Source: an uncultured virus (IMG/VR IMGVR_UViG_3300014203_000013)
Taxonomy: Duplodnaviria; Heunggongvirae; Uroviricota; Caudoviricetes
Strand: one strand, 5' to 3'
DNA length: 62,040 nucleotides
Virus record (IMG/VR): IMGVR_UViG_3300014203_000013
Shown: one piece after another, positions 1-62,040 of the stretch
Layout: every line of letters starts with the position of its first letter
How positions within the stretch are numbered: the first letter of the stretch is position 1
Program-made: the position numbers and the translations under genes
Notes under the pieces: generated by a model
Databases searched by the model: none
The model's input: the letters and a program-made list of their open reading frames with translations, nothing else
What the model was told of the DNA's origin: nothing

Positions 1-2038
1 ACCAAAGATCATTCCCTTCAAGACGGAATTCAACACGGGATTCATTAATGCTTGGCTTGTGGACAATCATCCCCTTGTCTATCGCGAATTTAACATACTT
101 GTCAAAGATCGTGGTGCCGAATTTTTCCTTCTTCGGGTCACTGTTCTGAAGCAAAGCTGTCATGTATTCATAGAAGTAATGATACCTTAGCCATAGTTCT
201 GTAGTCGTAATTGCTGAATAACAAATTGCGTGACTATTAGAAGTTACATATCCGTTAGCGAAAAAAAGGTGTTCTGGAGAGTCTACTGTAATATCCATTG
301 TTTCCATTTCTCCCATACCGAGAAGAGAAATAACTTCTAGACTTTCTCCGTTTTCCATGCAGATTCTGTAACCATTTCTAAAGATAGCATCCAAACTACA
401 TACATTATAACCGTAATCAGTGTGGCACATAAACTTGTGGTTTAGCGTACAAACGATTTTATGCAATCCATCTTTCCCTTCCAACGAAAGCTTAACGCAA
501 GACTTCCTTCCTGTCTTGATAATGTCCGTTACCTTGACGTATTTTTCTCCTGAAGTTTTATCAAAACCTAAAATCATGTCTCCGATTTTAAGAGAAGACA
601 TCTTGACAACAGATCCATTTTCTTTTTTTACCTTTGTATCGGGAGATAAACATTTATTGAAGCTGTAAGACGCTGTAGATTCTATCTGATTCCAGATTTC
701 GTTTACTTGCGCTTCTGTCATTAAACCTTTTTTGACGCATTTTTCAATTGAACCGTTGATGAATTTTGGTTTCATTTCATCCATGATGTCTTTTTTCTTC
801 TTGCTAGCTCCCTTACGGAGACGATTTCCTTCAAGCGGTGACATTCCTGCCATTTCTACGGCAAGTTTCATTAAACCTTCCTGATAGGCTAGGATTCCGT
901 ATGTATCTCCCAGAACATTTTCCAGAATCTGGTTTTTCTCATATTTCTTGCCGTTCTTACGTTCCGCATATTCCACATCAAGACCCACATCTTTAGGTCC
1001 AGGGCGAATAAGAGAAGTGATTGCTGCGATATCTCCTAGACAGTCGCAACCGACCTTATCCGCAATTTTCTTGGTATACGGGTTTTCAAATTGGAATATT
1101 CCCAGAAGTTCCCCGCGTGTTCCCATTTTGATAGATTCGTGATCGTCCACAGGAATATCTTTCCTATGCAGTTCAATACCCCTATTTTCCTTAACTAGCT
1201 TGATACATTTATCGATAATAGGCAAATTATTCAACGATAAAATGTCAAATTTTATATATCCCTGGCTGGACAATTCCTGCTTTTCTCCACTTTCTGACCA
1301 AGAACTCACGACACGGCCTTCTTTATCTTTGTACACCGGTATCTTTTCAGTAAGGTTAAGATTGGAAATAATGACGCCACCGGCATGTGTCCCGAAATTC
1401 TTAGCCTGATTCCTTAAAATTTCCGCGTGTTCCTTCACTTCAGGATATTTTTCAAAGTAATTGGCAAGTTCCGGCTGTGCCTTGCAGATTTCCTCAAACC
1501 CTGCTTTGTCAAGCTTCGTGTCTTCGTCACCGTCTTCTTCTCCTCCGATTTCCGCATCAAGATTCTTCGTGACTTCCATCGCTTCTTTAACGTCCAATCC
1601 AAGCGCCCTAGCAACGTCCAGGATAACGTTCTTCGTCTTGTAGGTGCCTACGGTGCCGACACTACAGACGCGTTCCTGCCCGAATTTTTCCACAAGGAAA
1701 GCTTTGACTTCATTCCTGACATCCGGCATCAAGTCCATGTCTATATCAGGAGGATCTGCTTTCCCGAATTTTTTAAAGTCAGGAGTTATCCCGTTTTTTA
1801 CCGGGTCTAAACCGCTGATTCCTAAAAGCCAGAGGATGACACTTCCAGACTTGTTATTTTCCGAAGGTTGGTTACCCCTCCTTTCGAGGATTTCTTTGGC
1901 TTTATCTGTCTGAACAAACAAAACCCACTTTTTCAAGTCTCTAATTTCATCATTATATCTTTGCCTATAGTCATTTCCTAATTTTGAAACCAACGGATCG
2001 CAAACCTGTTTAATAATATCGATACTCGGGTATTTCAT
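1..2038 (-). CDS. dnaE: DNA polymerase III alpha-like catalytic chain lacking the PHP domain; contains a mini-intein; runs off the window start
   Basis: Not in the ORF track; translated by hand from ATG at 2038 (RBS AAGGA). Shows MKYPSID...PPDIDMD...GTHAGGVII...KFDILSL...GIFQFE...LIRPGP...TYGILAYQE...YSFNK[intein]SHAICYS, which are the DnaE palm/thumb/fingers motifs. Open to base 2. Confidence 0.95.
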   Translation of the reverse strand, partial: MKYPSIDIIKQVCDPLVSKLGNDYRQRYNDEIRDLKKWVLFVQTDKAKEILERRGNQPSENNKSGSVILWLLGISGLDPVKNGITPDFKKFGKADPPDIDMDLMPDVRNEVKAFLVEKFGQERVCSVGTVGTYKTKNVILDVARALGLDVKEAMEVTKNLDAEIGGEEDGDEDTKLDKAGFEEICKAQPELANYFEKYPEVKEHAEILRNQAKNFGTHAGGVIISNLNLTEKIPVYKDKEGRVVSSWSESGEKQELSSQGYIKFDILSLNNLPIIDKCIKLVKENRGIELHRKDIPVDDHESIKMGTRGELLGIFQFENPYTKKIADKVGCDCLGDIAAITSLIRPGPKDVGLDVEYAERKNGKKYEKNQILENVLGDTYGILAYQEGLMKLAVEMAGMSPLEGNRLRKGASKKKKDIMDEMKPKFINGSIEKCVKKGLMTEAQVNEIWNQIESTASYSFNKCLSPDTKVKKENGSVVKMSSLKIGDMILGFDKTSGEKYVKVTDIIKTGRKSCVKLSLEGKDGLHKIVCTLNHKFMCHTDYGYNVCSLDAIFRNGYRICMENGESLEVISLLGMGEMETMDITVDSPEHLFFANGYVTSNSHAICYSAITTTELWLRYHYFYEYMTALLQNSDPKKEKFGTTIFDKYVKFAIDKGMIVHKPSINESRVEFRLEGNDLW
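236..652 (-). mobile_element. Cis mini-intein (139 aa, no endonuclease) in dnaE at FNK|SHA
   Basis: CLSPDTKV...IVCTLNHKF (block B TxxH)...MDITVDSPEHLFFANGYVTSN, then Ser+1. Removal restores the conserved FNKSHA motif. Confidence 0.93.
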
Positions 2039-2057
2039 AATATTTCCTTGTCAGTCT

Positions 2058-2105
2058 AAAATAGAAAGACTGATAGATTTTTACACAGTTCAGTCTTTCT
2101 ATTTT
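2058..2105 (-). repeat. Perfect 16-bp inverted repeat (16-nt loop) just upstream of the dnaE catalytic gene; possible terminator or regulatory hairpin
   Basis: AAAATAGAAAGACTGA (2058-2073) and TCAGTCTTTCTATTTT (2090-2105). Confidence 0.7.
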
Positions 2106-2117
2106 TAAATACCAGTA

Positions 2118-2324
2118 TTATTCTTCCATTTTGGAAATTTTGTCTACAATAGGTCCGAGACAATTAATTGCATATAGCTGACATTCGTCATCTTGTTCCA
2201 TTTTTTCCCAGCTAAAAGCATCATGTTCCTTAATCCATTCTATTAAAATCTTAAACGAAAATTCTTTTGCTTCTTGGCTATCATCAATCTCTAGTTTATG
2301 TCCGTTTTTGGTTACTATTTCCAT
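2118..2324 (-). CDS. Hypothetical protein (68 aa, MEIVTKNG...)
   Basis: AGGAG RBS before ATG at 2324; part of track ORF 2118-2447. Confidence 0.6.
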   Translation of the reverse strand: MEIVTKNGHKLEIDDSQEAKEFSFKILIEWIKEHDAFSWEKMEQDDECQLYAINCLGPIVDKISKMEE

Positions 2325-2379
2325 GATTGTTTCTCCTGTTTCGTTTCTAACACCCACATTCTTCAGACAGAAAACGTTG

Positions 2380-2628
2380 TTAGAATTCTTTATATAAAAC
2401 TTCTCCGGTTTCATTATCATAACATCGTACATAATATTTAGATTCACCGCATTCTAATTTTTTCGGTTCTTCTTCTTCTCCGCGAGCGCGCAAAAAGAAT
2501 AATTCACGATTACAGTCGCAAGATGCGCTTCCAAACCGCCACCAAAATTCATGCCACGTCCAGTTTGGCCAAATGTCGGTAGCTATCACTCCATCCGAAT
2601 TTCTTTTTATATCAAGTTTTAAGACCAT
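2380..2628 (-). CDS. Hypothetical protein with a GxxSCDCNR motif
   Basis: ORF with AAGGA RBS and a Cys-rich motif. Confidence 0.6.
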   Translation of the reverse strand: MVLKLDIKRNSDGVIATDIWPNWTWHEFWWRFGSASCDCNRELFFLRARGEEEEPKKLECGESKYYVRCYDNETGEVLYKEF

Positions 2629-2649
2629 GTTTATTCCTTTCAGTTAGAA

Positions 2650-3288
2650 TTACATCTTGTTTATAAGGATGCTTTTTACTTGTTCCCAAACCATGTTTTC
2701 CTCTTGGCTTGCATCAATCAAAAATTTACGGTTTGGCTCCTTCTTCTGTAAGTCAAGAAAACCATCCCTGACTCTATGATGAAATTCCTTGCCAGCAAGT
2801 TCTATCCTGTCTGCCGATGTGTTTGTCTGAATCTGCCTTTTATTCATGCGATTAAGAGAATCTTCTAGTCCGATATCAAGAACGAATACGATGCTTGGGG
2901 AATAACCGCTTGTCGCGAATTTATTTAAATTCAGCAAGATATTTAAATCATATCCCCTTCCGTAACTCTGATACGCGAAAGTGCTATCTTCAAACCTGTC
3001 GCACAGGACAATCTTACCTGCTTTCAAAGCTGGTTCTATAACCTTTTCTACATGCTGAGCTCTGCTTGCAAGGAAAAGAAGCACTTCAGCGGCATTTGTA
3101 GGGCTTTCCCCGCAACTGTCATGTTTCAGCATGTCGCGGATATAATCCCCGAGTTTTGTCCCTCCTGGTTCTCTGGTGCAAAGGACTTCCTTACCATTTT
3201 CAATTAGCCATTCTGCTGTTCTCTTCAACATGGTGGATTTTCCGCCACCTTCCGGCCCTTCAAATGAAACAAACAAACCTTTTGACAT
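2650..3288 (-). CDS. tmk: Thymidylate kinase
   Basis: FEGPEGGGKST P-loop, TREPGGT, LFLASRAQH, CDRF..STFAYQ, DRIE. Confidence 0.96.
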   Translation of the reverse strand: MSKGLFVSFEGPEGGGKSTMLKRTAEWLIENGKEVLCTREPGGTKLGDYIRDMLKHDSCGESPTNAAEVLLFLASRAQHVEKVIEPALKAGKIVLCDRFEDSTFAYQSYGRGYDLNILLNLNKFATSGYSPSIVFVLDIGLEDSLNRMNKRQIQTNTSADRIELAGKEFHHRVRDGFLDLQKKEPNRKFLIDASQEENMVWEQVKSILINKM

Positions 3289-3291
3289 ATC

Positions 3292-3597
3292 CTAACTTCC
3301 TCTCGTGATTTTGTACCTTACGCCCATTTTATCTAAGAAAGTACGGGTAAGAACTTCTGCCATATTTCTCGTCTTTCCACGGACAACGGTTGTAATCGTC
3401 CCTTCATCCGTTTCCAGAACGATTCGACTTCCCCAGATTCTTGTTTCGTCTTTCCCGTCTTCACAAATTCCGTCTAAGACTTCTATCCTGCAATCAACCT
3501 TGTCTGTCAAAAGATAACTTACTTTACGGTTTCTGTTTTCTCTTCGAGTCTTATCATCAAGTTTCCTTTGTCTAATTTTCGAATCTACTTGAAACAT
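3292..3597 (-). CDS. Hypothetical protein
   Basis: ORF packed in the operon; start uncertain (3597 or 3645). Confidence 0.5.
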   Translation of the reverse strand: MFQVDSKIRQRKLDDKTRRENRNRKVSYLLTDKVDCRIEVLDGICEDGKDETRIWGSRIVLETDEGTITTVVRGKTRNMAEVLTRTFLDKMGVRYKITRGS

Positions 3598-3607
3598 CCT
3601 GTCTCTA

Positions 3608-4159
3608 TCAATCTTCAAAGTGTTTGGTATCCTTCCTTGATTCAAGTTCTTTTATACGTGACTTCAATTCGTCTATCTTATTTGACTTATCATCAAGCTT
3701 TTCTTTCAGCCCGACAATCCTTAAACAACCGAGTCTAAGAAGTTTATTCCTTTCAACGTCGAAAAACTTGCGGGAATCTTTATTCTTAACCGGCAACCGT
3801 TTCCTGACACAGCGATATCTTTGTCCCCCTCTTCTGGTTTTTAATTTCGTTACCGAAAGAATACCGGCATAAGATGGTATATTAGGATCATCAGCTAATT
3901 CTTCCGGGACTGCGAACCAGACATCACGGATTATTTCTTCTTTATGCCCGTGTTTTTTCTTAAGGTCTGCCTTTATATCAGCAGCGGTAACCTTTATTTC
4001 GACTTCGGTTCCACAGTTATACGGAGAAAGGACAATCAGATCGGCTTCGTGATAAGCGAAAAGTCCAAAACTGACATTCGGAACGATTATGTTCTGTCTA
4101 GGATTGAAATGTTTGATAACGGCTATTTCTATCTGTTGTGCTGTCCATTTGGGTCTCAT
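3608..4159 (-). CDS. MmcB-like PD-(D/E)xK nuclease
   Basis: EADLIVL...EVEIKVTAADIKADLKK...WFAVP pattern; start uncertain. Confidence 0.65.
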   Translation of the reverse strand: MRPKWTAQQIEIAVIKHFNPRQNIIVPNVSFGLFAYHEADLIVLSPYNCGTEVEIKVTAADIKADLKKKHGHKEEIIRDVWFAVPEELADDPNIPSYAGILSVTKLKTRRGGQRYRCVRKRLPVKNKDSRKFFDVERNKLLRLGCLRIVGLKEKLDDKSNKIDELKSRIKELESRKDTKHFED

Positions 4160-4172
4160 ATCCCGATATCCT

Positions 4173-4397
4173 TCATATAACAAAAACTTTCTTTTTTTCA
4201 CCCGATCCTGTTTTAGAAAAATATCTCCATGTCTTCCATTTTTCTGACCATTGGATGTCTTCTATTTTCCCTGGCATTTCAGAATACTGCCCGTATGTTC
4301 CGCTTTCATCATGATACCACCACAGAAGTTGATCTTGAGGCATTTTCTGAAGGTGTTTGATTAAATCAGCGATGGTTATCTGTTTTTGATTGGACAT
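4173..4397 (-). CDS. Hypothetical protein
   Basis: ORF with the N-terminal ITIADLIKHLQKMPQD pattern common in phage small proteins. Confidence 0.55.
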   Translation of the reverse strand: MSNQKQITIADLIKHLQKMPQDQLLWWYHDESGTYGQYSEMPGKIEDIQWSEKWKTWRYFSKTGSGEKKKVFVI

Positions 4398-4406
4398 TTT
4401 AAGGCC

Positions 4407-4703
4407 TCAGGGAATTATCGAAGTCGTCATTACCCTGTTGAATTTCATTTTGAAAATAGAATCACCACATTTACATGAAAAATAAGTTCCGTCCCAACTG
4501 AGTTCTTGTTTTTCAACGATGAAAAACTCATCATTGTCAGTCGCCATGAATTGAAGTTCTGTATCATCGCTAAAATGGTTGAGGAAAGTCCAGAATCGAT
4601 ATTCTTCTTCTTCACATACGAATTTGTCTGAAGTTACAAGGATTTGATCTGCCGATTTGACTATTTCTTTGAATCTTTCCCAACTTACTTTTTGAATGTC
4701 CAT
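4407..4703 (-). CDS. Hypothetical protein
   Basis: ORF with GGAG RBS, operon packing. Confidence 0.55.
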   Translation of the reverse strand: MDIQKVSWERFKEIVKSADQILVTSDKFVCEEEEYRFWTFLNHFSDDTELQFMATDNDEFFIVEKQELSWDGTYFSCKCGDSIFKMKFNRVMTTSIIP

Positions 4704-4930
4704 TTTGCTTCTCCTTTTTCAAGTCTGAATCTGTCGAAAAAATAATCCACATCGATATCAAGCTTTTCTGATACCAAACACATCATTTTCACAAAATCAA
4801 AACCCGTTTTACTTTCTATAGTTTTAAACCCGTTTTCTTTCAAGAAGTTTTCTTTGTCGATTCCAAGATAGACAAAGAGGTTATCTATCCTTCTTAAAGC
4901 AAATTCTTTAGCTGTCAGTTTGTATTTCAT
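4685..4930 (-). CDS. Hypothetical protein, possibly degenerate XRE-type HTH
   Basis: ATGA overlap with the upstream gene; C-terminal VSEKLDIDVDYFF resembles the end of XRE domains. Confidence 0.4.
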   Translation of the reverse strand: MKYKLTAKEFALRRIDNLFVYLGIDKENFLKENGFKTIESKTGFDFVKMMCLVSEKLDIDVDYFFDRFRLEKGEAKWTFKK

Positions 4931-5133
4931 ATAAGACTTTCGTTCATTCGGATTATTAAATCGATTTCTTGTAAGGCTGAATAAAAATCGCATTTTCCAT
5001 CACTGACAGAATTCAAAAGACTTTGTATTTTTTCTGAATACAGTATTCGGCATTTTGGACACAGTACCTTCCCTTTTTCAATGTATCTTTCTTTTTCACT
5101 AGGAATTTCCGCATTGCAATTACTACAAATCAT
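4927..5133 (-). CDS. Small zinc-ribbon protein
   Basis: CSNC...CPKC; ATGA overlaps. Confidence 0.55.
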   Translation of the reverse strand: MICSNCNAEIPSEKERYIEKGKVLCPKCRILYSEKIQSLLNSVSDGKCDFYSALQEIDLIIRMNESLI

Positions 5134-5462
5134 ATGTCTTTTTCATCCATACCGTATTTTAGAAGAAATTCTTCCATCTGTTGCATCGTGAAATCATTAT
5201 GAATTTCCAAAATTCGTGTATGTAACATGTCAGCCAACCAAGAGAATACGGAATAAAAACAATCTTCTTCTCTGTAATACATCCTTTGATCAAAAATGGT
5301 ATCTTCACGGCCTGGAATCTTTAATTTAGATCCGTTTGGGTATAGTGAAAATTCGACAAAGACCTTATCAGGACGCTTCCTTCCGACGAGAAGACGCGCT
5401 TCTGGTAGAAGTTTTTCAATATCTGCAAACAAATTTCCCTGTTTATAAATATCCACTTTCAT
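5130..5462 (-). CDS. Hypothetical protein
   Basis: ORF in operon. Confidence 0.55.
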   Translation of the reverse strand: MKVDIYKQGNLFADIEKLLPEARLLVGRKRPDKVFVEFSLYPNGSKLKIPGREDTIFDQRMYYREEDCFYSVFSWLADMLHTRILEIHNDFTMQQMEEFLLKYGMDEKDI

Positions 5463-5474
5463 ATCATCCCCATC

Positions 5475-6143
5475 TTATTTGATAAATGCCTGAAACGCCT
5501 GTGGCGTAATGACGTTAAAATCCACATTGCCGCGAAATACTTCAAGGTTTGTTTTCCCGGTATACGACATTGCTGTCGAAAGATAATGCTTGAAATTATC
5601 TGTCCATTGTCCGAGGGTATATTCTACGCGGTTCTTCTTAATGATCCCTTCACTTGTCTTTAGGACTTCATGCCCCATTTCGCGTTGGGCGCGTTTTGTA
5701 GACATGCCGTAATATTCCTTTTCAAGCTCCAAACCGTTTTTGAAAGCGGCTTTAATTTCTTCAGAATACTGATCAACAATACAGTTGGTTCCCCTGACTG
5801 TCGTCTTTCCCGCGCTCTGAAGTGCCTTGTTGAAAAGACTTCCGCACATTACCTTGTCGGCTCCCAATCCAATTGCCTTGATAATTTGATCAAAGTTACT
5901 AAAACCGCCATCGGCGATGATTTCTGTTTTTAAATTAGAACGCATCTTTTCTTGATAACAATTGTCGATTAGAGAAGCTAACGGGTAGTGAACGCTTGAA
6001 TTCGCTGATGTCGTACAGTTGTGAACTACATATCCGTTTGCCACATAAGAATGGTCTTTAAAAACCGTCATGTCATTAACCATAACTTCTCGAATTTGTT
6101 CTTCGACTATTGAAGAAATTTCAACTAGCTTAAACTTTTCCAT
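5475..6143 (-). CDS. Split-intein C-fragment (42 aa) fused to the C-terminal half of a GMP reductase/IMPDH-family enzyme
   Basis: MEKFKLVEISSI...DMTVFKDHSYVANGYVVHN|CTT; extein has IIADGG, GADKVMCGSLF, YYGMS, SEG, AMSYTG motifs. Confidence 0.93.
   Translation of the reverse strand: MEKFKLVEISSIVEEQIREVMVNDMTVFKDHSYVANGYVVHNCTTSANSSVHYPLASLIDNCYQEKMRSNLKTEIIADGGFSNFDQIIKAIGLGADKVMCGSLFNKALQSAGKTTVRGTNCIVDQYSEEIKAAFKNGLELEKEYYGMSTKRAQREMGHEVLKTSEGIIKKNRVEYTLGQWTDNFKHYLSTAMSYTGKTNLEVFRGNVDFNVITPQAFQAFIK
6018..6143 (-). mobile_element. IntC of the GMPR/IMPDH split intein
   Basis: Blocks F/G ending VHN, with Cys at +1. Confidence 0.92.
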
Positions 6144-7129
6144 TTTTCTAATTCCTTAATAAAGGATATATCTTTCATCATCTTTAGACTAAAGCGAATC
6201 AAAACATATCCTCGGTCTTCTGCAATTTGATCTTTAGTTCTGTCGTTTTCTTGTTCTTCTTTTGAAGAATGAAAAAAACCTTCTCCGTCATATTCTATTA
6301 AGATTTTACCATAAATAAGGCCATCGTATAGTTTGTTTTCTAACCTAAATCCTTGTTTAACATTTGCGCCGCCAAGATAAAACCGCAAAATTTTGAAGAA
6401 AAAATCTTCTTCTTTCGACGCATATCCGCATTTCAAAAATGGTACGACATTTTCTTCCCCGAACAAAAACATAAGATTTTTCAGCATAGTTGTGTCTGTG
6501 TACTTGAATCCGAATTTCCTATTCACTTCTCTCATTGTAAATAAGTATGGATTGCTATGTATAAAGTCATAAACTTCACGATAAAATGATTTCTCTTTTT
6601 CAATTTTTTCTCTTTTGGCTTTTGTTCCCAAGATTGAATTGTTTTTTGCACCAATTCTTTTATATTCCTGTGTAGTGCAAAATCCAAAAGCTATCCACAT
6701 GTCCCTTAAAGTCCTTTTGTCATAATCATATTTTTCAGAAAGAGAAGACAAGTTCATTCTTGAATTTTTAAAATCATCGAACGAAGCTTTGAGAAGATTC
6801 TTGTCAACATCTTTATAATACAACAAATCACTTTTTCTTTGTGCCGCACTCATCTTTAATTTGTCAATTGTCTCTTGAGACGGGGGCATTCTATTTTTGT
6901 GATCCCCATAATATTTGTGCCAAATATTCCACCCTTTCTTTGTCGTAACAGGGGTACTACACCCACAATGACAGAGTGGCGTTTTACCATCTAATTCATA
7001 CAGGATAAAATAATCACCCCTTTTCATTCTGTGTGAAACTCTAAGATGTTTATAAAAATCTCTTAATACATATTGTTCTTTTTCTCCTTTGATTACTTTA
7101 TTGCAAACAAGACATTTAATCTCTTTCAT
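6125..7129 (-). CDS. Free-standing putative homing endonuclease (Vsr/DUF559-like C-terminal domain, N-terminal Zn-binding modules) between the split-intein halves
   Basis: C-terminal YDGLI..KILIEYDGEGFFH...ENDRTKDQIAEDRGYVLIRF; N-terminal CLVC..HLRVSH and CHCGC. Confidence 0.85.
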   Translation of the reverse strand: MKEIKCLVCNKVIKGEKEQYVLRDFYKHLRVSHRMKRGDYFILYELDGKTPLCHCGCSTPVTTKKGWNIWHKYYGDHKNRMPPSQETIDKLKMSAAQRKSDLLYYKDVDKNLLKASFDDFKNSRMNLSSLSEKYDYDKRTLRDMWIAFGFCTTQEYKRIGAKNNSILGTKAKREKIEKEKSFYREVYDFIHSNPYLFTMREVNRKFGFKYTDTTMLKNLMFLFGEENVVPFLKCGYASKEEDFFFKILRFYLGGANVKQGFRLENKLYDGLIYGKILIEYDGEGFFHSSKEEQENDRTKDQIAEDRGYVLIRFSLKMMKDISFIKELEKWKSLS

Positions 7130-7168
7130 TTTACTCCTTGCTTGGCGAAAAACATATACATCCAGCTC

Positions 7169-7987
7169 CTATGCCGTTTTTATCAAAAAATGTTTACTTT
7201 CGTCTAAGTCTTTCGCTTCCACCCATTTTGCATATTTTTCTATGTTCTCGTCAGTAACAAATTGTGCATCTTCTTTCTCTACTACCCAAAATTTATGTTC
7301 TTCGGTGCAGGTGATCTCTTTATTAATTGTAAGAATCTTCTTTTTGTTTTTAAATCTTGCTTTACAAACAACCTCATTTTGTCCAATATGTGTTTTAACC
7401 ATTTCTCCTGTTTTGATGTTTTCTATTTTTTCTGTTTTCCCATCATGGAGCGTGATTTTCGTTCCATCAACAAAACACGCATTTCCAGTGCCGATCCCTA
7501 AACGCACAGCATCGGCTCCTGCCTCCGCAAGATTGACGAAAGTCTCTGGTAACGCCACGTTTCCGACCATAATCCATAATCTGTCTCCAAACCTTTTTTT
7601 GGAATCTTTTATGACCTGAAGAAGTTTGTTCATATGACCGTTTGCGATATCAATAAGGGCATAGTGTCTGACAGTATTGTCCTCTTTTGACCATTCTTCT
7701 ACCAAACTCTTAAATTCGTCAAGACCATAGCTTTGAATAAGAAAAGATTCTGTCTTTTTCACCCACTTGTCCCTTCCGGTTCGCGGAAGACAGACATTGA
7801 TGGAATTATTTATAAACTGCTGGAAACTATTGACGTCGATAACACTAAACATCGGTGCGGTAATGAGCGGCAACATTCCGTCAGACCTTGAGTAAACATT
7901 GCACTGACTTCTGCTATCGATATAAGAAACAGAGGCTGGTAGCATAACGATATCAGAAAAAGAATATAAAGGTTTTGTTTTGATCAT
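7169..7987 (-). CDS. N-terminal half of a GMP reductase/IMPDH-family enzyme (no CBS domains) fused to a split-intein N-fragment
   Basis: SFSDIVMLP..SR, PLITAPM, IDIANGH, GNVA, GADAVRLGIGTGNA|CFVDGT...TCTEEHKF...stop. Confidence 0.93.
   Translation of the reverse strand: MIKTKPLYSFSDIVMLPASVSYIDSRSQCNVYSRSDGMLPLITAPMFSVIDVNSFQQFINNSINVCLPRTGRDKWVKKTESFLIQSYGLDEFKSLVEEWSKEDNTVRHYALIDIANGHMNKLLQVIKDSKKRFGDRLWIMVGNVALPETFVNLAEAGADAVRLGIGTGNACFVDGTKITLHDGKTEKIENIKTGEMVKTHIGQNEVVCKARFKNKKKILTINKEITCTEEHKFWVVEKEDAQFVTDENIEKYAKWVEAKDLDESKHFLIKTA
7172..7477 (-). mobile_element. IntN (102 aa) of the GMPR/IMPDH split intein
   Basis: Block A CFVDGTKI, block B TCTEEH, WVEAKDL, then a stop with no C-terminal HN. 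Confidence 0.92.
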
Positions 7988-8013
7988 TATTTCAATTCCT
8001 ACTTTTAAAGAAC

Positions 8014-8961
8014 TTAGGTATAGTTCTTATATGATTTCTTCTGGCGTGAACATTTCCGTCTGTTGATAGACTTCCGTTCCGATTTTTTGAAGAATTCTGA
8101 GATAACGTCAACCGTCCATCCATTACCGATGCAGTGTTTCCTCTTTGATTCTGGAATGCCGCTGGTATATCCATATGGCAGAGTCTGAAGCCTTTCGTTC
8201 TCTTCATTTGTCAGATAGCGAATACCGTCGCCAATCCTTACCTTGTTGTCCTGACTATTGCAGAATCCGCTTGCGCTTACGCATCCCGCTTTGTCTTCCG
8301 GCGTCAACACCCTGTACATACTTTGATAACGGTATTCTTTGATTTCAAGCTTACGCATCTGTTCTTTGCTTAACCAACGGTAGCTACGTTTAGGAAAGTC
8401 CGTAAGAATGTCTTTAAGGAAAATTCCCTTGTCTTTAATTTCAGAAGGAACGAGATTAGTCCAATAAAGTCTTTGTCGCTTCTGAGCGCTCAGAAGCGAC
8501 GAATTAACCCGACGAGGTTCTCCTGTCTGTAAGTAAAGACTGATAGTTTTAATCCACAGTGGTTTCATCACGACATTTTCAAGAAGAAAGTATGTCGGAT
8601 CGCATTCGTTCTTAAGCCTTGCATATTGGAAAAACAGACCGGATTTCCCATCGAACCCTTCCATCTTACCGTTCAGACTAAAACTTTGGCACGGACTTCC
8701 TCCGATAAGCAAATCGATTTTCCCGATATCAAAGTTTCCGTTTTCTGTATACAGGATGCCATCCATGTATCTTACCTTGTTTACATCTCCGATTCTGATA
8801 ATGTCCGGGAAATGTGTTTTAGAAACCATCATCGCCCAAGGGTCGATTTCACTAGAAAAATACTTCTTTACCTTGATCCCAGCACGTTCCAACGCAAGTC
8901 TTCCGCAACTGATTCCATCAAAAAGACTAAGTACTGTTATGCCGTCTTTATATTCCTTCAT
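8014..8961 (-). CDS. DNA (cytosine-5)-methyltransferase
   Basis: LSLFDGISCG, GGSPCQ, LLENV, QKRQRLYW, ERLQT, GNGW. Confidence 0.95.
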   Translation of the reverse strand: MKEYKDGITVLSLFDGISCGRLALERAGIKVKKYFSSEIDPWAMMVSKTHFPDIIRIGDVNKVRYMDGILYTENGNFDIGKIDLLIGGSPCQSFSLNGKMEGFDGKSGLFFQYARLKNECDPTYFLLENVVMKPLWIKTISLYLQTGEPRRVNSSLLSAQKRQRLYWTNLVPSEIKDKGIFLKDILTDFPKRSYRWLSKEQMRKLEIKEYRYQSMYRVLTPEDKAGCVSASGFCNSQDNKVRIGDGIRYLTNEENERLQTLPYGYTSGIPESKRKHCIGNGWTVDVISEFFKKSERKSINRRKCSRQKKSYKNYT

Positions 8962-9257
8962 TTCAGGGTTCCCTTCTGTTTTGAATATTCCATAAACTTT
9001 GTTACCCTCTTTTTCTTATCATTTTCCATTTCACGCTTCCAATATCCGCTTGGCTTCCTAATGATTCCATCTTCTTGTAAGAGTTCAACCACAGCGCAGA
9101 TATGATAGAATTCTTCTAAGATAAGTTCACCGTTGGTTCCCAATTTGGTATTAGGGTCTATGTCATCTAACCCGAAACGTAAGGCTTTGCCAACATTTTT
9201 CTGCACTTCGGCACACTCTTCAGAAAGGCATGCTAATAGATACTCGGTTTTATTCAT
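8958..9257 (-). CDS. MazG-like nucleotide pyrophosphohydrolase
   Basis: LSEECAEV...KALRFG...LILEEF all-alpha NTP-PPase pattern; second acidic motif is atypical (EFYH). Confidence 0.6.
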   Translation of the reverse strand: MNKTEYLLACLSEECAEVQKNVGKALRFGLDDIDPNTKLGTNGELILEEFYHICAVVELLQEDGIIRKPSGYWKREMENDKKKRVTKFMEYSKQKGTLK

Positions 9258-10320
9258 TGATCCCCTTCAAGATATGTGCAATGACATCTACTGTCCAGCC
9301 GTTTCCAAGCATTTTGTATCTCTGAGTGTCTGAAACACAATCTGTATAATTGTCCGGAACTGTTTGAAGCCTTTCGCATTCAAGTGGCGTGATATATCTG
9401 AAGAAGAATTCTCCGACTGGGACACGGTTTGGCAAAGTGAACGGAACGACAATATTATCTTTCGACACGGTGGAAATACAGTTGGTCTTTTTGTCATATC
9501 TGAATTCAATATATTGCGTTGTCATCCCTTCCGTTTTCATTTTCCCGTCTACGCGTTTACCGTTAAACAAACACCTTCCACGTATTGCGGCTACAGCCTG
9601 TAGGTCATTCGGTAAATCCACGATTCCAAAAAATCTCTGATTTGAATATTTCTTACAGTGGTATGCTTCAATCATCTGCATTTTATCAGAATCTTGATGG
9701 ACGGTCAAAACCCTATTGTGTTTTCTTGATGATTGTGCCAACCAAAACAAGGCTTTTTCAGTATAATAATAAGAGTGTGAATTTACTCCTTTTTCCTTAA
9801 CATCTCCCCAAGTGGTTCCTTTATCTTCTGGTTGCGTTACGTGTGGAATGTTTGTCCAATATAAACGCTTTCTATTTTGTGCGCTGACCAAACTGGAATT
9901 AATCATAATCGGATTTACGCCCAAAAGTCCAGAAATTACATCTTCATATTCTTTCTTCATACAAACATTTTCCAAAAGGAAATATTTTGGCTTACATTCT
10001 TTTAAAAGCCTAACAAATTCGAAGAATAGTTTACTTCGTGGGTCTTCGAAATTGAGTTGTTTCCCAGCGAAGCTAAAACCCTGACACGGGCTTCCTCCTA
10101 TAATGAGATCAATCTGTGGAAGGCTGTCCGATTTTACATCAAGAACATTTCCTACCTGAATAGTATTGGGAAAGTTTTTCATGCATACTTTAATCGCATT
10201 TTTATCAATTTCACTTGCGAAATAGTTCTTGCATTTTAATCCGGCTCTTTGCAATGCCAACTGCCCGCAACTCATTCCGTCAAATAAGCTTAGGACGTTA
10301 ATTCCTTCAAATGAATTCAT
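9250..10320 (-). CDS. DNA (cytosine-5)-methyltransferase
   Basis: LSLFDGMSCG, GGSPCQ, LLENV, QNRKRLYW, ECERLQT, GNGW. Confidence 0.95.
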   Translation of the reverse strand: MNSFEGINVLSLFDGMSCGQLALQRAGLKCKNYFASEIDKNAIKVCMKNFPNTIQVGNVLDVKSDSLPQIDLIIGGSPCQGFSFAGKQLNFEDPRSKLFFEFVRLLKECKPKYFLLENVCMKKEYEDVISGLLGVNPIMINSSLVSAQNRKRLYWTNIPHVTQPEDKGTTWGDVKEKGVNSHSYYYTEKALFWLAQSSRKHNRVLTVHQDSDKMQMIEAYHCKKYSNQRFFGIVDLPNDLQAVAAIRGRCLFNGKRVDGKMKTEGMTTQYIEFRYDKKTNCISTVSKDNIVVPFTLPNRVPVGEFFFRYITPLECERLQTVPDNYTDCVSDTQRYKMLGNGWTVDVIAHILKGINE

Positions 10321-11219
10321 TACTTGATTCCTTTTAGAATATGGGCGATCACGTCTACAGTCCAGCCATCTCCAAGGATTCCTGCGGCCTTATCTCTTGT
10401 AAGAATCTTTGTATAGCCTTCATCAACCGTCTGTAGGCGTTCTAATTCCGTCTGATTCAAAAACCGGATATTCTGATAAACACTGACATCTCCATGATAT
10501 TTATCCAAGTCTTTTGCTGTTACCGTCTTTAAATTGAAATTCGAAGTGAAATTTTCCATACATGCTAGGTAGTGTTGTTCGCTTTCAAAGACAATCGTTG
10601 TGAAGCCAGTTTTGAAGTAACGATAAAACATCTTCATCCGATTGCTCTGCGGACGGCTATCTGATTCCAAAAGACAACGTGCCTTGTCTCTGTCTGACCA
10701 TCCGCTTGTCAAAACTTGGTTTAGAAGAATTCCCTTGTCCTTCGGCTGTTCCACTTTTAGGTTTGTCCAATACAAGCGGTTTCGTAATTGCGCACTGATA
10801 AGAAGGGAATTAATAGCAATTGGTTCTACACCCATGATTTCGGTGATGACTGCTTTATCCGCTTCGGACATCAATCCAACGTTTTCAAGAAGGAAATATG
10901 TGGGATTCGTTTCTTTAAGAAGCCTGACATATTCGTAAAAAAGCTTCGACTTAATTCCTGCCAGACCCGTTCTGTTATACATCGCAATTGATAGATCCTG
11001 ACACGGACTTCCTCCAATAAGAAGGTCAATCTTACCAAGACTTTTACCGTCAAGCTTGGTGACATCTCCTACTTGTTTAGTATTCGGGAAGTTCGACATC
11101 GTGACCGAAATTCCATCAGTCTTGATTTCACTTGCGAAATAGTTGTCAGGAATGATCCCGATACGTTTAAGAGCTAGTTGACCACAACTCATACCGTCAA
11201 AAAGAGACAAAATATTCAT
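10320..11219 (-). CDS. DNA (cytosine-5)-methyltransferase
   Basis: LSLFDGMSCG, GGSPCQ, LLENV, QLRNRLYW, ERLQT, GDGW. Confidence 0.95.
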   Translation of the reverse strand: MNILSLFDGMSCGQLALKRIGIIPDNYFASEIKTDGISVTMSNFPNTKQVGDVTKLDGKSLGKIDLLIGGSPCQDLSIAMYNRTGLAGIKSKLFYEYVRLLKETNPTYFLLENVGLMSEADKAVITEIMGVEPIAINSLLISAQLRNRLYWTNLKVEQPKDKGILLNQVLTSGWSDRDKARCLLESDSRPQSNRMKMFYRYFKTGFTTIVFESEQHYLACMENFTSNFNLKTVTAKDLDKYHGDVSVYQNIRFLNQTELERLQTVDEGYTKILTRDKAAGILGDGWTVDVIAHILKGIK

Positions 11220-11246
11220 TCTTTTACGCCTTTCGAATTGACAACC

Positions 11247-11275
11247 ACTTTATCATTTTCGTCCGCTATTGTCAA
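11247..11275 (-). promoter_or_regulatory. Sigma70-type promoter for the methyltransferase operon
   Basis: Minus strand TTGACA-N17-TAAAGT with an extended -10 TGn; overlapped by the inverted repeat TTGACAA...TTGTCAA (11238-11275). Confidence 0.75.
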
Positions 11276-11278
11276 GTA

Positions 11279-11518
11279 TTAGGCTTCAAATCCATTGACC
11301 TTGATTTCACTTCTGCTAAAATCAAGAAAACGTTCGAACAGAAGATCGTACTTGATAGGGTCAATGTCTGTAATCCCCGTACAAAATGAAACTAATGACC
11401 CACCGGCTGAATTATGTACCGCTAATCCTTCTATATTGTATGTGTGCGTATTCCTAACACACAAATCATATACTTTCCCATTATATTCCATCTTTTTTAA
11501 CGATTTAATTTTAGACAT
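11279..11518 (-). CDS. dnaE: Split-intein C-fragment (36 aa) fused to a 43-aa DnaE palm segment
   Basis: MSKIKSL...[51 protein letters not shown]; continues the DnaE motif GRG-SAAGSLV. Confidence 0.93.
11411..11518 (-). mobile_element. IntC of the DnaE split intein
   Basis: Blocks F/G (VYDL..HTY..VHN), Ser+1. Confidence 0.92.
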
Positions 11519-13044
11519 CTATTCTCTCTTTCTTTTTCTTGGAGTAAATCCTGATTCTTCTACTAATAAGTTATAAGCCCCGAAAATTTTATACAAATAA
11601 ACAAACGACATTTTTGATTTCATTAAAAATTCTTCCCTTGTCGGAACGATTCCTGTCTCAGAAATTTGACGCTTAATTTCGTTAATGTACTTTAGTCTTT
11701 CTTCTTCAAGATTTTTCTGACCGAAACGTATTAAAGACATCCTTTTGGATCTTTCTGACATTTCCTTCCGTAACCTCTTTTTGGCACAAACTGGACAAGA
11801 ATTTCTTATGGGCGTGCATGTCCTGCTAGAAATTGTTTGTTTCCATTCATTCCCGCAGTCTGAACAAATCCACCATGCCTTTTCCGAAGACCAATATGGA
11901 TAAAAGTCTGGACCTTTATCATTCTTGTTGTAGTTCCACTGTAAGAGTAACTCAGGGCACTTAACATCAAGACGCATTTTGTGTTTTTTCTCTTCTTTTA
12001 TCCGCTGCTTTTCTTTCCTTTCGGATAATTTATTCGCGAGATAATTTTCGAAGCTTTTGGTGTTCTTAAACTTGCCGAAACCACAACATTCGATTTTATT
12101 AGAATCACAAAGTTCAGAAATCCAAAGTTCTACTTTTTTGTTATACTTTAGAATTCCCATTCTTTCCAAGTCAGCCTTGTAAAGAATAATATATCTTTTA
12201 TTGCCAAAATAAAAAGATTCTGCTGCCTCTTTTTTACGTTGAACTGTTTCAAATTCAGAAAGATTTCCTTTGATTTCCACGACATATTGAGTTCCACCAA
12301 TTTCCATTTCGAAATCTGGATAATAGTTTGAGGGTTTCCCTAATATCGTTTTGTAAGGAACATGATCCGTACACCTTTTGAAAGAACAAACTTCTATGTT
12401 ATTGTCACACCATAAAAGAAACATCAATTCCCAAGAACTAGCAAAAAAGATTCTTCCACACCTTGTAAATACCCACCCATAATAAAATCCACGTCCCATA
12501 AACTTCTGCTGACCTTCGGCATCCTTCCAGCGTTTTCTTAAGTCTTCAGAAACTTTTTCTCTTCTTTCTGGATGTTCTTTGTATCCACGACGTAAAGATT
12601 CTCCAATCCTTTTTCTTATTTCTGGGTCTTTTCGATGTACTTCTTTCAAAATTTCAGACATTTTACGTCTAGCTTCTGGTGTGCCTTGCACTTTTTTCTG
12701 AGCTTCTGAATTATGCCGCCGCCATTCTTCAGTAAATTGTTCCTTTCGAAGACATTTACCACAGAATTCTTCTTTTGCATGTTTTTTCTTGCTAAAAGTG
12801 AATTCCAAGTCGTAACAAAATGATTTCCACAACTATAACACGTACCAGACACATCCCACTTCAAATGTTTATTCAATTCATTTTCATGAATTAGCATTTC
12901 GTTTATAGGAATCGGTAGTTTCCCGAAATATTTGTATTCTACATTCTTGTTCGTTCTGATATCTATGCTTTTTATTGTACGTTCTTCAATGAAAGGACGA
13001 ATCCATTCTGGCACATCTTCTATTCTGTGATAAACGTTCCCCAT
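11519..13044 (-). CDS. Free-standing putative homing endonuclease between the dnaE split-intein halves; two overlapping ORFs joined by a -1 frameshift near 12781
   Basis: AGGAGG RBS before ATG 13044. Downstream frame has NUMOD3-like repeats, a TnsA-N-like PD-(D/E)xK core (SSWE..F...YYPDF...VEIKG), a DUF4379-like Zn ribbon (WWICSDC..W...CPVC) and an HNH-associated-repeat-like tail (PTREEF...IFGAYNLLVEESGF). Confidence 0.75.
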
Positions 13045-13093
13045 GTAAAGCCTCCTTTTAAATACTACCACTATCTAAGCATAGAGGCCAAAA

Positions 13094-14857
13094 TCAAAAA
13101 AGATCTACGATATCATCTCCTTCTAGTAGGTTTTGAGCTTCTACCCATTCTTCTTTTTGGTTCCTTGTTACAAGAATTCTATGGTTTAAAGTACAATTGA
13201 TTTTTCTTCCATCTTCAGTTTCAATTTCTATTAATTCTTCTTTTACATCATAAATAAATTTGTCAATTACTTCATTAAGTGTTCCGTCATGCGAATACAC
13301 AAATTCACCGATTTTAACATCAGATATAAATACTGGTATTTTGTTCTCTGTAATTACCCTGTTCCATGAAACAAAACACCCGCGCCCTATTCCGGTTCCC
13401 CATTCACCTCTCAATTCAATCGCCTTGTCTACGATCATTTCCGTGATAAGGAAATAATCCGCCCAACCGGCAAGGCAAATAACATCCAATTCATATTCTA
13501 GTCGTTCCGTATAGGTGTTCGAATCCTGACATTTATCAAACCCGTGTTCTCTAAATCCTTTCCATGCCATTTCTGAAAGGACTTCTTCGCTGTTTTCATA
13601 CAGCTTCGGAAGCTTGATTGATTTATCGACTTTATAGTCTTCGCAATTTACAGCTATCCATCGGGTGTTTTGACAAGCTTGTTGGAAAATATCAAATGTA
13701 AAAACATCATCTTCATAGGCATCTTGTTGATTTCCATCAGAATCGACATAGCCAGATTTGAAGAGTTCAAGAAGTTGATCATAGTTGCGATAATACAGAT
13801 TTTTTACCGTGAATTTCCAAGTATCGTCATCTTCCTTTTGAAGGTCTTGAATCGTCCTTCCCTGACGAATACACATCATAAGTTCGTGCGTCTCACTTTG
13901 TTCTGGGTAGAGATAATGGCTGTCAATACCTATAGATATTCTTGCCCCCATTTCCTGCGCGAACTTAATCAGTTTCCTGTTGAGTTCCTTCTGTTCCTTC
14001 ATTTCAATCAACTGGATTTCGATAAAGAATTCATCAAAACAAGACTTGTAAAATTCATATCTTGCCTTTGCTTCTTCAACCCTGTCCTGCATAAGCAATT
14101 CTGGAAGTTCACCAGCGAAACAGGCACTCGTCGCGAAAATTCCTTTCCCGAATTTCTTCAAAGCTTCGTCACATGTCCTTGGACTGTAGTAGAACCCGTT
14201 TAGCTGTGCGTCATTGTGTATCTTGATGATATTGTAATAGCCTTCGATGTTCTTAGCAAGTAGAATAAGATGGTTGGCACTGCGGTTAAGTTTTTTCTTT
14301 TCCGGGTCGTCGCCTCTGTAATTGTTATAATAGGCTTCCATTCCGAAAATCGGTTTGATCCCTGTTTCTTCACAGACCTGACTTTGTTTGATCCATCCCG
14401 CGATTCCGCCGTGATTTGTGACGGACATAAATTTTCGGTTTTGAGCCAATAGAAGACCAGCTAATCCCTTCCATTTTTTAGTATCTTTTTCATAACGACC
14501 GACAGTTTCGAGGGCATCTCTCCAACTATATTCGTCATGATGATGGTAGTTGAAAAATTTATCCTCGACATTTGTAAAAATGTCCTTTTCCAGTTCTTCT
14601 GTCATTCCTTCATAAAATCCGATTTTCCTTGTTAGTCTTTTGCCAATTTGAAGGACAAAAGAGGCTCCGCTAGCATATACTTCTGAAACTAAATCAACAC
14701 CTGATTTGGGATATGTAAAGCTGACTTCTCTTGTGTCAAGACACATTTCTTTCAGGTCTCTTGATGCGTCATAGTTTATGTCTGGTTTTACGATAAGAAT
14801 TTTTTTACAATCTGTTAATCTGTCTGTACACTCTTCTGTATAAACTCCATCATTCAT
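13094..14857 (-). CDS. dnaE: DNA polymerase III alpha N-terminal part (PHP domain and start of palm) fused to a split-intein N-fragment
   Basis: HHHDEYS, TNHG, IKPIFGMEAY, HLILLAKN, SACFAGE, DSHY, YTERLEYELDVI, DYFLI, GIGRG|CFVS... Confidence 0.95.
   Translation of the reverse strand: MNDGVYTEECTDRLTDCKKILIVKPDINYDASRDLKEMCLDTREVSFTYPKSGVDLVSEVYASGASFVLQIGKRLTRKIGFYEGMTEELEKDIFTNVEDKFFNYHHHDEYSWRDALETVGRYEKDTKKWKGLAGLLLAQNRKFMSVTNHGGIAGWIKQSQVCEETGIKPIFGMEAYYNNYRGDDPEKKKLNRSANHLILLAKNIEGYYNIIKIHNDAQLNGFYYSPRTCDEALKKFGKGIFATSACFAGELPELLMQDRVEEAKARYEFYKSCFDEFFIEIQLIEMKEQKELNRKLIKFAQEMGARISIGIDSHYLYPEQSETHELMMCIRQGRTIQDLQKEDDDTWKFTVKNLYYRNYDQLLELFKSGYVDSDGNQQDAYEDDVFTFDIFQQACQNTRWIAVNCEDYKVDKSIKLPKLYENSEEVLSEMAWKGFREHGFDKCQDSNTYTERLEYELDVICLAGWADYFLITEMIVDKAIELRGEWGTGIGRGCFVSWNRVITENKIPVFISDVKIGEFVYSHDGTLNEVIDKFIYDVKEELIEIETEDGRKINCTLNHRILVTRNQKEEWVEAQNLLEGDDIVDLF
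13097..13378 (-). mobile_element. IntN (94 aa) of the DnaE split intein
   Basis: CFVSWNRVIT...INCTLNHRIL...WVEAQNLLEGD, then stop. Confidence 0.92.
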
Positions 14858-14894
14858 GTTTAATTGTTACCTTTTAAAAATCATAGATATTCTG

Positions 14895-15803
14895 TTAGGA
14901 TTGTTTAAATCCGATCATGTTTGTTCCTGCAACGATGTCATATTTCATGTCATATGAAAATAAGTAGTTGACTTTTGAATCAGAAAATTTATTCATTAAA
15001 CCCCAAAAAGATGAAAGTTTTTCAGGGAACACGCCACAATAAAAATCAAGACTTTCAAAATCACCGAATATTTTCTTCTGTTTATCTGTGAGTCTTATCG
15101 TCGTAGGACAATAAGTAGCAAAATCAAGGACAGGACAATCAGGATAATTTCCTGAAACGTGTTCTATAAACATTTCCTTTGTAAGAAGAACAATCATTTT
15201 ATTCTTACAATCGCGAAACGGGAGGAGAGAAAGCGTCCTTCCGTAAAAAGGATTTGGAAGAGAAGATTCCATTATCTCATTATATGCAACGCCACCATGA
15301 ACAAGATATTGGACTAATTGACCGATGTCATCACCAGGAAGGAAATCAGCGATTTCTACAATCTCCTTATGTCTTTCAGAATCTAAAGGAGTTGACTTCT
15401 GTTCAAAATATGAATGTATCGGCGTCAGTTTTTCTTGGAAACAAACATATCCGAACAGTGGCATGAAGTCTGTTAGATTGGTCCAGAATACTGGTATTTT
15501 TAACCCCGTAAATCCAGACAAATCCGGCATAGATTCCCTGCAAAAAGCAAGTCCAGACAATATATCCACCTTCTGACGCCCACCACTGCTATCTACTAAA
15601 AAAGTATTGCCATACTCTACGCATTGTTTCCCGCTCTTCCCCGAAAACATTGCTGTTCCGAAACTCCCATACCTCATTTTTTCTTCATCTGTATAGGTTA
15701 GAAGGATATCAAACTTAAAAAGCTTCTTCTTCCCTATTTTTATGATTTTACCTTTATCTACAGTAATGCTATAACAAGAAGCCATATCATAATAAGTCTT
15801 CAT
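14895..15803 (-). CDS. Hypothetical protein
   Basis: About 300-aa ORF, ATGA overlap with the upstream gene. Confidence 0.7.
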   Translation of the reverse strand: MKTYYDMASCYSITVDKGKIIKIGKKKLFKFDILLTYTDEEKMRYGSFGTAMFSGKSGKQCVEYGNTFLVDSSGGRQKVDILSGLAFCRESMPDLSGFTGLKIPVFWTNLTDFMPLFGYVCFQEKLTPIHSYFEQKSTPLDSERHKEIVEIADFLPGDDIGQLVQYLVHGGVAYNEIMESSLPNPFYGRTLSLLPFRDCKNKMIVLLTKEMFIEHVSGNYPDCPVLDFATYCPTTIRLTDKQKKIFGDFESLDFYCGVFPEKLSSFWGLMNKFSDSKVNYLFSYDMKYDIVAGTNMIGFKQS

Positions 15804-16750
15804 TTCGAAACCTTTGTTTTCTTGATCTTTTCGCAAACTTCATGATAATAAGCAAGAACATTTTCATTGATTTTCACCTGTCTGGAATGTTCATCAAAAA
15901 GCATGAAGATATCACTATGTTCATTATTCCCTAATTTCATAGTTTCATTAATGGAATTGACGACTCCGCTAACATCCATTCCAGAAACGAGTTTTTTTAC
16001 CGTTTCCGAAATGCCAACAGAAAAGACCTCACTACCAGGTCTTGATCTCGGAATAATAATTTCTCTAATTCCTGGTTCTTTTCCTTTGACGGCATCTATC
16101 ATCAGCATTTTGGGCATTCTTTTTTCGTCTGCTGTCGTTTTTCTTGCCAAGCTCCCAGGATTACAATACCATGTGTTTCTAACCTTATGGGGGGAGAACC
16201 CGCAATGAAGATCTCCAGAACAAACCAAGTCAAACGGTAAATCAAGATCTTTAGTAAAGGTCGTCTTGAACGGCATTTTCTTGTCATAGAGCAATTCGTG
16301 ACAAAGCAAAACGTTAAATCTCGATTTATCTACTTCGGTCTTTTCAGCAGATTCCATTGTTTCCCATTCGTGCTTTGCGTAGATGGATATTCCGTTTTCC
16401 AAATGAACTGGTTTCCAAAGTATTTTAAAATCGGGGCAATACGTACATATAAAAGACAGTGCTGAACCTCCGAATGTTTCTGGAGCGTGTGCGCATAAAT
16501 CATGTTCTCCGACGCAGGAATAAGTGGTAAGATTTATAGCTTTAATAACTCTGTTAATCAACGGATAGGAAAATATTTGGAATCTGTCACACAAATCACC
16601 ACCGAATGTCATAAAATCAAATTCATTCTGTGCAGCGAAATCATATATCATTTCTATCTTTTCAGGTATGGTATTAATATAATCATCTATCCTGTGAACG
16701 GGACGGTTTTCCGTTAAATGAGCGTCCGTAAAGAAACCGAATCTAGCCAT
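15800..16750 (-). CDS. SbcD/Mre11-like metallophosphoesterase (nuclease subunit)
   Basis: TDAH, GGDL.D, VGEHD, LCHE, SGDLH, NPGSLAR. Confidence 0.85.
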   Translation of the reverse strand: MARFGFFTDAHLTENRPVHRIDDYINTIPEKIEMIYDFAAQNEFDFMTFGGDLCDRFQIFSYPLINRVIKAINLTTYSCVGEHDLCAHAPETFGGSALSFICTYCPDFKILWKPVHLENGISIYAKHEWETMESAEKTEVDKSRFNVLLCHELLYDKKMPFKTTFTKDLDLPFDLVCSGDLHCGFSPHKVRNTWYCNPGSLARKTTADEKRMPKMLMIDAVKGKEPGIREIIIPRSRPGSEVFSVGISETVKKLVSGMDVSGVVNSINETMKLGNNEHSDIFMLFDEHSRQVKINENVLAYYHEVCEKIKKTKVSK

Positions 16751-17018
16751 TTGTTTTACCCTTTATTCTAAATGATAATCCTACTGAAAATATCCGACAG
16801 TCATCAAAAATATTGAAATTGAATCGTATCTTGTGTTTTGATTTCTTTGGTATCTTTATTGTCCCGTCTCTTCTGTCTATCTTTTTGCTTAACAAACAGA
16901 ATGCATATTTTAACTTCTTGGCTTTGGGGCAATTCCGGCACCATGAAACGGAAATCTTTCCGTTTTTAATGATATAGACAGAATAGTTTAATGCGCATCT
17001 TGTTTTACCGAATTCCAT
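16743..17018 (-). CDS. Hypothetical basic Cys-containing protein
   Basis: ORF overlapping both neighbours. Confidence 0.45.
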   Translation of the reverse strand: MEFGKTRCALNYSVYIIKNGKISVSWCRNCPKAKKLKYAFCLLSKKIDRRDGTIKIPKKSKHKIRFNFNIFDDCRIFSVGLSFRIKGKTNG

Positions 17019-17557
17019 GCGTCACCGATTATCCTTTCCACTTTAGGGAACGGGTCCATGTCATTGTTTTCTATAATCGTAAACGGTATTTTCCAATCTG
17101 TAAGAAGACCCAATTCTAGCATGTATATCATTTCCTGATAGTTCCAGCATAGCGTTCTCTTGTTGTTGTCTAACAACTTCCCTAGTTTGAAAAGGTAGAT
17201 GTGGGAATATCTTGAACAATAGGTTTTTGAATCAGAAACAATCTTGTCTATCGTTTCTGTGTCCAAAGTTTCTGTGCTTGACAAAGCATATGCGGCCAGA
17301 TCAACAAAACATCTATCGGTAATAAACATAGACAGTGACTGTGCTTCTTTCGTCTTCTTCAGAAGTTCCATTTGTCTTGGTATCGTCTGTAAGAATTTTT
17401 CTACTTTCATTCCACTTGAATAATCATATCCGTCTCTCTTTAGGATTGGATTTGTTATGTCCTTCGCACGCAAGAAGAGTATTCCTTTTTTATTACTGAT
17501 TGATTCCGCAACCTTTGATTTCCCTGTTCCCGCCGGGCCTGCTAATGCTATTTTCAT
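16988..17557 (-). CDS. P-loop nucleotide-kinase-like ATPase (AAA_28/NadR-like)
   Basis: MKIALAGPAGTGKS, FITDRCFVDLAAY. Confidence 0.75.
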   Translation of the reverse strand: MKIALAGPAGTGKSKVAESISNKKGILFLRAKDITNPILKRDGYDYSSGMKVEKFLQTIPRQMELLKKTKEAQSLSMFITDRCFVDLAAYALSSTETLDTETIDKIVSDSKTYCSRYSHIYLFKLGKLLDNNKRTLCWNYQEMIYMLELGLLTDWKIPFTIIENNDMDPFPKVERIIGDAWNSVKQDAH

Positions 17558-17584
17558 CTTAACCGCCTTTTGAATAGTATAATT

Positions 17585-18505
17585 TTAGTCATGAGAAACA
17601 CGACCCTCTCCACAAAGAACATCCAAATTTTTGAGGAAACTTATGAATCCCCATGAAATCAGCATCTTTTTAGTTTCTTCAACATTTGTTTCTTGTATCG
17701 AATAATCTGGAAGTTCAATATTATCCATTTTTTTCAGATCATAGGACAAACCAAGCAAAGTTAGATTTTTCAAAACAGATTCTTCTTTTAACGTACGGGA
17801 TTCTTTTTTAGACAACGCGCTTATGATCGATTCCACATCACCGTATTCTTTGATAAATTTGCGTGTTGTCTTATCTCCACAAGACGGGACACCCGGAATA
17901 TTGTCGCCTCCTTTCCCTTCTCCCACAAAGGCTCCGTAATCCACATATAGTTCAGGATCAAATCCATATTCTCCCATAAACTTTTCTTTTGTCCATACCC
18001 TATGATTTATACAGTCTACAACCTGAACATTCGGCAAAGATAGTGCTTGATAAAAATCCCTGTCACTGCTTATAATGTAACAAGCATGATCTTTATATTT
18101 GTTGACATAACTGAAAATAACATCATCCGCTTCATATCCTTCCACGCTTATTTGACTTACCGCTAGTTTTGGAAGGATTTCCGTTTTAAGATAGGCTATC
18201 TGCACTCCAAGGGTTTCTTCATCTGCTTTTGAAAGAGATTTCCTTTCTTCTTTATACCCTGTCTTTATTAAACCTGCAGCTTTGGCTTTATCGGTCAATG
18301 CTACCCTTCTTTTAGATTTACAATCCCAAACGATGATGACATCAGAATTCGCGTATTCTTTCATCAAAGACAAAATTTGACGTAAAAACCCATAGATAAT
18401 GCTTATTTCCTTACCCGAACTTGATAGTCCTTGTTTTCCGGCCTTAAATCCGAAAAGCATTCTATAGGCCAAATTGTGAGCGTCGATAAGTATAAGATTT
18501 TTCAT
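17585..18505 (-). CDS. 5'-3' exonuclease/flap endonuclease (PolI N-terminal, T4 RNase H-like)
   Basis: LIDAHNLAYR, VWD, YK..R, GYEADDVI, SSDRDFYQ, DNIPGV..CGDKT. Confidence 0.93.
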   Translation of the reverse strand: MKNLILIDAHNLAYRMLFGFKAGKQGLSSSGKEISIIYGFLRQILSLMKEYANSDVIIVWDCKSKRRVALTDKAKAAGLIKTGYKEERKSLSKADEETLGVQIAYLKTEILPKLAVSQISVEGYEADDVIFSYVNKYKDHACYIISSDRDFYQALSLPNVQVVDCINHRVWTKEKFMGEYGFDPELYVDYGAFVGEGKGGDNIPGVPSCGDKTTRKFIKEYGDVESIISALSKKESRTLKEESVLKNLTLLGLSYDLKKMDNIELPDYSIQETNVEETKKMLISWGFISFLKNLDVLCGEGRVSHD

Positions 18506-18532
18506 GTCTAAATTCCTTTTTTAAAATAGGAA

Positions 18533-18563
18533 AAGAGGGTGATAATTTTCATACCACCCTCTT
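18533..18563 (-). terminator. Terminator-like hairpin after recA
   Basis: AAGAGGGTG-N13-CACCCTCTT followed by TTCCTATTTT on the minus strand. Confidence 0.6.
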
Positions 18564-18585
18564 CACTTAATATCCGTCATCTTTT

Positions 18586-21500
18586 TTAGACAACTGAAAT
18601 ATTAGCATCATCTTTTTCTTCTTCAGAAACGATTTCCTTCTTTTCTTCTTCTGTCATTTCCGTGCCTTCTCGTTTGTCGGGAGAATCGGAAATACTGTCA
18701 ATTGCGGCGTTGATTTCTTTCCGTAAGTCAGCATTTCCTCTGACTTCATCGACAACCGTCTGCTGCCCTTGCCATGTTTTCCCGTTAAAACTAAACCATC
18801 CGCCCTTCTTTACGATGATCCCGAGTGAAATTGCCTTTTCCACGCATCCGATGACAGAATCAATTCCGATTCCGAAAGTAATCGTATATTCAGCATTACG
18901 GAACGGAGGAGCAACTTTGTTCTTGATGCAGCTCATTTTAACCTTTACGCCGACAACGGCTTCACCTACCTTGATTTGACCGATACGTGAAAGTTTTGCG
19001 CGGATGTGGGCATAGTGGCGCAATGCTTTACCAGCAGGAGTCGTGGTCTTATCTCCATAGCTGTTATGAACAATCATTCCTCCTGCGATATAAGAATGGT
19101 TTCCGTCAACCTCTATATCGAATTTGTTCCTTTGTCTTTTGGGAGGGACATAAACAGAAACTGACTGAACGGTCCTAGCGACAGGGACAAGTTCTTTCTC
19201 TTTCCGTTCTACGGTCCAATCAAAATCAGGCATCCCTTTCTTTATTTTATATCTCATGTTCGGATGGACATATTTTGAAATTCCACGCTGGAACATCCCG
19301 CTTTGTTCTCCATACCAAACAAGACCAACACCTTCTTTAAACATTGGAAGTCCAAGACCAAGTTCCTCTGATTTTATGGCAATTTTTTCCAAGTCTCTAC
19401 CAATAATTGAGGAAGAACCGATTCTACACTTCCCAAAACCTATTTTTTCATGACTTCCGCTAAAGTTGCCATCATCCATATACCAAATCGCAAAAGATTT
19501 AGGAGAAAGATTGTCTATGTGTTCTTGACTAATTTCTCGCGGAAACTGCTTCTTCCCGAAATCTTTATACTGGTCAAACTCTGAAGATGATTTTGTCTCA
19601 AATTGAGGACGGCCTCTTATATCAAAACGCACTTCTTCGCCGAAAGATTCCGCTTTCCAAGAACAATAATCGGTCTGTTCTTGACAATGAATAAACCTTA
19701 ACGTTCCACGAGGAGAACCCTTGTCATATCTAAGGTTTCCGTCTCCAAACATACTTCCAAGAATAATTTCATGCTGGTCTTTAGAATAATAACTCCATTC
19801 TGGAATCAATACTGATTCTCCTGGTTTAATTTCACTAGCCATCTTTTCTCCATGAGGAACGAAAATAATATGATTAGGGGTAACGTTTATTTTACGAATT
19901 CCTCCCTTACCAAAGCCACATAGAGTTGAAAGCTTAAACTGTAAGAAATGTTCGCCATCTGCCATTGGTCCATTGTCGAACCAATTAGTAACCGTCTTCG
20001 GTTCTATTTTGTTTGAAACAGGATCATATGAAAGAACTTCGCAGTTAATCTTTTGATTAACAAGTTTTCCGATTTCCATGATAGTGCCATCTTTAAGCGT
20101 AATCGGAGTGCTATAATCAAAACACTGTCCAACGGCTTCACGAACTTGGTTTGTACAAAGCAATGTGATGTTATGCTTAGTAATCAGACTATTCAAAACA
20201 CGCATAGCCTGAGAAACCATTCTCGCCTGTTCTGCCATCGTTTGATCTCCGATATCGCCGTTGTCATCACTTTTGGTAGTAAGAGCCGCGATGCTATCTA
20301 TGATGATTAAGCCGATGCCGCAGTCTGATTCCGCCGCGAGTTTGGCGATGTTTAGCGCGTCTGTTCCGGTTTCCGCTTCTGTATGGATGATTCCCTGCGC
20401 CTTAACTCCTAACGCTTCTGCATAGAGAGGATCATAACTATGTTCCGTGTCCAAAAGCAAGATACCCTTTTCAGGATAATTTTCCTGGAAACTCGCGATG
20501 ATATGATAAGCAAGCGTCGATTTCCCGCTGTTATGAACGATAAAGTTATTGGCTACAAAGTTATTGTTAGGGAAATCACACTTAATATCATAAGTTTCTC
20601 GTTCTCCGACATTAATAATTGAAGTTATTTTTGTCTTGGCAGCAATGAAACTCAGATTTTTAAGCTTCATTTTTGAATGATAAACACCATGATCTTTTGA
20701 ATTAATCACCAAAAGATTAGATGCGGTGTTATTGTTCACGTTTTCATCAATGTGATGAACGTGTAGGCCTTCTGGGATGGTTTTAATTTTGTCGATTTCT
20801 TCTTTTGACGCTACGTTTAGAAAGTCTCGGTATTCATCAAACGACATTTGGTTTCTATCTGCTTCAAGAACGGCGTGTGATATTTTTACGCGGTAATATG
20901 TGTAACCATTAATAATTTTTGTTTTCGCATGAGGATGGTACTTAACCAAAATTTCAGGATAATATTCATGATCTTTTTGACCATGTGTTCTTGTGTTATT
21001 GTGAACATAGACTAGATCGCCTATTTTAAGATCAGAAAGAGGCTTAAACCCAGAATCTACCATAAATTTGTGTTCAAGAGTTGACGTAATTTTTTGGCCA
21101 TCCTCTGTAACGACTTCAAAACATGGTTTCTTTCCTGTTTTAACGACTCCGACAACCTTATTATGAATCATTTTCCCTTCGTGGTCGCAAGAAATAACAA
21201 AAAAATCACAATCTTTTTCTTGAAGATGCCTTCCTTGTTTTCGACCTACTGTAATATCCCCGGTAAAACGTTCATAAAGACGCTCTATTGTTCCTCCTTT
21301 CTCATTAATCTGTCTACCGTCCTTCCACGTTTGAAACTTAATAAAAGTATCTTTATCAAGACAAGATTCACCACCGAAGAGCTCAATAATTTTACCTATC
21401 GGTAACCCACCTCCCCACGCCCAGTCGATATCTCGATTTGTAGTCGAAATACGTTCGACATTTGAAACGACGGTTCCTCCTAGCACACCAGCGATATCAT

Positions 21501-21594
21501 GGTTCTCGCCACCCCACTGACTCTTATTTATAAGGTCAGCCAATTTCTGCATGTTCTCAAAGCGCGTAGGCTTTGCTTTTATTTCTTTAGCCAT
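18586..21594 (-). CDS. recA: RecA recombinase with two inteins (about 370 aa after splicing)
   Basis: GGLPIGKIIELFGGES|SGKST, DTEHS, IIDSIAAL, QARMVSQAMR, NQVRE, KNKVAPPFR. Confidence 0.96.
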   Translation of the reverse strand: MAKEIKAKPTRFENMQKLADLINKSQWGGENHDIAGVLGGTVVSNVERISTTNRDIDWAWGGGLPIGKIIELFGGESCLDKDTFIKFQTWKDGRQINEKGGTIERLYERFTGDITVGRKQGRHLQEKDCDFFVISCDHEGKMIHNKVVGVVKTGKKPCFEVVTEDGQKITSTLEHKFMVDSGFKPLSDLKIGDLVYVHNNTRTHGQKDHEYYPEILVKYHPHAKTKIINGYTYYRVKISHAVLEADRNQMSFDEYRDFLNVASKEEIDKIKTIPEGLHVHHIDENVNNNTASNLLVINSKDHGVYHSKMKLKNLSFIAAKTKITSIINVGERETYDIKCDFPNNNFVANNFIVHNSGKSTLAYHIIASFQENYPEKGILLLDTEHSYDPLYAEALGVKAQGIIHTEAETGTDALNIAKLAAESDCGIGLIIIDSIAALTTKSDDNGDIGDQTMAEQARMVSQAMRVLNSLITKHNITLLCTNQVREAVGQCFDYSTPITLKDGTIMEIGKLVNQKINCEVLSYDPVSNKIEPKTVTNWFDNGPMADGEHFLQFKLSTLCGFGKGGIRKINVTPNHIIFVPHGEKMASEIKPGESVLIPEWSYYSKDQHEIILGSMFGDGNLRYDKGSPRGTLRFIHCQEQTDYCSWKAESFGEEVRFDIRGRPQFETKSSSEFDQYKDFGKKQFPREISQEHIDNLSPKSFAIWYMDDGNFSGSHEKIGFGKCRIGSSSIIGRDLEKIAIKSEELGLGLPMFKEGVGLVWYGEQSGMFQRGISKYVHPNMRYKIKKGMPDFDWTVERKEKELVPVARTVQSVSVYVPPKRQRNKFDIEVDGNHSYIAGGMIVHNSYGDKTTTPAGKALRHYAHIRAKLSRIGQIKVGEAVVGVKVKMSCIKNKVAPPFRNAEYTITFGIGIDSVIGCVEKAISLGIIVKKGGWFSFNGKTWQGQQTVVDEVRGNADLRKEINAAIDSISDSPDKREGTEMTEEEKKEIVSEEEKDDANISVV
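19063..20124 (-). mobile_element. RecA intein 2 (354 aa) in loop L2, with a LAGLIDADG endonuclease
   Basis: CFDYSTPI...TPNH...IILGSMFGDG...AIWYMDDG...FDIEVDGNHSYIAGGMIVHN|S. Confidence 0.94.
20530..21363 (-). mobile_element. RecA intein 1 (278 aa) in the Walker A loop, with an HNH endonuclease
   Basis: CLDKDT...STLEHKF...HVHHIDENVNNNTASNL....H...H...TYDI..NFVANNFIVHN|S. Confidence 0.93.
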
Positions 21595-21759
21595 TTGTTT
21601 TATACCTTTACTTCATATTCTTTACGCAATCGGACTGAAATTTACAGGATTGGCATTCTGATTCTTTGGGATCAAAATATCCCCAACAAGGAAAACTTTT
21701 GGCGACAGACAAGCCCAAAGAATCAGAAGCTTCATTCGAGGTCTCTACAGAATTTTCTT

Positions 21760-22740
21760 TTAGAACGGAAGGTCTTCGTCCTGCGGTTCCTGCACCGGAA
21801 TCGTCCTTACCTTCTTGTTTTTTTTTACATCTTTCTTATCTTCTTTTTCTTCTGTATGTTCTTCTGTCTTCTTTCCGGTGTAGCCGCTGAATTCACGAAA
21901 TTCTTCATCCGTCATGTCCAACAATTCACGAAATTCTTCGTGCATAAGAGGATAAATTTTTTCAAAATTCCAGTCTTTCCCGAAAATCTCCGGGATATTC
22001 CAAAGCTTCCATGACTTCTGTTCATCAGTAAGCGGTGTAAACTTCATGGCTCCCTTTTCCATCACTGGAATGGCTTCATAAACCGTTTTCCCTTTTTCAT
22101 CCTTGCCGCGCTTGAGATTAAAATCAATACCGCTTTCAACGTCAGCGATATCTCCACCGGCCATCGTGAAAAGACCTTTAATTCCTGTCTTAAAGACGGA
22201 CATACCGAAACCACCGATCTTGTATCCTTTAACATTAGATTCTGTGCCGTCCGGATTGACGAAAGTATAAGTCGGATCGTTTCTATCAATGATATTCCAA
22301 CGGATTTTTGAAGTAGCATGACAAGCGTTTTTAATCCGTGTATATTTCGCGATATCTTCTTTTGACAAATCTTCATTCTTCAACATACATGAAGCGCGAA
22401 AATTGAGCTTACAGAACGGACAAGACCTCTCCTTTCTGTATTCATCATAAATCATATCCCAATCCAAGCAACACACTTCCCAAGGGATAAAATCACTCCC
22501 TTTCCCTCCGAAGGCGGATTTGGGCATAACACCCACGCTTCCGAAATCATTTGGAGAAAGTCCATGCATGTGAGTTTCGTAGAAATCTCCGACCGCTCGG
22601 ACTGTAGTTGTACCCGGTTCCCATTTTTCATGAACCGTGCCCATTTTCACGTAGCCCTTCTTTTCTCCGGTACCACCGATTTTGCTTCCGTTGTCGGAAG
22701 ACTTTCCTTCACGTTTGTTTAATCTTTCTGTGTTATTCAT
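21760..22740 (-). CDS. Single-stranded DNA-binding protein (T4 gp32-like)
   Basis: H..CC...CPFC Zn ligands, WNIIDR, DI.D.E.G.DF.L.R, acidic tail ending DEDLPF; next to recA. Confidence 0.75.
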   Translation of the reverse strand: MNNTERLNKREGKSSDNGSKIGGTGEKKGYVKMGTVHEKWEPGTTTVRAVGDFYETHMHGLSPNDFGSVGVMPKSAFGGKGSDFIPWEVCCLDWDMIYDEYRKERSCPFCKLNFRASCMLKNEDLSKEDIAKYTRIKNACHATSKIRWNIIDRNDPTYTFVNPDGTESNVKGYKIGGFGMSVFKTGIKGLFTMAGGDIADVESGIDFNLKRGKDEKGKTVYEAIPVMEKGAMKFTPLTDEQKSWKLWNIPEIFGKDWNFEKIYPLMHEEFRELLDMTDEEFREFSGYTGKKTEEHTEEKEDKKDVKKNKKVRTIPVQEPQDEDLPF

Positions 22741-22832
22741 TTTACCTCACTTTGCCGTAAACCGGCCTCTTTTTATTTTACAGGACGCAAAGATGACTGT
22801 CATCCCTGCATATCCCATAATAGATTGTTTTA

Positions 22833-23423
22833 TCAAATTTTATTAAAGCTTTTTTGAACCCTTGACTTGATTGAAGTTTTACCGAAAACAGCATCTTTAT
22901 CATCTATTTTCCGCAAACCTCGTCCGTCGCTTTCAAGGACATTTCCATAAACTTTAATCAACCAGTTCTTTGCGACGAAACCATCATACCATGCTTTAAT
23001 CGTATCCCGATATTCCTCTGCCAAACGGATTTTATTTCTCCAGTCTTCATCTTCATCAATGCCGTTTTCTGTCTTTTTCGCAAGGTCTCTCGAATTGACA
23101 AAGACTCTTGCTTCCTTGGCGGATTCACTTGGTTTGTATGCATCTGGATCATCGCCCATAATCTGTGCCTGCGCTTCAGACTTTTTAATCTTCATCCATT
23201 TATCATAATCTTCTTTCAACTGCTTGACGCAAGCTTCAGCACGACAAAGATGCCATCCATAAAACGTAATGGCTGGCGCTTGGATTAACACATGAGTTTC
23301 AAAGTCATCCTGATCAAGGACAAGAATTCCTGGTTCGGGGCATTCCAGTCTTACTCCTGAAATATCAAATGACTTAAGTTTTTCAATACCGTTATTTAGA
23401 TTCTGAAATAATTCCACATCCAT
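22833..23423 (-). CDS. Helical protein, possibly a UvsY-like recombination mediator
   Basis: Helical/coiled-coil pattern; position just upstream of ssb-recA. Confidence 0.4.
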   Translation of the reverse strand: MDVELFQNLNNGIEKLKSFDISGVRLECPEPGILVLDQDDFETHVLIQAPAITFYGWHLCRAEACVKQLKEDYDKWMKIKKSEAQAQIMGDDPDAYKPSESAKEARVFVNSRDLAKKTENGIDEDEDWRNKIRLAEEYRDTIKAWYDGFVAKNWLIKVYGNVLESDGRGLRKIDDKDAVFGKTSIKSRVQKSFNKI

Positions 23424-24150
23424 TTTCTTTTTCTCCTTCCTTCTGTTTTCCCTGTCGTTCTAGCATCTTCTGTTCTTTAATGGTTTTAATTCTTCGTGAG
23501 AATGATTTTACCATCTCCCTATAGGTTTCCAGATTGATTCCTTTCGCCTTGAAAGACTTGGATGTCTGTACAATTTCTTCTTCCAATAAACTTTCATTCA
23601 ACACCCTTGCTATCCTTACAAGTTCCCTTGCCTTATCAAGCAATGAAACAATTTCGATTTCTTCTTTTTTCTTTTCTTTAATTTCTTCCATCGAATCACG
23701 GTTTTGGAGTTTGAAGGATTGTAAAACCCAAGACTGGCAAGGATTCATAATGCTTTCAACCGTGAATTTCTTTTCCTGAATATAGGATTCAAAAAACCAT
23801 TCGAGGTAATAGTCAATCGGGATTTCATCTTTTTCTAATTTTGACAAAAGATTACCAATCATCTTCGCGCTTTTGTCACCTACCGGAATTTCATAATCAA
23901 TGTCATAAGTGAGTTTGTACCTGTTCTGAAAAATCTTAATGAAAATCTGGCGGCTTCTGTGCTCTTTATAGCGTTCAGTATTGTCAGGGTTTTGACGATG
24001 GAATACATCACGTATAATCGCTTCTTCCATCAGTTTAAAGTAATCCATCGCTTCTTGATTCTGAGTGATGCCAACGCTTCTAAGCATCGTTCTGAGGCTC
24101 GACATAAACACAATCTCAGGTGTGTTCGGATCTATTTCTAAAGCAGACAT
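23392..24150 (-). CDS. Hypothetical protein
   Basis: 252-aa ORF in operon. Confidence 0.7.
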   Translation of the reverse strand: MSALEIDPNTPEIVFMSSLRTMLRSVGITQNQEAMDYFKLMEEAIIRDVFHRQNPDNTERYKEHRSRQIFIKIFQNRYKLTYDIDYEIPVGDKSAKMIGNLLSKLEKDEIPIDYYLEWFFESYIQEKKFTVESIMNPCQSWVLQSFKLQNRDSMEEIKEKKKEEIEIVSLLDKARELVRIARVLNESLLEEEIVQTSKSFKAKGINLETYREMVKSFSRRIKTIKEQKMLERQGKQKEGEKENGCGIISESK

Positions 24151-24199
24151 ACATTTTCACTTTCTAGTCATGTCAAAATAGTTTATCGATTTGTTTTTT

Positions 24200-25153
24200 T
24201 TAGTCATCTGTTTCAACTGATTCTGTCCCTTCCCAAGATCTATATCCGATTTCATACAGAGATATCGCTCTGTTTTTAGACATTTGAAAGGGGCAATTTT
24301 CAAAGAATGGAACTAATTCCATTCTTACGCTTCTTGTTATTCTGATATCCAAGACTTTGATATTCCCTTCAAATTCTGGAAACCAAGACAATGCCTGTCT
24401 CAGCCTGTGCCAAGTCTTTTTCAATTTTCTTACATTCGTTGACATATTCTTCCCAGGAATTCCGTTCCCAAGGATGCACCACCAAAGGGAAGCCGTAAGT
24501 ATTGCCCCGTCTTCACAAGAATAATCAACGGGGAGGTCTCCTTTAAAGTTGGATATTTCTTCCCGATGATATTCTCCATAATCCCCGGTTATACGTATGC
24601 TATCAAGATTCCCCAATGCCCAAGCCAAACAAGCATCCTTTTCAATATCTCCATTCTTCTTTAAAGACAAAAAGTTATCATAAAGAAGCTTTACGTCTTT
24701 CACCGGGAGAAAAAGTCGGCTGGCGATAGTCCCTAGACTATCAACAGTCCAACTTCTGGTTTTTTCCATCCCCGTCACCTCTACAATCGCTTCGTTTTCT
24801 TCAAGATAAGAAATCACCTTTGAAATTTCTATTTCTTTACCTTGGAAAAATGCGAACGTCTTAGAATACAAATGCTGAATATCAGATTCGGTGAATCTGC
24901 CTATTATAGAAAGTCTTGGGAGAAGATAAAAACAAAGGTTCTTCATGTCTGAAAGCGTCGATATAACAGGCATAGATTTTTCCTTCTGTAAGGAATCTTC
25001 TATGACCATATCATCATATGTCAGGATGATATCTGCACAATAGGTTCTGCCGTCCTGTGTGCGGCCTCCGCGTCCGCACATTTGCTTAAGCTCTTGAATA
25101 CCGACAAGTTCCCTGGCTCGTCTTACCCCTGTAATAATTACGTGTTCTGCCAT
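24200..25153 (-). CDS. Ski2/Hel308-like SF2 helicase, C-terminal part (motif VI and downstream domains)
   Basis: MAEHVII...QMCGRGGR, YSKTFAFFQ, SLGTIASRLF. Confidence 0.85.
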   Translation of the reverse strand: MAEHVIITGVRRARELVGIQELKQMCGRGGRTQDGRTYCADIILTYDDMVIEDSLQKEKSMPVISTLSDMKNLCFYLLPRLSIIGRFTESDIQHLYSKTFAFFQGKEIEISKVISYLEENEAIVEVTGMEKTRSWTVDSLGTIASRLFLPVKDVKLLYDNFLSLKKNGDIEKDACLAWALGNLDSIRITGDYGEYHREEISNFKGDLPVDYSCEDGAILTASLWWCILGNGIPGKNMSTNVRKLKKTWHRLRQALSWFPEFEGNIKVLDIRITRSVRMELVPFFENCPFQMSKNRAISLYEIGYRSWEGTESVETDD

Positions 25154-25236
25154 TTTTTGCTTTCCAAGACTTCCTATAAAAAGCGGTCATTGCTGATATG
25201 AATTTGACCACCCGAAGGACAACCAAACAATCCCCG

Positions 25237-25464
25237 TTATTCAGAAAACCAATTTTCAATTTCTTCTAAAGTCAGCTTTCTCAAATCTGAAGAAAGTTCA
25301 ACGAATTCATTTCCAAGAGTATACTTTCCTCTGAATCCCTTTACAATACAGTAGCTTTCATTGTTGGGGATATTCGCGACAAACAAAAAAACGGAATCAG
25401 CGATGTCAGGGAAATTTTCCTTTCCTTGTTCATTGAAACAGACCAATTCGTATTTAGAAAACAT
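25237..25464 (-). CDS. Small hypothetical protein (75 aa) inserted between the helicase halves
   Basis: AAGGAAG RBS before ATG 25464 (MFSKYELV...). Confidence 0.55.
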   Translation of the reverse strand: MFSKYELVCFNEQGKENFPDIADSVFLFVANIPNNESYCIVKGFRGKYTLGNEFVELSSDLRKLTLEEIENWFSE

Positions 25465-25537
25465 TTCTTTCTTCCTTTCGATATCGTGTTTTACACGTTT
25501 TAGAAACCCGAGAAACCATTTCCGGGGTAGCTTAAAT

Positions 25538-26407
25538 TCACAAATTGACGCCTGCCGCGAGAGTTGATGTCGCGACAATCACGTCTATCCCGCTATAGAT
25601 ATTTTCGAACAAATCCTCATACCTCTTCCGTTTACCTTCGGGGAGTGTGGAATTATGGAAAACGGCTCTAATTTTATTCTTTTTCAATTCATTCATAATG
25701 GATTTTCCGACCAACTTTGAATGGACGAAAATTATCGTCTTTGTGTTTTGGTATTCCTTGACAAGTTTGACAGCGGTTTCAATTTCTTTGTACCTTTCCA
25801 CATAATGGTATCTGATATCAAACTTATTGGGAGTCCATTGGCTTTCACAACAGTAAGTAGTCTTTCCTGAAATAATTTTAATCCATTTCGCCAAATCTTT
25901 AGCGTTTGTCAATGTTCCTGAAAGGAATATTATTCTTGATGTTTCGGCGGCTTTTATTACTGCGCTTTCATATGTCTTCCCTCTTTCGGAGTCCCCGACA
26001 AGATGCGCTTCATCGAAGCAAATGCAGGAATATTCGTTGCAATTTTTAATATGCATATCAAAGCTTTCTGTCGTGAAAATGATAATCCTGTCTTTTTCTA
26101 CGAGGTCGCTTAGAGAAGTGCTAGAATCACCGGAAATTACTTTAACACCATATCCGTGGAACTTTTCTTTCCATGATTCCGCTTTCTGATTCGCCAAGGC
26201 TCTGAAAGGACATATGTATGCGACTCTTTGTGAACTTGACTTCAGATGGTAAGCAAAACAAGCTTCTGCTATCGCTGTTTTTCCCGTTCCGGGCTTAAAA
26301 GAAACAATAAGATTACCTTCTTTTTCAACTAGAGGAATAACCTTCGATTGGATAGGATTGAATTCATAAAACGGGAACTTAAAATAAGTAAAATCTTCTG
26401 TTCTCAT
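25538..26407 (-). CDS. Ski2/Hel308-like SF2 helicase, N-terminal part (Q-motif to motif V)
   Basis: FNPIQ, PGTGKT, PFRALANQ, DEAH, LSGT, IIFVHS, FHNS, ATSTLAAGVNL-stop. Confidence 0.9.
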   Translation of the reverse strand: MRTEDFTYFKFPFYEFNPIQSKVIPLVEKEGNLIVSFKPGTGKTAIAEACFAYHLKSSSQRVAYICPFRALANQKAESWKEKFHGYGVKVISGDSSTSLSDLVEKDRIIIFTTESFDMHIKNCNEYSCICFDEAHLVGDSERGKTYESAVIKAAETSRIIFLSGTLTNAKDLAKWIKIISGKTTYCCESQWTPNKFDIRYHYVERYKEIETAVKLVKEYQNTKTIIFVHSKLVGKSIMNELKKNKIRAVFHNSTLPEGKRKRYEDLFENIYSGIDVIVATSTLAAGVNL

Positions 26408-26423
26408 TCTTTAATATATCCGA

Positions 26424-27530
26424 TCATTTCGCTTTCTCCAAAAAAAAATGAATTTGATTTCTGTCTAACTGCTTAGGGTCAACGCCGTCTGGTAATTCAA
26501 CGACTTCTACCGTAAATAGTTTTTCAAGCCGTTCTTTAACTTTTTGGGAAATTTTCCTTCCTGGCCCATCACCGTCAAACATCAATACTACTTTTTTAGG
26601 TGCAAGTTTGGTAAGCAAAAGGATTTGTTCATCATTCATGTATGCGCCTAGTATCGCCAAACTGTTTTTAAACCCCTCCTGCCACAGTTTCATTACTTCT
26701 CTTGCACCTTCAGTAAGGATAATGAAATCTGCGTTTTTTTCACATTCATCATATCCGTAAACAATATCTTTTTTAGAAAAACCAGCATAAAGACCCGGAT
26801 AAACGGTCTTTCTATAATCCTTTTCTTCTAATGTCGGATGAAGTTTTATCCATTCTTGTTTACCGAGAATATCTATCGCAACAAACCCTTCCACCTTTCC
26901 CATCATTATTATCGGAATCGTAGCTCTATTGACATATTTCCCGGTTGTCCTTTCAAACACATGAAAATGTTTGAGTGTGTCAATATTAATGTTCGTTTGT
27001 GGCTTGCCGACAGGAGAAAGAAAATAGTTGATTGCCTGAGAAGAAAGATACCCTGTCTTCATTCCTTTTTCAATTTCATCAACGTATCTTTTTCCCGGAG
27101 TCACGGAGACTTTCTTTGGACAGGATATTCTCTTTAAAAGGCTTTGTGTTCTAAGGAAGGAAATATCATTTTCACTGATATCTCTTCCTGCTAAAAAAGA
27201 GATAGCCTTTTCACAATCTTCTTCTGAAACTCGTTGACTGTTCGGAATCTTGAGAAGCCTAGCTGCAATAAATAAAATATTGCTGCCACGTCCTTCCGTC
27301 TGACAACAGGTTTCCCCCGTATCTGTGTTTATATACCATCTCGGGTCAGAAGGGAGACAACCCTTAAACAACATGTGATCTGGACAAAAACCTTCCCAGT
27401 TCAGACCGGTTGTCTTAGACATTTCGATATTAAGTCGGTCAAGACACAGAGGCAAATCAATGATTTCCATCAACCATTTTATGTCTCTGTATCTTTCCCA
27501 TACTTCTGAACGGTCTTCTTGTTGTGACAT
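26424..27530 (-). CDS. DNA primase (Zn-finger plus TOPRIM)
   Basis: CPDH...CC; ILTEG, VLMFDGDGPG, DPKQL. Confidence 0.88.
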   Translation of the reverse strand: MSQQEDRSEVWERYRDIKWLMEIIDLPLCLDRLNIEMSKTTGLNWEGFCPDHMLFKGCLPSDPRWYINTDTGETCCQTEGRGSNILFIAARLLKIPNSQRVSEEDCEKAISFLAGRDISENDISFLRTQSLLKRISCPKKVSVTPGKRYVDEIEKGMKTGYLSSQAINYFLSPVGKPQTNINIDTLKHFHVFERTTGKYVNRATIPIIMMGKVEGFVAIDILGKQEWIKLHPTLEEKDYRKTVYPGLYAGFSKKDIVYGYDECEKNADFIILTEGAREVMKLWQEGFKNSLAILGAYMNDEQILLLTKLAPKKVVLMFDGDGPGRKISQKVKERLEKLFTVEVVELPDGVDPKQLDRNQIHFFLEKAK

Positions 27531-27542
27531 AAGGGTGTCCCC

Positions 27543-28496
27543 TTATTCTCCAGCTATTGGACTAACGTAATAACGACGCCCGTTTTTAACATCAAATGTT
27601 GAAAATCCATCTTCCCAACATTCCTCTCGTTCGATATAATCAAAACTTTCACTAATTAACGTGTCGATTTGACGAATCTTTGCAAAGATAATAGCCTCCT
27701 TCGTACAAGGCTTTAGACTGCTTTCATCACATCCGAGAACGTGAAGGATACGGAACAGCCATTCCCTGTTGGGGGCCGTCTTAAGGGCCTTCCACGCCCC
27801 GAAAAGACGCATCTGCATCAGAGACTTGAAACCAAGAAGTCTTCCACTCTTTGTTTCTTCCGGAGCGCATTCATTCATGGCATAACAATCTATGCAAGGA
27901 AGGGTTGAAAAAAGACAAGAAGTCAATAGGACAAGTTCTTCATCCTTTTTAAGACCATATGCCAAACTAACGTTTTTCGCAAGCTTGAAAATACGGTTAG
28001 CATTTTGAACAGCACTACCTTGTTTCCCGTAATAAACACCAAGACCAGAAGGTGAATTACCTAACGCTTTGATAATGGAATTAGACAAAACAGATGAAAT
28101 AACAGTTTCAATACCGGATTTCAAATCTTCCGCGATGAGGTTTACCGACGCGATGTTGACATTGAATTCTTTCATCTCTTCCTCTATGTTTTCGACACAA
28201 GGCAAATAGTTCGCCATGTCCAACGGAGGATTCGTTGTTATGATTTTGTTGATGATATAAGACGGAGCTCCCTTATAGTCTTCAACGCTGATTGTGGTTT
28301 CTACGAAATCACCCTTCTTTACATTCTGATTATTTTCCCACTGTTTAGCGAAAACCGAACCGCTTTTATCCCTAAGCGCGAATTCTGTATAATCCTTCTT
28401 TGTTACTGTCTTCTTAATAGAAACTGCTGATACGAAGTATATCCCCGTGAATTGCGTTCCTGTTTGCTGTTGCGTCAATAATTTGTGTTCTGACAT
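27543..28496 (-). CDS. YhaM-like OB-fold protein with a degenerate HD domain
   Basis: KKDYTEFALRDKSGSVFAKQW OB-fold; YhaM-like layout (GRLLG, PCTKEAIIF) without the HD residues. Confidence 0.7.
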   Translation of the reverse strand: MSEHKLLTQQQTGTQFTGIYFVSAVSIKKTVTKKDYTEFALRDKSGSVFAKQWENNQNVKKGDFVETTISVEDYKGAPSYIINKIITTNPPLDMANYLPCVENIEEEMKEFNVNIASVNLIAEDLKSGIETVISSVLSNSIIKALGNSPSGLGVYYGKQGSAVQNANRIFKLAKNVSLAYGLKKDEELVLLTSCLFSTLPCIDCYAMNECAPEETKSGRLLGFKSLMQMRLFGAWKALKTAPNREWLFRILHVLGCDESSLKPCTKEAIIFAKIRQIDTLISESFDYIEREECWEDGFSTFDVKNGRRYYVSPIAGE

Positions 28497-28547
28497 TTTA
28501 TTCCCTTTCTGTTTTCTGTTTTACATCAGCCACTAATAGATTCTGGT

Positions 28548-30077
28548 TTAGAATCCTTCACCATGCTCTGATTCATCTTGTTCCAACACCGTAATTCCCT
28601 TTGCGGAATCCTTTTTCGGCGCTTCTTCATCAATGATAGAAGTAGAAAAATCTCCTGATTTTAGTGCTGCCGCCATTTCTTCTTCAAAGCGTTTCTTGAT
28701 TTCAGGGCTGATTTCTATTTCTTCCATCCTTCCGTTTCTTACGTGGTGCCTGAGTTTAAAGGAGAAACAAGCTCCATCACGATTTTTCTTAACGTCACAG
28801 AGAATAAATACATCACGGAGATATTCTAGTGTTTCAGGACTTCCATCACTTCTTATCGTTTTCGCATCCTTTCCGAGAAACGTAATAATGAAAAACGTAT
28901 TAGCATGGTGAATCTGTGCTTTTGAACCGTAAACGTCCAATTTGCTTGCCCTCTTGCCTTTGTTCTGTTTTTCTTCAACGACTGTCGCCGCCTGAGTGGG
29001 GACTACCACAGGGACTTGCAATTCCCTTGCCAATTCCTTACATTCTGCCGCGCACTTCTCTCTTTCATTATTTTCTCCGTATGCCGGTTGTACCGGTTTC
29101 ATGTTGGGTAAATGATCAATGAAGATAGCATGAATATCGATACCCTGTGCTTTGAGTTCATGTACTGCCCTCCTTATCAAGCTGACATCAGAAAATGCAG
29201 GCACTTCTTTTGTGAATAATTTTCCCTTACATTCCTTTGCGATTTTTTCTATGTGTATTTCCCAGTTTTTAAGGACTTCTTCCGGAACATCTTCTTTCCT
29301 TGCGAACTTAAAAGAGTGGTAATCGATCCCGGTAAATACGGAGTCAAACTTAGAATCAACTTGATCCTCATACTCTTCATTCGCGATATGAAGAACATTC
29401 TTGCCGGGATTGTTGAGGAGTAATCCATATTCCATCTGTTTTAAAATCGTAGATTTTCCCAATCCGGTTACGCCCGCAAGCAAAGTCATTTCTCCTGGGA
29501 AAAGACCTCCAGTCTGTAGGTCGAATGTGGCCAAGCCAGTTTTGAGCCCCCTATATTTTTCCGGATTATCTCTCTTGTCTCTGACCCTTGAAATTCGTTC
29601 TTTTATCGATGAAAAAAATTCCTTAGTCTTTTTAACATTCTGTTCAATCTGGATCGTAAAAGCTTTTTGTCTGAACAACTTAGCGGCATCGACAAAATGA
29701 CCACTTCCTATTAATTCAGCCACGGATTCTAAACAAGCATTAGTTTCTCTCCCGACCCACATCTCATGTAAAAGCCTGATAACAGAATTTATATTTTTCG
29801 TAGTCTTTGCATTCAAGATAAGATTCTTTTCACCCATGTAGGTAACATATTCGTTTCCGTGTTGGAGAGTGATAATGCTTTCAAGAACCTGTTCTGACAT
29901 TGCCGAGTTGTTCTGTATCAGTTCCTTATTTATTTCATTAAAAACAAATCTTCTAGCTTCGGAACTAAAATAATCTTCTTTAAGCTTTGTCGAATTTAGA
30001 AGACAACAAGATTCATCCGTCAAAAGAGTTTTAAGAACTATTCTTTCAAGTTCTACTCCACCGTCAAAAACACCCAT
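28548..30077 (-). CDS. dnaB: Replicative DNA helicase, DnaB family
   Basis: GLKTG...GGLFPGEMTLLAGVTGLGKS, ANEE, FIDHL, KELARELQVPVVVPTQ, KNRDG. Confidence 0.92.
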   Translation of the reverse strand: MGVFDGGVELERIVLKTLLTDESCCLLNSTKLKEDYFSSEARRFVFNEINKELIQNNSAMSEQVLESIITLQHGNEYVTYMGEKNLILNAKTTKNINSVIRLLHEMWVGRETNACLESVAELIGSGHFVDAAKLFRQKAFTIQIEQNVKKTKEFFSSIKERISRVRDKRDNPEKYRGLKTGLATFDLQTGGLFPGEMTLLAGVTGLGKSTILKQMEYGLLLNNPGKNVLHIANEEYEDQVDSKFDSVFTGIDYHSFKFARKEDVPEEVLKNWEIHIEKIAKECKGKLFTKEVPAFSDVSLIRRAVHELKAQGIDIHAIFIDHLPNMKPVQPAYGENNEREKCAAECKELARELQVPVVVPTQAATVVEEKQNKGKRASKLDVYGSKAQIHHANTFFIITFLGKDAKTIRSDGSPETLEYLRDVFILCDVKKNRDGACFSFKLRHHVRNGRMEEIEISPEIKKRFEEEMAAALKSGDFSTSIIDEEAPKKDSAKGITVLEQDESEHGEGF

Positions 30078-30601
30078 TACTTAATACCATCCTTATTATT
30101 TTGCAAAAGCAATTGCCAACGTATAACTGAAATAATCTGTTTGATATGTTCATCAAGAGAATTACTGATTATCATATTCGGACAGACTAGGCGCGTCTGA
30201 ATTTGAACGTCTTGGAATCGTTTATAATCTGGTTCAGAAGAAATAATAACCCTATCAATATCATTGTTAGCAAAACGTCTTTCCAGATGTTTCCCAAGTT
30301 CATACATACAGATAGGCTGGTCACTTTCGCCGCTCGCGAAATACATTGAAAAGATATCGGCGATATTCAACATTTCATATTCCCAAGCGATTTGTTCCTG
30401 TGCGGCATTCGGATCGTGAATGGGAAAATTTTCCCGTCTTGGATTAAAAACGACAACACGGTCTATATTGTCAAATTTACATTGAAGACCCGCGATGACT
30501 TCTTTCTGCCATTCCGTTGTCTTCTGAATCCCTCCTGCAAGAAAAATAGAAACATCTCCGTTTTTCTTTTCATATTGTTCTACTGCTGTTATGAGTCTCA
30601 T
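30077..30601 (-). CDS. Nucleoside 2-deoxyribosyltransferase-like protein
   Basis: IFLAGGI..WQ, FNPRR, QIAWE, PICMYELG. Confidence 0.85.
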   Translation of the reverse strand: MRLITAVEQYEKKNGDVSIFLAGGIQKTTEWQKEVIAGLQCKFDNIDRVVVFNPRRENFPIHDPNAAQEQIAWEYEMLNIADIFSMYFASGESDQPICMYELGKHLERRFANNDIDRVIISSEPDYKRFQDVQIQTRLVCPNMIISNSLDEHIKQIISVIRWQLLLQNNKDGIK

Positions 30602-30858
30602 TCTTTTGATTCCTTTAAAAGTTCTTCCGCGTTATCTTTCATGAATTGTGAAATTCCTATGAAACCTTCATCTTCAACCTTTTCCGAAAATCCCCTGAAT
30701 TTTACTCTGGCAGGGAACGCCCTTGAATCTCCAGATTCAGAAGCTTCAATGACAATCGCCCATCCAAAAATGTGAATCAAACGATTCACAAACCAAAGCA
30801 TTTTTGAATTTTTGAATTCTTCCCAACTTTTTTCTTCTACCATGTCGTTTTTAAACAT
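30598..30858 (-). CDS. Hypothetical phage protein
   Basis: ORF WEEFK..MLWFVNRLIHIFGWAI, ATGA overlap. Confidence 0.6.
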   Translation of the reverse strand: MFKNDMVEEKSWEEFKNSKMLWFVNRLIHIFGWAIVIEASESGDSRAFPARVKFRGFSEKVEDEGFIGISQFMKDNAEELLKESKE

Positions 30859-30885
30859 TAATGATTCCTTTATTCATAAACTTCC

Positions 30886-33651
30886 CTACATGAGTTTCTC
30901 TATTTCTTCCGGGTTCATCTTCAGAAGAACAGCTTCATCAGTTCCGTCTCCTAAAGTATCAGAAGTTATTTTGTCTTTTGAATATAAAGTGCTTCTGATC
31001 CGTTCTTCTATAGTATCTTTGCAAAGAAAATTCAACACTGTGACATTTCCCTTTCTTCCGATTCTATAACTCCGATCTTCTCTTTGTGACATAATGGCAG
31101 GTTGCCAACTCTGTGTAAGATTTAAAACAGTATCTCCCCCTATGAGGTTAAGTCCTGTTGACATCGCATCCGTACCTATAATTGCATCAACACTCATATC
31201 TTCGTTGAATATCTTCTGGTAATCAGTGCGGTTTTTTTTGTCTGTGTCTCCGTCAATCCTTAAGAATTTCAAATTCATTTCTTTCAGGATTTTATCAACA
31301 ATATCTAAGAGTCTTTTGAATTGAGTAAAGATGATTATCTTCTGTCCGTTATCTTTTATGAGTTCTTCCAAAACGTCACGAAAAACATCAATCTTCGTCG
31401 TTTTCTTACAATTCGGTTCAAGCATTTGCGGGAAGTTGATGAATTGCATACAACGGATAGCCCTCACCATAGCAGAACACGGTTGTCCATTCTGGTTATC
31501 GATGACACAAGGATGTTTTCCCGCTTTAATCATCTTATAAATTTTCATTTCTTCATCAGACAAAGAAATGACCTTGTTCTCATACAGCTTTTCCGGCAAA
31601 TCCTTAAGTACGTCTTTTTTTAATCTTCGAATAAAGAACGGAGCGATTTTTTCCTGTACTTCCAGAAGTTTCTTATACCCCTTTACTGTCCCGAAAATGT
31701 CCGTAACCATATGATCTTTAAAGAAACTTTCCCTTGATCCTAATACTCCAGGGCAGATGATATTCAAGACATTGAACAATTCTTCAAGTCTGCCGTCCAT
31801 CGGTGTCCCTGAAAGTCCTATTTTGATCCTTGCTTTGATATTCTTCAAAGCCTGATATCTTTTACTGCCGTTATGCTTTATGGCGTGTACCTCGTCCATA
31901 ATCACAAGATCCCAAACCCTATCTTTGATACTTTCCAAACGTTTCTGTTTTACGAGTTTGTGAAGCTTACGAAGCATTGCTTTTTCTCGTTCCTCTGCCG
32001 TCATTGATTTCTTGATTTTGATTTCACGCCCTGCCCCGAGGTCTTCCACTACCAGTTCATAATTAGCTATTTTAAAGAAAGCGCTGTCGTCAAGCCATTG
32101 TCTGATTCTGTCCTCTGGTTTCTTGCTGTCAATGACAATACTCTTTTCATCGCTGAATTTTTCTATTTCCAGAGGCCAATTGAATTTCAAGCTTGCGGGT
32201 GTAATGACAAGACAGTTTTTAATCTTACCCTGATTCTTCAATACTATCGCCGTCGCTATTCCCTGAATAGTGTTATGGGTGACGATACAGTGTTCTGTGA
32301 CATATAGATGATCAGGCGCGTCTACCGCGATACAAACGGTTTCTTGCTTCTCGGGCAGTTTTTCAATATTTGAAATGTAACGCGCTGGTAAGCATTTATT
32401 ACACTTGTCATATACTTCCTTTTTCCTCTTTAAACGGAAGAGTTCCATCTCAGGAGGAAGTTTGATATTTACCCGATAAGCCGTCCTTCCCTGTTTCTTT
32501 ACCCCCTTGTAAGTGTATGTCGGTGTTTTGGTACTGATTCTTGCTATCCCTCCCAATGTCTGTATGATTTCCGCGACATCATCGCAGAGGGTCTTGGAAA
32601 CGGTGCAGTACTCCGTAGAATAGTCTCCGGCACATCCATCGGTATCCATAAGGCCTTGCAACACCCCTAGCCTTACATCAACGCTATTGTACTTGTAACA
32701 GCTTGGTATAAACCTCTCCCAAGACCGTTTACCGTTAAGACCGAGTTCAACCAATTCCTTCTTGACCGCAATGTATCCGTCTTTGTGTATACATCCGTTT
32801 CCGATAAACACACCTAAAGTATAAGGGTCGATGCTCGTTTCTTTCGGGTTAAACCGTATGGGTTTGACAACAGGGATGCACCAAGAATTGTCTCCGTTAT
32901 CCTTTTTGTAGTAGGTGCTGAATTCATAAACTTTGTCGCTGTTGTGGCCCGTCCCATGTCTTGTGCTTTTCCCGTTTACATCCAACAACTGTTTGGTAGA
33001 TAGAACGACCCCGATATCCTTGTCTTTGTTTCGTTTTGAATTTTGAGAATTGGAACAGACATACCATAGATGGTCTGTATCCACAACGATTGAAAATCCG
33101 TCACTGAATGTTATTCTACAAACTTCCCTTAATCCCTGTGGATATACACCGATAACATTATGTTCTTCTCCGTCCCTTCCGACTACCTTATCACCTACTT
33201 TAAGATCCCCGATTCTAACCTTACCGGCTAGGCTAAATACTTGACTATCAACAGGCATCGCTTTGCCGAGACCCATAGAATCCCCAAAAAGCATCCCTTG
33301 TTGATTGGTAACGGCATAGAGGATACCCAGTTTCTGGAACGGGAACGGTGTGACTTTGAGACCAGGAATCCTGAAATTGATATTTTGATTTTTTTTAGTC
33401 AGATCTCGGATTTCCTTAAGCTTCTTTTCTTTTTCTGCCTGTTCTTCCAATGCCAAGGTGACAGAAGGGTCAATATCCGCATGAGGGAGGTTCTCAATCA
33501 GCCTTTCGAATGTGGCTATCGTAAAAGACATTTTCCATGTTTTAGAAGTTCCGTCCCAGAAACATCCTGCGGTCTGGCATCTTTCTTTGTCTTCGTAACT
33601 GTCCGTGACTGCAAGATTTCGGTCAAAAGGGTCTATTGTGATTCTCGACAT
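30886..33651 (-). CDS. SNF2-family helicase/ATPase with an intein
   Basis: FPFQ, DSMGLGK|T, PASLKFNW, DEVH, LSGTP, RRLK, IIFTQF, GLNL, QREDRSYRIG. Confidence 0.94.
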   Translation of the reverse strand: MSRITIDPFDRNLAVTDSYEDKERCQTAGCFWDGTSKTWKMSFTIATFERLIENLPHADIDPSVTLALEEQAEKEKKLKEIRDLTKKNQNINFRIPGLKVTPFPFQKLGILYAVTNQQGMLFGDSMGLGKAMPVDSQVFSLAGKVRIGDLKVGDKVVGRDGEEHNVIGVYPQGLREVCRITFSDGFSIVVDTDHLWYVCSNSQNSKRNKDKDIGVVLSTKQLLDVNGKSTRHGTGHNSDKVYEFSTYYKKDNGDNSWCIPVVKPIRFNPKETSIDPYTLGVFIGNGCIHKDGYIAVKKELVELGLNGKRSWERFIPSCYKYNSVDVRLGVLQGLMDTDGCAGDYSTEYCTVSKTLCDDVAEIIQTLGGIARISTKTPTYTYKGVKKQGRTAYRVNIKLPPEMELFRLKRKKEVYDKCNKCLPARYISNIEKLPEKQETVCIAVDAPDHLYVTEHCIVTHNTIQGIATAIVLKNQGKIKNCLVITPASLKFNWPLEIEKFSDEKSIVIDSKKPEDRIRQWLDDSAFFKIANYELVVEDLGAGREIKIKKSMTAEEREKAMLRKLHKLVKQKRLESIKDRVWDLVIMDEVHAIKHNGSKRYQALKNIKARIKIGLSGTPMDGRLEELFNVLNIICPGVLGSRESFFKDHMVTDIFGTVKGYKKLLEVQEKIAPFFIRRLKKDVLKDLPEKLYENKVISLSDEEMKIYKMIKAGKHPCVIDNQNGQPCSAMVRAIRCMQFINFPQMLEPNCKKTTKIDVFRDVLEELIKDNGQKIIIFTQFKRLLDIVDKILKEMNLKFLRIDGDTDKKNRTDYQKIFNEDMSVDAIIGTDAMSTGLNLIGGDTVLNLTQSWQPAIMSQREDRSYRIGRKGNVTVLNFLCKDTIEERIRSTLYSKDKITSDTLGDGTDEAVLLKMNPEEIEKLM
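32272..33261 (-). mobile_element. Class 3 intein (Ala1, WCT triplet; 330 aa) with a degenerate LAGLIDADG domain
   Basis: GK|AMPVDS; block B DHLW, block F VCIAV, block G THN|T. Confidence 0.9.
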
Positions 33652-33729
33652 ATTTTAAGACGGTTCCTTATATAAGTTTGTAAAAATAGGTTTTGATATA
33701 ATGTTTTTTTGTTTTGAGATACTAATAAT

Positions 33730-34443
33730 ATGGATTATCAAATCATATACAGCTATCCTTTCCAAATGACAGGGATCATAAACAGAACCTCGACGATGTA
33801 CGGTTTCCCGGGGAAACCAAGGAGATTATATAAAATGCCGAACAATAATTTTGAATTGAGCAAAGGGGACGACCGAATGATCCGAGTCTATATGAAGGAT
33901 GAAAACCTTGACATTCTTGATTTAAACGGTGCGGAAGCCAGATTTTATCTTTCCGAATCTTCGAAAAGCAGCACTTATGTCATACGTAAATCAACGAATT
34001 CATATAGTGAAGGAGTGATCCGTACCCCGGAACGAGGAGAAGTCATTTTCTTTCTTGGAGCTTCTGACACAAAGGACTTAGATCCGACACAATACTATTT
34101 TCAGATTGTTCTGATCCTTTCTAACGGACGACGCTACACTGCCTGTACAGGGTATATGAATCTTTATACCAACCTCGAATATTCAGTTGTCATCGAACCC
34201 AGTATCGAATCTCTAAATATCGTGGAAATACCGGAAGGTTCCGCTAGTTTGCGTCTGTCTCTTCAGCCGCAAGACGTTGTTTTCGCGACACTCTTGGCAC
34301 CTTCACAAACATCCGAAAATATCTGTATTTCCAATCTTGTCTATTCTGGTTCTGGAATTATTGATGTTTTCTTCACGGCGACGATACTAGAACCTGGTTG
34401 GAAACTTTCTTATTTTGTTTCTTCTCTTCCGGAAGAACCCTGA
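33730..34443 (+). CDS. BppU-N/DUF2479-like Ig-fold virion protein; the only clear plus-strand gene
   Basis: KGDDRMIRV...LDLNGAEARF...GEVIFFL...DT..L...YYFQI pattern. Confidence 0.65.
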   Translation: MDYQIIYSYPFQMTGIINRTSTMYGFPGKPRRLYKMPNNNFELSKGDDRMIRVYMKDENLDILDLNGAEARFYLSESSKSSTYVIRKSTNSYSEGVIRTPERGEVIFFLGASDTKDLDPTQYYFQIVLILSNGRRYTACTGYMNLYTNLEYSVVIEPSIESLNIVEIPEGSASLRLSLQPQDVVFATLLAPSQTSENICISNLVYSGSGIIDVFFTATILEPGWKLSYFVSSLPEEP

Positions 34444-34447
34444 TTAT

Positions 34448-37024
34448 TTAGGGTGTATTCGTAGATGAAGGATTGTTCGTATATGGATGTATAAGCTTAT
34501 CATAGGAATTCGTATACCAAACCGGTTGGTATTCTTCTGGTTTATATATGTTGTCCGGGTTCATGTGTTTCCAATTCCATTTAACCATTACCCAAAATTC
34601 AGGGTAAGCAGAATTATTTAGACTAGAAACTGTATATTCTTGCATAGAAATATAGTTATGAGTTTCTGTCACATAGTTACTTCCTTCTTCATCTTGGATT
34701 AATGTTTGATAATCATAATACCCGTCATGACTTTCTTCTATAGCGGAAACTGTTTGAAAATTATCAAATGGCAAGGATACGGAATCTATTCCAAAATCAA
34801 ATCTTATCAATTCCTTGGGATCAACCACATGTTTGACAAGGTTTAGTTTTATTTTACAGTAAGGAATATTGTCATAAATTTCATCTTTTTGTGTCTGATT
34901 CCTTATGAAACCTTCTGGAAAATCATGTTCACAGCAATCATATCCGGGAACGGTAAAATCAGACAGGGGTGTTGTGTCTCCCGTCGGAGTAAGGAAATAA
35001 TCTTCATAACGTGTGTATTTCTCAATTGGCACTCCAATCATATTATCTTCCAACCACGACAAATGATATTCCTGTGGAGCACACGTCGCCAATGGCTCTA
35101 TCACGCTTGTTTTAACCACTGCATATATCCATACTTCGCTGACATATCCATTCGTCAGCGCGAAAAGACTAGGATAACTAAGCATAAGACCAGTTATTTT
35201 TTCTCTACGACTTTCTATAGATCCTGAAAATTCAGAAGAACCTCCGCTACCTGAAGATACTTCTATTCTTCCGTCTTTACTGTATTCACTTGTATTTTCC
35301 CATTCCCAAGCAGATGTAGTTCCTTCCAAACTGACATTATCAGAAAAGAAACTACTAATAGTATTATTTGTATAAACCTGCGTAGAATCTTCAACTTGGG
35401 CATCAGCGAACCAGTCAGAAGAGTTTTCATAAGGAGCATTGGTGCCATCACTCATTATAGAGGAATATTCATAAAGTATTGTTTGATCATCTGAAATCTG
35501 GGAAGCTTCGTGTAACGTTGCGTTTAGTTTCTTCGCGACTTCCATCAGTTCTTGAAATGTGTTTGTCGTAATACGTGGGTTATATTTGATATTATACTCT
35601 GTATACCAGTTAGTGACGAAATAAGGTGGTTCATTCGTGAATTCGATATCATATGATAATGTGTTTGTAAGCTTTTCTAGACTCGGATAAATATAGCAGT
35701 TGCTGAACATTCCTAGACTTCCAGGAATCGTTGACCACCAATTTCCCTTTCCTTCAAAGACTTTTGAAACTTCAGAAGTGAGAACGGATTTGACTCTATC
35801 AGAACCCATATCCGGAATTTGAAAACAAATGATATTACTTATATCATTTGATTCCCAATATTCTACCCACATTTCAATTGGTGAAAGATTCGTAAAACTT
35901 GGGAAAGGGAAATCTCCAAAAACAGGCCTGTTTTGGGGTTCATTGTACCATAAATTTGGGTAAATAGGGTATTTCCCTGTTTGTGAATTTCGCAGCATTG
36001 TCTTTGAAGTCATAAATGTTACATGAGAAACAGATTCCGTATTAATTAAGGAATACACGTTTCCGTTAGTGGGTGAATCAAAAGGAAGGGGAGACGAAGA
36101 ATAGACCTCTGTGTTCGTGAAAGTCCATGAATGTTCCTTCCATCCGAAAACAGGAACAGCAGATTGAATAAATTCTTCTGGTTCTACCCAATCATAAACT
36201 GTCGTTAGGTTTCTGAAGGATTCAAACAACGTTATCATTCTTTCTTTTTCAATATGTGCGGAATCAAGATATTCTGCGTCTTGTGCCACCCAAAATAGAT
36301 TTGTAACCGATGTGACAATATTTGACACTTGATCCCAATGCGTCTCCGGATACAGGAAGTCTCCTGCCTTGAAATAAATCCTTTCATTAAAGACCTTACT
36401 ATAATGAGACATGTTTATCAGACTATGTTCTTTCGCCAGTCCCCAGTACGTAACATTGGTTTCAAGGATTGAAGGTTGCGCGTTTCCATATGGCCTAATG
36501 TGTATCGGGATAACAATTTCAGTTAGTCCAAATCCGGAAACGATGAGTCTATTCGTCTCTCCTTGGCTTGGAGGTAAATTCATGTTATTGAAAATTCTTA
36601 TATATGTACTCGGTTCTTCCACAAGACGATCCATAATGATTGTGTTCGTCCCGTTTATAAACGTAGCGAAAATACTGTCTGTTTCCGGTTCTATTTTCAG
36701 ATTTAAGTTAACATAATAATTCGTTTTGGTTATAATATTTGAAGTTGAATAGACACCGAACGTAATTCCTTGTGAATAGACTATTTCTTTCCAACCGTTA
36801 GATGTGGAAATATATTCTGTAGAATTTACTAAATTGGGGATAAAACGACGTTCTACGTATGCCGCTCTGGCATCCACGAAGTCTTCCCCCATAATGTTTC
36901 TGCTGTTCCTCGCCCACCACGGATATCCAAGAATCATGAAGGCAGACGTTATCAGAATAAGACCATAACGTCTTGGAAAAGTTTTTACAGGTATCGACTT
37001 TTGTTCTTTGGTAATTGTAGGCAT
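34448..37024 (-). CDS. Large acidic, Thr-Asn-rich putative virion/tail-associated protein
   Basis: 858 aa, end of the tail operon, N-terminal hydrophobic segment. Confidence 0.6.
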   Translation of the reverse strand: MPTITKEQKSIPVKTFPRRYGLILITSAFMILGYPWWARNSRNIMGEDFVDARAAYVERRFIPNLVNSTEYISTSNGWKEIVYSQGITFGVYSTSNIITKTNYYVNLNLKIEPETDSIFATFINGTNTIIMDRLVEEPSTYIRIFNNMNLPPSQGETNRLIVSGFGLTEIVIPIHIRPYGNAQPSILETNVTYWGLAKEHSLINMSHYSKVFNERIYFKAGDFLYPETHWDQVSNIVTSVTNLFWVAQDAEYLDSAHIEKERMITLFESFRNLTTVYDWVEPEEFIQSAVPVFGWKEHSWTFTNTEVYSSSPLPFDSPTNGNVYSLINTESVSHVTFMTSKTMLRNSQTGKYPIYPNLWYNEPQNRPVFGDFPFPSFTNLSPIEMWVEYWESNDISNIICFQIPDMGSDRVKSVLTSEVSKVFEGKGNWWSTIPGSLGMFSNCYIYPSLEKLTNTLSYDIEFTNEPPYFVTNWYTEYNIKYNPRITTNTFQELMEVAKKLNATLHEASQISDDQTILYEYSSIMSDGTNAPYENSSDWFADAQVEDSTQVYTNNTISSFFSDNVSLEGTTSAWEWENTSEYSKDGRIEVSSGSGGSSEFSGSIESRREKITGLMLSYPSLFALTNGYVSEVWIYAVVKTSVIEPLATCAPQEYHLSWLEDNMIGVPIEKYTRYEDYFLTPTGDTTPLSDFTVPGYDCCEHDFPEGFIRNQTQKDEIYDNIPYCKIKLNLVKHVVDPKELIRFDFGIDSVSLPFDNFQTVSAIEESHDGYYDYQTLIQDEEGSNYVTETHNYISMQEYTVSSLNNSAYPEFWVMVKWNWKHMNPDNIYKPEEYQPVWYTNSYDKLIHPYTNNPSSTNTP

Positions 37025-38145
37025 TATTCGTAAATATCCTGTGTTATCGTCTTTCGTAAATCAACCAAAACCCTAAAGGATATCCCAGAAGAAACTAAGA
37101 TATAAAGAGGGATAGACACCCAAAGATCCGCATGATCGGTTTCTATATTTCCTTGGAGAGCGGCAAGTGTTTTTTCCATCTTGATTTCATATTCTCCACT
37201 CGACGTGTCGATTACCAGACCGACATACAATCTTTCTGAAGAATCACTAATCATTGGAAGAGCGACCCGGAGTTCTGTCCCTTCTGATTCGTGTATGACA
37301 AAAACTCCGCCCTTTCTTGTAAAGAGATGCTTGAAAACGGCATAGTTGACGACAGTTCCGTTTTCGCCTTCATTGTCCTGTTCGAAACTGATTTGCCAAG
37401 GGCTTTCAGCGTATCCTTCCCCACTGAAACCGAAATCCGTGATACGAGCGTCGGCATTCTTATATTTGTGTATTACTGTCGGCTTTTCGAAAATAGGTAT
37501 GTATTCCACACATTTGACAAATGGAGCATTTTCACTTGATGACGCTTCTACCGTCGCGTTGATGCTTCCCTGAATAAATCTTCCCTTCGCGTAACAGAGA
37601 ACCTTTTGAACTGTTGAAAAATCGGCATAAGTAGAAGGAGACATAAATTCATTCGGGGCGTATTGAAATGCTATCTTCTCATACGAATAGCCTTCAAAAT
37701 TTTCTCCGTCCGACGTATCTACAATATTTGTCCAAAAAAACAAAGATATAATGTTGTGAGCCTTATTATATGAAACAGAAAAATCATAAACTTCATAAAA
37801 CGGATAAAATTTCCACGGAAGGTTTTCATCTCCATCATCCTCTGACTTCCATCCTACCCATTTGAGGCCAGGACTTGCAAGGCCGCTCAAACCAGTTCTT
37901 CCTCCGACAAGAGTCCTCATTCCTTTTTTTAGGTAGACGTCTGTCATTTTCTTGGTCGTTATATCCTTTTGCTTCCCGTTCACTGTTTTTTTCATATCGA
38001 AATCCATTTCTCCAGCATCTGGAGACATATCAACGAAGAAAATATAAATATCTCCGTTCGGCAATTCGACAGGTTGTATCCTTCTGGAACAATAGCTGTA
38101 ATTGGAAAAGTTTAAATTATCATCAAATTTACTGAGATCGTTCAT
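37024..38145 (-). CDS. Putative tail/baseplate protein
   Basis: Position and beta-rich composition. Confidence 0.5.
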   Translation of the reverse strand: MNDLSKFDDNLNFSNYSYCSRRIQPVELPNGDIYIFFVDMSPDAGEMDFDMKKTVNGKQKDITTKKMTDVYLKKGMRTLVGGRTGLSGLASPGLKWVGWKSEDDGDENLPWKFYPFYEVYDFSVSYNKAHNIISLFFWTNIVDTSDGENFEGYSYEKIAFQYAPNEFMSPSTYADFSTVQKVLCYAKGRFIQGSINATVEASSSENAPFVKCVEYIPIFEKPTVIHKYKNADARITDFGFSGEGYAESPWQISFEQDNEGENGTVVNYAVFKHLFTRKGGVFVIHESEGTELRVALPMISDSSERLYVGLVIDTSSGEYEIKMEKTLAALQGNIETDHADLWVSIPLYILVSSGISFRVLVDLRKTITQDIYE

Positions 38146-38921
38146 TATAAAGTCTTTTTATACTTCAAGAGCAGTTTAAGGGTTAACACATAGCTAGTAC
38201 TTCCCGTACTTTTAATCGTAAAAGCATAAGGGTTTTCTCCAACGTTATATTCAACCCACAGAAAATAGGGATTTACGGGGAGTTCTGAAAAGCCAGTCAC
38301 GCACATCGTTACGAATTTCAATTCCGGGACAGACGTCGGTGTCCCAAGAATCGTACGCAAATCCAATGATAAATCTGTCCCTACCGTAACCTCCACATCA
38401 TAGATTTCTTCTGAAAGAATAGCGTTCCCTTCCGGGTTCGTATCCAATGCCGTTACTCCTAGCCCGATTGTGGTGATCGCTACGGCTACAAGAATTCTTG
38501 TTTTCAAGTCCGCATCTGTACGGAATTCCGTAAATGACACTTCTGTTTCCAAGCTGTCAACTGAAGTAGGGTCATATTGTCCGCTTACCAACGTCAGATA
38601 AAGATATGCCGTTGCGTTATTCGTCGTGTCTATTGTCCAAACCAAAGGGTCAGATATGTTGAAATAATTAGAATCAATCACTCCTTCAAATGCCGGGACT
38701 ATGCCGGACATAGTGATAGTAACTGTTGACTGCGTTATATCTACAAAAGCTGTTGAAAAACTACCGATTTGTTTTATATGGTTTTCTGTGGAAATAGCGA
38801 GAATCGAATTTTCTACCCGTTGCCAATTTTCCGTTTCAACGTCTGGCCATATCCTATCCCCGTATCCGAGGGTCTGGAATTTCTGGAAAACCGTCTTATT
38901 TAAGTAGTTGTTTTCGGACAT
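38145..38921 (-). CDS. Putative tail/baseplate protein
   Basis: Position; E.ENWQRVEN helix and beta-rich body. Confidence 0.5.
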   Translation of the reverse strand: MSENNYLNKTVFQKFQTLGYGDRIWPDVETENWQRVENSILAISTENHIKQIGSFSTAFVDITQSTVTITMSGIVPAFEGVIDSNYFNISDPLVWTIDTTNNATAYLYLTLVSGQYDPTSVDSLETEVSFTEFRTDADLKTRILVAVAITTIGLGVTALDTNPEGNAILSEEIYDVEVTVGTDLSLDLRTILGTPTSVPELKFVTMCVTGFSELPVNPYFLWVEYNVGENPYAFTIKSTGSTSYVLTLKLLLKYKKTL

Positions 38922-39149
38922 TTATATTTCCTCATATTTTGATTTTACGACGAAAGGATAAAGTTCATCGGCTGGTTGTACGAAGCAACCTTCTCCTACA
39001 TAGATGTAATTTGTAGATATTTCAGGGAGTTCAATTTGAGTAATAACTGCCTGTCCGAACTTTGATGTCGGGTTGTTTGGCAGATTCGCCCAAGATGGAA
39101 TCTGAGATTCCACATATCCTTTTATTTGGCTTCCTAACCAATTACTCAT
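38922..39149 (-). CDS. Small putative tail protein
   Basis: AAGGTG RBS, operon packing. Confidence 0.45.
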   Translation of the reverse strand: MSNWLGSQIKGYVESQIPSWANLPNNPTSKFGQAVITQIELPEISTNYIYVGEGCFVQPADELYPFVVKSKYEEI

Positions 39150-39160
39150 TATTAACACCT

Positions 39161-41716
39161 TTACTTTTGCAATTGCAGACTAGTCGTCCATGTTTTTCCG
39201 ACGAGATCTATATTATGGGTTACTCCTATCACAATATATCCGAGAAATTTATCCAATATTTTGATATTTGCTCCTGGTATTGTCGTGCTTCCCATAATTT
39301 CATAATAATTGCTTCCTTTCGCTATCTTGTTAGCGATATTGTCCAATTCGTTCTGAGTCGGGAAACCAGGGACGGTATAACACAATCGTTTTGGCCAAGG
39401 GATACTCGGCGTTGTAATATTCTTCTTCAGCGCTGTCATCGGGAAAACAGGGAATTTATCAGGAAAATCTTTCTGCGCATCTTCTGTTATTTTTCTCATA
39501 CCTATAAGAACGATCTGATTCCTTAAGTTTTCAAAATTAGGATTCATTTCGATATTCTGAATGTTTGTTCCGTCAAACCCTGTCCATATTGTTCCTGTGT
39601 AATTAGGTCTACCGTCACTAAGCCTTTGAAAAAACTTGATAAGCCCGTCTTTTATCACGTATCCATGGGCCGTATCTTTGCAAATTTCATCTAAAGCCTG
39701 CCTACATATCAGCCCTGTGGTCCAATTAAAACATACAGTTTCAAACGGATCTGTTGACATCTGTAGCCTTACGGATTGATCTGCGCTTGAAAGATCGTAT
39801 GCGACTCCTGCGAATTTACAGAGATATGCGGCGACATCCACGAATTTCCATCCGTCGAAAATAGGAGGATTGATTAAATTGACATCATCAAGCCGTTTTT
39901 CAACACCTACCAAATTGACCGTAACATCGCATCCTGAATTGCTTGATGATTCACTACTTTCATAGGTATAACCCCGAAATAGAGAATAAGTCGTGTCATC
40001 TCGCGAAAGAGCCCCGTTAGTATTGTACCCTCCTTTTACATTGATATTTATTTTACCGACGCTTTGCGCTATAGCAGTAGATTGGTTCCCGTTTGTCGCG
40101 CCGTATTTATCCCATGAAAGTGTTCCAGTATTAGAATCTAACGTTGAATTTATTGTTACGTTTGTGATATAATCTTCCCATCCTGAAATTCCGTTGTTGT
40201 AATTTACAGCAGAACCCTGACTTGATGCCGGAACGGTTTCTGTCATTTGAATGATTTCACCGAAGATTTCACCGGCACGACGCTGGTATTTTCCAGTATT
40301 TTGTTGTAAGACGATATTGTTCGACTTGAAAACCTTCGTATATTCCGCTGGACCTTTTAATGTCGTCGCTGTAAATAAAATTTCATTGTCTGTACTGTAA
40401 TTCGTGTCGTTTTTCGTCCATATCGGGAAACCCTTGTATGAATAAGAATATCCATTAACTGCCATATTTCCACAGATTGTATGAACATAAGACATTTTTC
40501 TTGCGAAGTATATAGGGGAAAACGCAATGCAGCAACTGCAGTTTGACGCAGAAACAATTAGTTCAGTATCCGCCGTTCCTAGATTCGGCATAACGGATAC
40601 GCTACCCTTACGTGTCATTACAAAGATTTCATCCGGATTTTCCGGGTCAAATGGTACTCGTGTCCCATCCGACCTTGTTCTCATTTCAGCAAAATCAAAA
40701 ATAGATGCTTTTTTAACGACAGGGAGATACGCGGTACTTGAAGATATAATGTTTTTCCCTGTCTGAACACCGCTTTGAATGACAACTCCGTCCCAAAGGG
40801 GATAGATCGTAATAACGAAAGATTCCCCTTTGTCCGTGGATGCTGATTTCCCTTGTGGAATACATTCTTCTCCAAGCCCTCTAACGAGATTCACTGTTTC
40901 TGAATTTTTTTCTCCTTGTTTCCATGAAGCCACGCATCTGCCATCTGTTTCAATAGAAAGAATAAGATCCCCCATTTGGATCAAGATATTGGGTTGTAGC
41001 TTTTCTTCCGTGGATGCTTCGATATCTTTTCCCTCCTTTTCAGGATTGAGAGAAGTTCCTTCTTCCCTCAATGTTTGGGAAGGGATATCTGTATCAAATA
41101 CGGATATCACCATTTGAAAAGCCCCGCCTCCTATGACGTTCGTCGTGTCAATATCTGTGATTGATTGCGGAATATACGCTGTCTCTCTCGTGAGTCTAGC
41201 TTCTGTTTTAGAATTTCCGAAACCTTTCTTTATTGCGACGGAAGACTGTTCATCGTCTGTTGTTACATTACAACGGCTTCTTTCTTCTTCTTTAAATTCC
41301 CAAGCAAACACGCCGGTTGAAATTCCTCCTGCGATTCCGTTGTCCGTCAGCATCTGAGACGGAACAAGAAGTTTCGGCATAAGACTTTTTTGAGCCGTTA
41401 AGAAAGCGGAAGCCGTCTTTTTAAAATTATTTTCATAACTTCCTTTTGTCATAAATGTGGGCATTTGGGAGGAAGAAGAATATTCGTTTCCAAGAGGCTG
41501 TAAAAAAAATCCATTCTGTCCGATAAGAAACACATCACTAGTATTCGGAGCAAGAATGAAAAACGGTTCTCCCGCATATTGAATTCTTGTAAAGATTTTT
41601 CTTTCAAAGCTTCCCAAAGAAGGAATGGTGAGATCATTCGTTATAACCACTTCCGGATTGCAAGGAGATGGAAAATAAACTTGTTTCGTTGTGACATTTG
41701 TGTAGGTATCTGCCAT
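39161..41716 (-). CDS. Putative baseplate hub/tail-tip protein
   Basis: Directly after the tape measure; C-terminal hub-like pattern (LFRGY...ALDEIC...GVTHNIDL..WTTSLQL). Confidence 0.6.
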   Translation of the reverse strand: MADTYTNVTTKQVYFPSPCNPEVVITNDLTIPSLGSFERKIFTRIQYAGEPFFILAPNTSDVFLIGQNGFFLQPLGNEYSSSSQMPTFMTKGSYENNFKKTASAFLTAQKSLMPKLLVPSQMLTDNGIAGGISTGVFAWEFKEEERSRCNVTTDDEQSSVAIKKGFGNSKTEARLTRETAYIPQSITDIDTTNVIGGGAFQMVISVFDTDIPSQTLREEGTSLNPEKEGKDIEASTEEKLQPNILIQMGDLILSIETDGRCVASWKQGEKNSETVNLVRGLGEECIPQGKSASTDKGESFVITIYPLWDGVVIQSGVQTGKNIISSSTAYLPVVKKASIFDFAEMRTRSDGTRVPFDPENPDEIFVMTRKGSVSVMPNLGTADTELIVSASNCSCCIAFSPIYFARKMSYVHTICGNMAVNGYSYSYKGFPIWTKNDTNYSTDNEILFTATTLKGPAEYTKVFKSNNIVLQQNTGKYQRRAGEIFGEIIQMTETVPASSQGSAVNYNNGISGWEDYITNVTINSTLDSNTGTLSWDKYGATNGNQSTAIAQSVGKININVKGGYNTNGALSRDDTTYSLFRGYTYESSESSSNSGCDVTVNLVGVEKRLDDVNLINPPIFDGWKFVDVAAYLCKFAGVAYDLSSADQSVRLQMSTDPFETVCFNWTTGLICRQALDEICKDTAHGYVIKDGLIKFFQRLSDGRPNYTGTIWTGFDGTNIQNIEMNPNFENLRNQIVLIGMRKITEDAQKDFPDKFPVFPMTALKKNITTPSIPWPKRLCYTVPGFPTQNELDNIANKIAKGSNYYEIMGSTTIPGANIKILDKFLGYIVIGVTHNIDLVGKTWTTSLQLQK

Positions 41717-44700
41717 TATTTCGCCGCTCCAGAAGCTTTTGTATTATTCTCCGTAACTATACGGTTCGCCTGTACAATAGCCGCACCGAATTCCCTGTTT
41801 TTGCACAAATTGAAAGACCAGTCTTCCATCTTCAGGATCAATCCCTGATCCAATGCGAGCTGCACTTTCCCGTTAACTTGAAGTTCTTCTTGTGATTTGC
41901 CGCTTTCAATTCTTGAACCGGTAAAGTAATCAGCCTTATTCATGTCTTTATCCGCCGTGATTCCGTCTACGCTTCCGCCTGTGGCCATCACCGCCATAAC
42001 CTGATCGCGAGACATGTTAGGGGTTCCTCGTAAATACATACCGCTTCTTCCTTTGACACGGGTAGCATCCTTTCCCATCAAAACGGAATCGTCCATTATC
42101 CCTTTCTTGAAACCTACATCTGACAGATGTCCGAAAGCCATTCCGATGAATTTTTCATAAGTTGATTTTTGAATACCTATCGTGTCTCTAGTCATTTTCA
42201 TTTTCATACGTTCCAAATCCGTCTGGGCTTTAATTAATTCAAAACCTTCGAGTGTTCCTGACTTGACCCCCGTATTTATGAAATCTTGCTGGACTGAAAT
42301 GGATTGACGTTCCTTTTCTATCGCCCTAGAACGAAGGCTCAGGATTTCACTGAAACCTCCCCCCATTTCTTCAAGAAAATCCGCCTGCTCACGCATCCAG
42401 TCAGAAGCGAAACTGATTTCTTCTTTCTTCTGATCCCTGACCTTCTTTGCTAGTTCAAGTTCCGCTTTTTTAGCATCTAGAGACCGGATAGCGTATTCAG
42501 CTTCTTTTTCTTTATATTCCTGACTTCCTTTTTCATGTTTTGACGCCATCCTCTGCATGTCTGATTTTGCTATTTCCGCCAATCTTTTCTTAGTTTCAAC
42601 TTCAGCCTCCCAAAATGGTTTAAGTGCCTGAAAACTTCCATTAATGGATTCGACATAGTTTTGCTGTGCTGAAAGTCCTTTCAGATAGATTTCTATGTCT
42701 TTGGATAATATTTCAAGGTCTTTAACATCAACCATCGCTTCCTTTAATTTTTCTTCGGCATCAGTACGTTTTTCTTCCAAATCAACTAAACTTTTTTCAG
42801 CAGCAAGTCTTTCTTCATACGTCTTTCCTGAGACACTTACTTTTCTGGCTTCTGTCATAGCCTTTTCTACGCCTTGAAGTTCATTTTGAGCTTCAGAAAT
42901 ATTCTCTTTTCTTAAACCGCCAGCTGCCTGGAATTCTCCTCCGAGATACCTAGAACGGCTAAAAGCCGCCTTTGCTAAGGCCCTTGCCATTTTTATTTTC
43001 GTGGTGCCAACGGTTCCGGCACCACCCTGTGTAAGCTGTTCCTGTATGATTTGATCCAATATGCTGATACGTCCATCAATAAGAGCTTTGTCAGCTTCTG
43101 CTAGTTTTTTGTCTATTTTCGAAAGTGTTGATTCCGCTGCCATGTATTCTTTAGAACCTTCATATCCGGCGATTTTCTTCATTTCTTCTATCTTTGACAA
43201 AACAGTTTTTCTTTCTTCTTCATAAAGACCGACCATCTTCTTATATTCTTCATCCATTGACTTTTGTTTGTCAAGACTAGCTTCTTTGAATTCGACCATA
43301 TTCCCGGCCTTAGACGCGATTTCTGAGTCAATGTCCGCTAGGTTCTTTATATGTCCATAATAATCCGTCCACATGGAAGATATTATTTCCGTCTGATTGT
43401 AAATCGCCTCCATTTCTCTACCGATAGTAAGTAGGGATTCTTGTCCTCCTTTTGTCATCCTTGTAATTCTTCCGCTTGACCCTTTAGAATACCTGTAAGG
43501 GTCTACGGTTCCAGAAATCCGTTCTTTAAGCCCTTCCCCTTTATCTTCTGAATAAAACTGGCCATACCCTGAAAACAAACCTTTCCCGAAAGATTTTAAC
43601 GCATCTGGTCCGGAAGTTAGAGCAGAATAAAGTTCTTTCGGATTGTATGAATTTCCTCCAAAAGCCTTAGAAACCCCTGCTCCCAATACTTGTCCTCCGA
43701 CTAGTCCGGTAAGAACGGCCCCTCCTAATTCTAATCCACCGAGACTAAACGCGCCTTTCCCAATGTTTAACGCTCGTTTTCCAACGGCTTTCGCTCCAGC
43801 CGCGAGATTACCGCCCCCAATACCTTTTAAGAGATTTCCCACGCTTCCAGTCCCTCTAATTGCGGCTATCATTCCGACAATCAAAAGGATTTTACTAGTA
43901 TAATCTACAAGGGAATTTATTCCTCCCAGCGTTTTACTGGCAAGGGAAAGAGACGGCATGAAATAACGGCTTGCCTCATCTTTTGCATATTCTCCGAAAC
44001 TGTCTACCAGCTTCTGCACATTTTCTATATCCGCCGCTTTTGATTTTTCGACTTCTCCACCAAACATTCCTCCAGACCTCAATTGAAGCATCGTTCCGAA
44101 TTGGCGGTTTTCCAACAGGTTAAAAACATCTGCCTTGTCAAACCCCTGAAAACCTTTACCTTTTATCTGATTACTTACATTCGGCATCTTAGAAAGAATG
44201 TCTTGATAACTTCCGAACATCTTCATCGCGTCATTCCCGTATACTGATTTTATTTTCAAAAATGACTGTTCGATTTGTTTGGTGCTGAACCCAAGACTTT
44301 CGCCTCTCTTTAATTCCTCAAAAAAAGACACCATTTCATTCTTGGTTAAAGATAGAGACCAACGCATGTTGTCTAGACTTTTCTTTTGGATTAGAGATGC
44401 TCTTGAAAATTTTTCTTGTTCAATGTCATAGCGTCTTACGGAATTAACATAATCCTGCATCGCGTCAATATTCTTTTTTATTTCATTCGTGAGTAATGAA
44501 ACTGACGCGCCCATTAACGCGAGTTTCCCGCCAGACTTTAAAGCCTCCTCAAGATAAAGCTTCGTTTCCTTACGGCCTTCCTTGTAGGCGTTCGTCAATT
44601 TCTTAAAACTTGATTCATACTTGTCTATCTTTCCCGTATATTCTTCCATCGCTTTGGCGGCGGAATTCAATGCCTTTACAAGCTTGTTGATTTCCCCGAC

Positions 44701-44850
44701 ACCAAGATTTGAACCTTTAAGGACACCTTTCTTTTCTGAAGCAGATAGTTTCGCCCAAAATTCACGAACGGCTCCATTTTCTAAAATTTTTGAAGCACCT
44801 GCTAAGTCTTGGCCTTTAAGGCTTATATTTGAAAGGATATCTTGCGGCAT
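41716..44850 (-). CDS. Tape measure protein
   Basis: 1044 aa, long helical/coiled-coil regions, central Gly/Ala-rich hydrophobic segments, follows chaperone-like genes. Confidence 0.8.
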   Translation of the reverse strand: MPQDILSNISLKGQDLAGASKILENGAVREFWAKLSASEKKGVLKGSNLGVGEINKLVKALNSAAKAMEEYTGKIDKYESSFKKLTNAYKEGRKETKLYLEEALKSGGKLALMGASVSLLTNEIKKNIDAMQDYVNSVRRYDIEQEKFSRASLIQKKSLDNMRWSLSLTKNEMVSFFEELKRGESLGFSTKQIEQSFLKIKSVYGNDAMKMFGSYQDILSKMPNVSNQIKGKGFQGFDKADVFNLLENRQFGTMLQLRSGGMFGGEVEKSKAADIENVQKLVDSFGEYAKDEASRYFMPSLSLASKTLGGINSLVDYTSKILLIVGMIAAIRGTGSVGNLLKGIGGGNLAAGAKAVGKRALNIGKGAFSLGGLELGGAVLTGLVGGQVLGAGVSKAFGGNSYNPKELYSALTSGPDALKSFGKGLFSGYGQFYSEDKGEGLKERISGTVDPYRYSKGSSGRITRMTKGGQESLLTIGREMEAIYNQTEIISSMWTDYYGHIKNLADIDSEIASKAGNMVEFKEASLDKQKSMDEEYKKMVGLYEEERKTVLSKIEEMKKIAGYEGSKEYMAAESTLSKIDKKLAEADKALIDGRISILDQIIQEQLTQGGAGTVGTTKIKMARALAKAAFSRSRYLGGEFQAAGGLRKENISEAQNELQGVEKAMTEARKVSVSGKTYEERLAAEKSLVDLEEKRTDAEEKLKEAMVDVKDLEILSKDIEIYLKGLSAQQNYVESINGSFQALKPFWEAEVETKKRLAEIAKSDMQRMASKHEKGSQEYKEKEAEYAIRSLDAKKAELELAKKVRDQKKEEISFASDWMREQADFLEEMGGGFSEILSLRSRAIEKERQSISVQQDFINTGVKSGTLEGFELIKAQTDLERMKMKMTRDTIGIQKSTYEKFIGMAFGHLSDVGFKKGIMDDSVLMGKDATRVKGRSGMYLRGTPNMSRDQVMAVMATGGSVDGITADKDMNKADYFTGSRIESGKSQEELQVNGKVQLALDQGLILKMEDWSFNLCKNREFGAAIVQANRIVTENNTKASGAAK

Positions 44851-44883
44851 TTATACACCTATACCTACGGTTTAAGGACACCT

Positions 44884-45492
44884 TTAACTAATAAGTGTCT
44901 GCCTTTCAAATAAGGTAAACACTATATCCCAGATGACGGTATGAAGCCTGTTAATCCAATCTATAGTTTCAACAGAAAGGCTTCCTTCTTTTTCCCGAAT
45001 GATTTCTACAGGGTTTCCGGAAGAATCCTGCATAGACCATGATTTCAAATGACCTAAAAGAATAAAATTACGGAAAAGATTCGTGTCAATTACCTGTTCT
45101 TTCCCGATAAAACGGCTCGACTTCTGCCTATAAATACAAACGTCATCAAAATTAGGAACTGAAAATTCAAACCATTGTTCTGTTTTCAGAATTAGTTTTT
45201 CCATAGCCTGAGATTCTATATCTCCCTTCTTTGTGACAGAAAGGATTCTTCCTGTTTCAGGATCGCTCCAAACATCGACGTCAATCCTCACAGCCTGATC
45301 CGGTTCCATAAAGAAAGACGGTTTTTTCGGTTCCTTCTGCGTTCCTTTTACGGATTCCGTTACCGACCTGAAAGCCGCTTTTTCCAAGCCTTCCTTGTCG
45401 GAGAAAGAGGTTTTAAGTAAAGCAGAAGTTTTATTTTCCTGTTCTTCCTTTTTGGATTCGTCATTATCGATATCTTTATTTTCTTCATTCAT
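44884..45492 (-). CDS. Putative tail assembly chaperone (paralog 3)
   Basis: Immediately upstream of the TMP; LKSWS motif; similar to 46318-46953 and 46943-47398. Confidence 0.55.
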   Translation of the reverse strand: MNEENKDIDNDESKKEEQENKTSALLKTSFSDKEGLEKAAFRSVTESVKGTQKEPKKPSFFMEPDQAVRIDVDVWSDPETGRILSVTKKGDIESQAMEKLILKTEQWFEFSVPNFDDVCIYRQKSSRFIGKEQVIDTNLFRNFILLGHLKSWSMQDSSGNPVEIIREKEGSLSVETIDWINRLHTVIWDIVFTLFERQTLIS

Positions 45493-45496
45493 GTTG

Positions 45497-46321
45497 TCAT
45501 CCTAGAGTTAGTATGTTTTGATCGTTTTTACCTATCGCCGAACTCTGTATAGAATAACGGTAAGAAGGTAATTCGTTTAAGCCGCCGATAGAATAACCTG
45601 TCGCCGTTGTTCGGCCGACGATCTTAAAGGAATCCGTAGCGATATAAACCGTATCCGTTACAAGTGGGCAAAAAGTGTTGAAATCAAGGTTTATTGAAAC
45701 TTCACCCACAAAGAGATATACCGGAGAACTTGCGAGGATTCCTTCTGTTATGAGTTGATATCGATTTAAATTTGAAAATTTAGGAGTTACCGTCTGAGAA
45801 TATGTAAGATTCCAATCCCTTACATATGAATTTCCACTCCACCAATACGGAATAATGTCCGAAATGTGTGAATCTCTATTGTTTGTGGAAAGACTTGAAA
45901 ATTTTTTAGAAGCCGGGTTCCTGCAAGAAAAATTCAAACTCGCTGCAATAAAACCGTTCGGCGTTCCGTTTACGGTAATCGTGTCTAATACGCATCCGTC
46001 TTCCCCCGTCCCACCAATTTCAAAACCATATTTTCCGTCATACATTTCCACGCTGAAGCGCTGATTTCTAGACATTAAATTTTCAATAACGCTTAGACCG
46101 TTAAGAGTCAAATCAAAACCCATGCTTCCTGAATGGGTAACGGTTCCATCCGCATGCAATACCCTGCTTCTGTTTGTTTCATCCATCGGTGCCAAGTAAC
46201 CGGATGTGTAAGCTGGTGATACGGAATTTTCTAAACTTCCCGAAGTCATCAGTACTTCAGTGCCGTTGATAAACCCTCGTCCACCGTACCCTAGTCTTAT
46301 TGATGTGATGGTATCTGTCAT
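45497..46321 (-). CDS. Tail-tube-like protein (paralog 3)
   Basis: LGYGG...HADG..SGSMGFDL...IPYW...WNL, shared with 48368-49354. Confidence 0.55.
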   Translation of the reverse strand: MTDTITSIRLGYGGRGFINGTEVLMTSGSLENSVSPAYTSGYLAPMDETNRSRVLHADGTVTHSGSMGFDLTLNGLSVIENLMSRNQRFSVEMYDGKYGFEIGGTGEDGCVLDTITVNGTPNGFIAASLNFSCRNPASKKFSSLSTNNRDSHISDIIPYWWSGNSYVRDWNLTYSQTVTPKFSNLNRYQLITEGILASSPVYLFVGEVSINLDFNTFCPLVTDTVYIATDSFKIVGRTTATGYSIGGLNELPSYRYSIQSSAIGKNDQNILTLG

Positions 46322-46953
46322 ACATCCCTCATTTTTTCCGCTTCCTTTGTAAGAATGAGTTTGATTTTCGAATATTCTTTCAGTGTCATCTTTTCTATAT
46401 CTGCTTTGGTAAGCCCGAATTTATCCCATAGACTTTCTAAAGTGAATGTCGAGGATATCCCTGGACTCGGGTCAAACACTTTCCCTGACTTGCTTCCGAA
46501 AAGCAATGCAGTTTCTCTTTCCATCTTTTTCCTTTCTTCTTCTGACATTGAAAAAGAATCTTCGTATAGAGACAGAGCATAATTAATGATTGGTGCCGGA
46601 TAAGATTTTAATATTTCCCAATCTTTTTCAGAAACCCATCCGTTTTCCCTTTCAAATATTTTATCATCCATCGAAAAAACGGTTCTTCGTAATAAAAGAT
46701 AGCGATAAATGTTGTAGTCCGTATGTGATGCGTCATACAGCCCGTTTGTCAGTTTAATGGAATAAGATAATTTGTCAAGTTCGATACTGTCTTTCAAGGT
46801 GAATTCTTTAAAAAGAAATATCTTCTCTTTTTCACTTTCTTTTGCTGGAATTTCTATCCCTGAATAAATAATGAAAGGGAATTTTATCTCCACACAATCG
46901 CCGTGTTTACAAATTCCGTTAATGATATCATCTACTTCCATTTTAACCGCCAC
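46318..46953 (-). CDS. Putative tail assembly chaperone (paralog 2)
   Basis: F.FKEFT..D...DYNIYR; C-terminal WDKFGLTKADIEKMTLKEY resembles a gpT-like tail. Confidence 0.5.
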   Translation of the reverse strand: MAVKMEVDDIINGICKHGDCVEIKFPFIIYSGIEIPAKESEKEKIFLFKEFTLKDSIELDKLSYSIKLTNGLYDASHTDYNIYRYLLLRRTVFSMDDKIFERENGWVSEKDWEILKSYPAPIINYALSLYEDSFSMSEEERKKMERETALLFGSKSGKVFDPSPGISSTFTLESLWDKFGLTKADIEKMTLKEYSKIKLILTKEAEKMRDV

Positions 46954-47398
46954 AGTCCAAAAAAAAGTTCATTTCATCTAGAATCTTCTGTATGATAGTA
47001 GGGTCTAGTCTTGTGAATGCTTTCCATGATTCATCCGTGAGGATTCCATTCACATGCTGGATAGACAATCTTGGATTATCTTTTGAAAACGTCCATTCAG
47101 TCAACAGCTTCTGGACTTTCATTCGGTTCATCATGTCAAGGTCGATATTCGTTTTTCTTGACATCGGATCAATATTAGTAGATTTTCTCTTGATTTCGAT
47201 CATTTCCTCAAATGTCCATATCCGGAAAGAAACACGGTGTTCTTCACTATTCCTTGTCGGTTGGTGGACAACGATCCAGCGACCATTATGATTGACGACA
47301 TTGATAATGATATCAAAAGTCTGTTCAGGATTTACTTCATATTTCCCTGGTTTCTGAAGGCTCAATTCCACTGATTTGTTTCTTGGTTCTATCTTCAT
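46943..47398 (-). CDS. Putative tail assembly chaperone (paralog 1)
   Basis: FRIWTFEE..IKRKS...IDLD...LLTEWT. Confidence 0.5.
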   Translation of the reverse strand: MKIEPRNKSVELSLQKPGKYEVNPEQTFDIIINVVNHNGRWIVVHQPTRNSEEHRVSFRIWTFEEMIEIKRKSTNIDPMSRKTNIDLDMMNRMKVQKLLTEWTFSKDNPRLSIQHVNGILTDESWKAFTRLDPTIIQKILDEMNFFLDCGG

Positions 47399-47444
47399 GA
47401 CGTTTTATCATCTTAAGATGACAGATGTTCCTTTTAAAAAATTG

Positions 47445-48290
47445 TTAAGAGACCCCGTAAATTTGAAAGTTGTAACCGACTTCATTTAGATTTTCTGTCC
47501 CTGAAAAAGGATTATCAACCAGATTCAGTTCTCCTTTGCAGGTTATTCCAATCCCATCTATATTAATAGTCATTGTGTTTCTTATATTCACATCTTCACC
47601 GGAAAAAACTAAAGGCATCGCGGTTATCAAATTCGAATCATTTTCATGAGTCGCGAACGTCAGATTTCCGGAAAGAATACCGCATCCTAGAACACATGGA
47701 TTCATCGGAACATTCGCTTGATAGTTCATACACCCAAAGAACTTTATGATTTCCTGTGAGATGGTAAGATTCCAATTTTTGACATATTCGAATTCGGAGA
47801 TATTCGTCTTCCAAAAAGGTATCGGGTCATATTCAGGAAGAAATTCATTCGCGAAACCACCCGTCTGATTTGACCAATAGGCGGAAAAGGCATCTATGTC
47901 AAATCTCGTTCGTTCCAATGCCGTGAAATTTATGTTCACCGTTACAAGAGCATCCTCCCCTGTTGATATGGAAATTTCGTTCCACCAAGCCTGTTGTAGT
48001 TCCTGTGATCCTGATTGACCGGAATTAAGTATCAAAGAAACAGGATTCTGTCTCTGTAAAATCATGTCCTTTACTGTCGTTATCAACGTCGGTGTGGCTT
48101 CTGTTGTTAAGGAAGCCGAGACGTTCGGCCAATCATAATAATGAACTTGGCCGAAAGGAATATTCGCTCCTGTTATTGAACCTCCGTAGATTCCTGAACT
48201 GTCTATCCTGGCACGATCAACCTGGGTGTCTGCTGCCGAAGCAGGTATAAAAATTCCGTTTAGCAATACCCAAGATTCATATCCGAACAT
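47445..48290 (-). CDS. Tail-tube-like protein (paralog 2)
   Basis: MFGYE..LLNG...PIPFWKT...WNL. Confidence 0.55.
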   Translation of the reverse strand: MFGYESWVLLNGIFIPASAADTQVDRARIDSSGIYGGSITGANIPFGQVHYYDWPNVSASLTTEATPTLITTVKDMILQRQNPVSLILNSGQSGSQELQQAWWNEISISTGEDALVTVNINFTALERTRFDIDAFSAYWSNQTGGFANEFLPEYDPIPFWKTNISEFEYVKNWNLTISQEIIKFFGCMNYQANVPMNPCVLGCGILSGNLTFATHENDSNLITAMPLVFSGEDVNIRNTMTINIDGIGITCKGELNLVDNPFSGTENLNEVGYNFQIYGVS

Positions 48291-48311
48291 TTTTATACCT
48301 CACTAAAGAAT

Positions 48312-48342
48312 GAAAGGGATGTCTGTTAAACATCCCCTTTTC
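48312..48342 (-). terminator. Intrinsic terminator-like hairpin after the putative major tail protein
   Basis: Minus strand AAGGGGATGT-TTAACAG-ACATCCCTT then TCATTCTTT. Confidence 0.65.
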
Positions 48343-48367
48343 ATAACGCAAATATTTGTGACAATCA

Positions 48368-49354
48368 TTATGCCATGATGATAGGAGCAGGAATGACAGA
48401 ATTAATACACTTACCTCCCATCGCCTTCAAGTTGAACCTTCTTGAAACAGGCCCATTAATATTAAGGCTGTAATCATCGCTATCAAGTCTTATCGCAGGT
48501 AATGTGATTGTTTTGTCTGTTAATCCGTTTTCGACCGTTATCGCGAGAGATGCAGTAGAAGCAATAATCGGATTATCAAGAACGGGGTCCCAAATGCCGC
48601 TATGCTTGTATAATTCGATGTTCCCTGTTACCGACATTGCGCCCATAACCACCGCTGACGCAGTGCCGTATGTTCCTGTCCCTGCATTGCAGGCTTTAAT
48701 TATTTGAGCGTTATTCGCCAAATCAATTCCCCAAGAAAGCGTGTTAACGTCGGCGTCTGGGTCCGTCGGGGTTCCGTTTATATCGATAAGGATTCTTGCT
48801 TTTGTTCTCCAGAAAGGTATAGGAGAATTATTCGCATTCAGAGGATTTAAAGGATCTACCGGGAAGGTGTCGCAAGATGCCGCGAGAATACCTGTTTCAT
48901 TTTCTGAATATCCTAGTCCTACTGTTACTGAACGAGTCAACGCCAAAATATTAAGAGTCGCTTGCAGGGTAGAATCTGCGCTTGTCGAAATTCCCAAACT
49001 GTCGCACCAAGCCCCGTTCAGGTTTCCATCTGTTTCCGCAGCTCCTGAATATTGATATTTACAAGTTCCATCCGGACTATGTTCAAAATTTTTGGCATAT
49101 ATCCTTTTGGTAATCGCCCATTCATTAAGAAGCGTCCATAGAGACACTGGAAGGTCAAATCCGAGACTACCCCTATAATCGATGATGCCGTTTGCATAAT
49201 GGCTTTGATCGGCCGCGTTTTTCCAACCGAAACCTACTGCCGGTTGAGAAATAATCGGGTTAAGTTCCGGATTGATATTACAACTCGTCAGAAGAATAGG
49301 TTCTGCCGTTTCTCCTGAACCTAGTACCGCATATCCTGCATATCCCATTCCCAT
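48368..49354 (-). CDS. Putative major tail tube protein (paralog 1)
   Basis: Beta-rich and acidic, GGAGG RBS, downstream terminator; C-terminal VTGNIEL...ITLPAIRL pattern typical of tube proteins. Confidence 0.65.
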   Translation of the reverse strand: MGMGYAGYAVLGSGETAEPILLTSCNINPELNPIISQPAVGFGWKNAADQSHYANGIIDYRGSLGFDLPVSLWTLLNEWAITKRIYAKNFEHSPDGTCKYQYSGAAETDGNLNGAWCDSLGISTSADSTLQATLNILALTRSVTVGLGYSENETGILAASCDTFPVDPLNPLNANNSPIPFWRTKARILIDINGTPTDPDADVNTLSWGIDLANNAQIIKACNAGTGTYGTASAVVMGAMSVTGNIELYKHSGIWDPVLDNPIIASTASLAITVENGLTDKTITLPAIRLDSDDYSLNINGPVSRRFNLKAMGGKCINSVIPAPIIMA

Positions 49355-49356
49355 AA

Positions 49357-50121
49357 TTAAACCTCCGGTGCTGTTTGGATTCTTATCAAATCTCCGTCAG
49401 AACCATTATAAAGTGTCGTCATTCCGGAAAAACCGACAATCTTTTCCGATATTTGCAAACTAATCTTTGTTCCTGCTGTTCCCGTCAAAGTCTGCTGATG
49501 AACAAACGTATCTCCGTTTTGGTCTTTGCATATCAAATGAATATCAAAATTTATTGATCCTGTTTCCACATATGCATCTACCTTGTCTGTCGGAGCAAAA
49601 AAGACATATGAATCATAGGTTCCATAAGGAAGGTTCACGTTATCTGTCTGATAGCTTGAAACTGACGTGAAGAAAGGAATTCCTCCTGCCGTTTTTCCGA
49701 ATCTTGCGAAAACCATCACATCTGTATTTTCCACGACCGCACCTGACATTTTAAATCCAGTAACATCGGAAACGGTATCCGCGAAACCTTTTTTTACCGT
49801 CATTCCGTTGATATAAAGATATTGATCCAAGCTACCTGGATATTCTATAGACCAATAATTAGGATTTGAGTTGAAATATGTCATAAGGCCCCAAACAACG
49901 CTACTTAGAGGAGACGCTTTAACAACGGGAGCTGTCGTCCAAACATCATTCTTTAGGAAAGGATTCATAATGGATTCAAATCCGTAATCGTCGCTTTCTG
50001 TAATAAGAGGGAAGTATTCTGGACTTTCCGATGTTTGGATTTCTATAACGGGAGACGTTAATAAAGAATATTGACCTGCTATTTTATCCGCAATTTGTTG
50101 TATGATTCCAGTGGGTATCAT
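49357..50121 (-). CDS. Putative virion structural protein
   Basis: Position and composition. Confidence 0.5.
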   Translation of the reverse strand: MIPTGIIQQIADKIAGQYSLLTSPVIEIQTSESPEYFPLITESDDYGFESIMNPFLKNDVWTTAPVVKASPLSSVVWGLMTYFNSNPNYWSIEYPGSLDQYLYINGMTVKKGFADTVSDVTGFKMSGAVVENTDVMVFARFGKTAGGIPFFTSVSSYQTDNVNLPYGTYDSYVFFAPTDKVDAYVETGSINFDIHLICKDQNGDTFVHQQTLTGTAGTKISLQISEKIVGFSGMTTLYNGSDGDLIRIQTAPEV

Positions 50122-50624
50122 GGTAGACTCTCAATTCTTGATTTTAATGAAGAAAGGACTTTTATTCCGGCATCGGAATTTCCGACAATAATCCTAAGCG
50201 CATTTATGGCATCTTCCTTCGCGACTTTTTCTTTACCGGATTCTTCCATATTAGAAATGTCTCTTTTCATCATTTCTATTAGTTCTTCAAGGCTTTCCCA
50301 AGCTTTTTCAATCCTAACGAAATACTGTGCTGCTTTAAGGATTTCATTACGTCCTTGTGACGGGAAAAACGCTGCCGCGTATACTTTCGGAAGCATTCCT
50401 GACGCTTCTCTTTTTATAGCATCAAGAGTCCGAATGCTTTTGTCTATGAAATCAGAACAGTTTTTGAGTGCCGATTTTTTGAATTGTTCATAGCCGTCGC
50501 CCTGATCGGCATAAGATTCATAAACCCGTAAAGAGACATAGGATGATTTATTCGCAAACAGAAAAAGTTTCGCATATTCTCTGAATCTTGACTTTTCCAA
50601 CAAATTCACTAAATCATTAAGCAT
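50118..50624 (-). CDS. Hypothetical helical protein
   Basis: ORF with overlaps on both sides. Confidence 0.55.
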   Translation of the reverse strand: MLNDLVNLLEKSRFREYAKLFLFANKSSYVSLRVYESYADQGDGYEQFKKSALKNCSDFIDKSIRTLDAIKREASGMLPKVYAAAFFPSQGRNEILKAAQYFVRIEKAWESLEELIEMMKRDISNMEESGKEKVAKEDAINALRIIVGNSDAGIKVLSSLKSRIESLP

Positions 50625-51180
50625 TTCCTATCTCCTTTATAATAGGTTTCAATATATTCGGGATTTGGCTCGGTACACAAGAAAAAAGAATGTCTGGAAT
50701 CGCCTCATGAATATTTACGGTCCATAGCCATTCTGACACTCCGTAAAACCCGTCTCTAGTGCTGGAATACTGCACGCTTGAAATGAATGAATCATAGACG
50801 AAGGCGCTATATCTGTATTGACCTTCCACACACGGTATCGGGAATTGGAGATTTTGGGGGTTCTTAAAGATAGACGTAACTGCGGATGTCAAACGGTTCT
50901 GATAACTTTCTCGATCTTCCACGCTAGGCGCTAGAACGGTAAGGACGCATCTGAAATTCTGCATGTGTCGTTGTACTCTCGTCGCATACCAAGAAGACTC
51001 GGAATTCACGCTTTCTATTTCAAGACTAGGAAATGAAGAAACAGGAAGCGTGACACGGATTCCTTTTAATACTGATAATTCTCTAGATTCAAATTCGGAA
51101 ATCACAGAATTAAGCAAAACAGAATTTGCTTTCATTACTAAGATATATCTGTCTATAACTATATTCGGATCGATTTCCAT
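50617..51180 (-). CDS. Putative tail terminator/completion protein
   Basis: LPVSSFPSLEIE motif; upstream of the tube genes. Confidence 0.5.
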   Translation of the reverse strand: MEIDPNIVIDRYILVMKANSVLLNSVISEFESRELSVLKGIRVTLPVSSFPSLEIESVNSESSWYATRVQRHMQNFRCVLTVLAPSVEDRESYQNRLTSAVTSIFKNPQNLQFPIPCVEGQYRYSAFVYDSFISSVQYSSTRDGFYGVSEWLWTVNIHEAIPDILFSCVPSQIPNILKPIIKEIGNA

Positions 51181-51196
51181 TTATATCTAACCTGTG

Positions 51197-51676
51197 TTAC
51201 GTTTGTTGCAGAGTCCATGCCGGTTGCCAAGTCGGAGGCATCGTTCTGGAAATTTGTGATTTTCTTTCCGTCGCCGGTATCCAGTGAGTATTCCTTCTCA
51301 AATCATATACCATACCCTTTGCTTTTTCAACAGTAAGATTCACCTGATCATTCGCGTTCGTAGATACCTGCTGAAATTCCGATGCCGCCAAAAGAGCCGC
51401 TGTCCAATAGATCGCAGCCTGTCTTAATTCTCCGGGGAAAAAGTCTTTAAATTTTCCGTCACTTCCCTTCACTTTTTTTGTTTTAAACGGCACGTTGTAT
51501 AAATCATTCAGCATACCGTCGATTTCTCGATCTACGAGTTCTTGAAATTCATTGACTTCTTCTTTCTTCAAAGTGTCCCATTTCCCTTCTCCGACTTTAA
51601 GGGTTTTGAGTACTTTTTTTATATTTGTCCAAGAACCGGAATAAAACGGTTCTCCTGTAAATTCTGAAAGTTCCAT
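51197..51676 (-). CDS. Putative head-tail connector (gp15/gp36-like)
   Basis: VDREIDGMLNDLYNVPF...PGELRQAAIYWTA. Confidence 0.6.
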   Translation of the reverse strand: MELSEFTGEPFYSGSWTNIKKVLKTLKVGEGKWDTLKKEEVNEFQELVDREIDGMLNDLYNVPFKTKKVKGSDGKFKDFFPGELRQAAIYWTAALLAASEFQQVSTNANDQVNLTVEKAKGMVYDLRRNTHWIPATERKSQISRTMPPTWQPAWTLQQT

Positions 51677-51687
51677 ATCTTCCTCTT

Positions 51688-51948
51688 TTACTTCTGACTG
51701 ACTCCCAAAATGTCTTGAGATAATTTTTCGACCTTAAAGTCTTCAATCGAAGATAACCTTTTTCTTATGTTTTCGCAATCAGAAATCTTGGCACACTTAA
51801 TGACATATTGTATGTTTTCTCTACAGATGTCGTTTTTCGCAACGACAACGTGCGAGGAAATACTTGTCGCAGCCTCTCTTAACCTTTCAAAAAAACCGGC
51901 TTCTTTAATGATTTCTCCGATTCCGCGAAGTTCTTGTTTAAAATTCAT
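51688..51948 (-). CDS. Hypothetical protein carrying the shared N-terminal leader
   Basis: GGAG RBS before ATG 51948 (MNFKQELRGIGEII). Confidence 0.55.
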   Translation of the reverse strand: MNFKQELRGIGEIIKEAGFFERLREAATSISSHVVVAKNDICRENIQYVIKCAKISDCENIRKRLSSIEDFKVEKLSQDILGVSQK

Positions 51949-51950
51949 TT

Positions 51951-52784
51951 TTATCTCCCTAGTCTGTTGACTCTCCATCCCCTCAGTCTTCCGCCGACAT
52001 TCATCGTTCCGGATGTTCCGACACCGGATACGGCTCTCCAATAATAATTTGTCGGATATGCCAGCAAACGTCCACCCGCCTTGAAAACAGGATTGTCAAT
52101 CGTCTTATATGCGCGATCTTCCGCGTTTTGTTTAAGAGTAGAAAGCTGTGAAACAATGTCTCCACCCTGTCCTTCTAGAAGCATATCTGCTCCTATCGCG
52201 AATATTAAACGGCCTTTCCATAAATCATAGTCTAACAACAATCTTTCCATACATTGTGCAAATGCCAAATCAACAATCACTCCTGCCCAATAATCCGGAC
52301 AGTTTTCTATGGTATAATACGTCGGAGAACTGTCTTGACCGGCCGAATTAATTGTATTAATCGATGAAACAAGAAATCCGTAAAGAACTTCCGCCGGGAA
52401 ATAATCAAAACTGTATGAAGCCGAAACATCAATCAGAGGGTTTCCGATTGCGTCCACAGTATCTATCAAATCATTTCCTGAAATTATTTGGAAACTGGAA
52501 TTTACATCCGGAAATGTCAATTTCCCCATCTGAGGATCTATTTCGAAAGAATCCGGCATCATCTTTTCATTAGCTCTCACGATTCTTAAAGGCGCTGTTT
52601 CTAAAACGTTTCCGAAAGCGAAAAGCCACGTCTTTCTGTCGCTGTCCAGCTTTAAAGGTTCATCATTGACCTCTATCTGACGGAAACGAAGAAGCTTGGG
52701 GGTAAGGAAATCATCAATAAGAGCATTTGCCCTTTCTGATGACAGTACATTCATGGGTATGTAGGTTGAAGGATAATTGGCCAT
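51951..52784 (-). CDS. Putative neck/head-completion protein
   Basis: Ig-like insert (FEIDPQMGKLTF) followed by a helical adaptor-like region. Confidence 0.5.
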   Translation of the reverse strand: MANYPSTYIPMNVLSSERANALIDDFLTPKLLRFRQIEVNDEPLKLDSDRKTWLFAFGNVLETAPLRIVRANEKMMPDSFEIDPQMGKLTFPDVNSSFQIISGNDLIDTVDAIGNPLIDVSASYSFDYFPAEVLYGFLVSSINTINSAGQDSSPTYYTIENCPDYWAGVIVDLAFAQCMERLLLDYDLWKGRLIFAIGADMLLEGQGGDIVSQLSTLKQNAEDRAYKTIDNPVFKAGGRLLAYPTNYYWRAVSGVGTSGTMNVGGRLRGWRVNRLGR

Positions 52785-52835
52785 TTTTTACACCTGTCTC
52801 TTATACAATGAGACGGTATTATCAAAACTAATCAT

Positions 52836-53093
52836 TTAGCTATGACAAAGGCTTTTCAAACGTCTTATATTATCCACAAACCGATAGGCATTCACTGTTC
52901 CGTATCCTTTGAAGAATAAATCTTTTTTCTTTTCTATTTCGTCTTCTTTTACAAGGAAAATGAAAATTATTTTCCCGTCTTCTTTTTTTTCTATACCTTG
53001 AAAATTCGCCCTAGAAGAACAAAGGAACGCTCCGAAATACAAGTCAGATGTCCTGTATGTCTTTTGCGTTCCTTTATCAATCCCTTCTCCCAT
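52836..53093 (-). CDS. DUF5659-like small protein
   Basis: YRTSDLYFGAFL...GKIIFIF pattern. Confidence 0.6.
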   Translation of the reverse strand: MGEGIDKGTQKTYRTSDLYFGAFLCSSRANFQGIEKKEDGKIIFIFLVKEDEIEKKKDLFFKGYGTVNAYRFVDNIRRLKSLCHS

Positions 53094-53098
53094 AACAA

Positions 53099-53347
53099 CT
53101 ATTTCATCCCCGTCCTTGCTGAAAGGTGACTACCGTGCTGTACCTTTCCCGCTTCTACGTTTTTCCTTTTCTGTTCTTTATTTATTCTGTCTTTTGAAGA
53201 AGATACTCCAATGAGAGTCGGGGCTTCAATCAATTTAATAGCCTTTCTTCCACATTCAGGACAAACAATATCCCTCTTCATATCCTTCATCAGACAGTTA
53301 ATCGTCGTTACGGTGTGGCAAAATCCACATTCATAACTGTAAAACAT
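53099..53347 (-). CDS. FmdB-family zinc-ribbon protein
   Basis: YSYECGFC...CPECG...KLIEAP. Confidence 0.75.
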   Translation of the reverse strand: MFYSYECGFCHTVTTINCLMKDMKRDIVCPECGRKAIKLIEAPTLIGVSSSKDRINKEQKRKNVEAGKVQHGSHLSARTGMK

Positions 53348-53961
53348 TACTTTTTCCCCTTCTTAGAAACAGCAGGATTCTTTAACGCAACTGACCTTAT
53401 TTTAAGACCTGCGTTTACCAAAGGTTTCCCGGCTACGTTTCCGGCACCACTTTCGTCTGCAGCCACGACTTTCATTTTTATGGGTTTCTGGAGATTTTCT
53501 ACCTGTTCCTGTAATTCTTCAATTCCAGTAAGGGTCTTTACGACATTGTTTTCTTCAATAACTTCAAGTTTTTGATCAAGTTCTGGCAATTTAGCTCTTG
53601 CTGGAAGATCTACATTTTTTATTCCGAGATTGATAACATCAATCAAATCTGCGTCTGAATTGATCACAACCATTTTCGGCGCTTCAACCTTGGAAGAGTT
53701 TGCCTTCAATCTCTTTTCAATATCGGAAATCACATTCTTGGCGATCTTGTCCGTATAGGGAACAAGGATTGCTGTCTTAGTGGAAGGAGAAATAATTTTC
53801 TTTCCGGCTTCCACTTCTCTGGAAGCATCTTGAAAAATCTTTCCGTTAACTTCCATAGTTCCCTTTTCAGGATCGAAATTCAATATCTGTCCTCGTGTAA
53901 GATTTGCTCCGAAACGAGAGATATTCCACGTTGTCGTTACGACGTACTTTTCAATGTTCAT
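53347..53961 (-). CDS. Hypothetical protein
   Basis: GAGG RBS, 204 aa. Confidence 0.65.
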   Translation of the reverse strand: MNIEKYVVTTTWNISRFGANLTRGQILNFDPEKGTMEVNGKIFQDASREVEAGKKIISPSTKTAILVPYTDKIAKNVISDIEKRLKANSSKVEAPKMVVINSDADLIDVINLGIKNVDLPARAKLPELDQKLEVIEENNVVKTLTGIEELQEQVENLQKPIKMKVVAADESGAGNVAGKPLVNAGLKIRSVALKNPAVSKKGKK

Positions 53962-54063
53962 TTTTACCTCATTTTTTCATGACTGTTAAGTCATGTGCTT
54001 TTAAAAGGGATAAAGGAAATCTTTATCACTTTATTATCACTGTTTAACAACAGCGAAATTCAT

Positions 54064-54083
54064 ACGGGGAAATATTTCCCCGT
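54064..54083. repeat. Perfect 20-bp palindrome just after the 54091 gene stop; hairpin/terminator candidate
   Basis: ACGGGGAAATATTTCCCCGT. Confidence 0.6.
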
Positions 54084-54090
54084 CAGCCTT

Positions 54091-54561
54091 TTAGATGGTT
54101 TTCTTTTCTCCAATAACACCACCGAAGTAAGGTCCAGTACCGAGTCTACGGTTATCCGTAGCGGCAATCAATGTATCGACCGCCGTTTTTTCAGCATTAT
54201 TAACTGGGATCTTCTTCAAATCACGGCTTATATGTTCAAGAACTTTGACAAGTACCGGTGCCGGTTCAACCGCAGTATCACCGACATAGTATGTCAATTT
54301 TGAAATGGCCTTGAGATTGAGCTTGTATCCCAACCAAGTCCTTGTCCCGATATATTTGTCTGTGACATCATCCCACTTGCAAATAGTATCGATGAAAGCC
54401 TTGATCGCAGCCAATTGAACGTTTGTAGGAAGGGTTACGCGGCTGTTACGTGCGATGTTCCTCACATCACGGGCATACTGCCACCAATTGCAATTGGCGA
54501 CACCACGGACTCCACCTGTCAATTTGCCTTCAACTTCAGGTATGATAATCTGTCCTGACAT
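54091..54561 (-). CDS. Hypothetical protein, possibly an abundant virion protein
   Basis: AAGGTG RBS before ATG 54561; stands alone between intergenic gaps. Confidence 0.6.
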   Translation of the reverse strand: MSGQIIIPEVEGKLTGGVRGVANCNWWQYARDVRNIARNSRVTLPTNVQLAAIKAFIDTICKWDDVTDKYIGTRTWLGYKLNLKAISKLTYYVGDTAVEPAPVLVKVLEHISRDLKKIPVNNAEKTAVDTLIAATDNRRLGTGPYFGGVIGEKKTI

Positions 54562-54728
54562 ATTCTCACCTTTGAACTTTTTCCCCACTTCACGGCATTA
54601 GTTCTTAAACCGCAAACAATAAAGACCATCTTTACCGTTCAGCCCCTTTGTGGAACGGGCTTTCAATATTTTATCCGAATATCAAAAAAATTATCTCCTT
54701 TATGAAGATTTTCTGTTTTATGCTTCAG

Positions 54729-55328
54729 TTAAAATTTAATGGTAGCCTTTTTATAAGGTTCGAAAAATGAATTATCTCCTTTCTCAATTGAAATGGGCTT
54801 CTCTCCGTGTTTAAATCCCCACCAGCTTGCAAGATTGTTTAGCGTATTTGAAAGTTCAATATCTGAAACATCTTCTGGTGCTGTAATTATAATACCTTCA
54901 TGATCTACATTTAGAAGAGACATGTTCTTAGGAAGTTTAGACTTTATAAATTGTTCAGCCATGTTCTTCATCGCAAAATCATGTTTCGACTTGCTGACAT
55001 CTGGTGTTATATTGTCATGTTTTGTCCTATTTAATTCGCGTAGAACTTCCAGCAACTTATCGTCATTTGATTCCCAGTTAGGAGATTTCTTTAGAGTGTC
55101 ATAATTTTCACGTAAAACAGTCGCCGCCCAATTAAGAACATCTAGGTGCTTAGGGGTGACTTTAAGAGTCTGTTGAGAAACGGTTTTGTTATTCTCTGAT
55201 TTAGACCAACCCCTATCTGTACGCCTATAACCGCTTCCTGGATTTTCCTTATGTTCGGGATCATGGATATAATCATATTCAGCGGTTAATATTTTAGCAA
55301 TTTTATAAATTTCCGCATTAATTCTCAT
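54729..55328 (-). CDS. Hypothetical protein with the shared N-terminal leader; putative internal virion protein
   Basis: MRINAEIYKIAKILTAE; AGGAG RBS. Confidence 0.65.
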   Translation of the reverse strand: MRINAEIYKIAKILTAEYDYIHDPEHKENPGSGYRRTDRGWSKSENNKTVSQQTLKVTPKHLDVLNWAATVLRENYDTLKKSPNWESNDDKLLEVLRELNRTKHDNITPDVSKSKHDFAMKNMAEQFIKSKLPKNMSLLNVDHEGIIITAPEDVSDIELSNTLNNLASWWGFKHGEKPISIEKGDNSFFEPYKKATIKF

Positions 55329-55361
55329 CTTGAGATCTCCTTTATTTGATCAATCCAGATT

Positions 55362-55604
55362 TCAAAGCCTGAAGAATTTTTTATAAAGTTTGTCAAAAGT
55401 CTGATTATAGTTATCTTCATGGTATTCAAATCCCAAAACCTGATTTGGAATATTCTTCAGCTTCTGAAGATCTCTAATAGCGATTTCTCTGTCACCTATC
55501 AGATACTTTGTGAATGCCAAGGCGACATCTTGTGTCGTTGCAGCGGTCCTTTTCTTCCCATGAATCTCAACTGCCAGTCTTTTAAGTTCTATTTTGTAGT
55601 CCAT
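55362..55604 (-). CDS. Hypothetical protein with the shared leader
   Basis: GGAG RBS, MDYKIELKRLAVEI. Confidence 0.6.
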   Translation of the reverse strand: MDYKIELKRLAVEIHGKKRTAATTQDVALAFTKYLIGDREIAIRDLQKLKNIPNQVLGFEYHEDNYNQTFDKLYKKFFRL

Positions 55605-55606
55605 TT

Positions 55607-56020
55607 TTACTCCCTGAATTCTGATAGATGATCCTTGCAAGACAGATAAGCCAATCCTTCTTTTGAAAAAGGGATAAGGTTTTTATCTGAAGCGTCTCTT
55701 TCCAAAGTCCTACAAGCATTAATAAGATTTTCTTTATCTGAAAACCGTCTCATCGTTTCGTTGATGTAGACTTTGATGGATTTATCTTTTCCGTTAGATT
55801 CCGCTTCTATTTTGATTCTCGTTTTTTCATCCCGTAACACAAGGATGCAGTGATAGATTCCGTCTTCACATAAGCTTTTCATTCCCTTTTTGATATATGA
55901 GGAATCTAAGAAGCTCTCAAAGAAATATCCAAGAAGCTTGATATCTGCATCTAGCGAATTGCTGTCGATATCTTTCTCTTCAAAGAAAGATATTCTGTTA
56001 AGATTTTGACTAGTCAGCAT
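55607..56020 (-). CDS. Hypothetical protein with a leader-like N-terminus
   Basis: MLTSQNLNRIS; GGAG RBS. Confidence 0.6.
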   Translation of the reverse strand: MLTSQNLNRISFFEEKDIDSNSLDADIKLLGYFFESFLDSSYIKKGMKSLCEDGIYHCILVLRDEKTRIKIEAESNGKDKSIKVYINETMRRFSDKENLINACRTLERDASDKNLIPFSKEGLAYLSCKDHLSEFRE

Positions 56021-56047
56021 TTGAAAGCTCCCGATTTTGACGGTAGG

Positions 56048-56404
56048 TTATTCTTCCCATTTACCTGACAGTTGATTCAAAACCTTCTTCTGTATAGAAG
56101 AAGGAATACTTTTCCAAGCCACTGGTTTACCAAGCTTCTGATCTTCTTTCCCTGTTGCAAAAACGGCTTTCCCGTTCATGTCAAACCGAATTAGAGACTT
56201 GTCTGTACTTCCAGGTTCATCCCATTCCCTTCCTGTAAGAACAGCGGTAAAACGCTTTAATTGATTAGGGTTATCGTAAACCCTAATGGTGTCTGCCTTA
56301 TACTTAAAATTGTGATCTTTACTGTTCTTTTCCGTATATTCAATTCCGGTTTCTTCAGCCTTAATCAATTTCGCGATTTTCATCAATTCTGTTTTGTAAT
56401 CCAT
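56048..56404 (-). CDS. Hypothetical protein with the shared leader
   Basis: MDYKTELMKIAKLIKAEE; AGGAG RBS. Confidence 0.65.
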   Translation of the reverse strand: MDYKTELMKIAKLIKAEETGIEYTEKNSKDHNFKYKADTIRVYDNPNQLKRFTAVLTGREWDEPGSTDKSLIRFDMNGKAVFATGKEDQKLGKPVAWKSIPSSIQKKVLNQLSGKWEE

Positions 56405-56407
56405 TTG

Positions 56408-57001
56408 TTATCTCCTGTAAAACTCGACTTCCATCCCCATTTTTTTTGACAGTTCTATCGGATTGTCGAAAACGTTGTTATCTTCCAATATGACATAGAA
56501 ACCGAAACCGTCGCCTCCGTCATCCGCGTAGATGCTTCCAAGATGCAGATTTTCATCATCATCACTAAAAAGCTTAATAAATCCGAATTCCTTGTCTTCT
56601 TTTTTCAATTCTTCCCTTGCGTTGTCAAAAATGTTCTGTAGGCTTTCAATGCCGTCTCGGCTTCCCCTAATGATTAAAAGGTGATCTCCTTTCCCTTTTA
56701 TCTTCTTGTCGATAACCTTAAGACTTAACCCTTTCCAATCTCCGCTTTCAAAAACATCGTCCTCATTACTCAAAAGAATTTGCCAATCCACTTTCGCCCA
56801 TCCGTCTCCGTCAAACCCGCCGACATTTTTACCGTCTTTGTCTTGATTATTTTCTTTCTTTTCTATTCCGAAACTGTGCCCGCCAATGGCATTCATCCAA
56901 ATCCTGTCAAAGATTTTATTGAAGGAATTGGTTATCCCATAATCTCCGCACAAAATGAAAACTCTGTTGTTTCGATCCATGTCAATATCGTGATATATCA
57001 A
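56408..57001 (-). CDS. Hypothetical acidic protein
   Basis: ORF in operon; start uncertain. Confidence 0.6.
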   Translation of the reverse strand: MIYHDIDMDRNNRVFILCGDYGITNSFNKIFDRIWMNAIGGHSFGIEKKENNQDKDGKNVGGFDGDGWAKVDWQILLSNEDDVFESGDWKGLSLKVIDKKIKGKGDHLLIIRGSRDGIESLQNIFDNAREELKKEDKEFGFIKLFSDDDENLHLGSIYADDGGDGFGFYVILEDNNVFDNPIELSKKMGMEVEFYRR

Positions 57002-57624
57002 ATTTTGTTTAAGTGCAGATTCGTCAGGTAATGCCGTATATAAGAATCTTCCCTTTTGGGAACTATCGGATTGAATCGACAGTGTAAAAAGTCAAACAGT
57101 TCTGGTTTCGTCGCGGCTTCATCAAATGCGCCAATCGTTATTTCCACAGGACATTTTTCTGTAAGATAATCTTTAATCCCGAATCTATATCTTGTTTTGT
57201 TTTGACTCGCTAAAGCTTGTGGAATAACGGCATGTGTAAGATATCCGTTCTTTTCTTGACCCAATATACAACTATCAACATGAAAGTTTTCCAAAGCGTC
57301 TTTTGCCGAAGTCCTATGGCAAGTTGCAAAGGCACCCTTATTAAGAAGCGGTTCCAGATTTCGGATAGAACGGGTATCTGTGTCCACCCACACTCCACCG
57401 TAAGTTTCCAATAGCCATAACCTATAAATGTCGGCTTTATAAACAAGATTAGGAAGTCTTTCTATTTCCTGCGCTAGGACGTGTGCAGAGGGTATCTTAA
57501 AGTCGGTAATGAAATCATACGTCCAACTACTCCCCAAGCAATCCTGGTATTCCCTGAAGGCTTTTTTTGCCCATTCTGGGACTTCACTTCCCGACCAAGC
57601 CATAAAAAGAGTTTTCGGGATCAT
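56998..57624 (-). CDS. GT32/OCH1-like DXD glycosyltransferase
   Basis: MIPKTLFMAW, KADIYRLWLLETYGGVWVDTD. Confidence 0.85.
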   Translation of the reverse strand: MIPKTLFMAWSGSEVPEWAKKAFREYQDCLGSSWTYDFITDFKIPSAHVLAQEIERLPNLVYKADIYRLWLLETYGGVWVDTDTRSIRNLEPLLNKGAFATCHRTSAKDALENFHVDSCILGQEKNGYLTHAVIPQALASQNKTRYRFGIKDYLTEKCPVEITIGAFDEAATKPELFDFLHCRFNPIVPKREDSYIRHYLTNLHLNKI

Positions 57625-57797
57625 ACTTCTCTAAGTCCTGCCAATTCGATAAAACGTTCCTGTGACCAGTGTTTAAAGAATCCTTCTTTATTCAGTAGAA
57701 CAGAATATTCTTCGTCACTAACAGAAGTAATGTAATACCGTTTACCAAAATCGTCTATCCAATTACCATTAGGGTCTTGTGTGTATTTCCAATACAT
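57621..57797 (-). CDS. Small hypothetical protein (58 aa, MYWKYTQDPNG...), below the track cutoff
   Basis: Fills the gap between the two GT genes; ATGA overlap with the downstream gene. Confidence 0.5.
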   Translation of the reverse strand: MYWKYTQDPNGNWIDDFGKRYYITSVSDEEYSVLLNKEGFFKHWSQERFIELAGLREV

Positions 57798-57804
57798 GAA
57801 AGAA

Positions 57805-58467
57805 TTACCATTGTTCTGAATCTACAAACTCTTGTTTAAGTTTTTGAATGATCCCCGTTTTGATCATTGAAGAAGGTTCAGACGGCTTAAGGAATGCCTT
57901 CACTTTTTTATCAACCACAGTCTCATATCCGTGTGTCTGTAGATAACGGCAAAACCACATGTCGTCACACACATAGAATTGTGGCTTCCATTCAGAAATG
58001 AAATCATTCCGTCGAATCATCTCTGCGTCGAAAATCATCATTCCTGTTCCGATAGCCTTTGCATTTCCGGAATACACCTTCTTCTTTTCAGAAAGATTAC
58101 TTCCGAATTCATAACCGAGACACGAAACCGCTTTTCCCTTTTGTCGGGAATCAACGAAACTCTGAATGCTTTCTTTCCTTAAAATGATGTCATCATCTAA
58201 GAAAATGGCAAAATCACAATCCCTTTGTCTCGCTTCCAAATATCTCGCTATGGTTCCGGAATTGTAATCCATGTGAACAACAATTATGTTCATCTGATTG
58301 TCGCTTTCCCACGTCATTTCATTGATTCGAAAACGTTCATTGATATTGTTATTTATAATAACAATATCGAAGTCATTGAATGTCTGTCGGCTTAACGACT
58401 GAAGTAAAACTTCTACGTTATCCATCCTGTGAAATGCGGTAAGAAATACCGTTATTTTATCTTTCAT
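57805..58467 (-). CDS. GT2-family glycosyltransferase
   Basis: ITVFLTAFHR...SLSRQT..FDIVIINN...IFLDDD...CDDMWF. Confidence 0.85.
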   Translation of the reverse strand: MKDKITVFLTAFHRMDNVEVLLQSLSRQTFNDFDIVIINNNINERFRINEMTWESDNQMNIIVVHMDYNSGTIARYLEARQRDCDFAIFLDDDIILRKESIQSFVDSRQKGKAVSCLGYEFGSNLSEKKKVYSGNAKAIGTGMMIFDAEMIRRNDFISEWKPQFYVCDDMWFCRYLQTHGYETVVDKKVKAFLKPSEPSSMIKTGIIQKLKQEFVDSEQW

Positions 58468-58495
58468 TTAGCCTTTCGTTGTTAAATCCAGTTCT

Positions 58496-59374
58496 TTATC
58501 CAAACAAGCATTTTATAAAAGATGTTTTTTTTTGAGGAACTATCGCGGCCGAAGGATCGTTTGAAAGCCCCCAAGCTTCTTGCCAAGGATAAGACATAGA
58601 AATCTTTGCAATACCGTCTTCATCCCAGTTGTCGCCCCAGCTATTTACCATAACCCAATAATTACCAGTCCATCCATAAAGGGTGACTTGATGATAACCA
58701 TAAAATTTTCCTTTAACAGATTCAATTTTATCATCATTAGGGGTGTTGAAACTGTCGTAAACCGGATACATGATAGTAACAGGTCCGTACTTTGTGAGAC
58801 ACTGTTTGATTTCATCATTGTTTTTTAATTGAAAAAACACCGGTATTTTGTTCGGTTCCGCCTTCTTCAAGAGCTCCGGAAGACTACCGTTCACTCGGTT
58901 TATAATTTCAGGAACTTCTTCGTTATATGGAAAATCCCTGTGTCTAAGCACTCCTTTTTTTTGGAGAGTTGACATCGCCTGACGAGGAAACATTCCTTCT
59001 CCTTTATAATATCCTTCCGGACGATATCCATATATCCATCCGACACTTACACGGTCAAGATTGTAATTTCCGGTTTTGGGGATTAGATATTCTGAAACAT
59101 AAGAAAGGCTATGGGCTACACAGCTTGAAACCGTTTGCTGATTCTTTAAGACCGGAAAAGAAAGAGAAAAAGAGTCTTGTAGCTTCATCGGATTTTCTGA
59201 CATGGAGATTCCATAATCTCGTTTGTCTTTCTTACTTGGACGAACTCCATAATACTTAAGAATCCTTTTCCCAGTGATATAAGCGACAACAGATGCCAAT
59301 ATAATCAAACACCAGTTTCGAAATCTGCGGGCTTTAAGAAGTGAGATAATCGCGTCTTTAATTTTTGCGTCCAT
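58496..59374 (-). CDS. Papain-like (C1) cysteine peptidase with an N-terminal membrane anchor
   Basis: NQQTVSSCVAH (Q/C), GYHQVTLYGW (H), VNSWG (N); hydrophobic WCLIILASVVAYI. Confidence 0.88.
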   Translation of the reverse strand: MDAKIKDAIISLLKARRFRNWCLIILASVVAYITGKRILKYYGVRPSKKDKRDYGISMSENPMKLQDSFSLSFPVLKNQQTVSSCVAHSLSYVSEYLIPKTGNYNLDRVSVGWIYGYRPEGYYKGEGMFPRQAMSTLQKKGVLRHRDFPYNEEVPEIINRVNGSLPELLKKAEPNKIPVFFQLKNNDEIKQCLTKYGPVTIMYPVYDSFNTPNDDKIESVKGKFYGYHQVTLYGWTGNYWVMVNSWGDNWDEDGIAKISMSYPWQEAWGLSNDPSAAIVPQKKTSFIKCLFG

Positions 59375-59418
59375 GTTCAATTTCTCCCATTTTATTAGGC
59401 ATGCCATCTTATGGAAGT

Positions 59419-61167
59419 TTAAATAAAAATTTCTGTAAACTTTTCATTTTGTTCTTCTGGAACATTCTTGTTGACGACACGGTTTTTCTTCCCGTGTGTG
59501 AACATCATAAGAACAAGTTTCTTCAAGTCTTCAAGAGGAAGGCGCATAATTCTTTCTCTTTGTTTCTGCGTAAGTTTTGGATTCTTCAAAAGAAAATCCT
59601 TTAAATCATTAGAGGAAGGTTCTCTCTTTCTCATATTAGAAGGAATCTTTGTTTCTCTCTGTGTAGAAAGTAATTCCTTCATCTTGATTCTGATTAGCGT
59701 ATTTCCCAAATACGGATCTGGGTTTATTTGGATATCTGTGATTTCATATCTGGTATCAGGCGACATAATGACTTCTTCTTCTGTAGGAAACTTACTATAA
59801 GCAACGACTTCTCTTCCCGTTAGGCTTTCGATTTCGAAATTTACATCTGAAGTGAAATATTCCGCTTCTGATGCTGATTTGCTAGTAGAAGTGAACGCCT
59901 TCATGTAAATCAAATCACCAGGTTTCATTGTCACCATAACGAGTTTTGTTGCGTCATCCAAGTGAGATCCGCGATAAACCTTACCGGTATAAGGTTGTAG
60001 TTTTTTTAAACTTGTAACAAGATTAGAGGATTTTTTACGAAATTTGGGTTCATCTGAAGGATCATCTATTTCTCCTCTCAAATACTTGTTTATTCCCCTG
60101 AAACCGAATGAGGTATAGTTTCTTATTATTTCATTATCAGTGACAGTTATCTTTTCCCCACTCGGTTCTCCGACGACATAACGGGCTTTTCTTTTCAAGA
60201 CATTGTCTTGAATCCCCTTAATCGCCAACTTTTTAGCGTAAGAGATAATGTATTTTTTACGATTGATGAGTCTATCAGAAAGTTTCTTAGCAAAGTCAGC
60301 TTCTTGATCGAAATTATAGACAGATTCTACCAAGGATCTGATTTTTTCATCTGTCATCTTTACTTCAAGTTCCATCGCTTGTCTCATGATATCAGAATCT
60401 TTTATCTGATCAAAAGCTTTCGCTGTCATCACATTAATTTCTGGACTTCTAAAGCTATCAAGTTCTGTTACTTCATCCCCAAACGCTTTACCCTTTGGTT
60501 CTCCTTGTGCCCGAAACAGCAACGCACCGCCATTATCGATTCTATACGTGTTGTCGAATGAATACAACACGTTATCTCCAGACAGTCCTATAGAATCCCA
60601 GTTGGCAAGCCAGGCGTCAGCAACGAATCCTTCGAGAATGCCTCTGTCGTTTTCTATTTGCGCTTCTTTACCATGCAAAAACTTTGTGATTAGAGCGGGT
60701 TTGCCTTTATAATATCCGACATATGTTTCTGGAACACTGATATTTAACTCACGATAAAGACTGTTGGCAAGATATTCATTCTTGATCTGATTAATGCCGC
60801 CATTGTTTTCATATGTCTTCACGACCATTTCCTTTACGGTTCCGAAGGCGTTTTCTGTCACAACCTTAACAGCGCCGGTGCTGCCACCTAATTTATCAAC
60901 GCTTTTAATGTCGTTGAACCAGTCATCCCTGACATACTTTGGAATCGCTTTTAAAGATTCAATTTCTTCTATTTCTTTGGGCTGTCCTTCCGTTGTTTCT
61001 TTAGTCGTCTCTACGTTAGGGTCTTTCTCTTGATAACGGTATTCATACCCTCCTTCAGATTTTTTCCTCTTCCATCCCTGTTTTTCTGAATCGGATTCAA
61101 ACTTGATCCATTTTTCATCTGAAATTATTATTTTGGCGATTTTGATAAGACGTTGTGTTGAAAGCAT
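59419..61167 (-). CDS. Atypical kinase-like domain fused to an R-S-E ADP-ribosyltransferase, with the shared N-terminal leader
   Basis: LGGSTGA..VVK..NEYLAN...DAWLANWD...DN...RIDNGG; YT...INKYLR, VYRG, FTSTS, TEEEV; GAGGGTG RBS before ATG 61167. Confidence 0.85.
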   Translation of the reverse strand: MLSTQRLIKIAKIIISDEKWIKFESDSEKQGWKRKKSEGGYEYRYQEKDPNVETTKETTEGQPKEIEEIESLKAIPKYVRDDWFNDIKSVDKLGGSTGAVKVVTENAFGTVKEMVVKTYENNGGINQIKNEYLANSLYRELNISVPETYVGYYKGKPALITKFLHGKEAQIENDRGILEGFVADAWLANWDSIGLSGDNVLYSFDNTYRIDNGGALLFRAQGEPKGKAFGDEVTELDSFRSPEINVMTAKAFDQIKDSDIMRQAMELEVKMTDEKIRSLVESVYNFDQEADFAKKLSDRLINRKKYIISYAKKLAIKGIQDNVLKRKARYVVGEPSGEKITVTDNEIIRNYTSFGFRGINKYLRGEIDDPSDEPKFRKKSSNLVTSLKKLQPYTGKVYRGSHLDDATKLVMVTMKPGDLIYMKAFTSTSKSASEAEYFTSDVNFEIESLTGREVVAYSKFPTEEEVIMSPDTRYEITDIQINPDPYLGNTLIRIKMKELLSTQRETKIPSNMRKREPSSNDLKDFLLKNPKLTQKQRERIMRLPLEDLKKLVLMMFTHGKKNRVVNKNVPEEQNEKFTEIFI

Positions 61168-61238
61168 AAAGACACCCTCTCTTAAAAAGAAGATGCCTTT
61201 ATCAAAAAAACAATGATATGACTTTAGACTCCGATTCC

Positions 61239-61448
61239 CTAAAGGATTTCCATGATGATAAAGACTTCTTCCTTGCTGACACAAATACGATATTGATAAT
61301 CGGTCAATACCGATTCTTTAATTTCTTTGTCAAAAAAACCACAAGCGTTGATAATGTTTGAGAGGTCTTTCTTCTCACGCGTCCTAGCTTGATATCCGCT
61401 GTCTTTCTGGACGATGCTGTAAAACCCGAACTTACTAAAAATCCACAT
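61239..61448 (-). CDS. Small hypothetical protein (MWIF..GFYSIV..R.R..DL..DYQYR)
   Basis: AAGGA RBS; may be truncated. Confidence 0.55.
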   Translation of the reverse strand: MWIFSKFGFYSIVQKDSGYQARTREKKDLSNIINACGFFDKEIKESVLTDYQYRICVSKEEVFIIMEIL

Positions 61449-61512
61449 AAGTTATTCCTTCCTTAATGTGGATTATAGGTTATCACAAAACAGCAGGTCT
61501 TGTCGCGGAAGG

Positions 61513-62040
61513 TTAAATAAAAATTTCTGTAAACTTGTTAGGTTCTTCTTTTCCTTTCTTAGAAAAGATTGCCAGAATGATTTTAATCAATTGATCCGGA
61601 TTAAGTCTCATAATCCTTTCACGTTGTTTCTGGGTAAGCTTTGGGTTGCTTAAAAGGAACTTCCTGACTTCATTCGGGTCCATTTTCTTATTCTTTTTGA
61701 GATTGACGGACAATCTTGTTTTCATTTCTTCGGGAAGAAGTTCTTTGAGCCTTACTCGGATACTTTTTTGTTCAAATTCTATTGATTCCACTTTATATCT
61801 TGTATCCGGAGATAAAAGAACTTCCTTCTCTGTAGGATAATCACTTATATGTGAAATGTTTCTACCAGTAAGGCTTTCGATTTCAAACAAAACGTCACTA
61901 TTGAACTCTGATGCTTTAGATTCTAAAAGACTTGTCGAAGTAAAAGATTTCATATAAACTGAGTCACCTGGTTTCATCCCCATAATGGTAATAAGGCTGG
62001 CTTCGTCTAACTTCGTTCCTCTATAAACTGTCCCTTTATA
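61513..62040 (-). CDS. Second ADP-ribosyltransferase-domain protein; start lies beyond the window end
   Basis: Frame open to 62040: YKGTVYRG...FTSTS...PTEKEVLL; paralog of 59419-61167. Confidence 0.88.
   Translation of the reverse strand, partial: YKGTVYRGTKLDEASLITIMGMKPGDSVYMKSFTSTSLLESKASEFNSDVLFEIESLTGRNISHISDYPTEKEVLLSPDTRYKVESIEFEQKSIRVRLKELLPEEMKTRLSVNLKKNKKMDPNEVRKFLLSNPKLTQKQRERIMRLNPDQLIKIILAIFSKKGKEEPNKFTEIFI

Follow-up and report, generated by a model that had tools for sequence, protein, structure and literature searches.

A phage DnaE replicase whose active site is most likely divided between two proteins, with a small DNA segment at the break that seems to move like a selfish element

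The DNA analysed here (the window) is a stretch of 62,040 nt from an uncultured Caudoviricetes virus. Its first 14,857 positions carry three genes, all on the minus strand, which together specify a DnaE replicase; a first-pass annotation had described a three-gene DnaE with separate PHP and catalytic chains, and all the open reading frames concerned were found where it had placed them. Two of the genes contribute to the PHP chain (chain A). The gene at 13094-14857 codes for a 493-aa extein followed by a 94-aa N-intein. The N-extein (aa 1-493; 13379..14857) comprises an N-terminal alpha/beta domain of about 100 aa, then the PHP domain and then the palm helical bundle, and ends with G491-R492-G493 (R362 and G363 equivalents). 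The N-terminal half of the split intein with its stop (13094..13378) starts with Cys and gives Hint and Intein_splicing matches in Pfam. Between the intein halves lies a free-standing putative homing endonuclease gene (11519..13044, minus strand), in which a run of A near 12790 is one base shorter than in the intact copy of locus L001, hence a frameshift. The gene at 11279-11518 codes for the C-terminal half (11411..11518, 36 aa, ending His-Asn) and a 43-aa extein, the functional part of which (11312..11410) contains Ser+1 (S364 equivalent), the GSL helix, FERF (R390) and the R396 equivalent; its last 10 residues and the stop (11279..11311) make up a C-terminal tail, which carries the invariant Phe eight positions past the Arg and is predicted to dock onto the degenerate palm copy described below.

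When spliced in silico the PHP chain is 536 aa long, in agreement with the annotated length, and stops 10 residues past the R396 equivalent (E. coli numbering of residue 396, transferred via the relative P0123), with PDxDxD absent. The intein is inserted between the G363 and S364 equivalents, i.e. within the GS motif, so that trans-splicing should be needed to make the chain; the annotators' conditional statement, that replication depends on trans-splicing if the spliced chain gives the dNTP loop, holds to judge from the insertion point. Both intein halves, Cys1, the His-Asn/Ser+1 junction and an intervening nuclease gene are found at this first break: the third gene reflects intein fracture of the ordinary kind, a separate event. 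Fractured genes, with split intein halves around a free-standing nuclease gene and hosts that include DnaE and IMPDH (Dassa et al. 2009, PMC2677866), have, as described there, exactly the layout of 11279-14857. All nine PHP metal ligands are present (H105, H107, D114, H149, E174, H196, C246, D312 and H314, aligned to 5LEW and 2HPI via P0123), corresponding to the five His, three Asp/Glu and one Cys listed for the DnaE1-type proofreading exonuclease (PMC5636811). The PHP site of chain A thus appears intact, and 3'-5' proofreading by this domain may be expected.

Immediately after the PHP-chain stop is a candidate Sigma-70-like promoter (11247..11275, minus strand; TTGACA-17-TAAAGT with an extended -10, a consensus match only). 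It heads a block of cargo genes (2118..11219, minus strand) separating the two polymerase genes, which includes three C5 DNA methyltransferases, a thymidylate kinase, small ORFs and an IMPDH/GMP-reductase-family gene (5475-7987), itself intein-fractured around its own nuclease gene in the Dassa layout. A 16-bp hairpin (2058..2105, minus strand) lies just upstream of the ribosome-binding site of the catalytic gene, and L001 has a hairpin of different sequence at the matching place (z -4.7 and -4.5).

The gap from the PHP-chain gene to the catalytic gene is 9,240 nt. As annotated (a separate gene about 9 kb off, with no intein at its start), the latter begins at ATG 2038, preceded by a Shine-Dalgarno-like AAGGA. 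Its first 95 codons (1754..2038) encode the predicted docking module, a degenerate copy of the helical bundle of the palm from which RGS and FERF/R are missing. The core of the catalytic chain (chain B) follows (653..1753), with D98 and D100 (PPDIDMD, aa 96-102), the thumb, D265 (KFDIL, aa 263-267) and the fingers. The remainder of the fingers (1..235) comes after a cis mini-intein of 139 aa (236..652; Cys...Asn; aa 463-601), which the first-pass annotation did not mention and which L001 does not have. The gene runs on past the window edge to G000:C1:61126 (HhH and OB domains), for a chain of 970 aa in the parent contig, and its end is adjoined by an SbcC-like gene.

Single-chain DnaE enzymes with an active PHP exonuclease are known from M. 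tuberculosis (DnaE1, 5LEW) and Taq (2HPI/3E0D) (PMC5636811). Like these and the Pol III alpha of E. coli, the two chains summed have all the domains (PHP, Pol-beta-like palm, thumb, fingers, HhH and OB, from Pfam and fold matches) and all the active-site residues (three catalytic aspartates, GS motif, R390 and R396). Unlike them, the catalytic palm is not on one polypeptide: the chain is broken between the R396 and D401 equivalents, and there are an extra 95-aa bundle, an extra tail and an extra N-terminal domain of about 100 aa.

The intein-less second break is clade-wide, and the search among related phages that had been suggested yielded 39 PHP chains and 22 catalytic chains with it. The RGS, FxRF, the next Arg and a Phe eight residues on were found together in all 39 PHP chains, and PDxDxD in none; RGS and RF were absent from all 22 catalytic chains, which kept DxD and KxD. 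The PHP class was selected partly by RGS and FxRF and the catalytic class partly by the absence of FxRF; the Arg, the Phe and the missing PDxDxD or RGS played no part in the selection. This complementary loss of motifs bears out the earlier idea of a duplication followed by subfunctionalisation. Pattern scanning turned up many loci by chance: an HMM hit was obtained in 21 of 44, one of which (L013) is a canonical DnaE, and the other 20 correspond to 14 distinct records. No cultured or annotated phage with the two-chain layout was seen among the tblastn matches listed from a phage collection; the top match, LR756511.1, was rejected as a two-chain case, being of the fused form.

That aa 1-95 are a degenerate copy of the palm segment, as first proposed from short resemblances, is now well founded: the local score is 61, against a maximum of 50 for 5,000 shuffles, and profile-profile comparison gives a probability of 90-93% (E 1.5e-6 and 2.2e-7). 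A profile built from 11 such N-termini retrieved 76 proteins among 1.84 billion, 24 of which contain the canonical RGS...RF segment. The palm duplication is not local: it is old and common to a large phage group. The copy is under purifying selection (dN/dS = 0.125). Neither the duplication nor its mobility was described in the literature searched, which leaves aside most subscription journals.

The distribution of the split is patchy and its spread probably horizontal, a point beyond the reach of the first-pass annotation. Split and fused forms are intermixed on the tree and monophyly was rejected. The two genes are 2 nt to 9.2 kb apart (2-18 nt in seven loci) with unrelated genes between them, and one locus, L091, is a natural single ORF retaining both palm copies joined by a short linker. 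We lean towards exchange by recombination of the segment at this fixed site, probably started by a nuclease, and regard as evenly balanced the further proposal that tail, stop, start and palm copy form a self-complementing homing cassette spreading into fused alleles. The split might instead be ancestral and have been lost repeatedly, through deletions or through recombination with alleles of the fused form, with no selfish spread, an account that concerns evolution only and that we hold to be possible rather than probable. It agrees with the vertical signal shared by copy and core (Mantel rho 0.42) and with the window's own seven-member subclade, which is all split and congruent between copy and core; split labels are also more clustered than shuffled ones (14 changes versus a mean of 20). 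Against an ancestral split, the tree of the copy conflicts with that of the polymerase: five of six groupings backed by one partition were rejected by the other, the six having been named after the trees were inspected. Moreover, fused junctions are canonical and unscarred, with an Arg-to-PD spacing of three residues in 73 of 91 and of four in 13. The nuclease evidence cuts both ways. A nuclease gene or remnant is present at the break in 3 of 15 loci: L004 and L025 have homologous nuclease genes directly after the tail (52% identity over 71 aa), assigned to their family by zinc-finger and nuclease-like motifs seen by eye, with weak Pfam matches, and L015 has a remnant. The other 12 have no nuclease gene directly there, the window has none at its intein-less break, and no relationship was detectable between the L004 junction nuclease and that of the split intein.

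As to how the two chains might work together, a complex was predicted for the intein-free relatives P0134 and P0019, in place of the window's own proteins. It scored 0.87, against 0.00 for the best of three controls. Among 157 solved complexes 116 attain the mark used, as do 2 among 215 mismatched pairs, although two parts of one split gene are prone to pass through their likeness to solved single-chain DnaE. Agreement of contacts between runs was at least 93%, and partner pLDDT at least 88. In the model, residue 496 of chain A, in the strand before RGS, pairs with residues 107-108 of chain B, at the end of the DxD strand, so that a joint prediction of the kind called for by the first annotators places a chain A strand in the active site; tail residue C541 contacts D36 of the copy, 23 residues of which belong to the interface. 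Of the modelled contacts only that between tail and copy is absent from solved structures, and the extra terminal extensions serve as assembly contacts in this model only. The non-covalent two-chain replicase first suggested from the sequence is supported by this modelling. Folded alone, the tail of chain A and the active-site strands of chain B are both below pLDDT 50, and the single-chain model of chain B matches solved DnaE mostly from residue 94-99 onward; as its linker is of low confidence, this match was given no weight in placing the copy.

Chain B could also be a complete polymerase using its own diverged copy, with chain A a detachable, epsilon-like proofreading subunit. The copy folds confidently by itself into the four helices of the palm bundle (pLDDT about 90), is of near-canonical length as far as the DxD strand, shows an almost invariant Asn at the Ser364 position, and in a lone chain B could take the canonical place; its purifying selection and the intact PHP site would fit as well. 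This is nonetheless improbable. The RGS and arginine residues touch dGTP in E. coli Pol III, where R362A is dead (bioRxiv 10.64898/2026.06.29.735100); their loss from every copy and retention by every chain A would be senseless for an exonuclease-only subunit, and the model inserts the chain A strand into the palm sheet. Since chain A carries palm strand 1 with the RGS, R390 and R396 equivalents, it would make up one half of the site where polymerisation takes place. The supplier of the dNTP-binding loop, left undecided by the earlier authors, would accordingly appear from motifs and model alike to be the PHP chain and not the copy, and their 'detachable' PHP subunit gives way to one that the active site requires as one of its halves.

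Covalent rejoining of the chains (by RNA splicing, excision of the block of DNA in between, ribosomal bypass or protein ligation of an unknown kind) into an ordinary single-chain DnaE is more doubtful still. The break position is fixed, sister sequences of the fused form share 77-98% identity over either flank and the segment resembles a mobile insertion. However, searches of six junction loci and of window positions 1-15000 gave no intron family at E up to 1, a Hint domain or conserved nucleophile is absent from the tail and copy at the second break, the spacing is highly variable with unrelated genes within it, and both tail and copy show conservation at the protein level; a joint between tail and DxD strand was not seen in contigs from four runs, contigs being apt to drop rare variants. 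A decaying or misassembled gene, with the phage using the host polymerase, recalls the frameshift in the nuclease gene between the intein halves, but is refuted by conservation: an independent genome of 304 kb has this layout too, the window finds matches in contigs from other runs, and purifying selection and dozens of relatives speak against decay.

The observed anatomy of the sequence, the partition of motifs, the selection and the co-occurrence of the chains, with the modelled complex, make it very probable in our view that this DnaE is an obligate pair of chains sharing a composite active site. Chain A (PHP exonuclease plus palm bundle) would give palm strand 1 with the R362-G363-S364, R390 and R396 equivalents for the incoming dNTP, and chain B the three catalytic aspartates, thumb, fingers and OB fold. 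The 95-aa copy would stay outside the active site as a docking module capturing the 10-residue tail of chain A, thereby replacing the lost peptide bond. In the window phage, intein trans-splicing would first make chain A and restore the GS motif; the spliced product would then most likely dock, unjoined, onto the third protein, giving one active site across two proteins. Tail, stop, start and copy would be one segment, swapped at one fixed site among phage lineages by recombination, the trigger probably being a homing nuclease whose gene lies in the gap. As a homing cassette, it would cut the replicase in two, bring its own docking domain and open a slot for the nuclease and then for cargo genes.

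Fractured genes of the Dassa type account for the first break only, the second being without intein. A parallel to the latter is the split minimal DNA polymerase III alpha predicted in group 2.2 jumbo phages (Iyer et al. 2021, PMC7824862), also divided without intein into an N-terminal NTP-binding and a C-terminal Mg2+/template-binding protein from distant genes. That form is minimal, with no other Pol III domains, and stands beside a family B replicase, whereas the window enzyme is full length (PHP, fingers, OB) with a predicted duplicated docking module, and the complete 304-kb relative yielded no polymerase besides DnaE, with PolA, PolB and a second DnaE all absent, and neither an epsilon-type exonuclease nor a beta clamp was found there. 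The available text on group 2.2 mentions neither duplication nor mobility. In phage Aeh1, the homing endonuclease mobE has fragmented NrdA into NrdA-a/NrdA-b (Crona et al. 2011, PMC3045599), and gp43 is fractured in Aeromonas phage 25 (cited in PMC2677866). There, as proposed here, an essential enzyme is cut by a nuclease-linked insertion without splicing, and new C- and N-terminal tails restore function as interaction domains. Going by these accounts, our case differs in the enzyme, in its recurrence over many lineages amid fused alleles and in having as N-terminal 'tail' a complete, folded second copy of the enzyme's own palm bundle.

The two-chain layout seems to be a variant of genes in pieces in which the small DNA segment making the break moves like a selfish element. 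If right, this would be a replicative C-family polymerase with its nucleotide-binding loop and its catalytic aspartates on separate proteins. It would also provide engineering, and studies of the polymerase-exonuclease switch, with a split point and docking module of natural origin. The homing cassette, if true, would be a third route, besides introns and inteins, for a selfish nuclease into the active-site loop of an essential replicase. Its mobility would turn the one-off of Aeh1 NrdA into a widespread, recurring element and would account for the 'broken' dnaE annotations in many large phages.

The window makes up the second half of a 124-kb contig from an uncultured large phage, and the stretch is contained in runs from landfill and groundwater metagenomes. 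Its closest relative (L001), a virus record of 304 kb that CheckV rates as 100% complete, shares its gene order and has a catalytic chain 86% identical. An ordinary single-chain bacterial DnaE lies on another contig (C47) of the same assembly. As the first-pass annotation had described, the PHP chain is carried by two intein-bearing genes and the catalytic chain by a distant, separate gene. All three lie on the (-) strand. The N-part (13094-14857) encodes a 493-aa extein followed by a 94-aa N-intein and the C-part (11279-11518) a 36-aa C-intein followed by a 43-aa extein, i.e. 536 aa once spliced; a putative nuclease gene (11519-13044) sits between the intein halves. The catalytic gene (ATG 2038), 9,240 nt beyond the PHP chain gene, encodes 970 aa, including a 139-aa cis intein. 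All nine ligands of the DnaE1-type exonuclease are present in the PHP site. The PHP chain opens with an alpha/beta domain of about 100 aa (14560-14857, (-) strand) without Pfam match; it has a confident fold in a relative's model, and P0129 and P0131 are among the close relatives that lack it.

The N-terminal 95 aa of the catalytic chain had been read as a degenerate copy of the end of the PHP chain, and this homology holds: the alignment scored 61, whereas 5,000 shuffles never exceeded 50, and the hhalign probability was 90-93%. When 11 such N-termini were combined into a profile, it matched 76 proteins, namely 34 more catalytic chains of the same type, 24 proteins with a canonical RGS...RF segment and 18 fragments or unclear cases. 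Purifying selection acts on the copy (dN/dS versus L001 of 0.125, against 0.053 for the core). Two short proteins, P0289 and P0306, consist of the copy followed by an apparent worn N-intein fragment.

The break between the two chains carries no intein, and the same division, which it had been proposed to look for in related phages, is clade-wide: among the best 120 matches of each search, 22 catalytic chains start with the copy and 39 PHP chains end after a short tail, the others being 91 fused forms, 7 + 26 intein halves and 55 unclassified. The distance from RGS to the end is 46 residues in 37 of the 39 split PHP chains. The same plan is found in more distant lineages (L011, L109), where DnaE is encoded by three genes with no intein at either break (L011 8807-15562, pieces of 424 + 288 + 502 aa). 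In L031 (4125-11626, (-) strand) there are four genes: besides the intein-less break, DnaE is interrupted by inteins at two more sites, and each of these intein sites has a nuclease gene of its own. The PHP chains of L080, L097, L111, L118, P0186 and P0192 also end soon after FERF...R, with different tails; they may represent independent splits or distant members of this one.

Which chain supplies the dNTP-binding loop had been left undecided. According to a study of E. coli Pol III (bioRxiv 10.64898/2026.06.29.735100), R362, G363 and S364 of palm strand 1, together with R390, lie within 4 Å of dGTP, D401 and D403 of strand 2 bind metal, and R362A abolishes activity. RGS, FxRF and the last arginine (aligned with E. 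coli residue 396 in the related protein P0123) are present in 39/39 split PHP chains and PDxDxD in none, while DxD and KxD are present in 22/22 split catalytic chains and RGS and RF in none; this partition is partly by construction, since RGS and FxRF helped to define the PHP class and the lack of FxRF the catalytic class. No PolA, PolB, epsilon-type exonuclease or further DnaE piece was found in the complete 304-kb relative. The motif partition and the lack of another polymerase there leave the PHP chain as the only source of the loop. The split DnaE is real and conserved, and most likely an obligate heterodimer, on which an ordinary split intein is superimposed in the window.

When the catalytic chain was modelled alone, the copy formed four helices (pLDDT about 90) and the active-site strands (95-107, 249-272) were below 50, as was the tail in the PHP chain alone. 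The two-chain prediction suggested by the first-pass annotation was run on intein-free relatives (P0134 108-545 + P0019 1-475, plus ATP and Mg). It gave a score of 0.87, compared with 0.00 for the best of 3 controls; among solved complexes 116 of 157 attain the mark, among mismatched pairs 2 of 215. At least 93% of contacts agreed between runs, with partner pLDDT of at least 88. Resemblance to known structures of single-chain DnaE can account for much of this result. In the model, residue 496 of the PHP chain, immediately preceding RGS, is paired with residues 107-108 of the catalytic chain, where the DxD strand ends, so that the canonical place is taken by the PHP chain segment despite the copy. 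Tail residue C541 contacts D36 of the copy, 23 residues of which are in the interface; this tail-copy contact is not seen in solved structures. One ORF of L091 (5896-8034) combines PHP, functional palm bundle, tail, copy and DxD strand, with a short linker between the bundles and the fingers on a separate gene, which fits the tail and copy lying close, although, with only one such record, an error is possible. By eye, and without significance, the distance from the tail to its invariant Phe is like the spacing in the PDIDxDF strand, so that the tail may be a worn copy of strand 2.

The break within the PHP chain is an ordinary fractured gene of the kind reported by Dassa et al. (PMC2677866). 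Between the window and L001, the last intein codons show no base difference and the 240-nt C-intein gene 5, versus 18-47 bases per 150 for the extein; since, in addition, the intein is absent from this site in most relatives, the break is recent. Lying between the equivalents of G363 and S364, the intein would make the active enzyme dependent on trans-splicing, in agreement with the earlier suggestion that replication depends on it if the spliced chain supplies the loop. The nuclease gene (11519-13044, (-) strand) has, near 12790, one A fewer than the intact 517-aa ORF of L001, and at this position no indel is seen in contigs from two other runs. Given the A-AAA-AAC heptamer at the site, the missing base reflects either decay or leaky -1 frameshifting.

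The distribution of the intein-less split is patchy. A FastTree analysis of 114 catalytic cores, with 6 of the 120 omitted for coverage, required 14 split/fused changes, at least 11 of them forced by well-supported branches, against a shuffled mean of 20; a tree of 149 PHP domains gave 24. A single clade of split forms was rejected (AU p 4e-5 with 36 rows and 3e-10 with 54 rows, the fused rows having been picked after the first tree was seen). Immediately downstream of the break, split forms share 77-98% identity with their fused sisters, while the copy matches the sister's own segment at only 21-31%; it therefore did not arise anew by fresh duplications. The fused junctions are canonical, with three residues from Arg to PD in 73 of 91. 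Copy and core trees conflict: of six groupings, named after the trees were seen, five were rejected on the other partition (p 0.049 to 4e-43) and the remaining one gave p 0.084. A vertical signal nevertheless links copy and core (Mantel rho 0.42), and in the window's own subclade (n=7) the two trees are congruent. At 15 distinct loci with visible DNA after the tail, the two genes are 2-18 nt apart in seven, other genes lie between them in five (the window, L001, L018, L023, L028), and a zinc-finger nuclease-like gene or remnant lies directly at the break in three (L004, L025 and, as a remnant, L015); the L004 and L025 genes are 52% identical over 71 aa. Such a pattern is what the established model of homing with later decay and loss of the nuclease predicts, but repeated recombination without homing may also account for it.

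Other genes of the window, all on the (-) strand, are interrupted too. The two inteins of RecA (18586-21594; HNH, LAGLIDADG) and that of an SNF2 helicase (30886-33651) mark the phage as rich in mobile elements. A second fractured gene (5475-7987), of the IMPDH/GMP-reductase family, is divided by a split intein, with a nuclease-like gene between the halves; it is intact (347 aa) in L001. Next to it are three tandem C5 DNA methyltransferase genes (8014-11219), against two in L001, one of which is an apparent recombinant of two window genes; at position 8082, one base is inserted in three other runs.

In group 2.2 jumbo phages, a minimal split Pol III has been predicted with the same division as the DnaE studied here (PMC7824862); the latter, however, is full-length, and no PolB was found in the complete relative, which sets it apart from that minimal form. 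No description of the duplicated module or of its mobility was found in the literature searched. In phage Aeh1, new tails assemble the fragmented NrdA-a/b enzyme (PMC3045599), and the two-chain DnaE appears to work in a comparable manner. It is a variant of genes-in-pieces that can be interpreted mechanistically.

What the first reader, a model, noticed from the sequence alone, without database searches (positions are those of the whole stretch)
5475..14857. Two related split inteins in one genome: natural orthogonal pair or cross-splicing
Seen: within about 9 kb there are two IntN (CFVDGT..EMVKTH..NEVV..CTEEH..WVEAKDL and CFVSWN..EFVYSH..NEVI..CTLNH..WVEAQNL) and two IntC (D.TV..DHSY..G..VHN and DLCV..THTY..G..VHN) that are visibly alike. 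Inference: all four fragments are present during infection, so either selection made them orthogonal (useful as a tool pair) or chimeras such as GMPR-N/DnaE-C form.
Basis: inference. Interest (0 to 1): 0.78.

Follow-up and report, generated by a model that had tools for sequence, protein, structure and literature searches.

The report
Two independent split-intein phage genes
A very large bacterial virus carries two enzyme genes that are each cut in half by a separate selfish element whose protein halves stitch the enzyme back together; this layout is known, and the two stitching systems are probably too different to cross-react.

Summary
A GMP-reductase/IMPDH-family gene (5475-7987) and the PHP-domain part of dnaE (11279-14857) are each broken inside an intein, with an endonuclease-like ORF between the halves: the 'fractured gene' layout of Dassa 2009. 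The two inteins are only 31% identical, typical for their two families (median 30%), and group with their own insertion-site alleles. They are separate recent invasions. A 304-kb relative has the DnaE cassette 99.5% identical within a 77%-identical N-extein, and an intein-free GMPR. A third split intein (NAD ligase) very likely lies in the same phage. Co-residence is common: 5 of 18 related viral records and a cultured Salmonella phage carry two or more. Most likely the pairs are orthogonal by default, without selection for it. Their interacting strands have opposite charge (GMPR N+5/C-2; DnaE N-5/C+4), and the GMPR intein is a charge-reversed relative of the tool intein IMPDH-1. However, co-resident pairs are not enriched for opposite charge (2 of 10, P=0.80). 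Splicing, orthogonality and co-expression are untested. This scan noted multi-split-intein phages and this three-piece DnaE before on other DNA.

The parts
7478..7987 (-). GMPR/IMPDH-family N-extein (170 aa), ends just before the catalytic Cys of the family motif
   Evidence: Pfam IMPDH; 67% identical to the matching part of the intact 347-aa gene of relative G001
7169..7477 (-). IntN of the GMPR intein (102 aa, Cys1, block B TxxH), IMPDH-1 family, basic ribbon strand
6125..7129 (-). Free-standing putative Vsr-like (PD-(D/E)xK-type) homing endonuclease, 334 aa, frame open; overlaps the IntC start by 19 nt
   Evidence: weak hits only: MTES_1575 E 0.0087, phrog_503 E 0.0075; motif region printed; the Vsr-like label is inference from position and motif
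6018..6143 (-). IntC of the GMPR intein (42 aa, His-Asn), acidic first strand; AAGGA lies upstream inside the endonuclease 3' end
   Evidence: TIGR01443 over cut-off
5475..6017 (-). GMPR C-extein (180 aa); Cys+1 is the position of the family's catalytic cysteine (from family knowledge)
   Evidence: Pfam IMPDH 180-339; 86% identical to G001
8014..11219 (-). Three C5 DNA methyltransferase genes and one small ORF between the two fractured genes
   Evidence: PF00145 on all three
13379..14857 (-). DnaE N-extein (493 aa, PHP domain), ends GRG
   Evidence: 77% DNA identity to G001
13094..13378 (-). IntN of the DnaE intein (94 aa, Cys1, TxxH), acidic ribbon strand
11519..13044 (-). Putative PD-(D/E)xK-type homing endonuclease gene, frameshifted by a 1-nt deletion near 12784; open frame in G001
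   Evidence: the deletion is also in runs X2 and X3, and absent in X6; DUF4379 and HNH_repeat
11411..11518 (-). IntC of the DnaE intein (36 aa, His-Asn), basic first strand
   Evidence: PF14890 121-155
11279..11410 (-). DnaE C-extein, only 43 aa (Ser+1; carries the FERFL segment), natural end of the N chain
   Evidence: profile 366-398; intein-free homologs P0135 and P0136 end at the same place
1..2038 (-). Separate DnaE catalytic core gene (970 aa, runs off the window to G000:C1:61126), with a contiguous mini-intein at about 236-652
   Evidence: intein-free in G001

Best explanation
Two independent selfish cassettes (split intein plus free-standing homing endonuclease gene) have inserted at conserved active-site motifs of a GMP-reductase/IMPDH-family gene and of dnaE in a ~300-kb phage. 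Each gene makes two precursors; cognate IntN and IntC associate, splice in trans and restore the enzyme chain (inferred from intact catalytic motifs and family knowledge). The cassettes move between related phages by homing (DNA pattern shown; cleavage inferred). The pairs are most likely orthogonal because they are distinct allele families at 31% identity, helped by opposite charge on their pairing strands. This is pre-existing divergence, not co-adaptation in this genome. Chimeras, if any, are trace by-products.
For: Layout matches Dassa 2009: same strand, 39- and 49-nt spacers, 19-nt overlap or abutting start. Separate families: 32 further GMPR-N+IntN proteins among 120 listed hits; DnaE alleles at 46-58%; DnaE clade UFBoot 96 excludes the GMPR intein. 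The pair's 31% ranks 46 of 84 GMPR x DnaE comparisons. Recent separate arrival: DnaE cassette 1960/1969 nt identical to G001 against 1140/1479 in the N-extein; G001 GMPR is intein-free; P0003 has IntN 101/102 identical with N-extein 122/170. Benchmarks: 15 of 16 inteins orthogonal; the IMPDH-1 C half gave signal only with its own N half in a 24-column row; a 35%-identical pair was strictly orthogonal. Ribbon charges GMPR +5/-2, DnaE -5/+4 make both cross pairs like-charged. Co-residence occurs in 5 of 18 related records and in phage CF-SP2.
Against: No splicing, binding or expression was measured. 31% is at the 91st percentile of 1427 between-family pairs, and the two families are neighbours in the tree, weakly (UFBoot 72). 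The DnaE IntC is 50-53% identical to three other GMPR-family IntC, so cross-reaction between these families is not excluded. Charge swapping on these strands alone did not make NpuDnaE orthogonal (bioRxiv 546465). The GMPR ribbon is the most basic of its family, which hints at selection.
Confidence: 0.72

Rival explanations
1. Compatibility filter or character displacement: a phage with the N-acidic/C-basic DnaE split intein can keep only a GMPR intein allele of reversed polarity, so split-intein cassettes fall into charge-defined compatibility groups.
For: The window's GMPR IntN ribbon (+5) is the family extreme: 2 of 32 homologs reach +3 or more, both its near relatives; median -1. IMPDH-1 is about -6/+4 (counted by eye). 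The pair's cross score is in the top 7% of 367 non-co-resident pairs. A GMPR allele of the opposite polarity (P0006 -3, P0158 +6) seems to share an 8461-nt contig with an intein-free DnaE-N, P0135 (inferred only from equal contig length and source). Cognate halves are charge-anticorrelated in split (rho -0.52, n=27) but not in cis inteins (rho -0.11, n=28).
Against: Only 2 of 10 co-resident pairs are like-charged across, against 39% of non-co-resident pairs (P=0.80; total charge P=0.92). The ligase intein has the same polarity as the DnaE intein (-3/+4). G016's two DnaE inteins and CF-SP2's two inteins also share polarity. Four of 13 GMPR loci have an equally or similarly repulsive score against the DnaE intein.
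Confidence: 0.15
2. Appreciable cross-splicing: GMPR-N/DnaE-C (213 aa) and DnaE-N/GMPR-C (673 aa) chimeras form during infection and are tolerated.
For: Same fold, same split site, both Cys1 class-1 inteins; 31% identity is above the between-family median of 24%. All genes lie in one co-directional run, with only one chance-level terminator-like site between them.
Against: Like-charged cross ribbons; published pairs at similar or higher identity do not cross-splice. Allelic cyanobacterial DnaE inteins do cross-react, but these two are not alleles. The chimeras would have no coherent fold.
Confidence: 0.08
3. One pair is inactive or dispensable: the halves associate without splicing, or the host supplies the function.
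For: The DnaE endonuclease is frameshifted in this strain. The DnaE C-extein is 43 aa, and the core gene carries a degenerate copy of that segment. GMP reductase may be non-essential (inference).
Against: Cys1, block B Thr/His, block F Asp, His-Asn and Cys/Ser+1 are intact in both. Both inteins interrupt conserved active-site motifs. The allele families are conserved over dozens of sequences.
Confidence: 0.05

Closest known systems
Fractured genes: split intein plus free-standing homing endonuclease (Dassa et al. 2009, PMC2677866)
   Same: Same order and strand, short spacer, overlap of the endonuclease end with the IntC start, canonical split site, fragment lengths within the reported 88-105 / 33-54 aa, and the same host types (IMPDH, DnaE, DNA ligase).
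   Different: Here the genome context is long enough to show two or three cassettes together, with intein-free and cis-intein alleles in relatives. The DnaE IntN is not close to the paper's DnaE-1 or DnaE-2 by eye. The DnaE endonuclease is frameshifted.
IMPDH-1 split intein (Dassa 2009; fast and orthogonal in Pinto 2020, PMC7090010)
   Same: Same host family; about 44 of 99 IntN and 21 of 40 IntC positions identical by eye against the supplement; shared insertion before the final W-x-x-A motif.
   Different: +1 residue is Cys (the catalytic one) rather than Ser, so the site is shifted within the motif. Charge polarity is reversed (N+5/C-2 against about N-6/C+4).
Cyanobacterial split DnaE inteins (Ssp, Npu)
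   Same: A replicative DnaE assembled by trans-splicing; acidic N and basic C polarity as in the window's DnaE intein.
   Different: Different site (GRG|S here), only weak similarity to Ssp structures (E about 0.2), adjacent genes with an endonuclease, a C-extein of 43 aa, and a third, non-spliced core chain.
Salmonella phage CF-SP2 uvsX and uvsW (OM912978.1)
   Same: A cultured phage with two fractured genes, each with split-intein halves and an intervening ORF.
   Different: Other host genes, T4-like phage; the two inteins are 35% identical and share polarity; the record does not annotate them as inteins.

Membership tests
Fractured genes (Dassa 2009) | Conserved enzyme in two same-strand ORFs, N part ending in IntN, C part starting with IntC | tested here: met
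   for both loci
Fractured genes (Dassa 2009) | Free-standing endonuclease gene between the halves | tested here: inconclusive
   ORFs are present with nuclease-like motifs, but family hits are weak (E about 0.008 for the GMPR one; DUF4379 and HNH_repeat for the DnaE one)
Fractured genes (Dassa 2009) | 27-51 nt spacer before the endonuclease; overlap with the IntC start | tested here: met
   39 and 49 nt spacers; 19-nt overlap at GMPR; abutting without overlap at DnaE
Fractured genes (Dassa 2009) | Hairpin upstream of the endonuclease start | tested here: inconclusive
   DnaE: a stem covers the Shine-Dalgarno site, z -1.46, 18 of 200 shuffles as good; GMPR: none, z +1.15
Class 1 split inteins | Cys1, block B TxxH, block F Asp, His-Asn, Cys/Ser/Thr at +1 | tested here: met
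   read from the translations
Class 1 split inteins | Trans-splicing activity | not testable with these tools
   needs an assay
IMPDH-1 intein allele family | Sequence closer to IMPDH/GMPR inteins than to others | tested here: met
   best matches are GMPR alleles, 42-44%; about 44% to IMPDH-1 by eye; tree support for the family is weak (62)
IMPDH-1 intein allele family | Same insertion point as IMPDH-1 (Ser+1) | tested here: not met
   Cys+1 here; the family uses at least three sites in this gene
Co-adapted orthogonal pair | Common origin or long co-residence | tested here: not met
   not sisters; both cassettes are near-identical to copies in diverged exteins
Co-adapted orthogonal pair | Co-resident pairs more repulsive than random pairs | tested here: not met
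   2 of 10 against 39%, P=0.80; low power
Co-adapted orthogonal pair | No cross-splicing in a matrix | not testable with these tools
   needs an assay
GMP reductase (as opposed to IMPDH) | Equivalog score over cut-off | tested here: inconclusive
   the intact G001 protein scores best on GMP reductase NF003966 (110 bits), far below the cut-off of 344

The most novel reading that the evidence does not exclude
Split-intein cassettes home between large phages as whole units, and co-residence filters them by the charge polarity of their pairing strands. The window's GMPR intein is a natural charge-reversed IMPDH-1 relative, kept because an IMPDH-1-like allele would cross-splice with the resident DnaE intein. 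The phage would then hold a naturally screened set of three mutually orthogonal inteins, and the GMPR intein could be orthogonal even to IMPDH-1.
Probability: 0.15. Interest if true: 0.68.

Novelty: new member of a known kind. Interest (0 to 1): 0.36.

Why it matters
As biology it is a further case of a layout known since 2009. It adds DNA-level evidence that split-intein cassettes still spread between phages, and shows that several can share one genome. As a resource it offers two or three untested natural split inteins, one of them a charge-reversed relative of IMPDH-1, a fast intein used for multi-piece protein assembly. That allele against IMPDH-1 is a natural experiment on whether charge polarity sets partner choice, a point on which engineered swaps gave mixed results.

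Tried and rejected
1) Recent common origin of the two inteins: rejected. 2) Selection through charge polarity among co-resident pairs: not found; 10 pairs from 6 genomes, not independent. Rows dropped: G1_DnaE from the correlations (near-duplicate), the W/G1 DnaE pair from the null set, G007's orphan IntC. One IntN was trimmed to 103 aa; cis inteins were cut to about 99 + 37 aa. 3) A group I intron bridging the 43-aa tail to the DnaE core: rejected, since about 9 kb of other genes lie between and intein-free homologs end at the same place. 4) The frameshift at 12784 as an assembly error: rejected. 5) Single-protein scan of viral contigs with GMPR-N: 0 of 22 stretches confirmed. Metagenome scan: 4 loci, one the G001 relative again, three short. 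Genome scan: none of 565 stretches. So no further genome with both cassettes was found. 6) Sequencing runs: no RNA holder listed. 7) Promoter and terminator scans are at chance level (59 against 52.8; 10 against 11.5). 8) PDB searches found no close structure (best intein gp41-1, E 1.5e-4). 9) No complex model was obtained, so cognate against cross binding is unmodelled. 10) Literature searches for several natural split inteins in one phage genome gave 0 papers; the library lacks most subscription papers. 11) A comparison of the GMPR endonuclease with that of L018 was not obtained.
Full report
CONTEXT. The window is G000:C1:62001-124040. C1 (124 kb) joins C2 (85 kb) by a 123-nt overlap. C4, C20, C19 and C38 form a second chain with the closest tetranucleotide profile to C1. 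C4, C20 and C38 match separate stretches of a 304-kb viral record, G001 (CheckV 100%), which also matches the window. The two contig groups share only one 72-nt match and sum to 297 kb. They are therefore very likely one large phage; no direct join was found. Runs from two further landfill studies hold 94% and 85% of the sampled words. Laid contigs bridge the GMPR halves with their endonuclease, but none spans the whole stretch.

OBSERVATION. All four fragments exist as described. GMPR locus, minus strand: N-extein 170 aa plus IntN 102 aa; a 39-nt spacer; a 334-aa ORF; IntC 42 aa plus C-extein 180 aa, overlapping that ORF by 19 nt. DnaE locus: N-extein 493 aa plus IntN 94 aa; a 49-nt spacer; an endonuclease-like gene broken by a 1-nt deletion near 12784; IntC 36 aa plus only 43 aa. 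The deletion is also in runs X2 and X3 and is absent from G001 and X6. The rest of DnaE is a 970-aa gene 9 kb downstream with its own cis mini-intein. Intein-free homologs P0135 and P0136 end at the same residues as the 43-aa tail, and P0125 has an unsplit mini-intein at the same site. The short tail is thus the natural chain end, and all three stages of Dassa's model exist at this site. Profile scans of the assembly found three split inteins (GMPR, DnaE, NAD ligase on C4) and four cis inteins, all on phage contigs; the ligase IntN was found but missed.

HOW RELATED ARE THEY? In an alignment of 56 inteins (28 split, 28 cis) the pair is 31% identical on both halves. The between-family median is 24% (1427 pairs; 91st percentile). 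GMPR-family against DnaE-family pairs have median 30%, and this pair ranks 46 of 84. Each intein is closer to alleles at its own site (44%; 46-58%). In a 124-column tree the DnaE alleles form a clade (UFBoot 96) without the GMPR intein; the two groups are neighbours with weak support (72). The GMPR intein belongs to a wide family: 33 of 120 listed hits, itself included, are GMPR-N plus IntN, and three more carry the intein at a later site. By eye against the supplement of PMC2677866 it shares about 44 of 99 and 21 of 40 positions with IMPDH-1, which has Ser+1; here +1 is the catalytic Cys position (family knowledge).

HISTORY. Against G001 the DnaE cassette is 99.5% identical (1960/1969), the N-extein 77% and the short C-extein 96%. 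G001 has intact GMPR, ligase and DnaE core genes, and a different second split intein. P0003 carries the GMPR IntN at 101/102 with a 72%-identical extein. Both cassettes have therefore moved recently, as homing predicts; direction is unknown. There was little time for co-adaptation in this genome.

HOW COMMON? Nineteen records were chosen because they had an intein in or near GMPR or dnaE; 18 were searched, and only 2 are at least 90% complete. All 18 carry a split intein and 5 carry two or more (G001, G002, G005, G007, G016). The sample is biased towards intein-rich genomes, and incomplete records undercount. The cultured phage CF-SP2 has fractured uvsX and uvsW with 35%-identical inteins. 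This scan's notes list three other such phages (unchecked AI notes). Four library searches found no paper on this co-residence, which does not show absence from print.

ORTHOGONAL OR CHIMERIC? Published matrices make orthogonality the default between non-allelic inteins: 15 of 16 (PMC7090010), and strict at 35% identity (PMC12707363). Allelic cyanobacterial DnaE inteins do cross-react (bioRxiv 546465). I counted charge on the IntN strand before block B and on the IntC strand before block F, defined from the alignment and not from a structure. GMPR is +5/-2, DnaE -5/+4, ligase -3/+4. Both cross pairs of the finding are like-charged. Cognate halves are anticorrelated in split inteins (rho -0.52, n=27) and not in cis inteins (-0.11, n=28); relatedness inflates significance. 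The GMPR ribbon is the extreme of its family (2 of 32 homologs at +3 or more) and is reversed relative to IMPDH-1. Against selection: only 2 of 10 co-resident pairs are like-charged across, against 39% of 367 other pairs (P=0.80), and the ligase and DnaE inteins share polarity. Charge alone made NpuDnaB orthogonal but not NpuDnaE. Co-expression is plausible from gene packing; the promoter and terminator scan is at chance level.

MECHANISM: SHOWN AND INFERRED. Shown: anatomy, intact splicing motifs, allele families, recent lateral movement, charge polarity, frequency of co-residence. Inferred: trans-splicing, endonuclease-driven homing, co-expression, orthogonality, GMP reductase rather than IMPDH activity, non-covalent pairing of the two DnaE chains.

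PAPERS SEEN. PMC2677866: parts 2-5 of 7 of the text and part 1 of 3 of its supplement. PMC7090010: passages, section 9 and supplement rows; its sequence table was not seen. PMC12707363, PMC10189870 and bioRxiv 546465: passages only; preprint supplements were not seen. Other papers: search listings only. The catalytic role of the GMPR/IMPDH Cys and the host labels for GyrB, NrdA, dUTPase and RNA ligase are recalled from motifs.

VERDICT. Real, a new member of a known kind: two, probably three, independent fractured-gene cassettes, most likely orthogonal by divergence (0.72). Interest 0.36. The testable novelty is the charge-reversed IMPDH-1 relative and the compatibility idea (probability 0.15, interest 0.68 if true).

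Noticed in passing
window 11279-11410 and <1-2038: Two-chain DnaE: the spliced N chain ends after FERFL, and the separate core begins with a degenerate copy of about 70 aa of that segment (25% identity, E 0.002). The same ending is seen in 3 of 23 related loci, two of them intein-free. Noted before on a 304-kb phage (e1-5708573).
   Followed up: partly
G000:C4:26242-29694 (L009): Third split intein, in an NAD-dependent DNA ligase, with an HNH-like ORF between; G001's ligase is an intact 645-aa gene.
   Followed up: yes
L006 1165-3267 (G001): Split intein in an RNA-ligase-like gene of the relative (label recalled from motifs); the window's phage has the uninterrupted 373-aa homolog at C1:17256-18377. 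It is the closest match to the ligase intein (35%).
   Followed up: partly
window 18586-21594: RecA with two cis inteins; the second is 99.3% identical to G001's in 79-85% identical exteins, the first 81%.
   Followed up: partly
window 30886-33651: SNF2 helicase with a cis intein that starts with Ala and carries a LAGLIDADG domain.
   Followed up: no
L179 (G005:C1:139000-147500), L191 (G016), L023/L196 (G007): Single genes cut by two split inteins in tandem: a ribonucleotide-reductase-like gene and dnaE in three pieces, and a gyrase-B-like middle piece with IntC at its start and IntN at its end, whose first IntN was not found (host labels from motifs).
   Followed up: partly
L031; P0038, P0040, P0046: The IMPDH-1-family intein also occupies a third site further along the GMPR gene.
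   Followed up: no
window 8014-11219: Three tandem C5 methyltransferases where G001 has two; runs X2 and X3 show an extra base after 8082 in the last one.
   Followed up: no
G000 contigs C1, C2, C4, C19, C20, C38: About 297 kb of phage binned with a bacterial assembly whose genes look Bacteroidales-like by eye. Strong Shine-Dalgarno sites in the phage suggest another host (inference).
   Followed up: no
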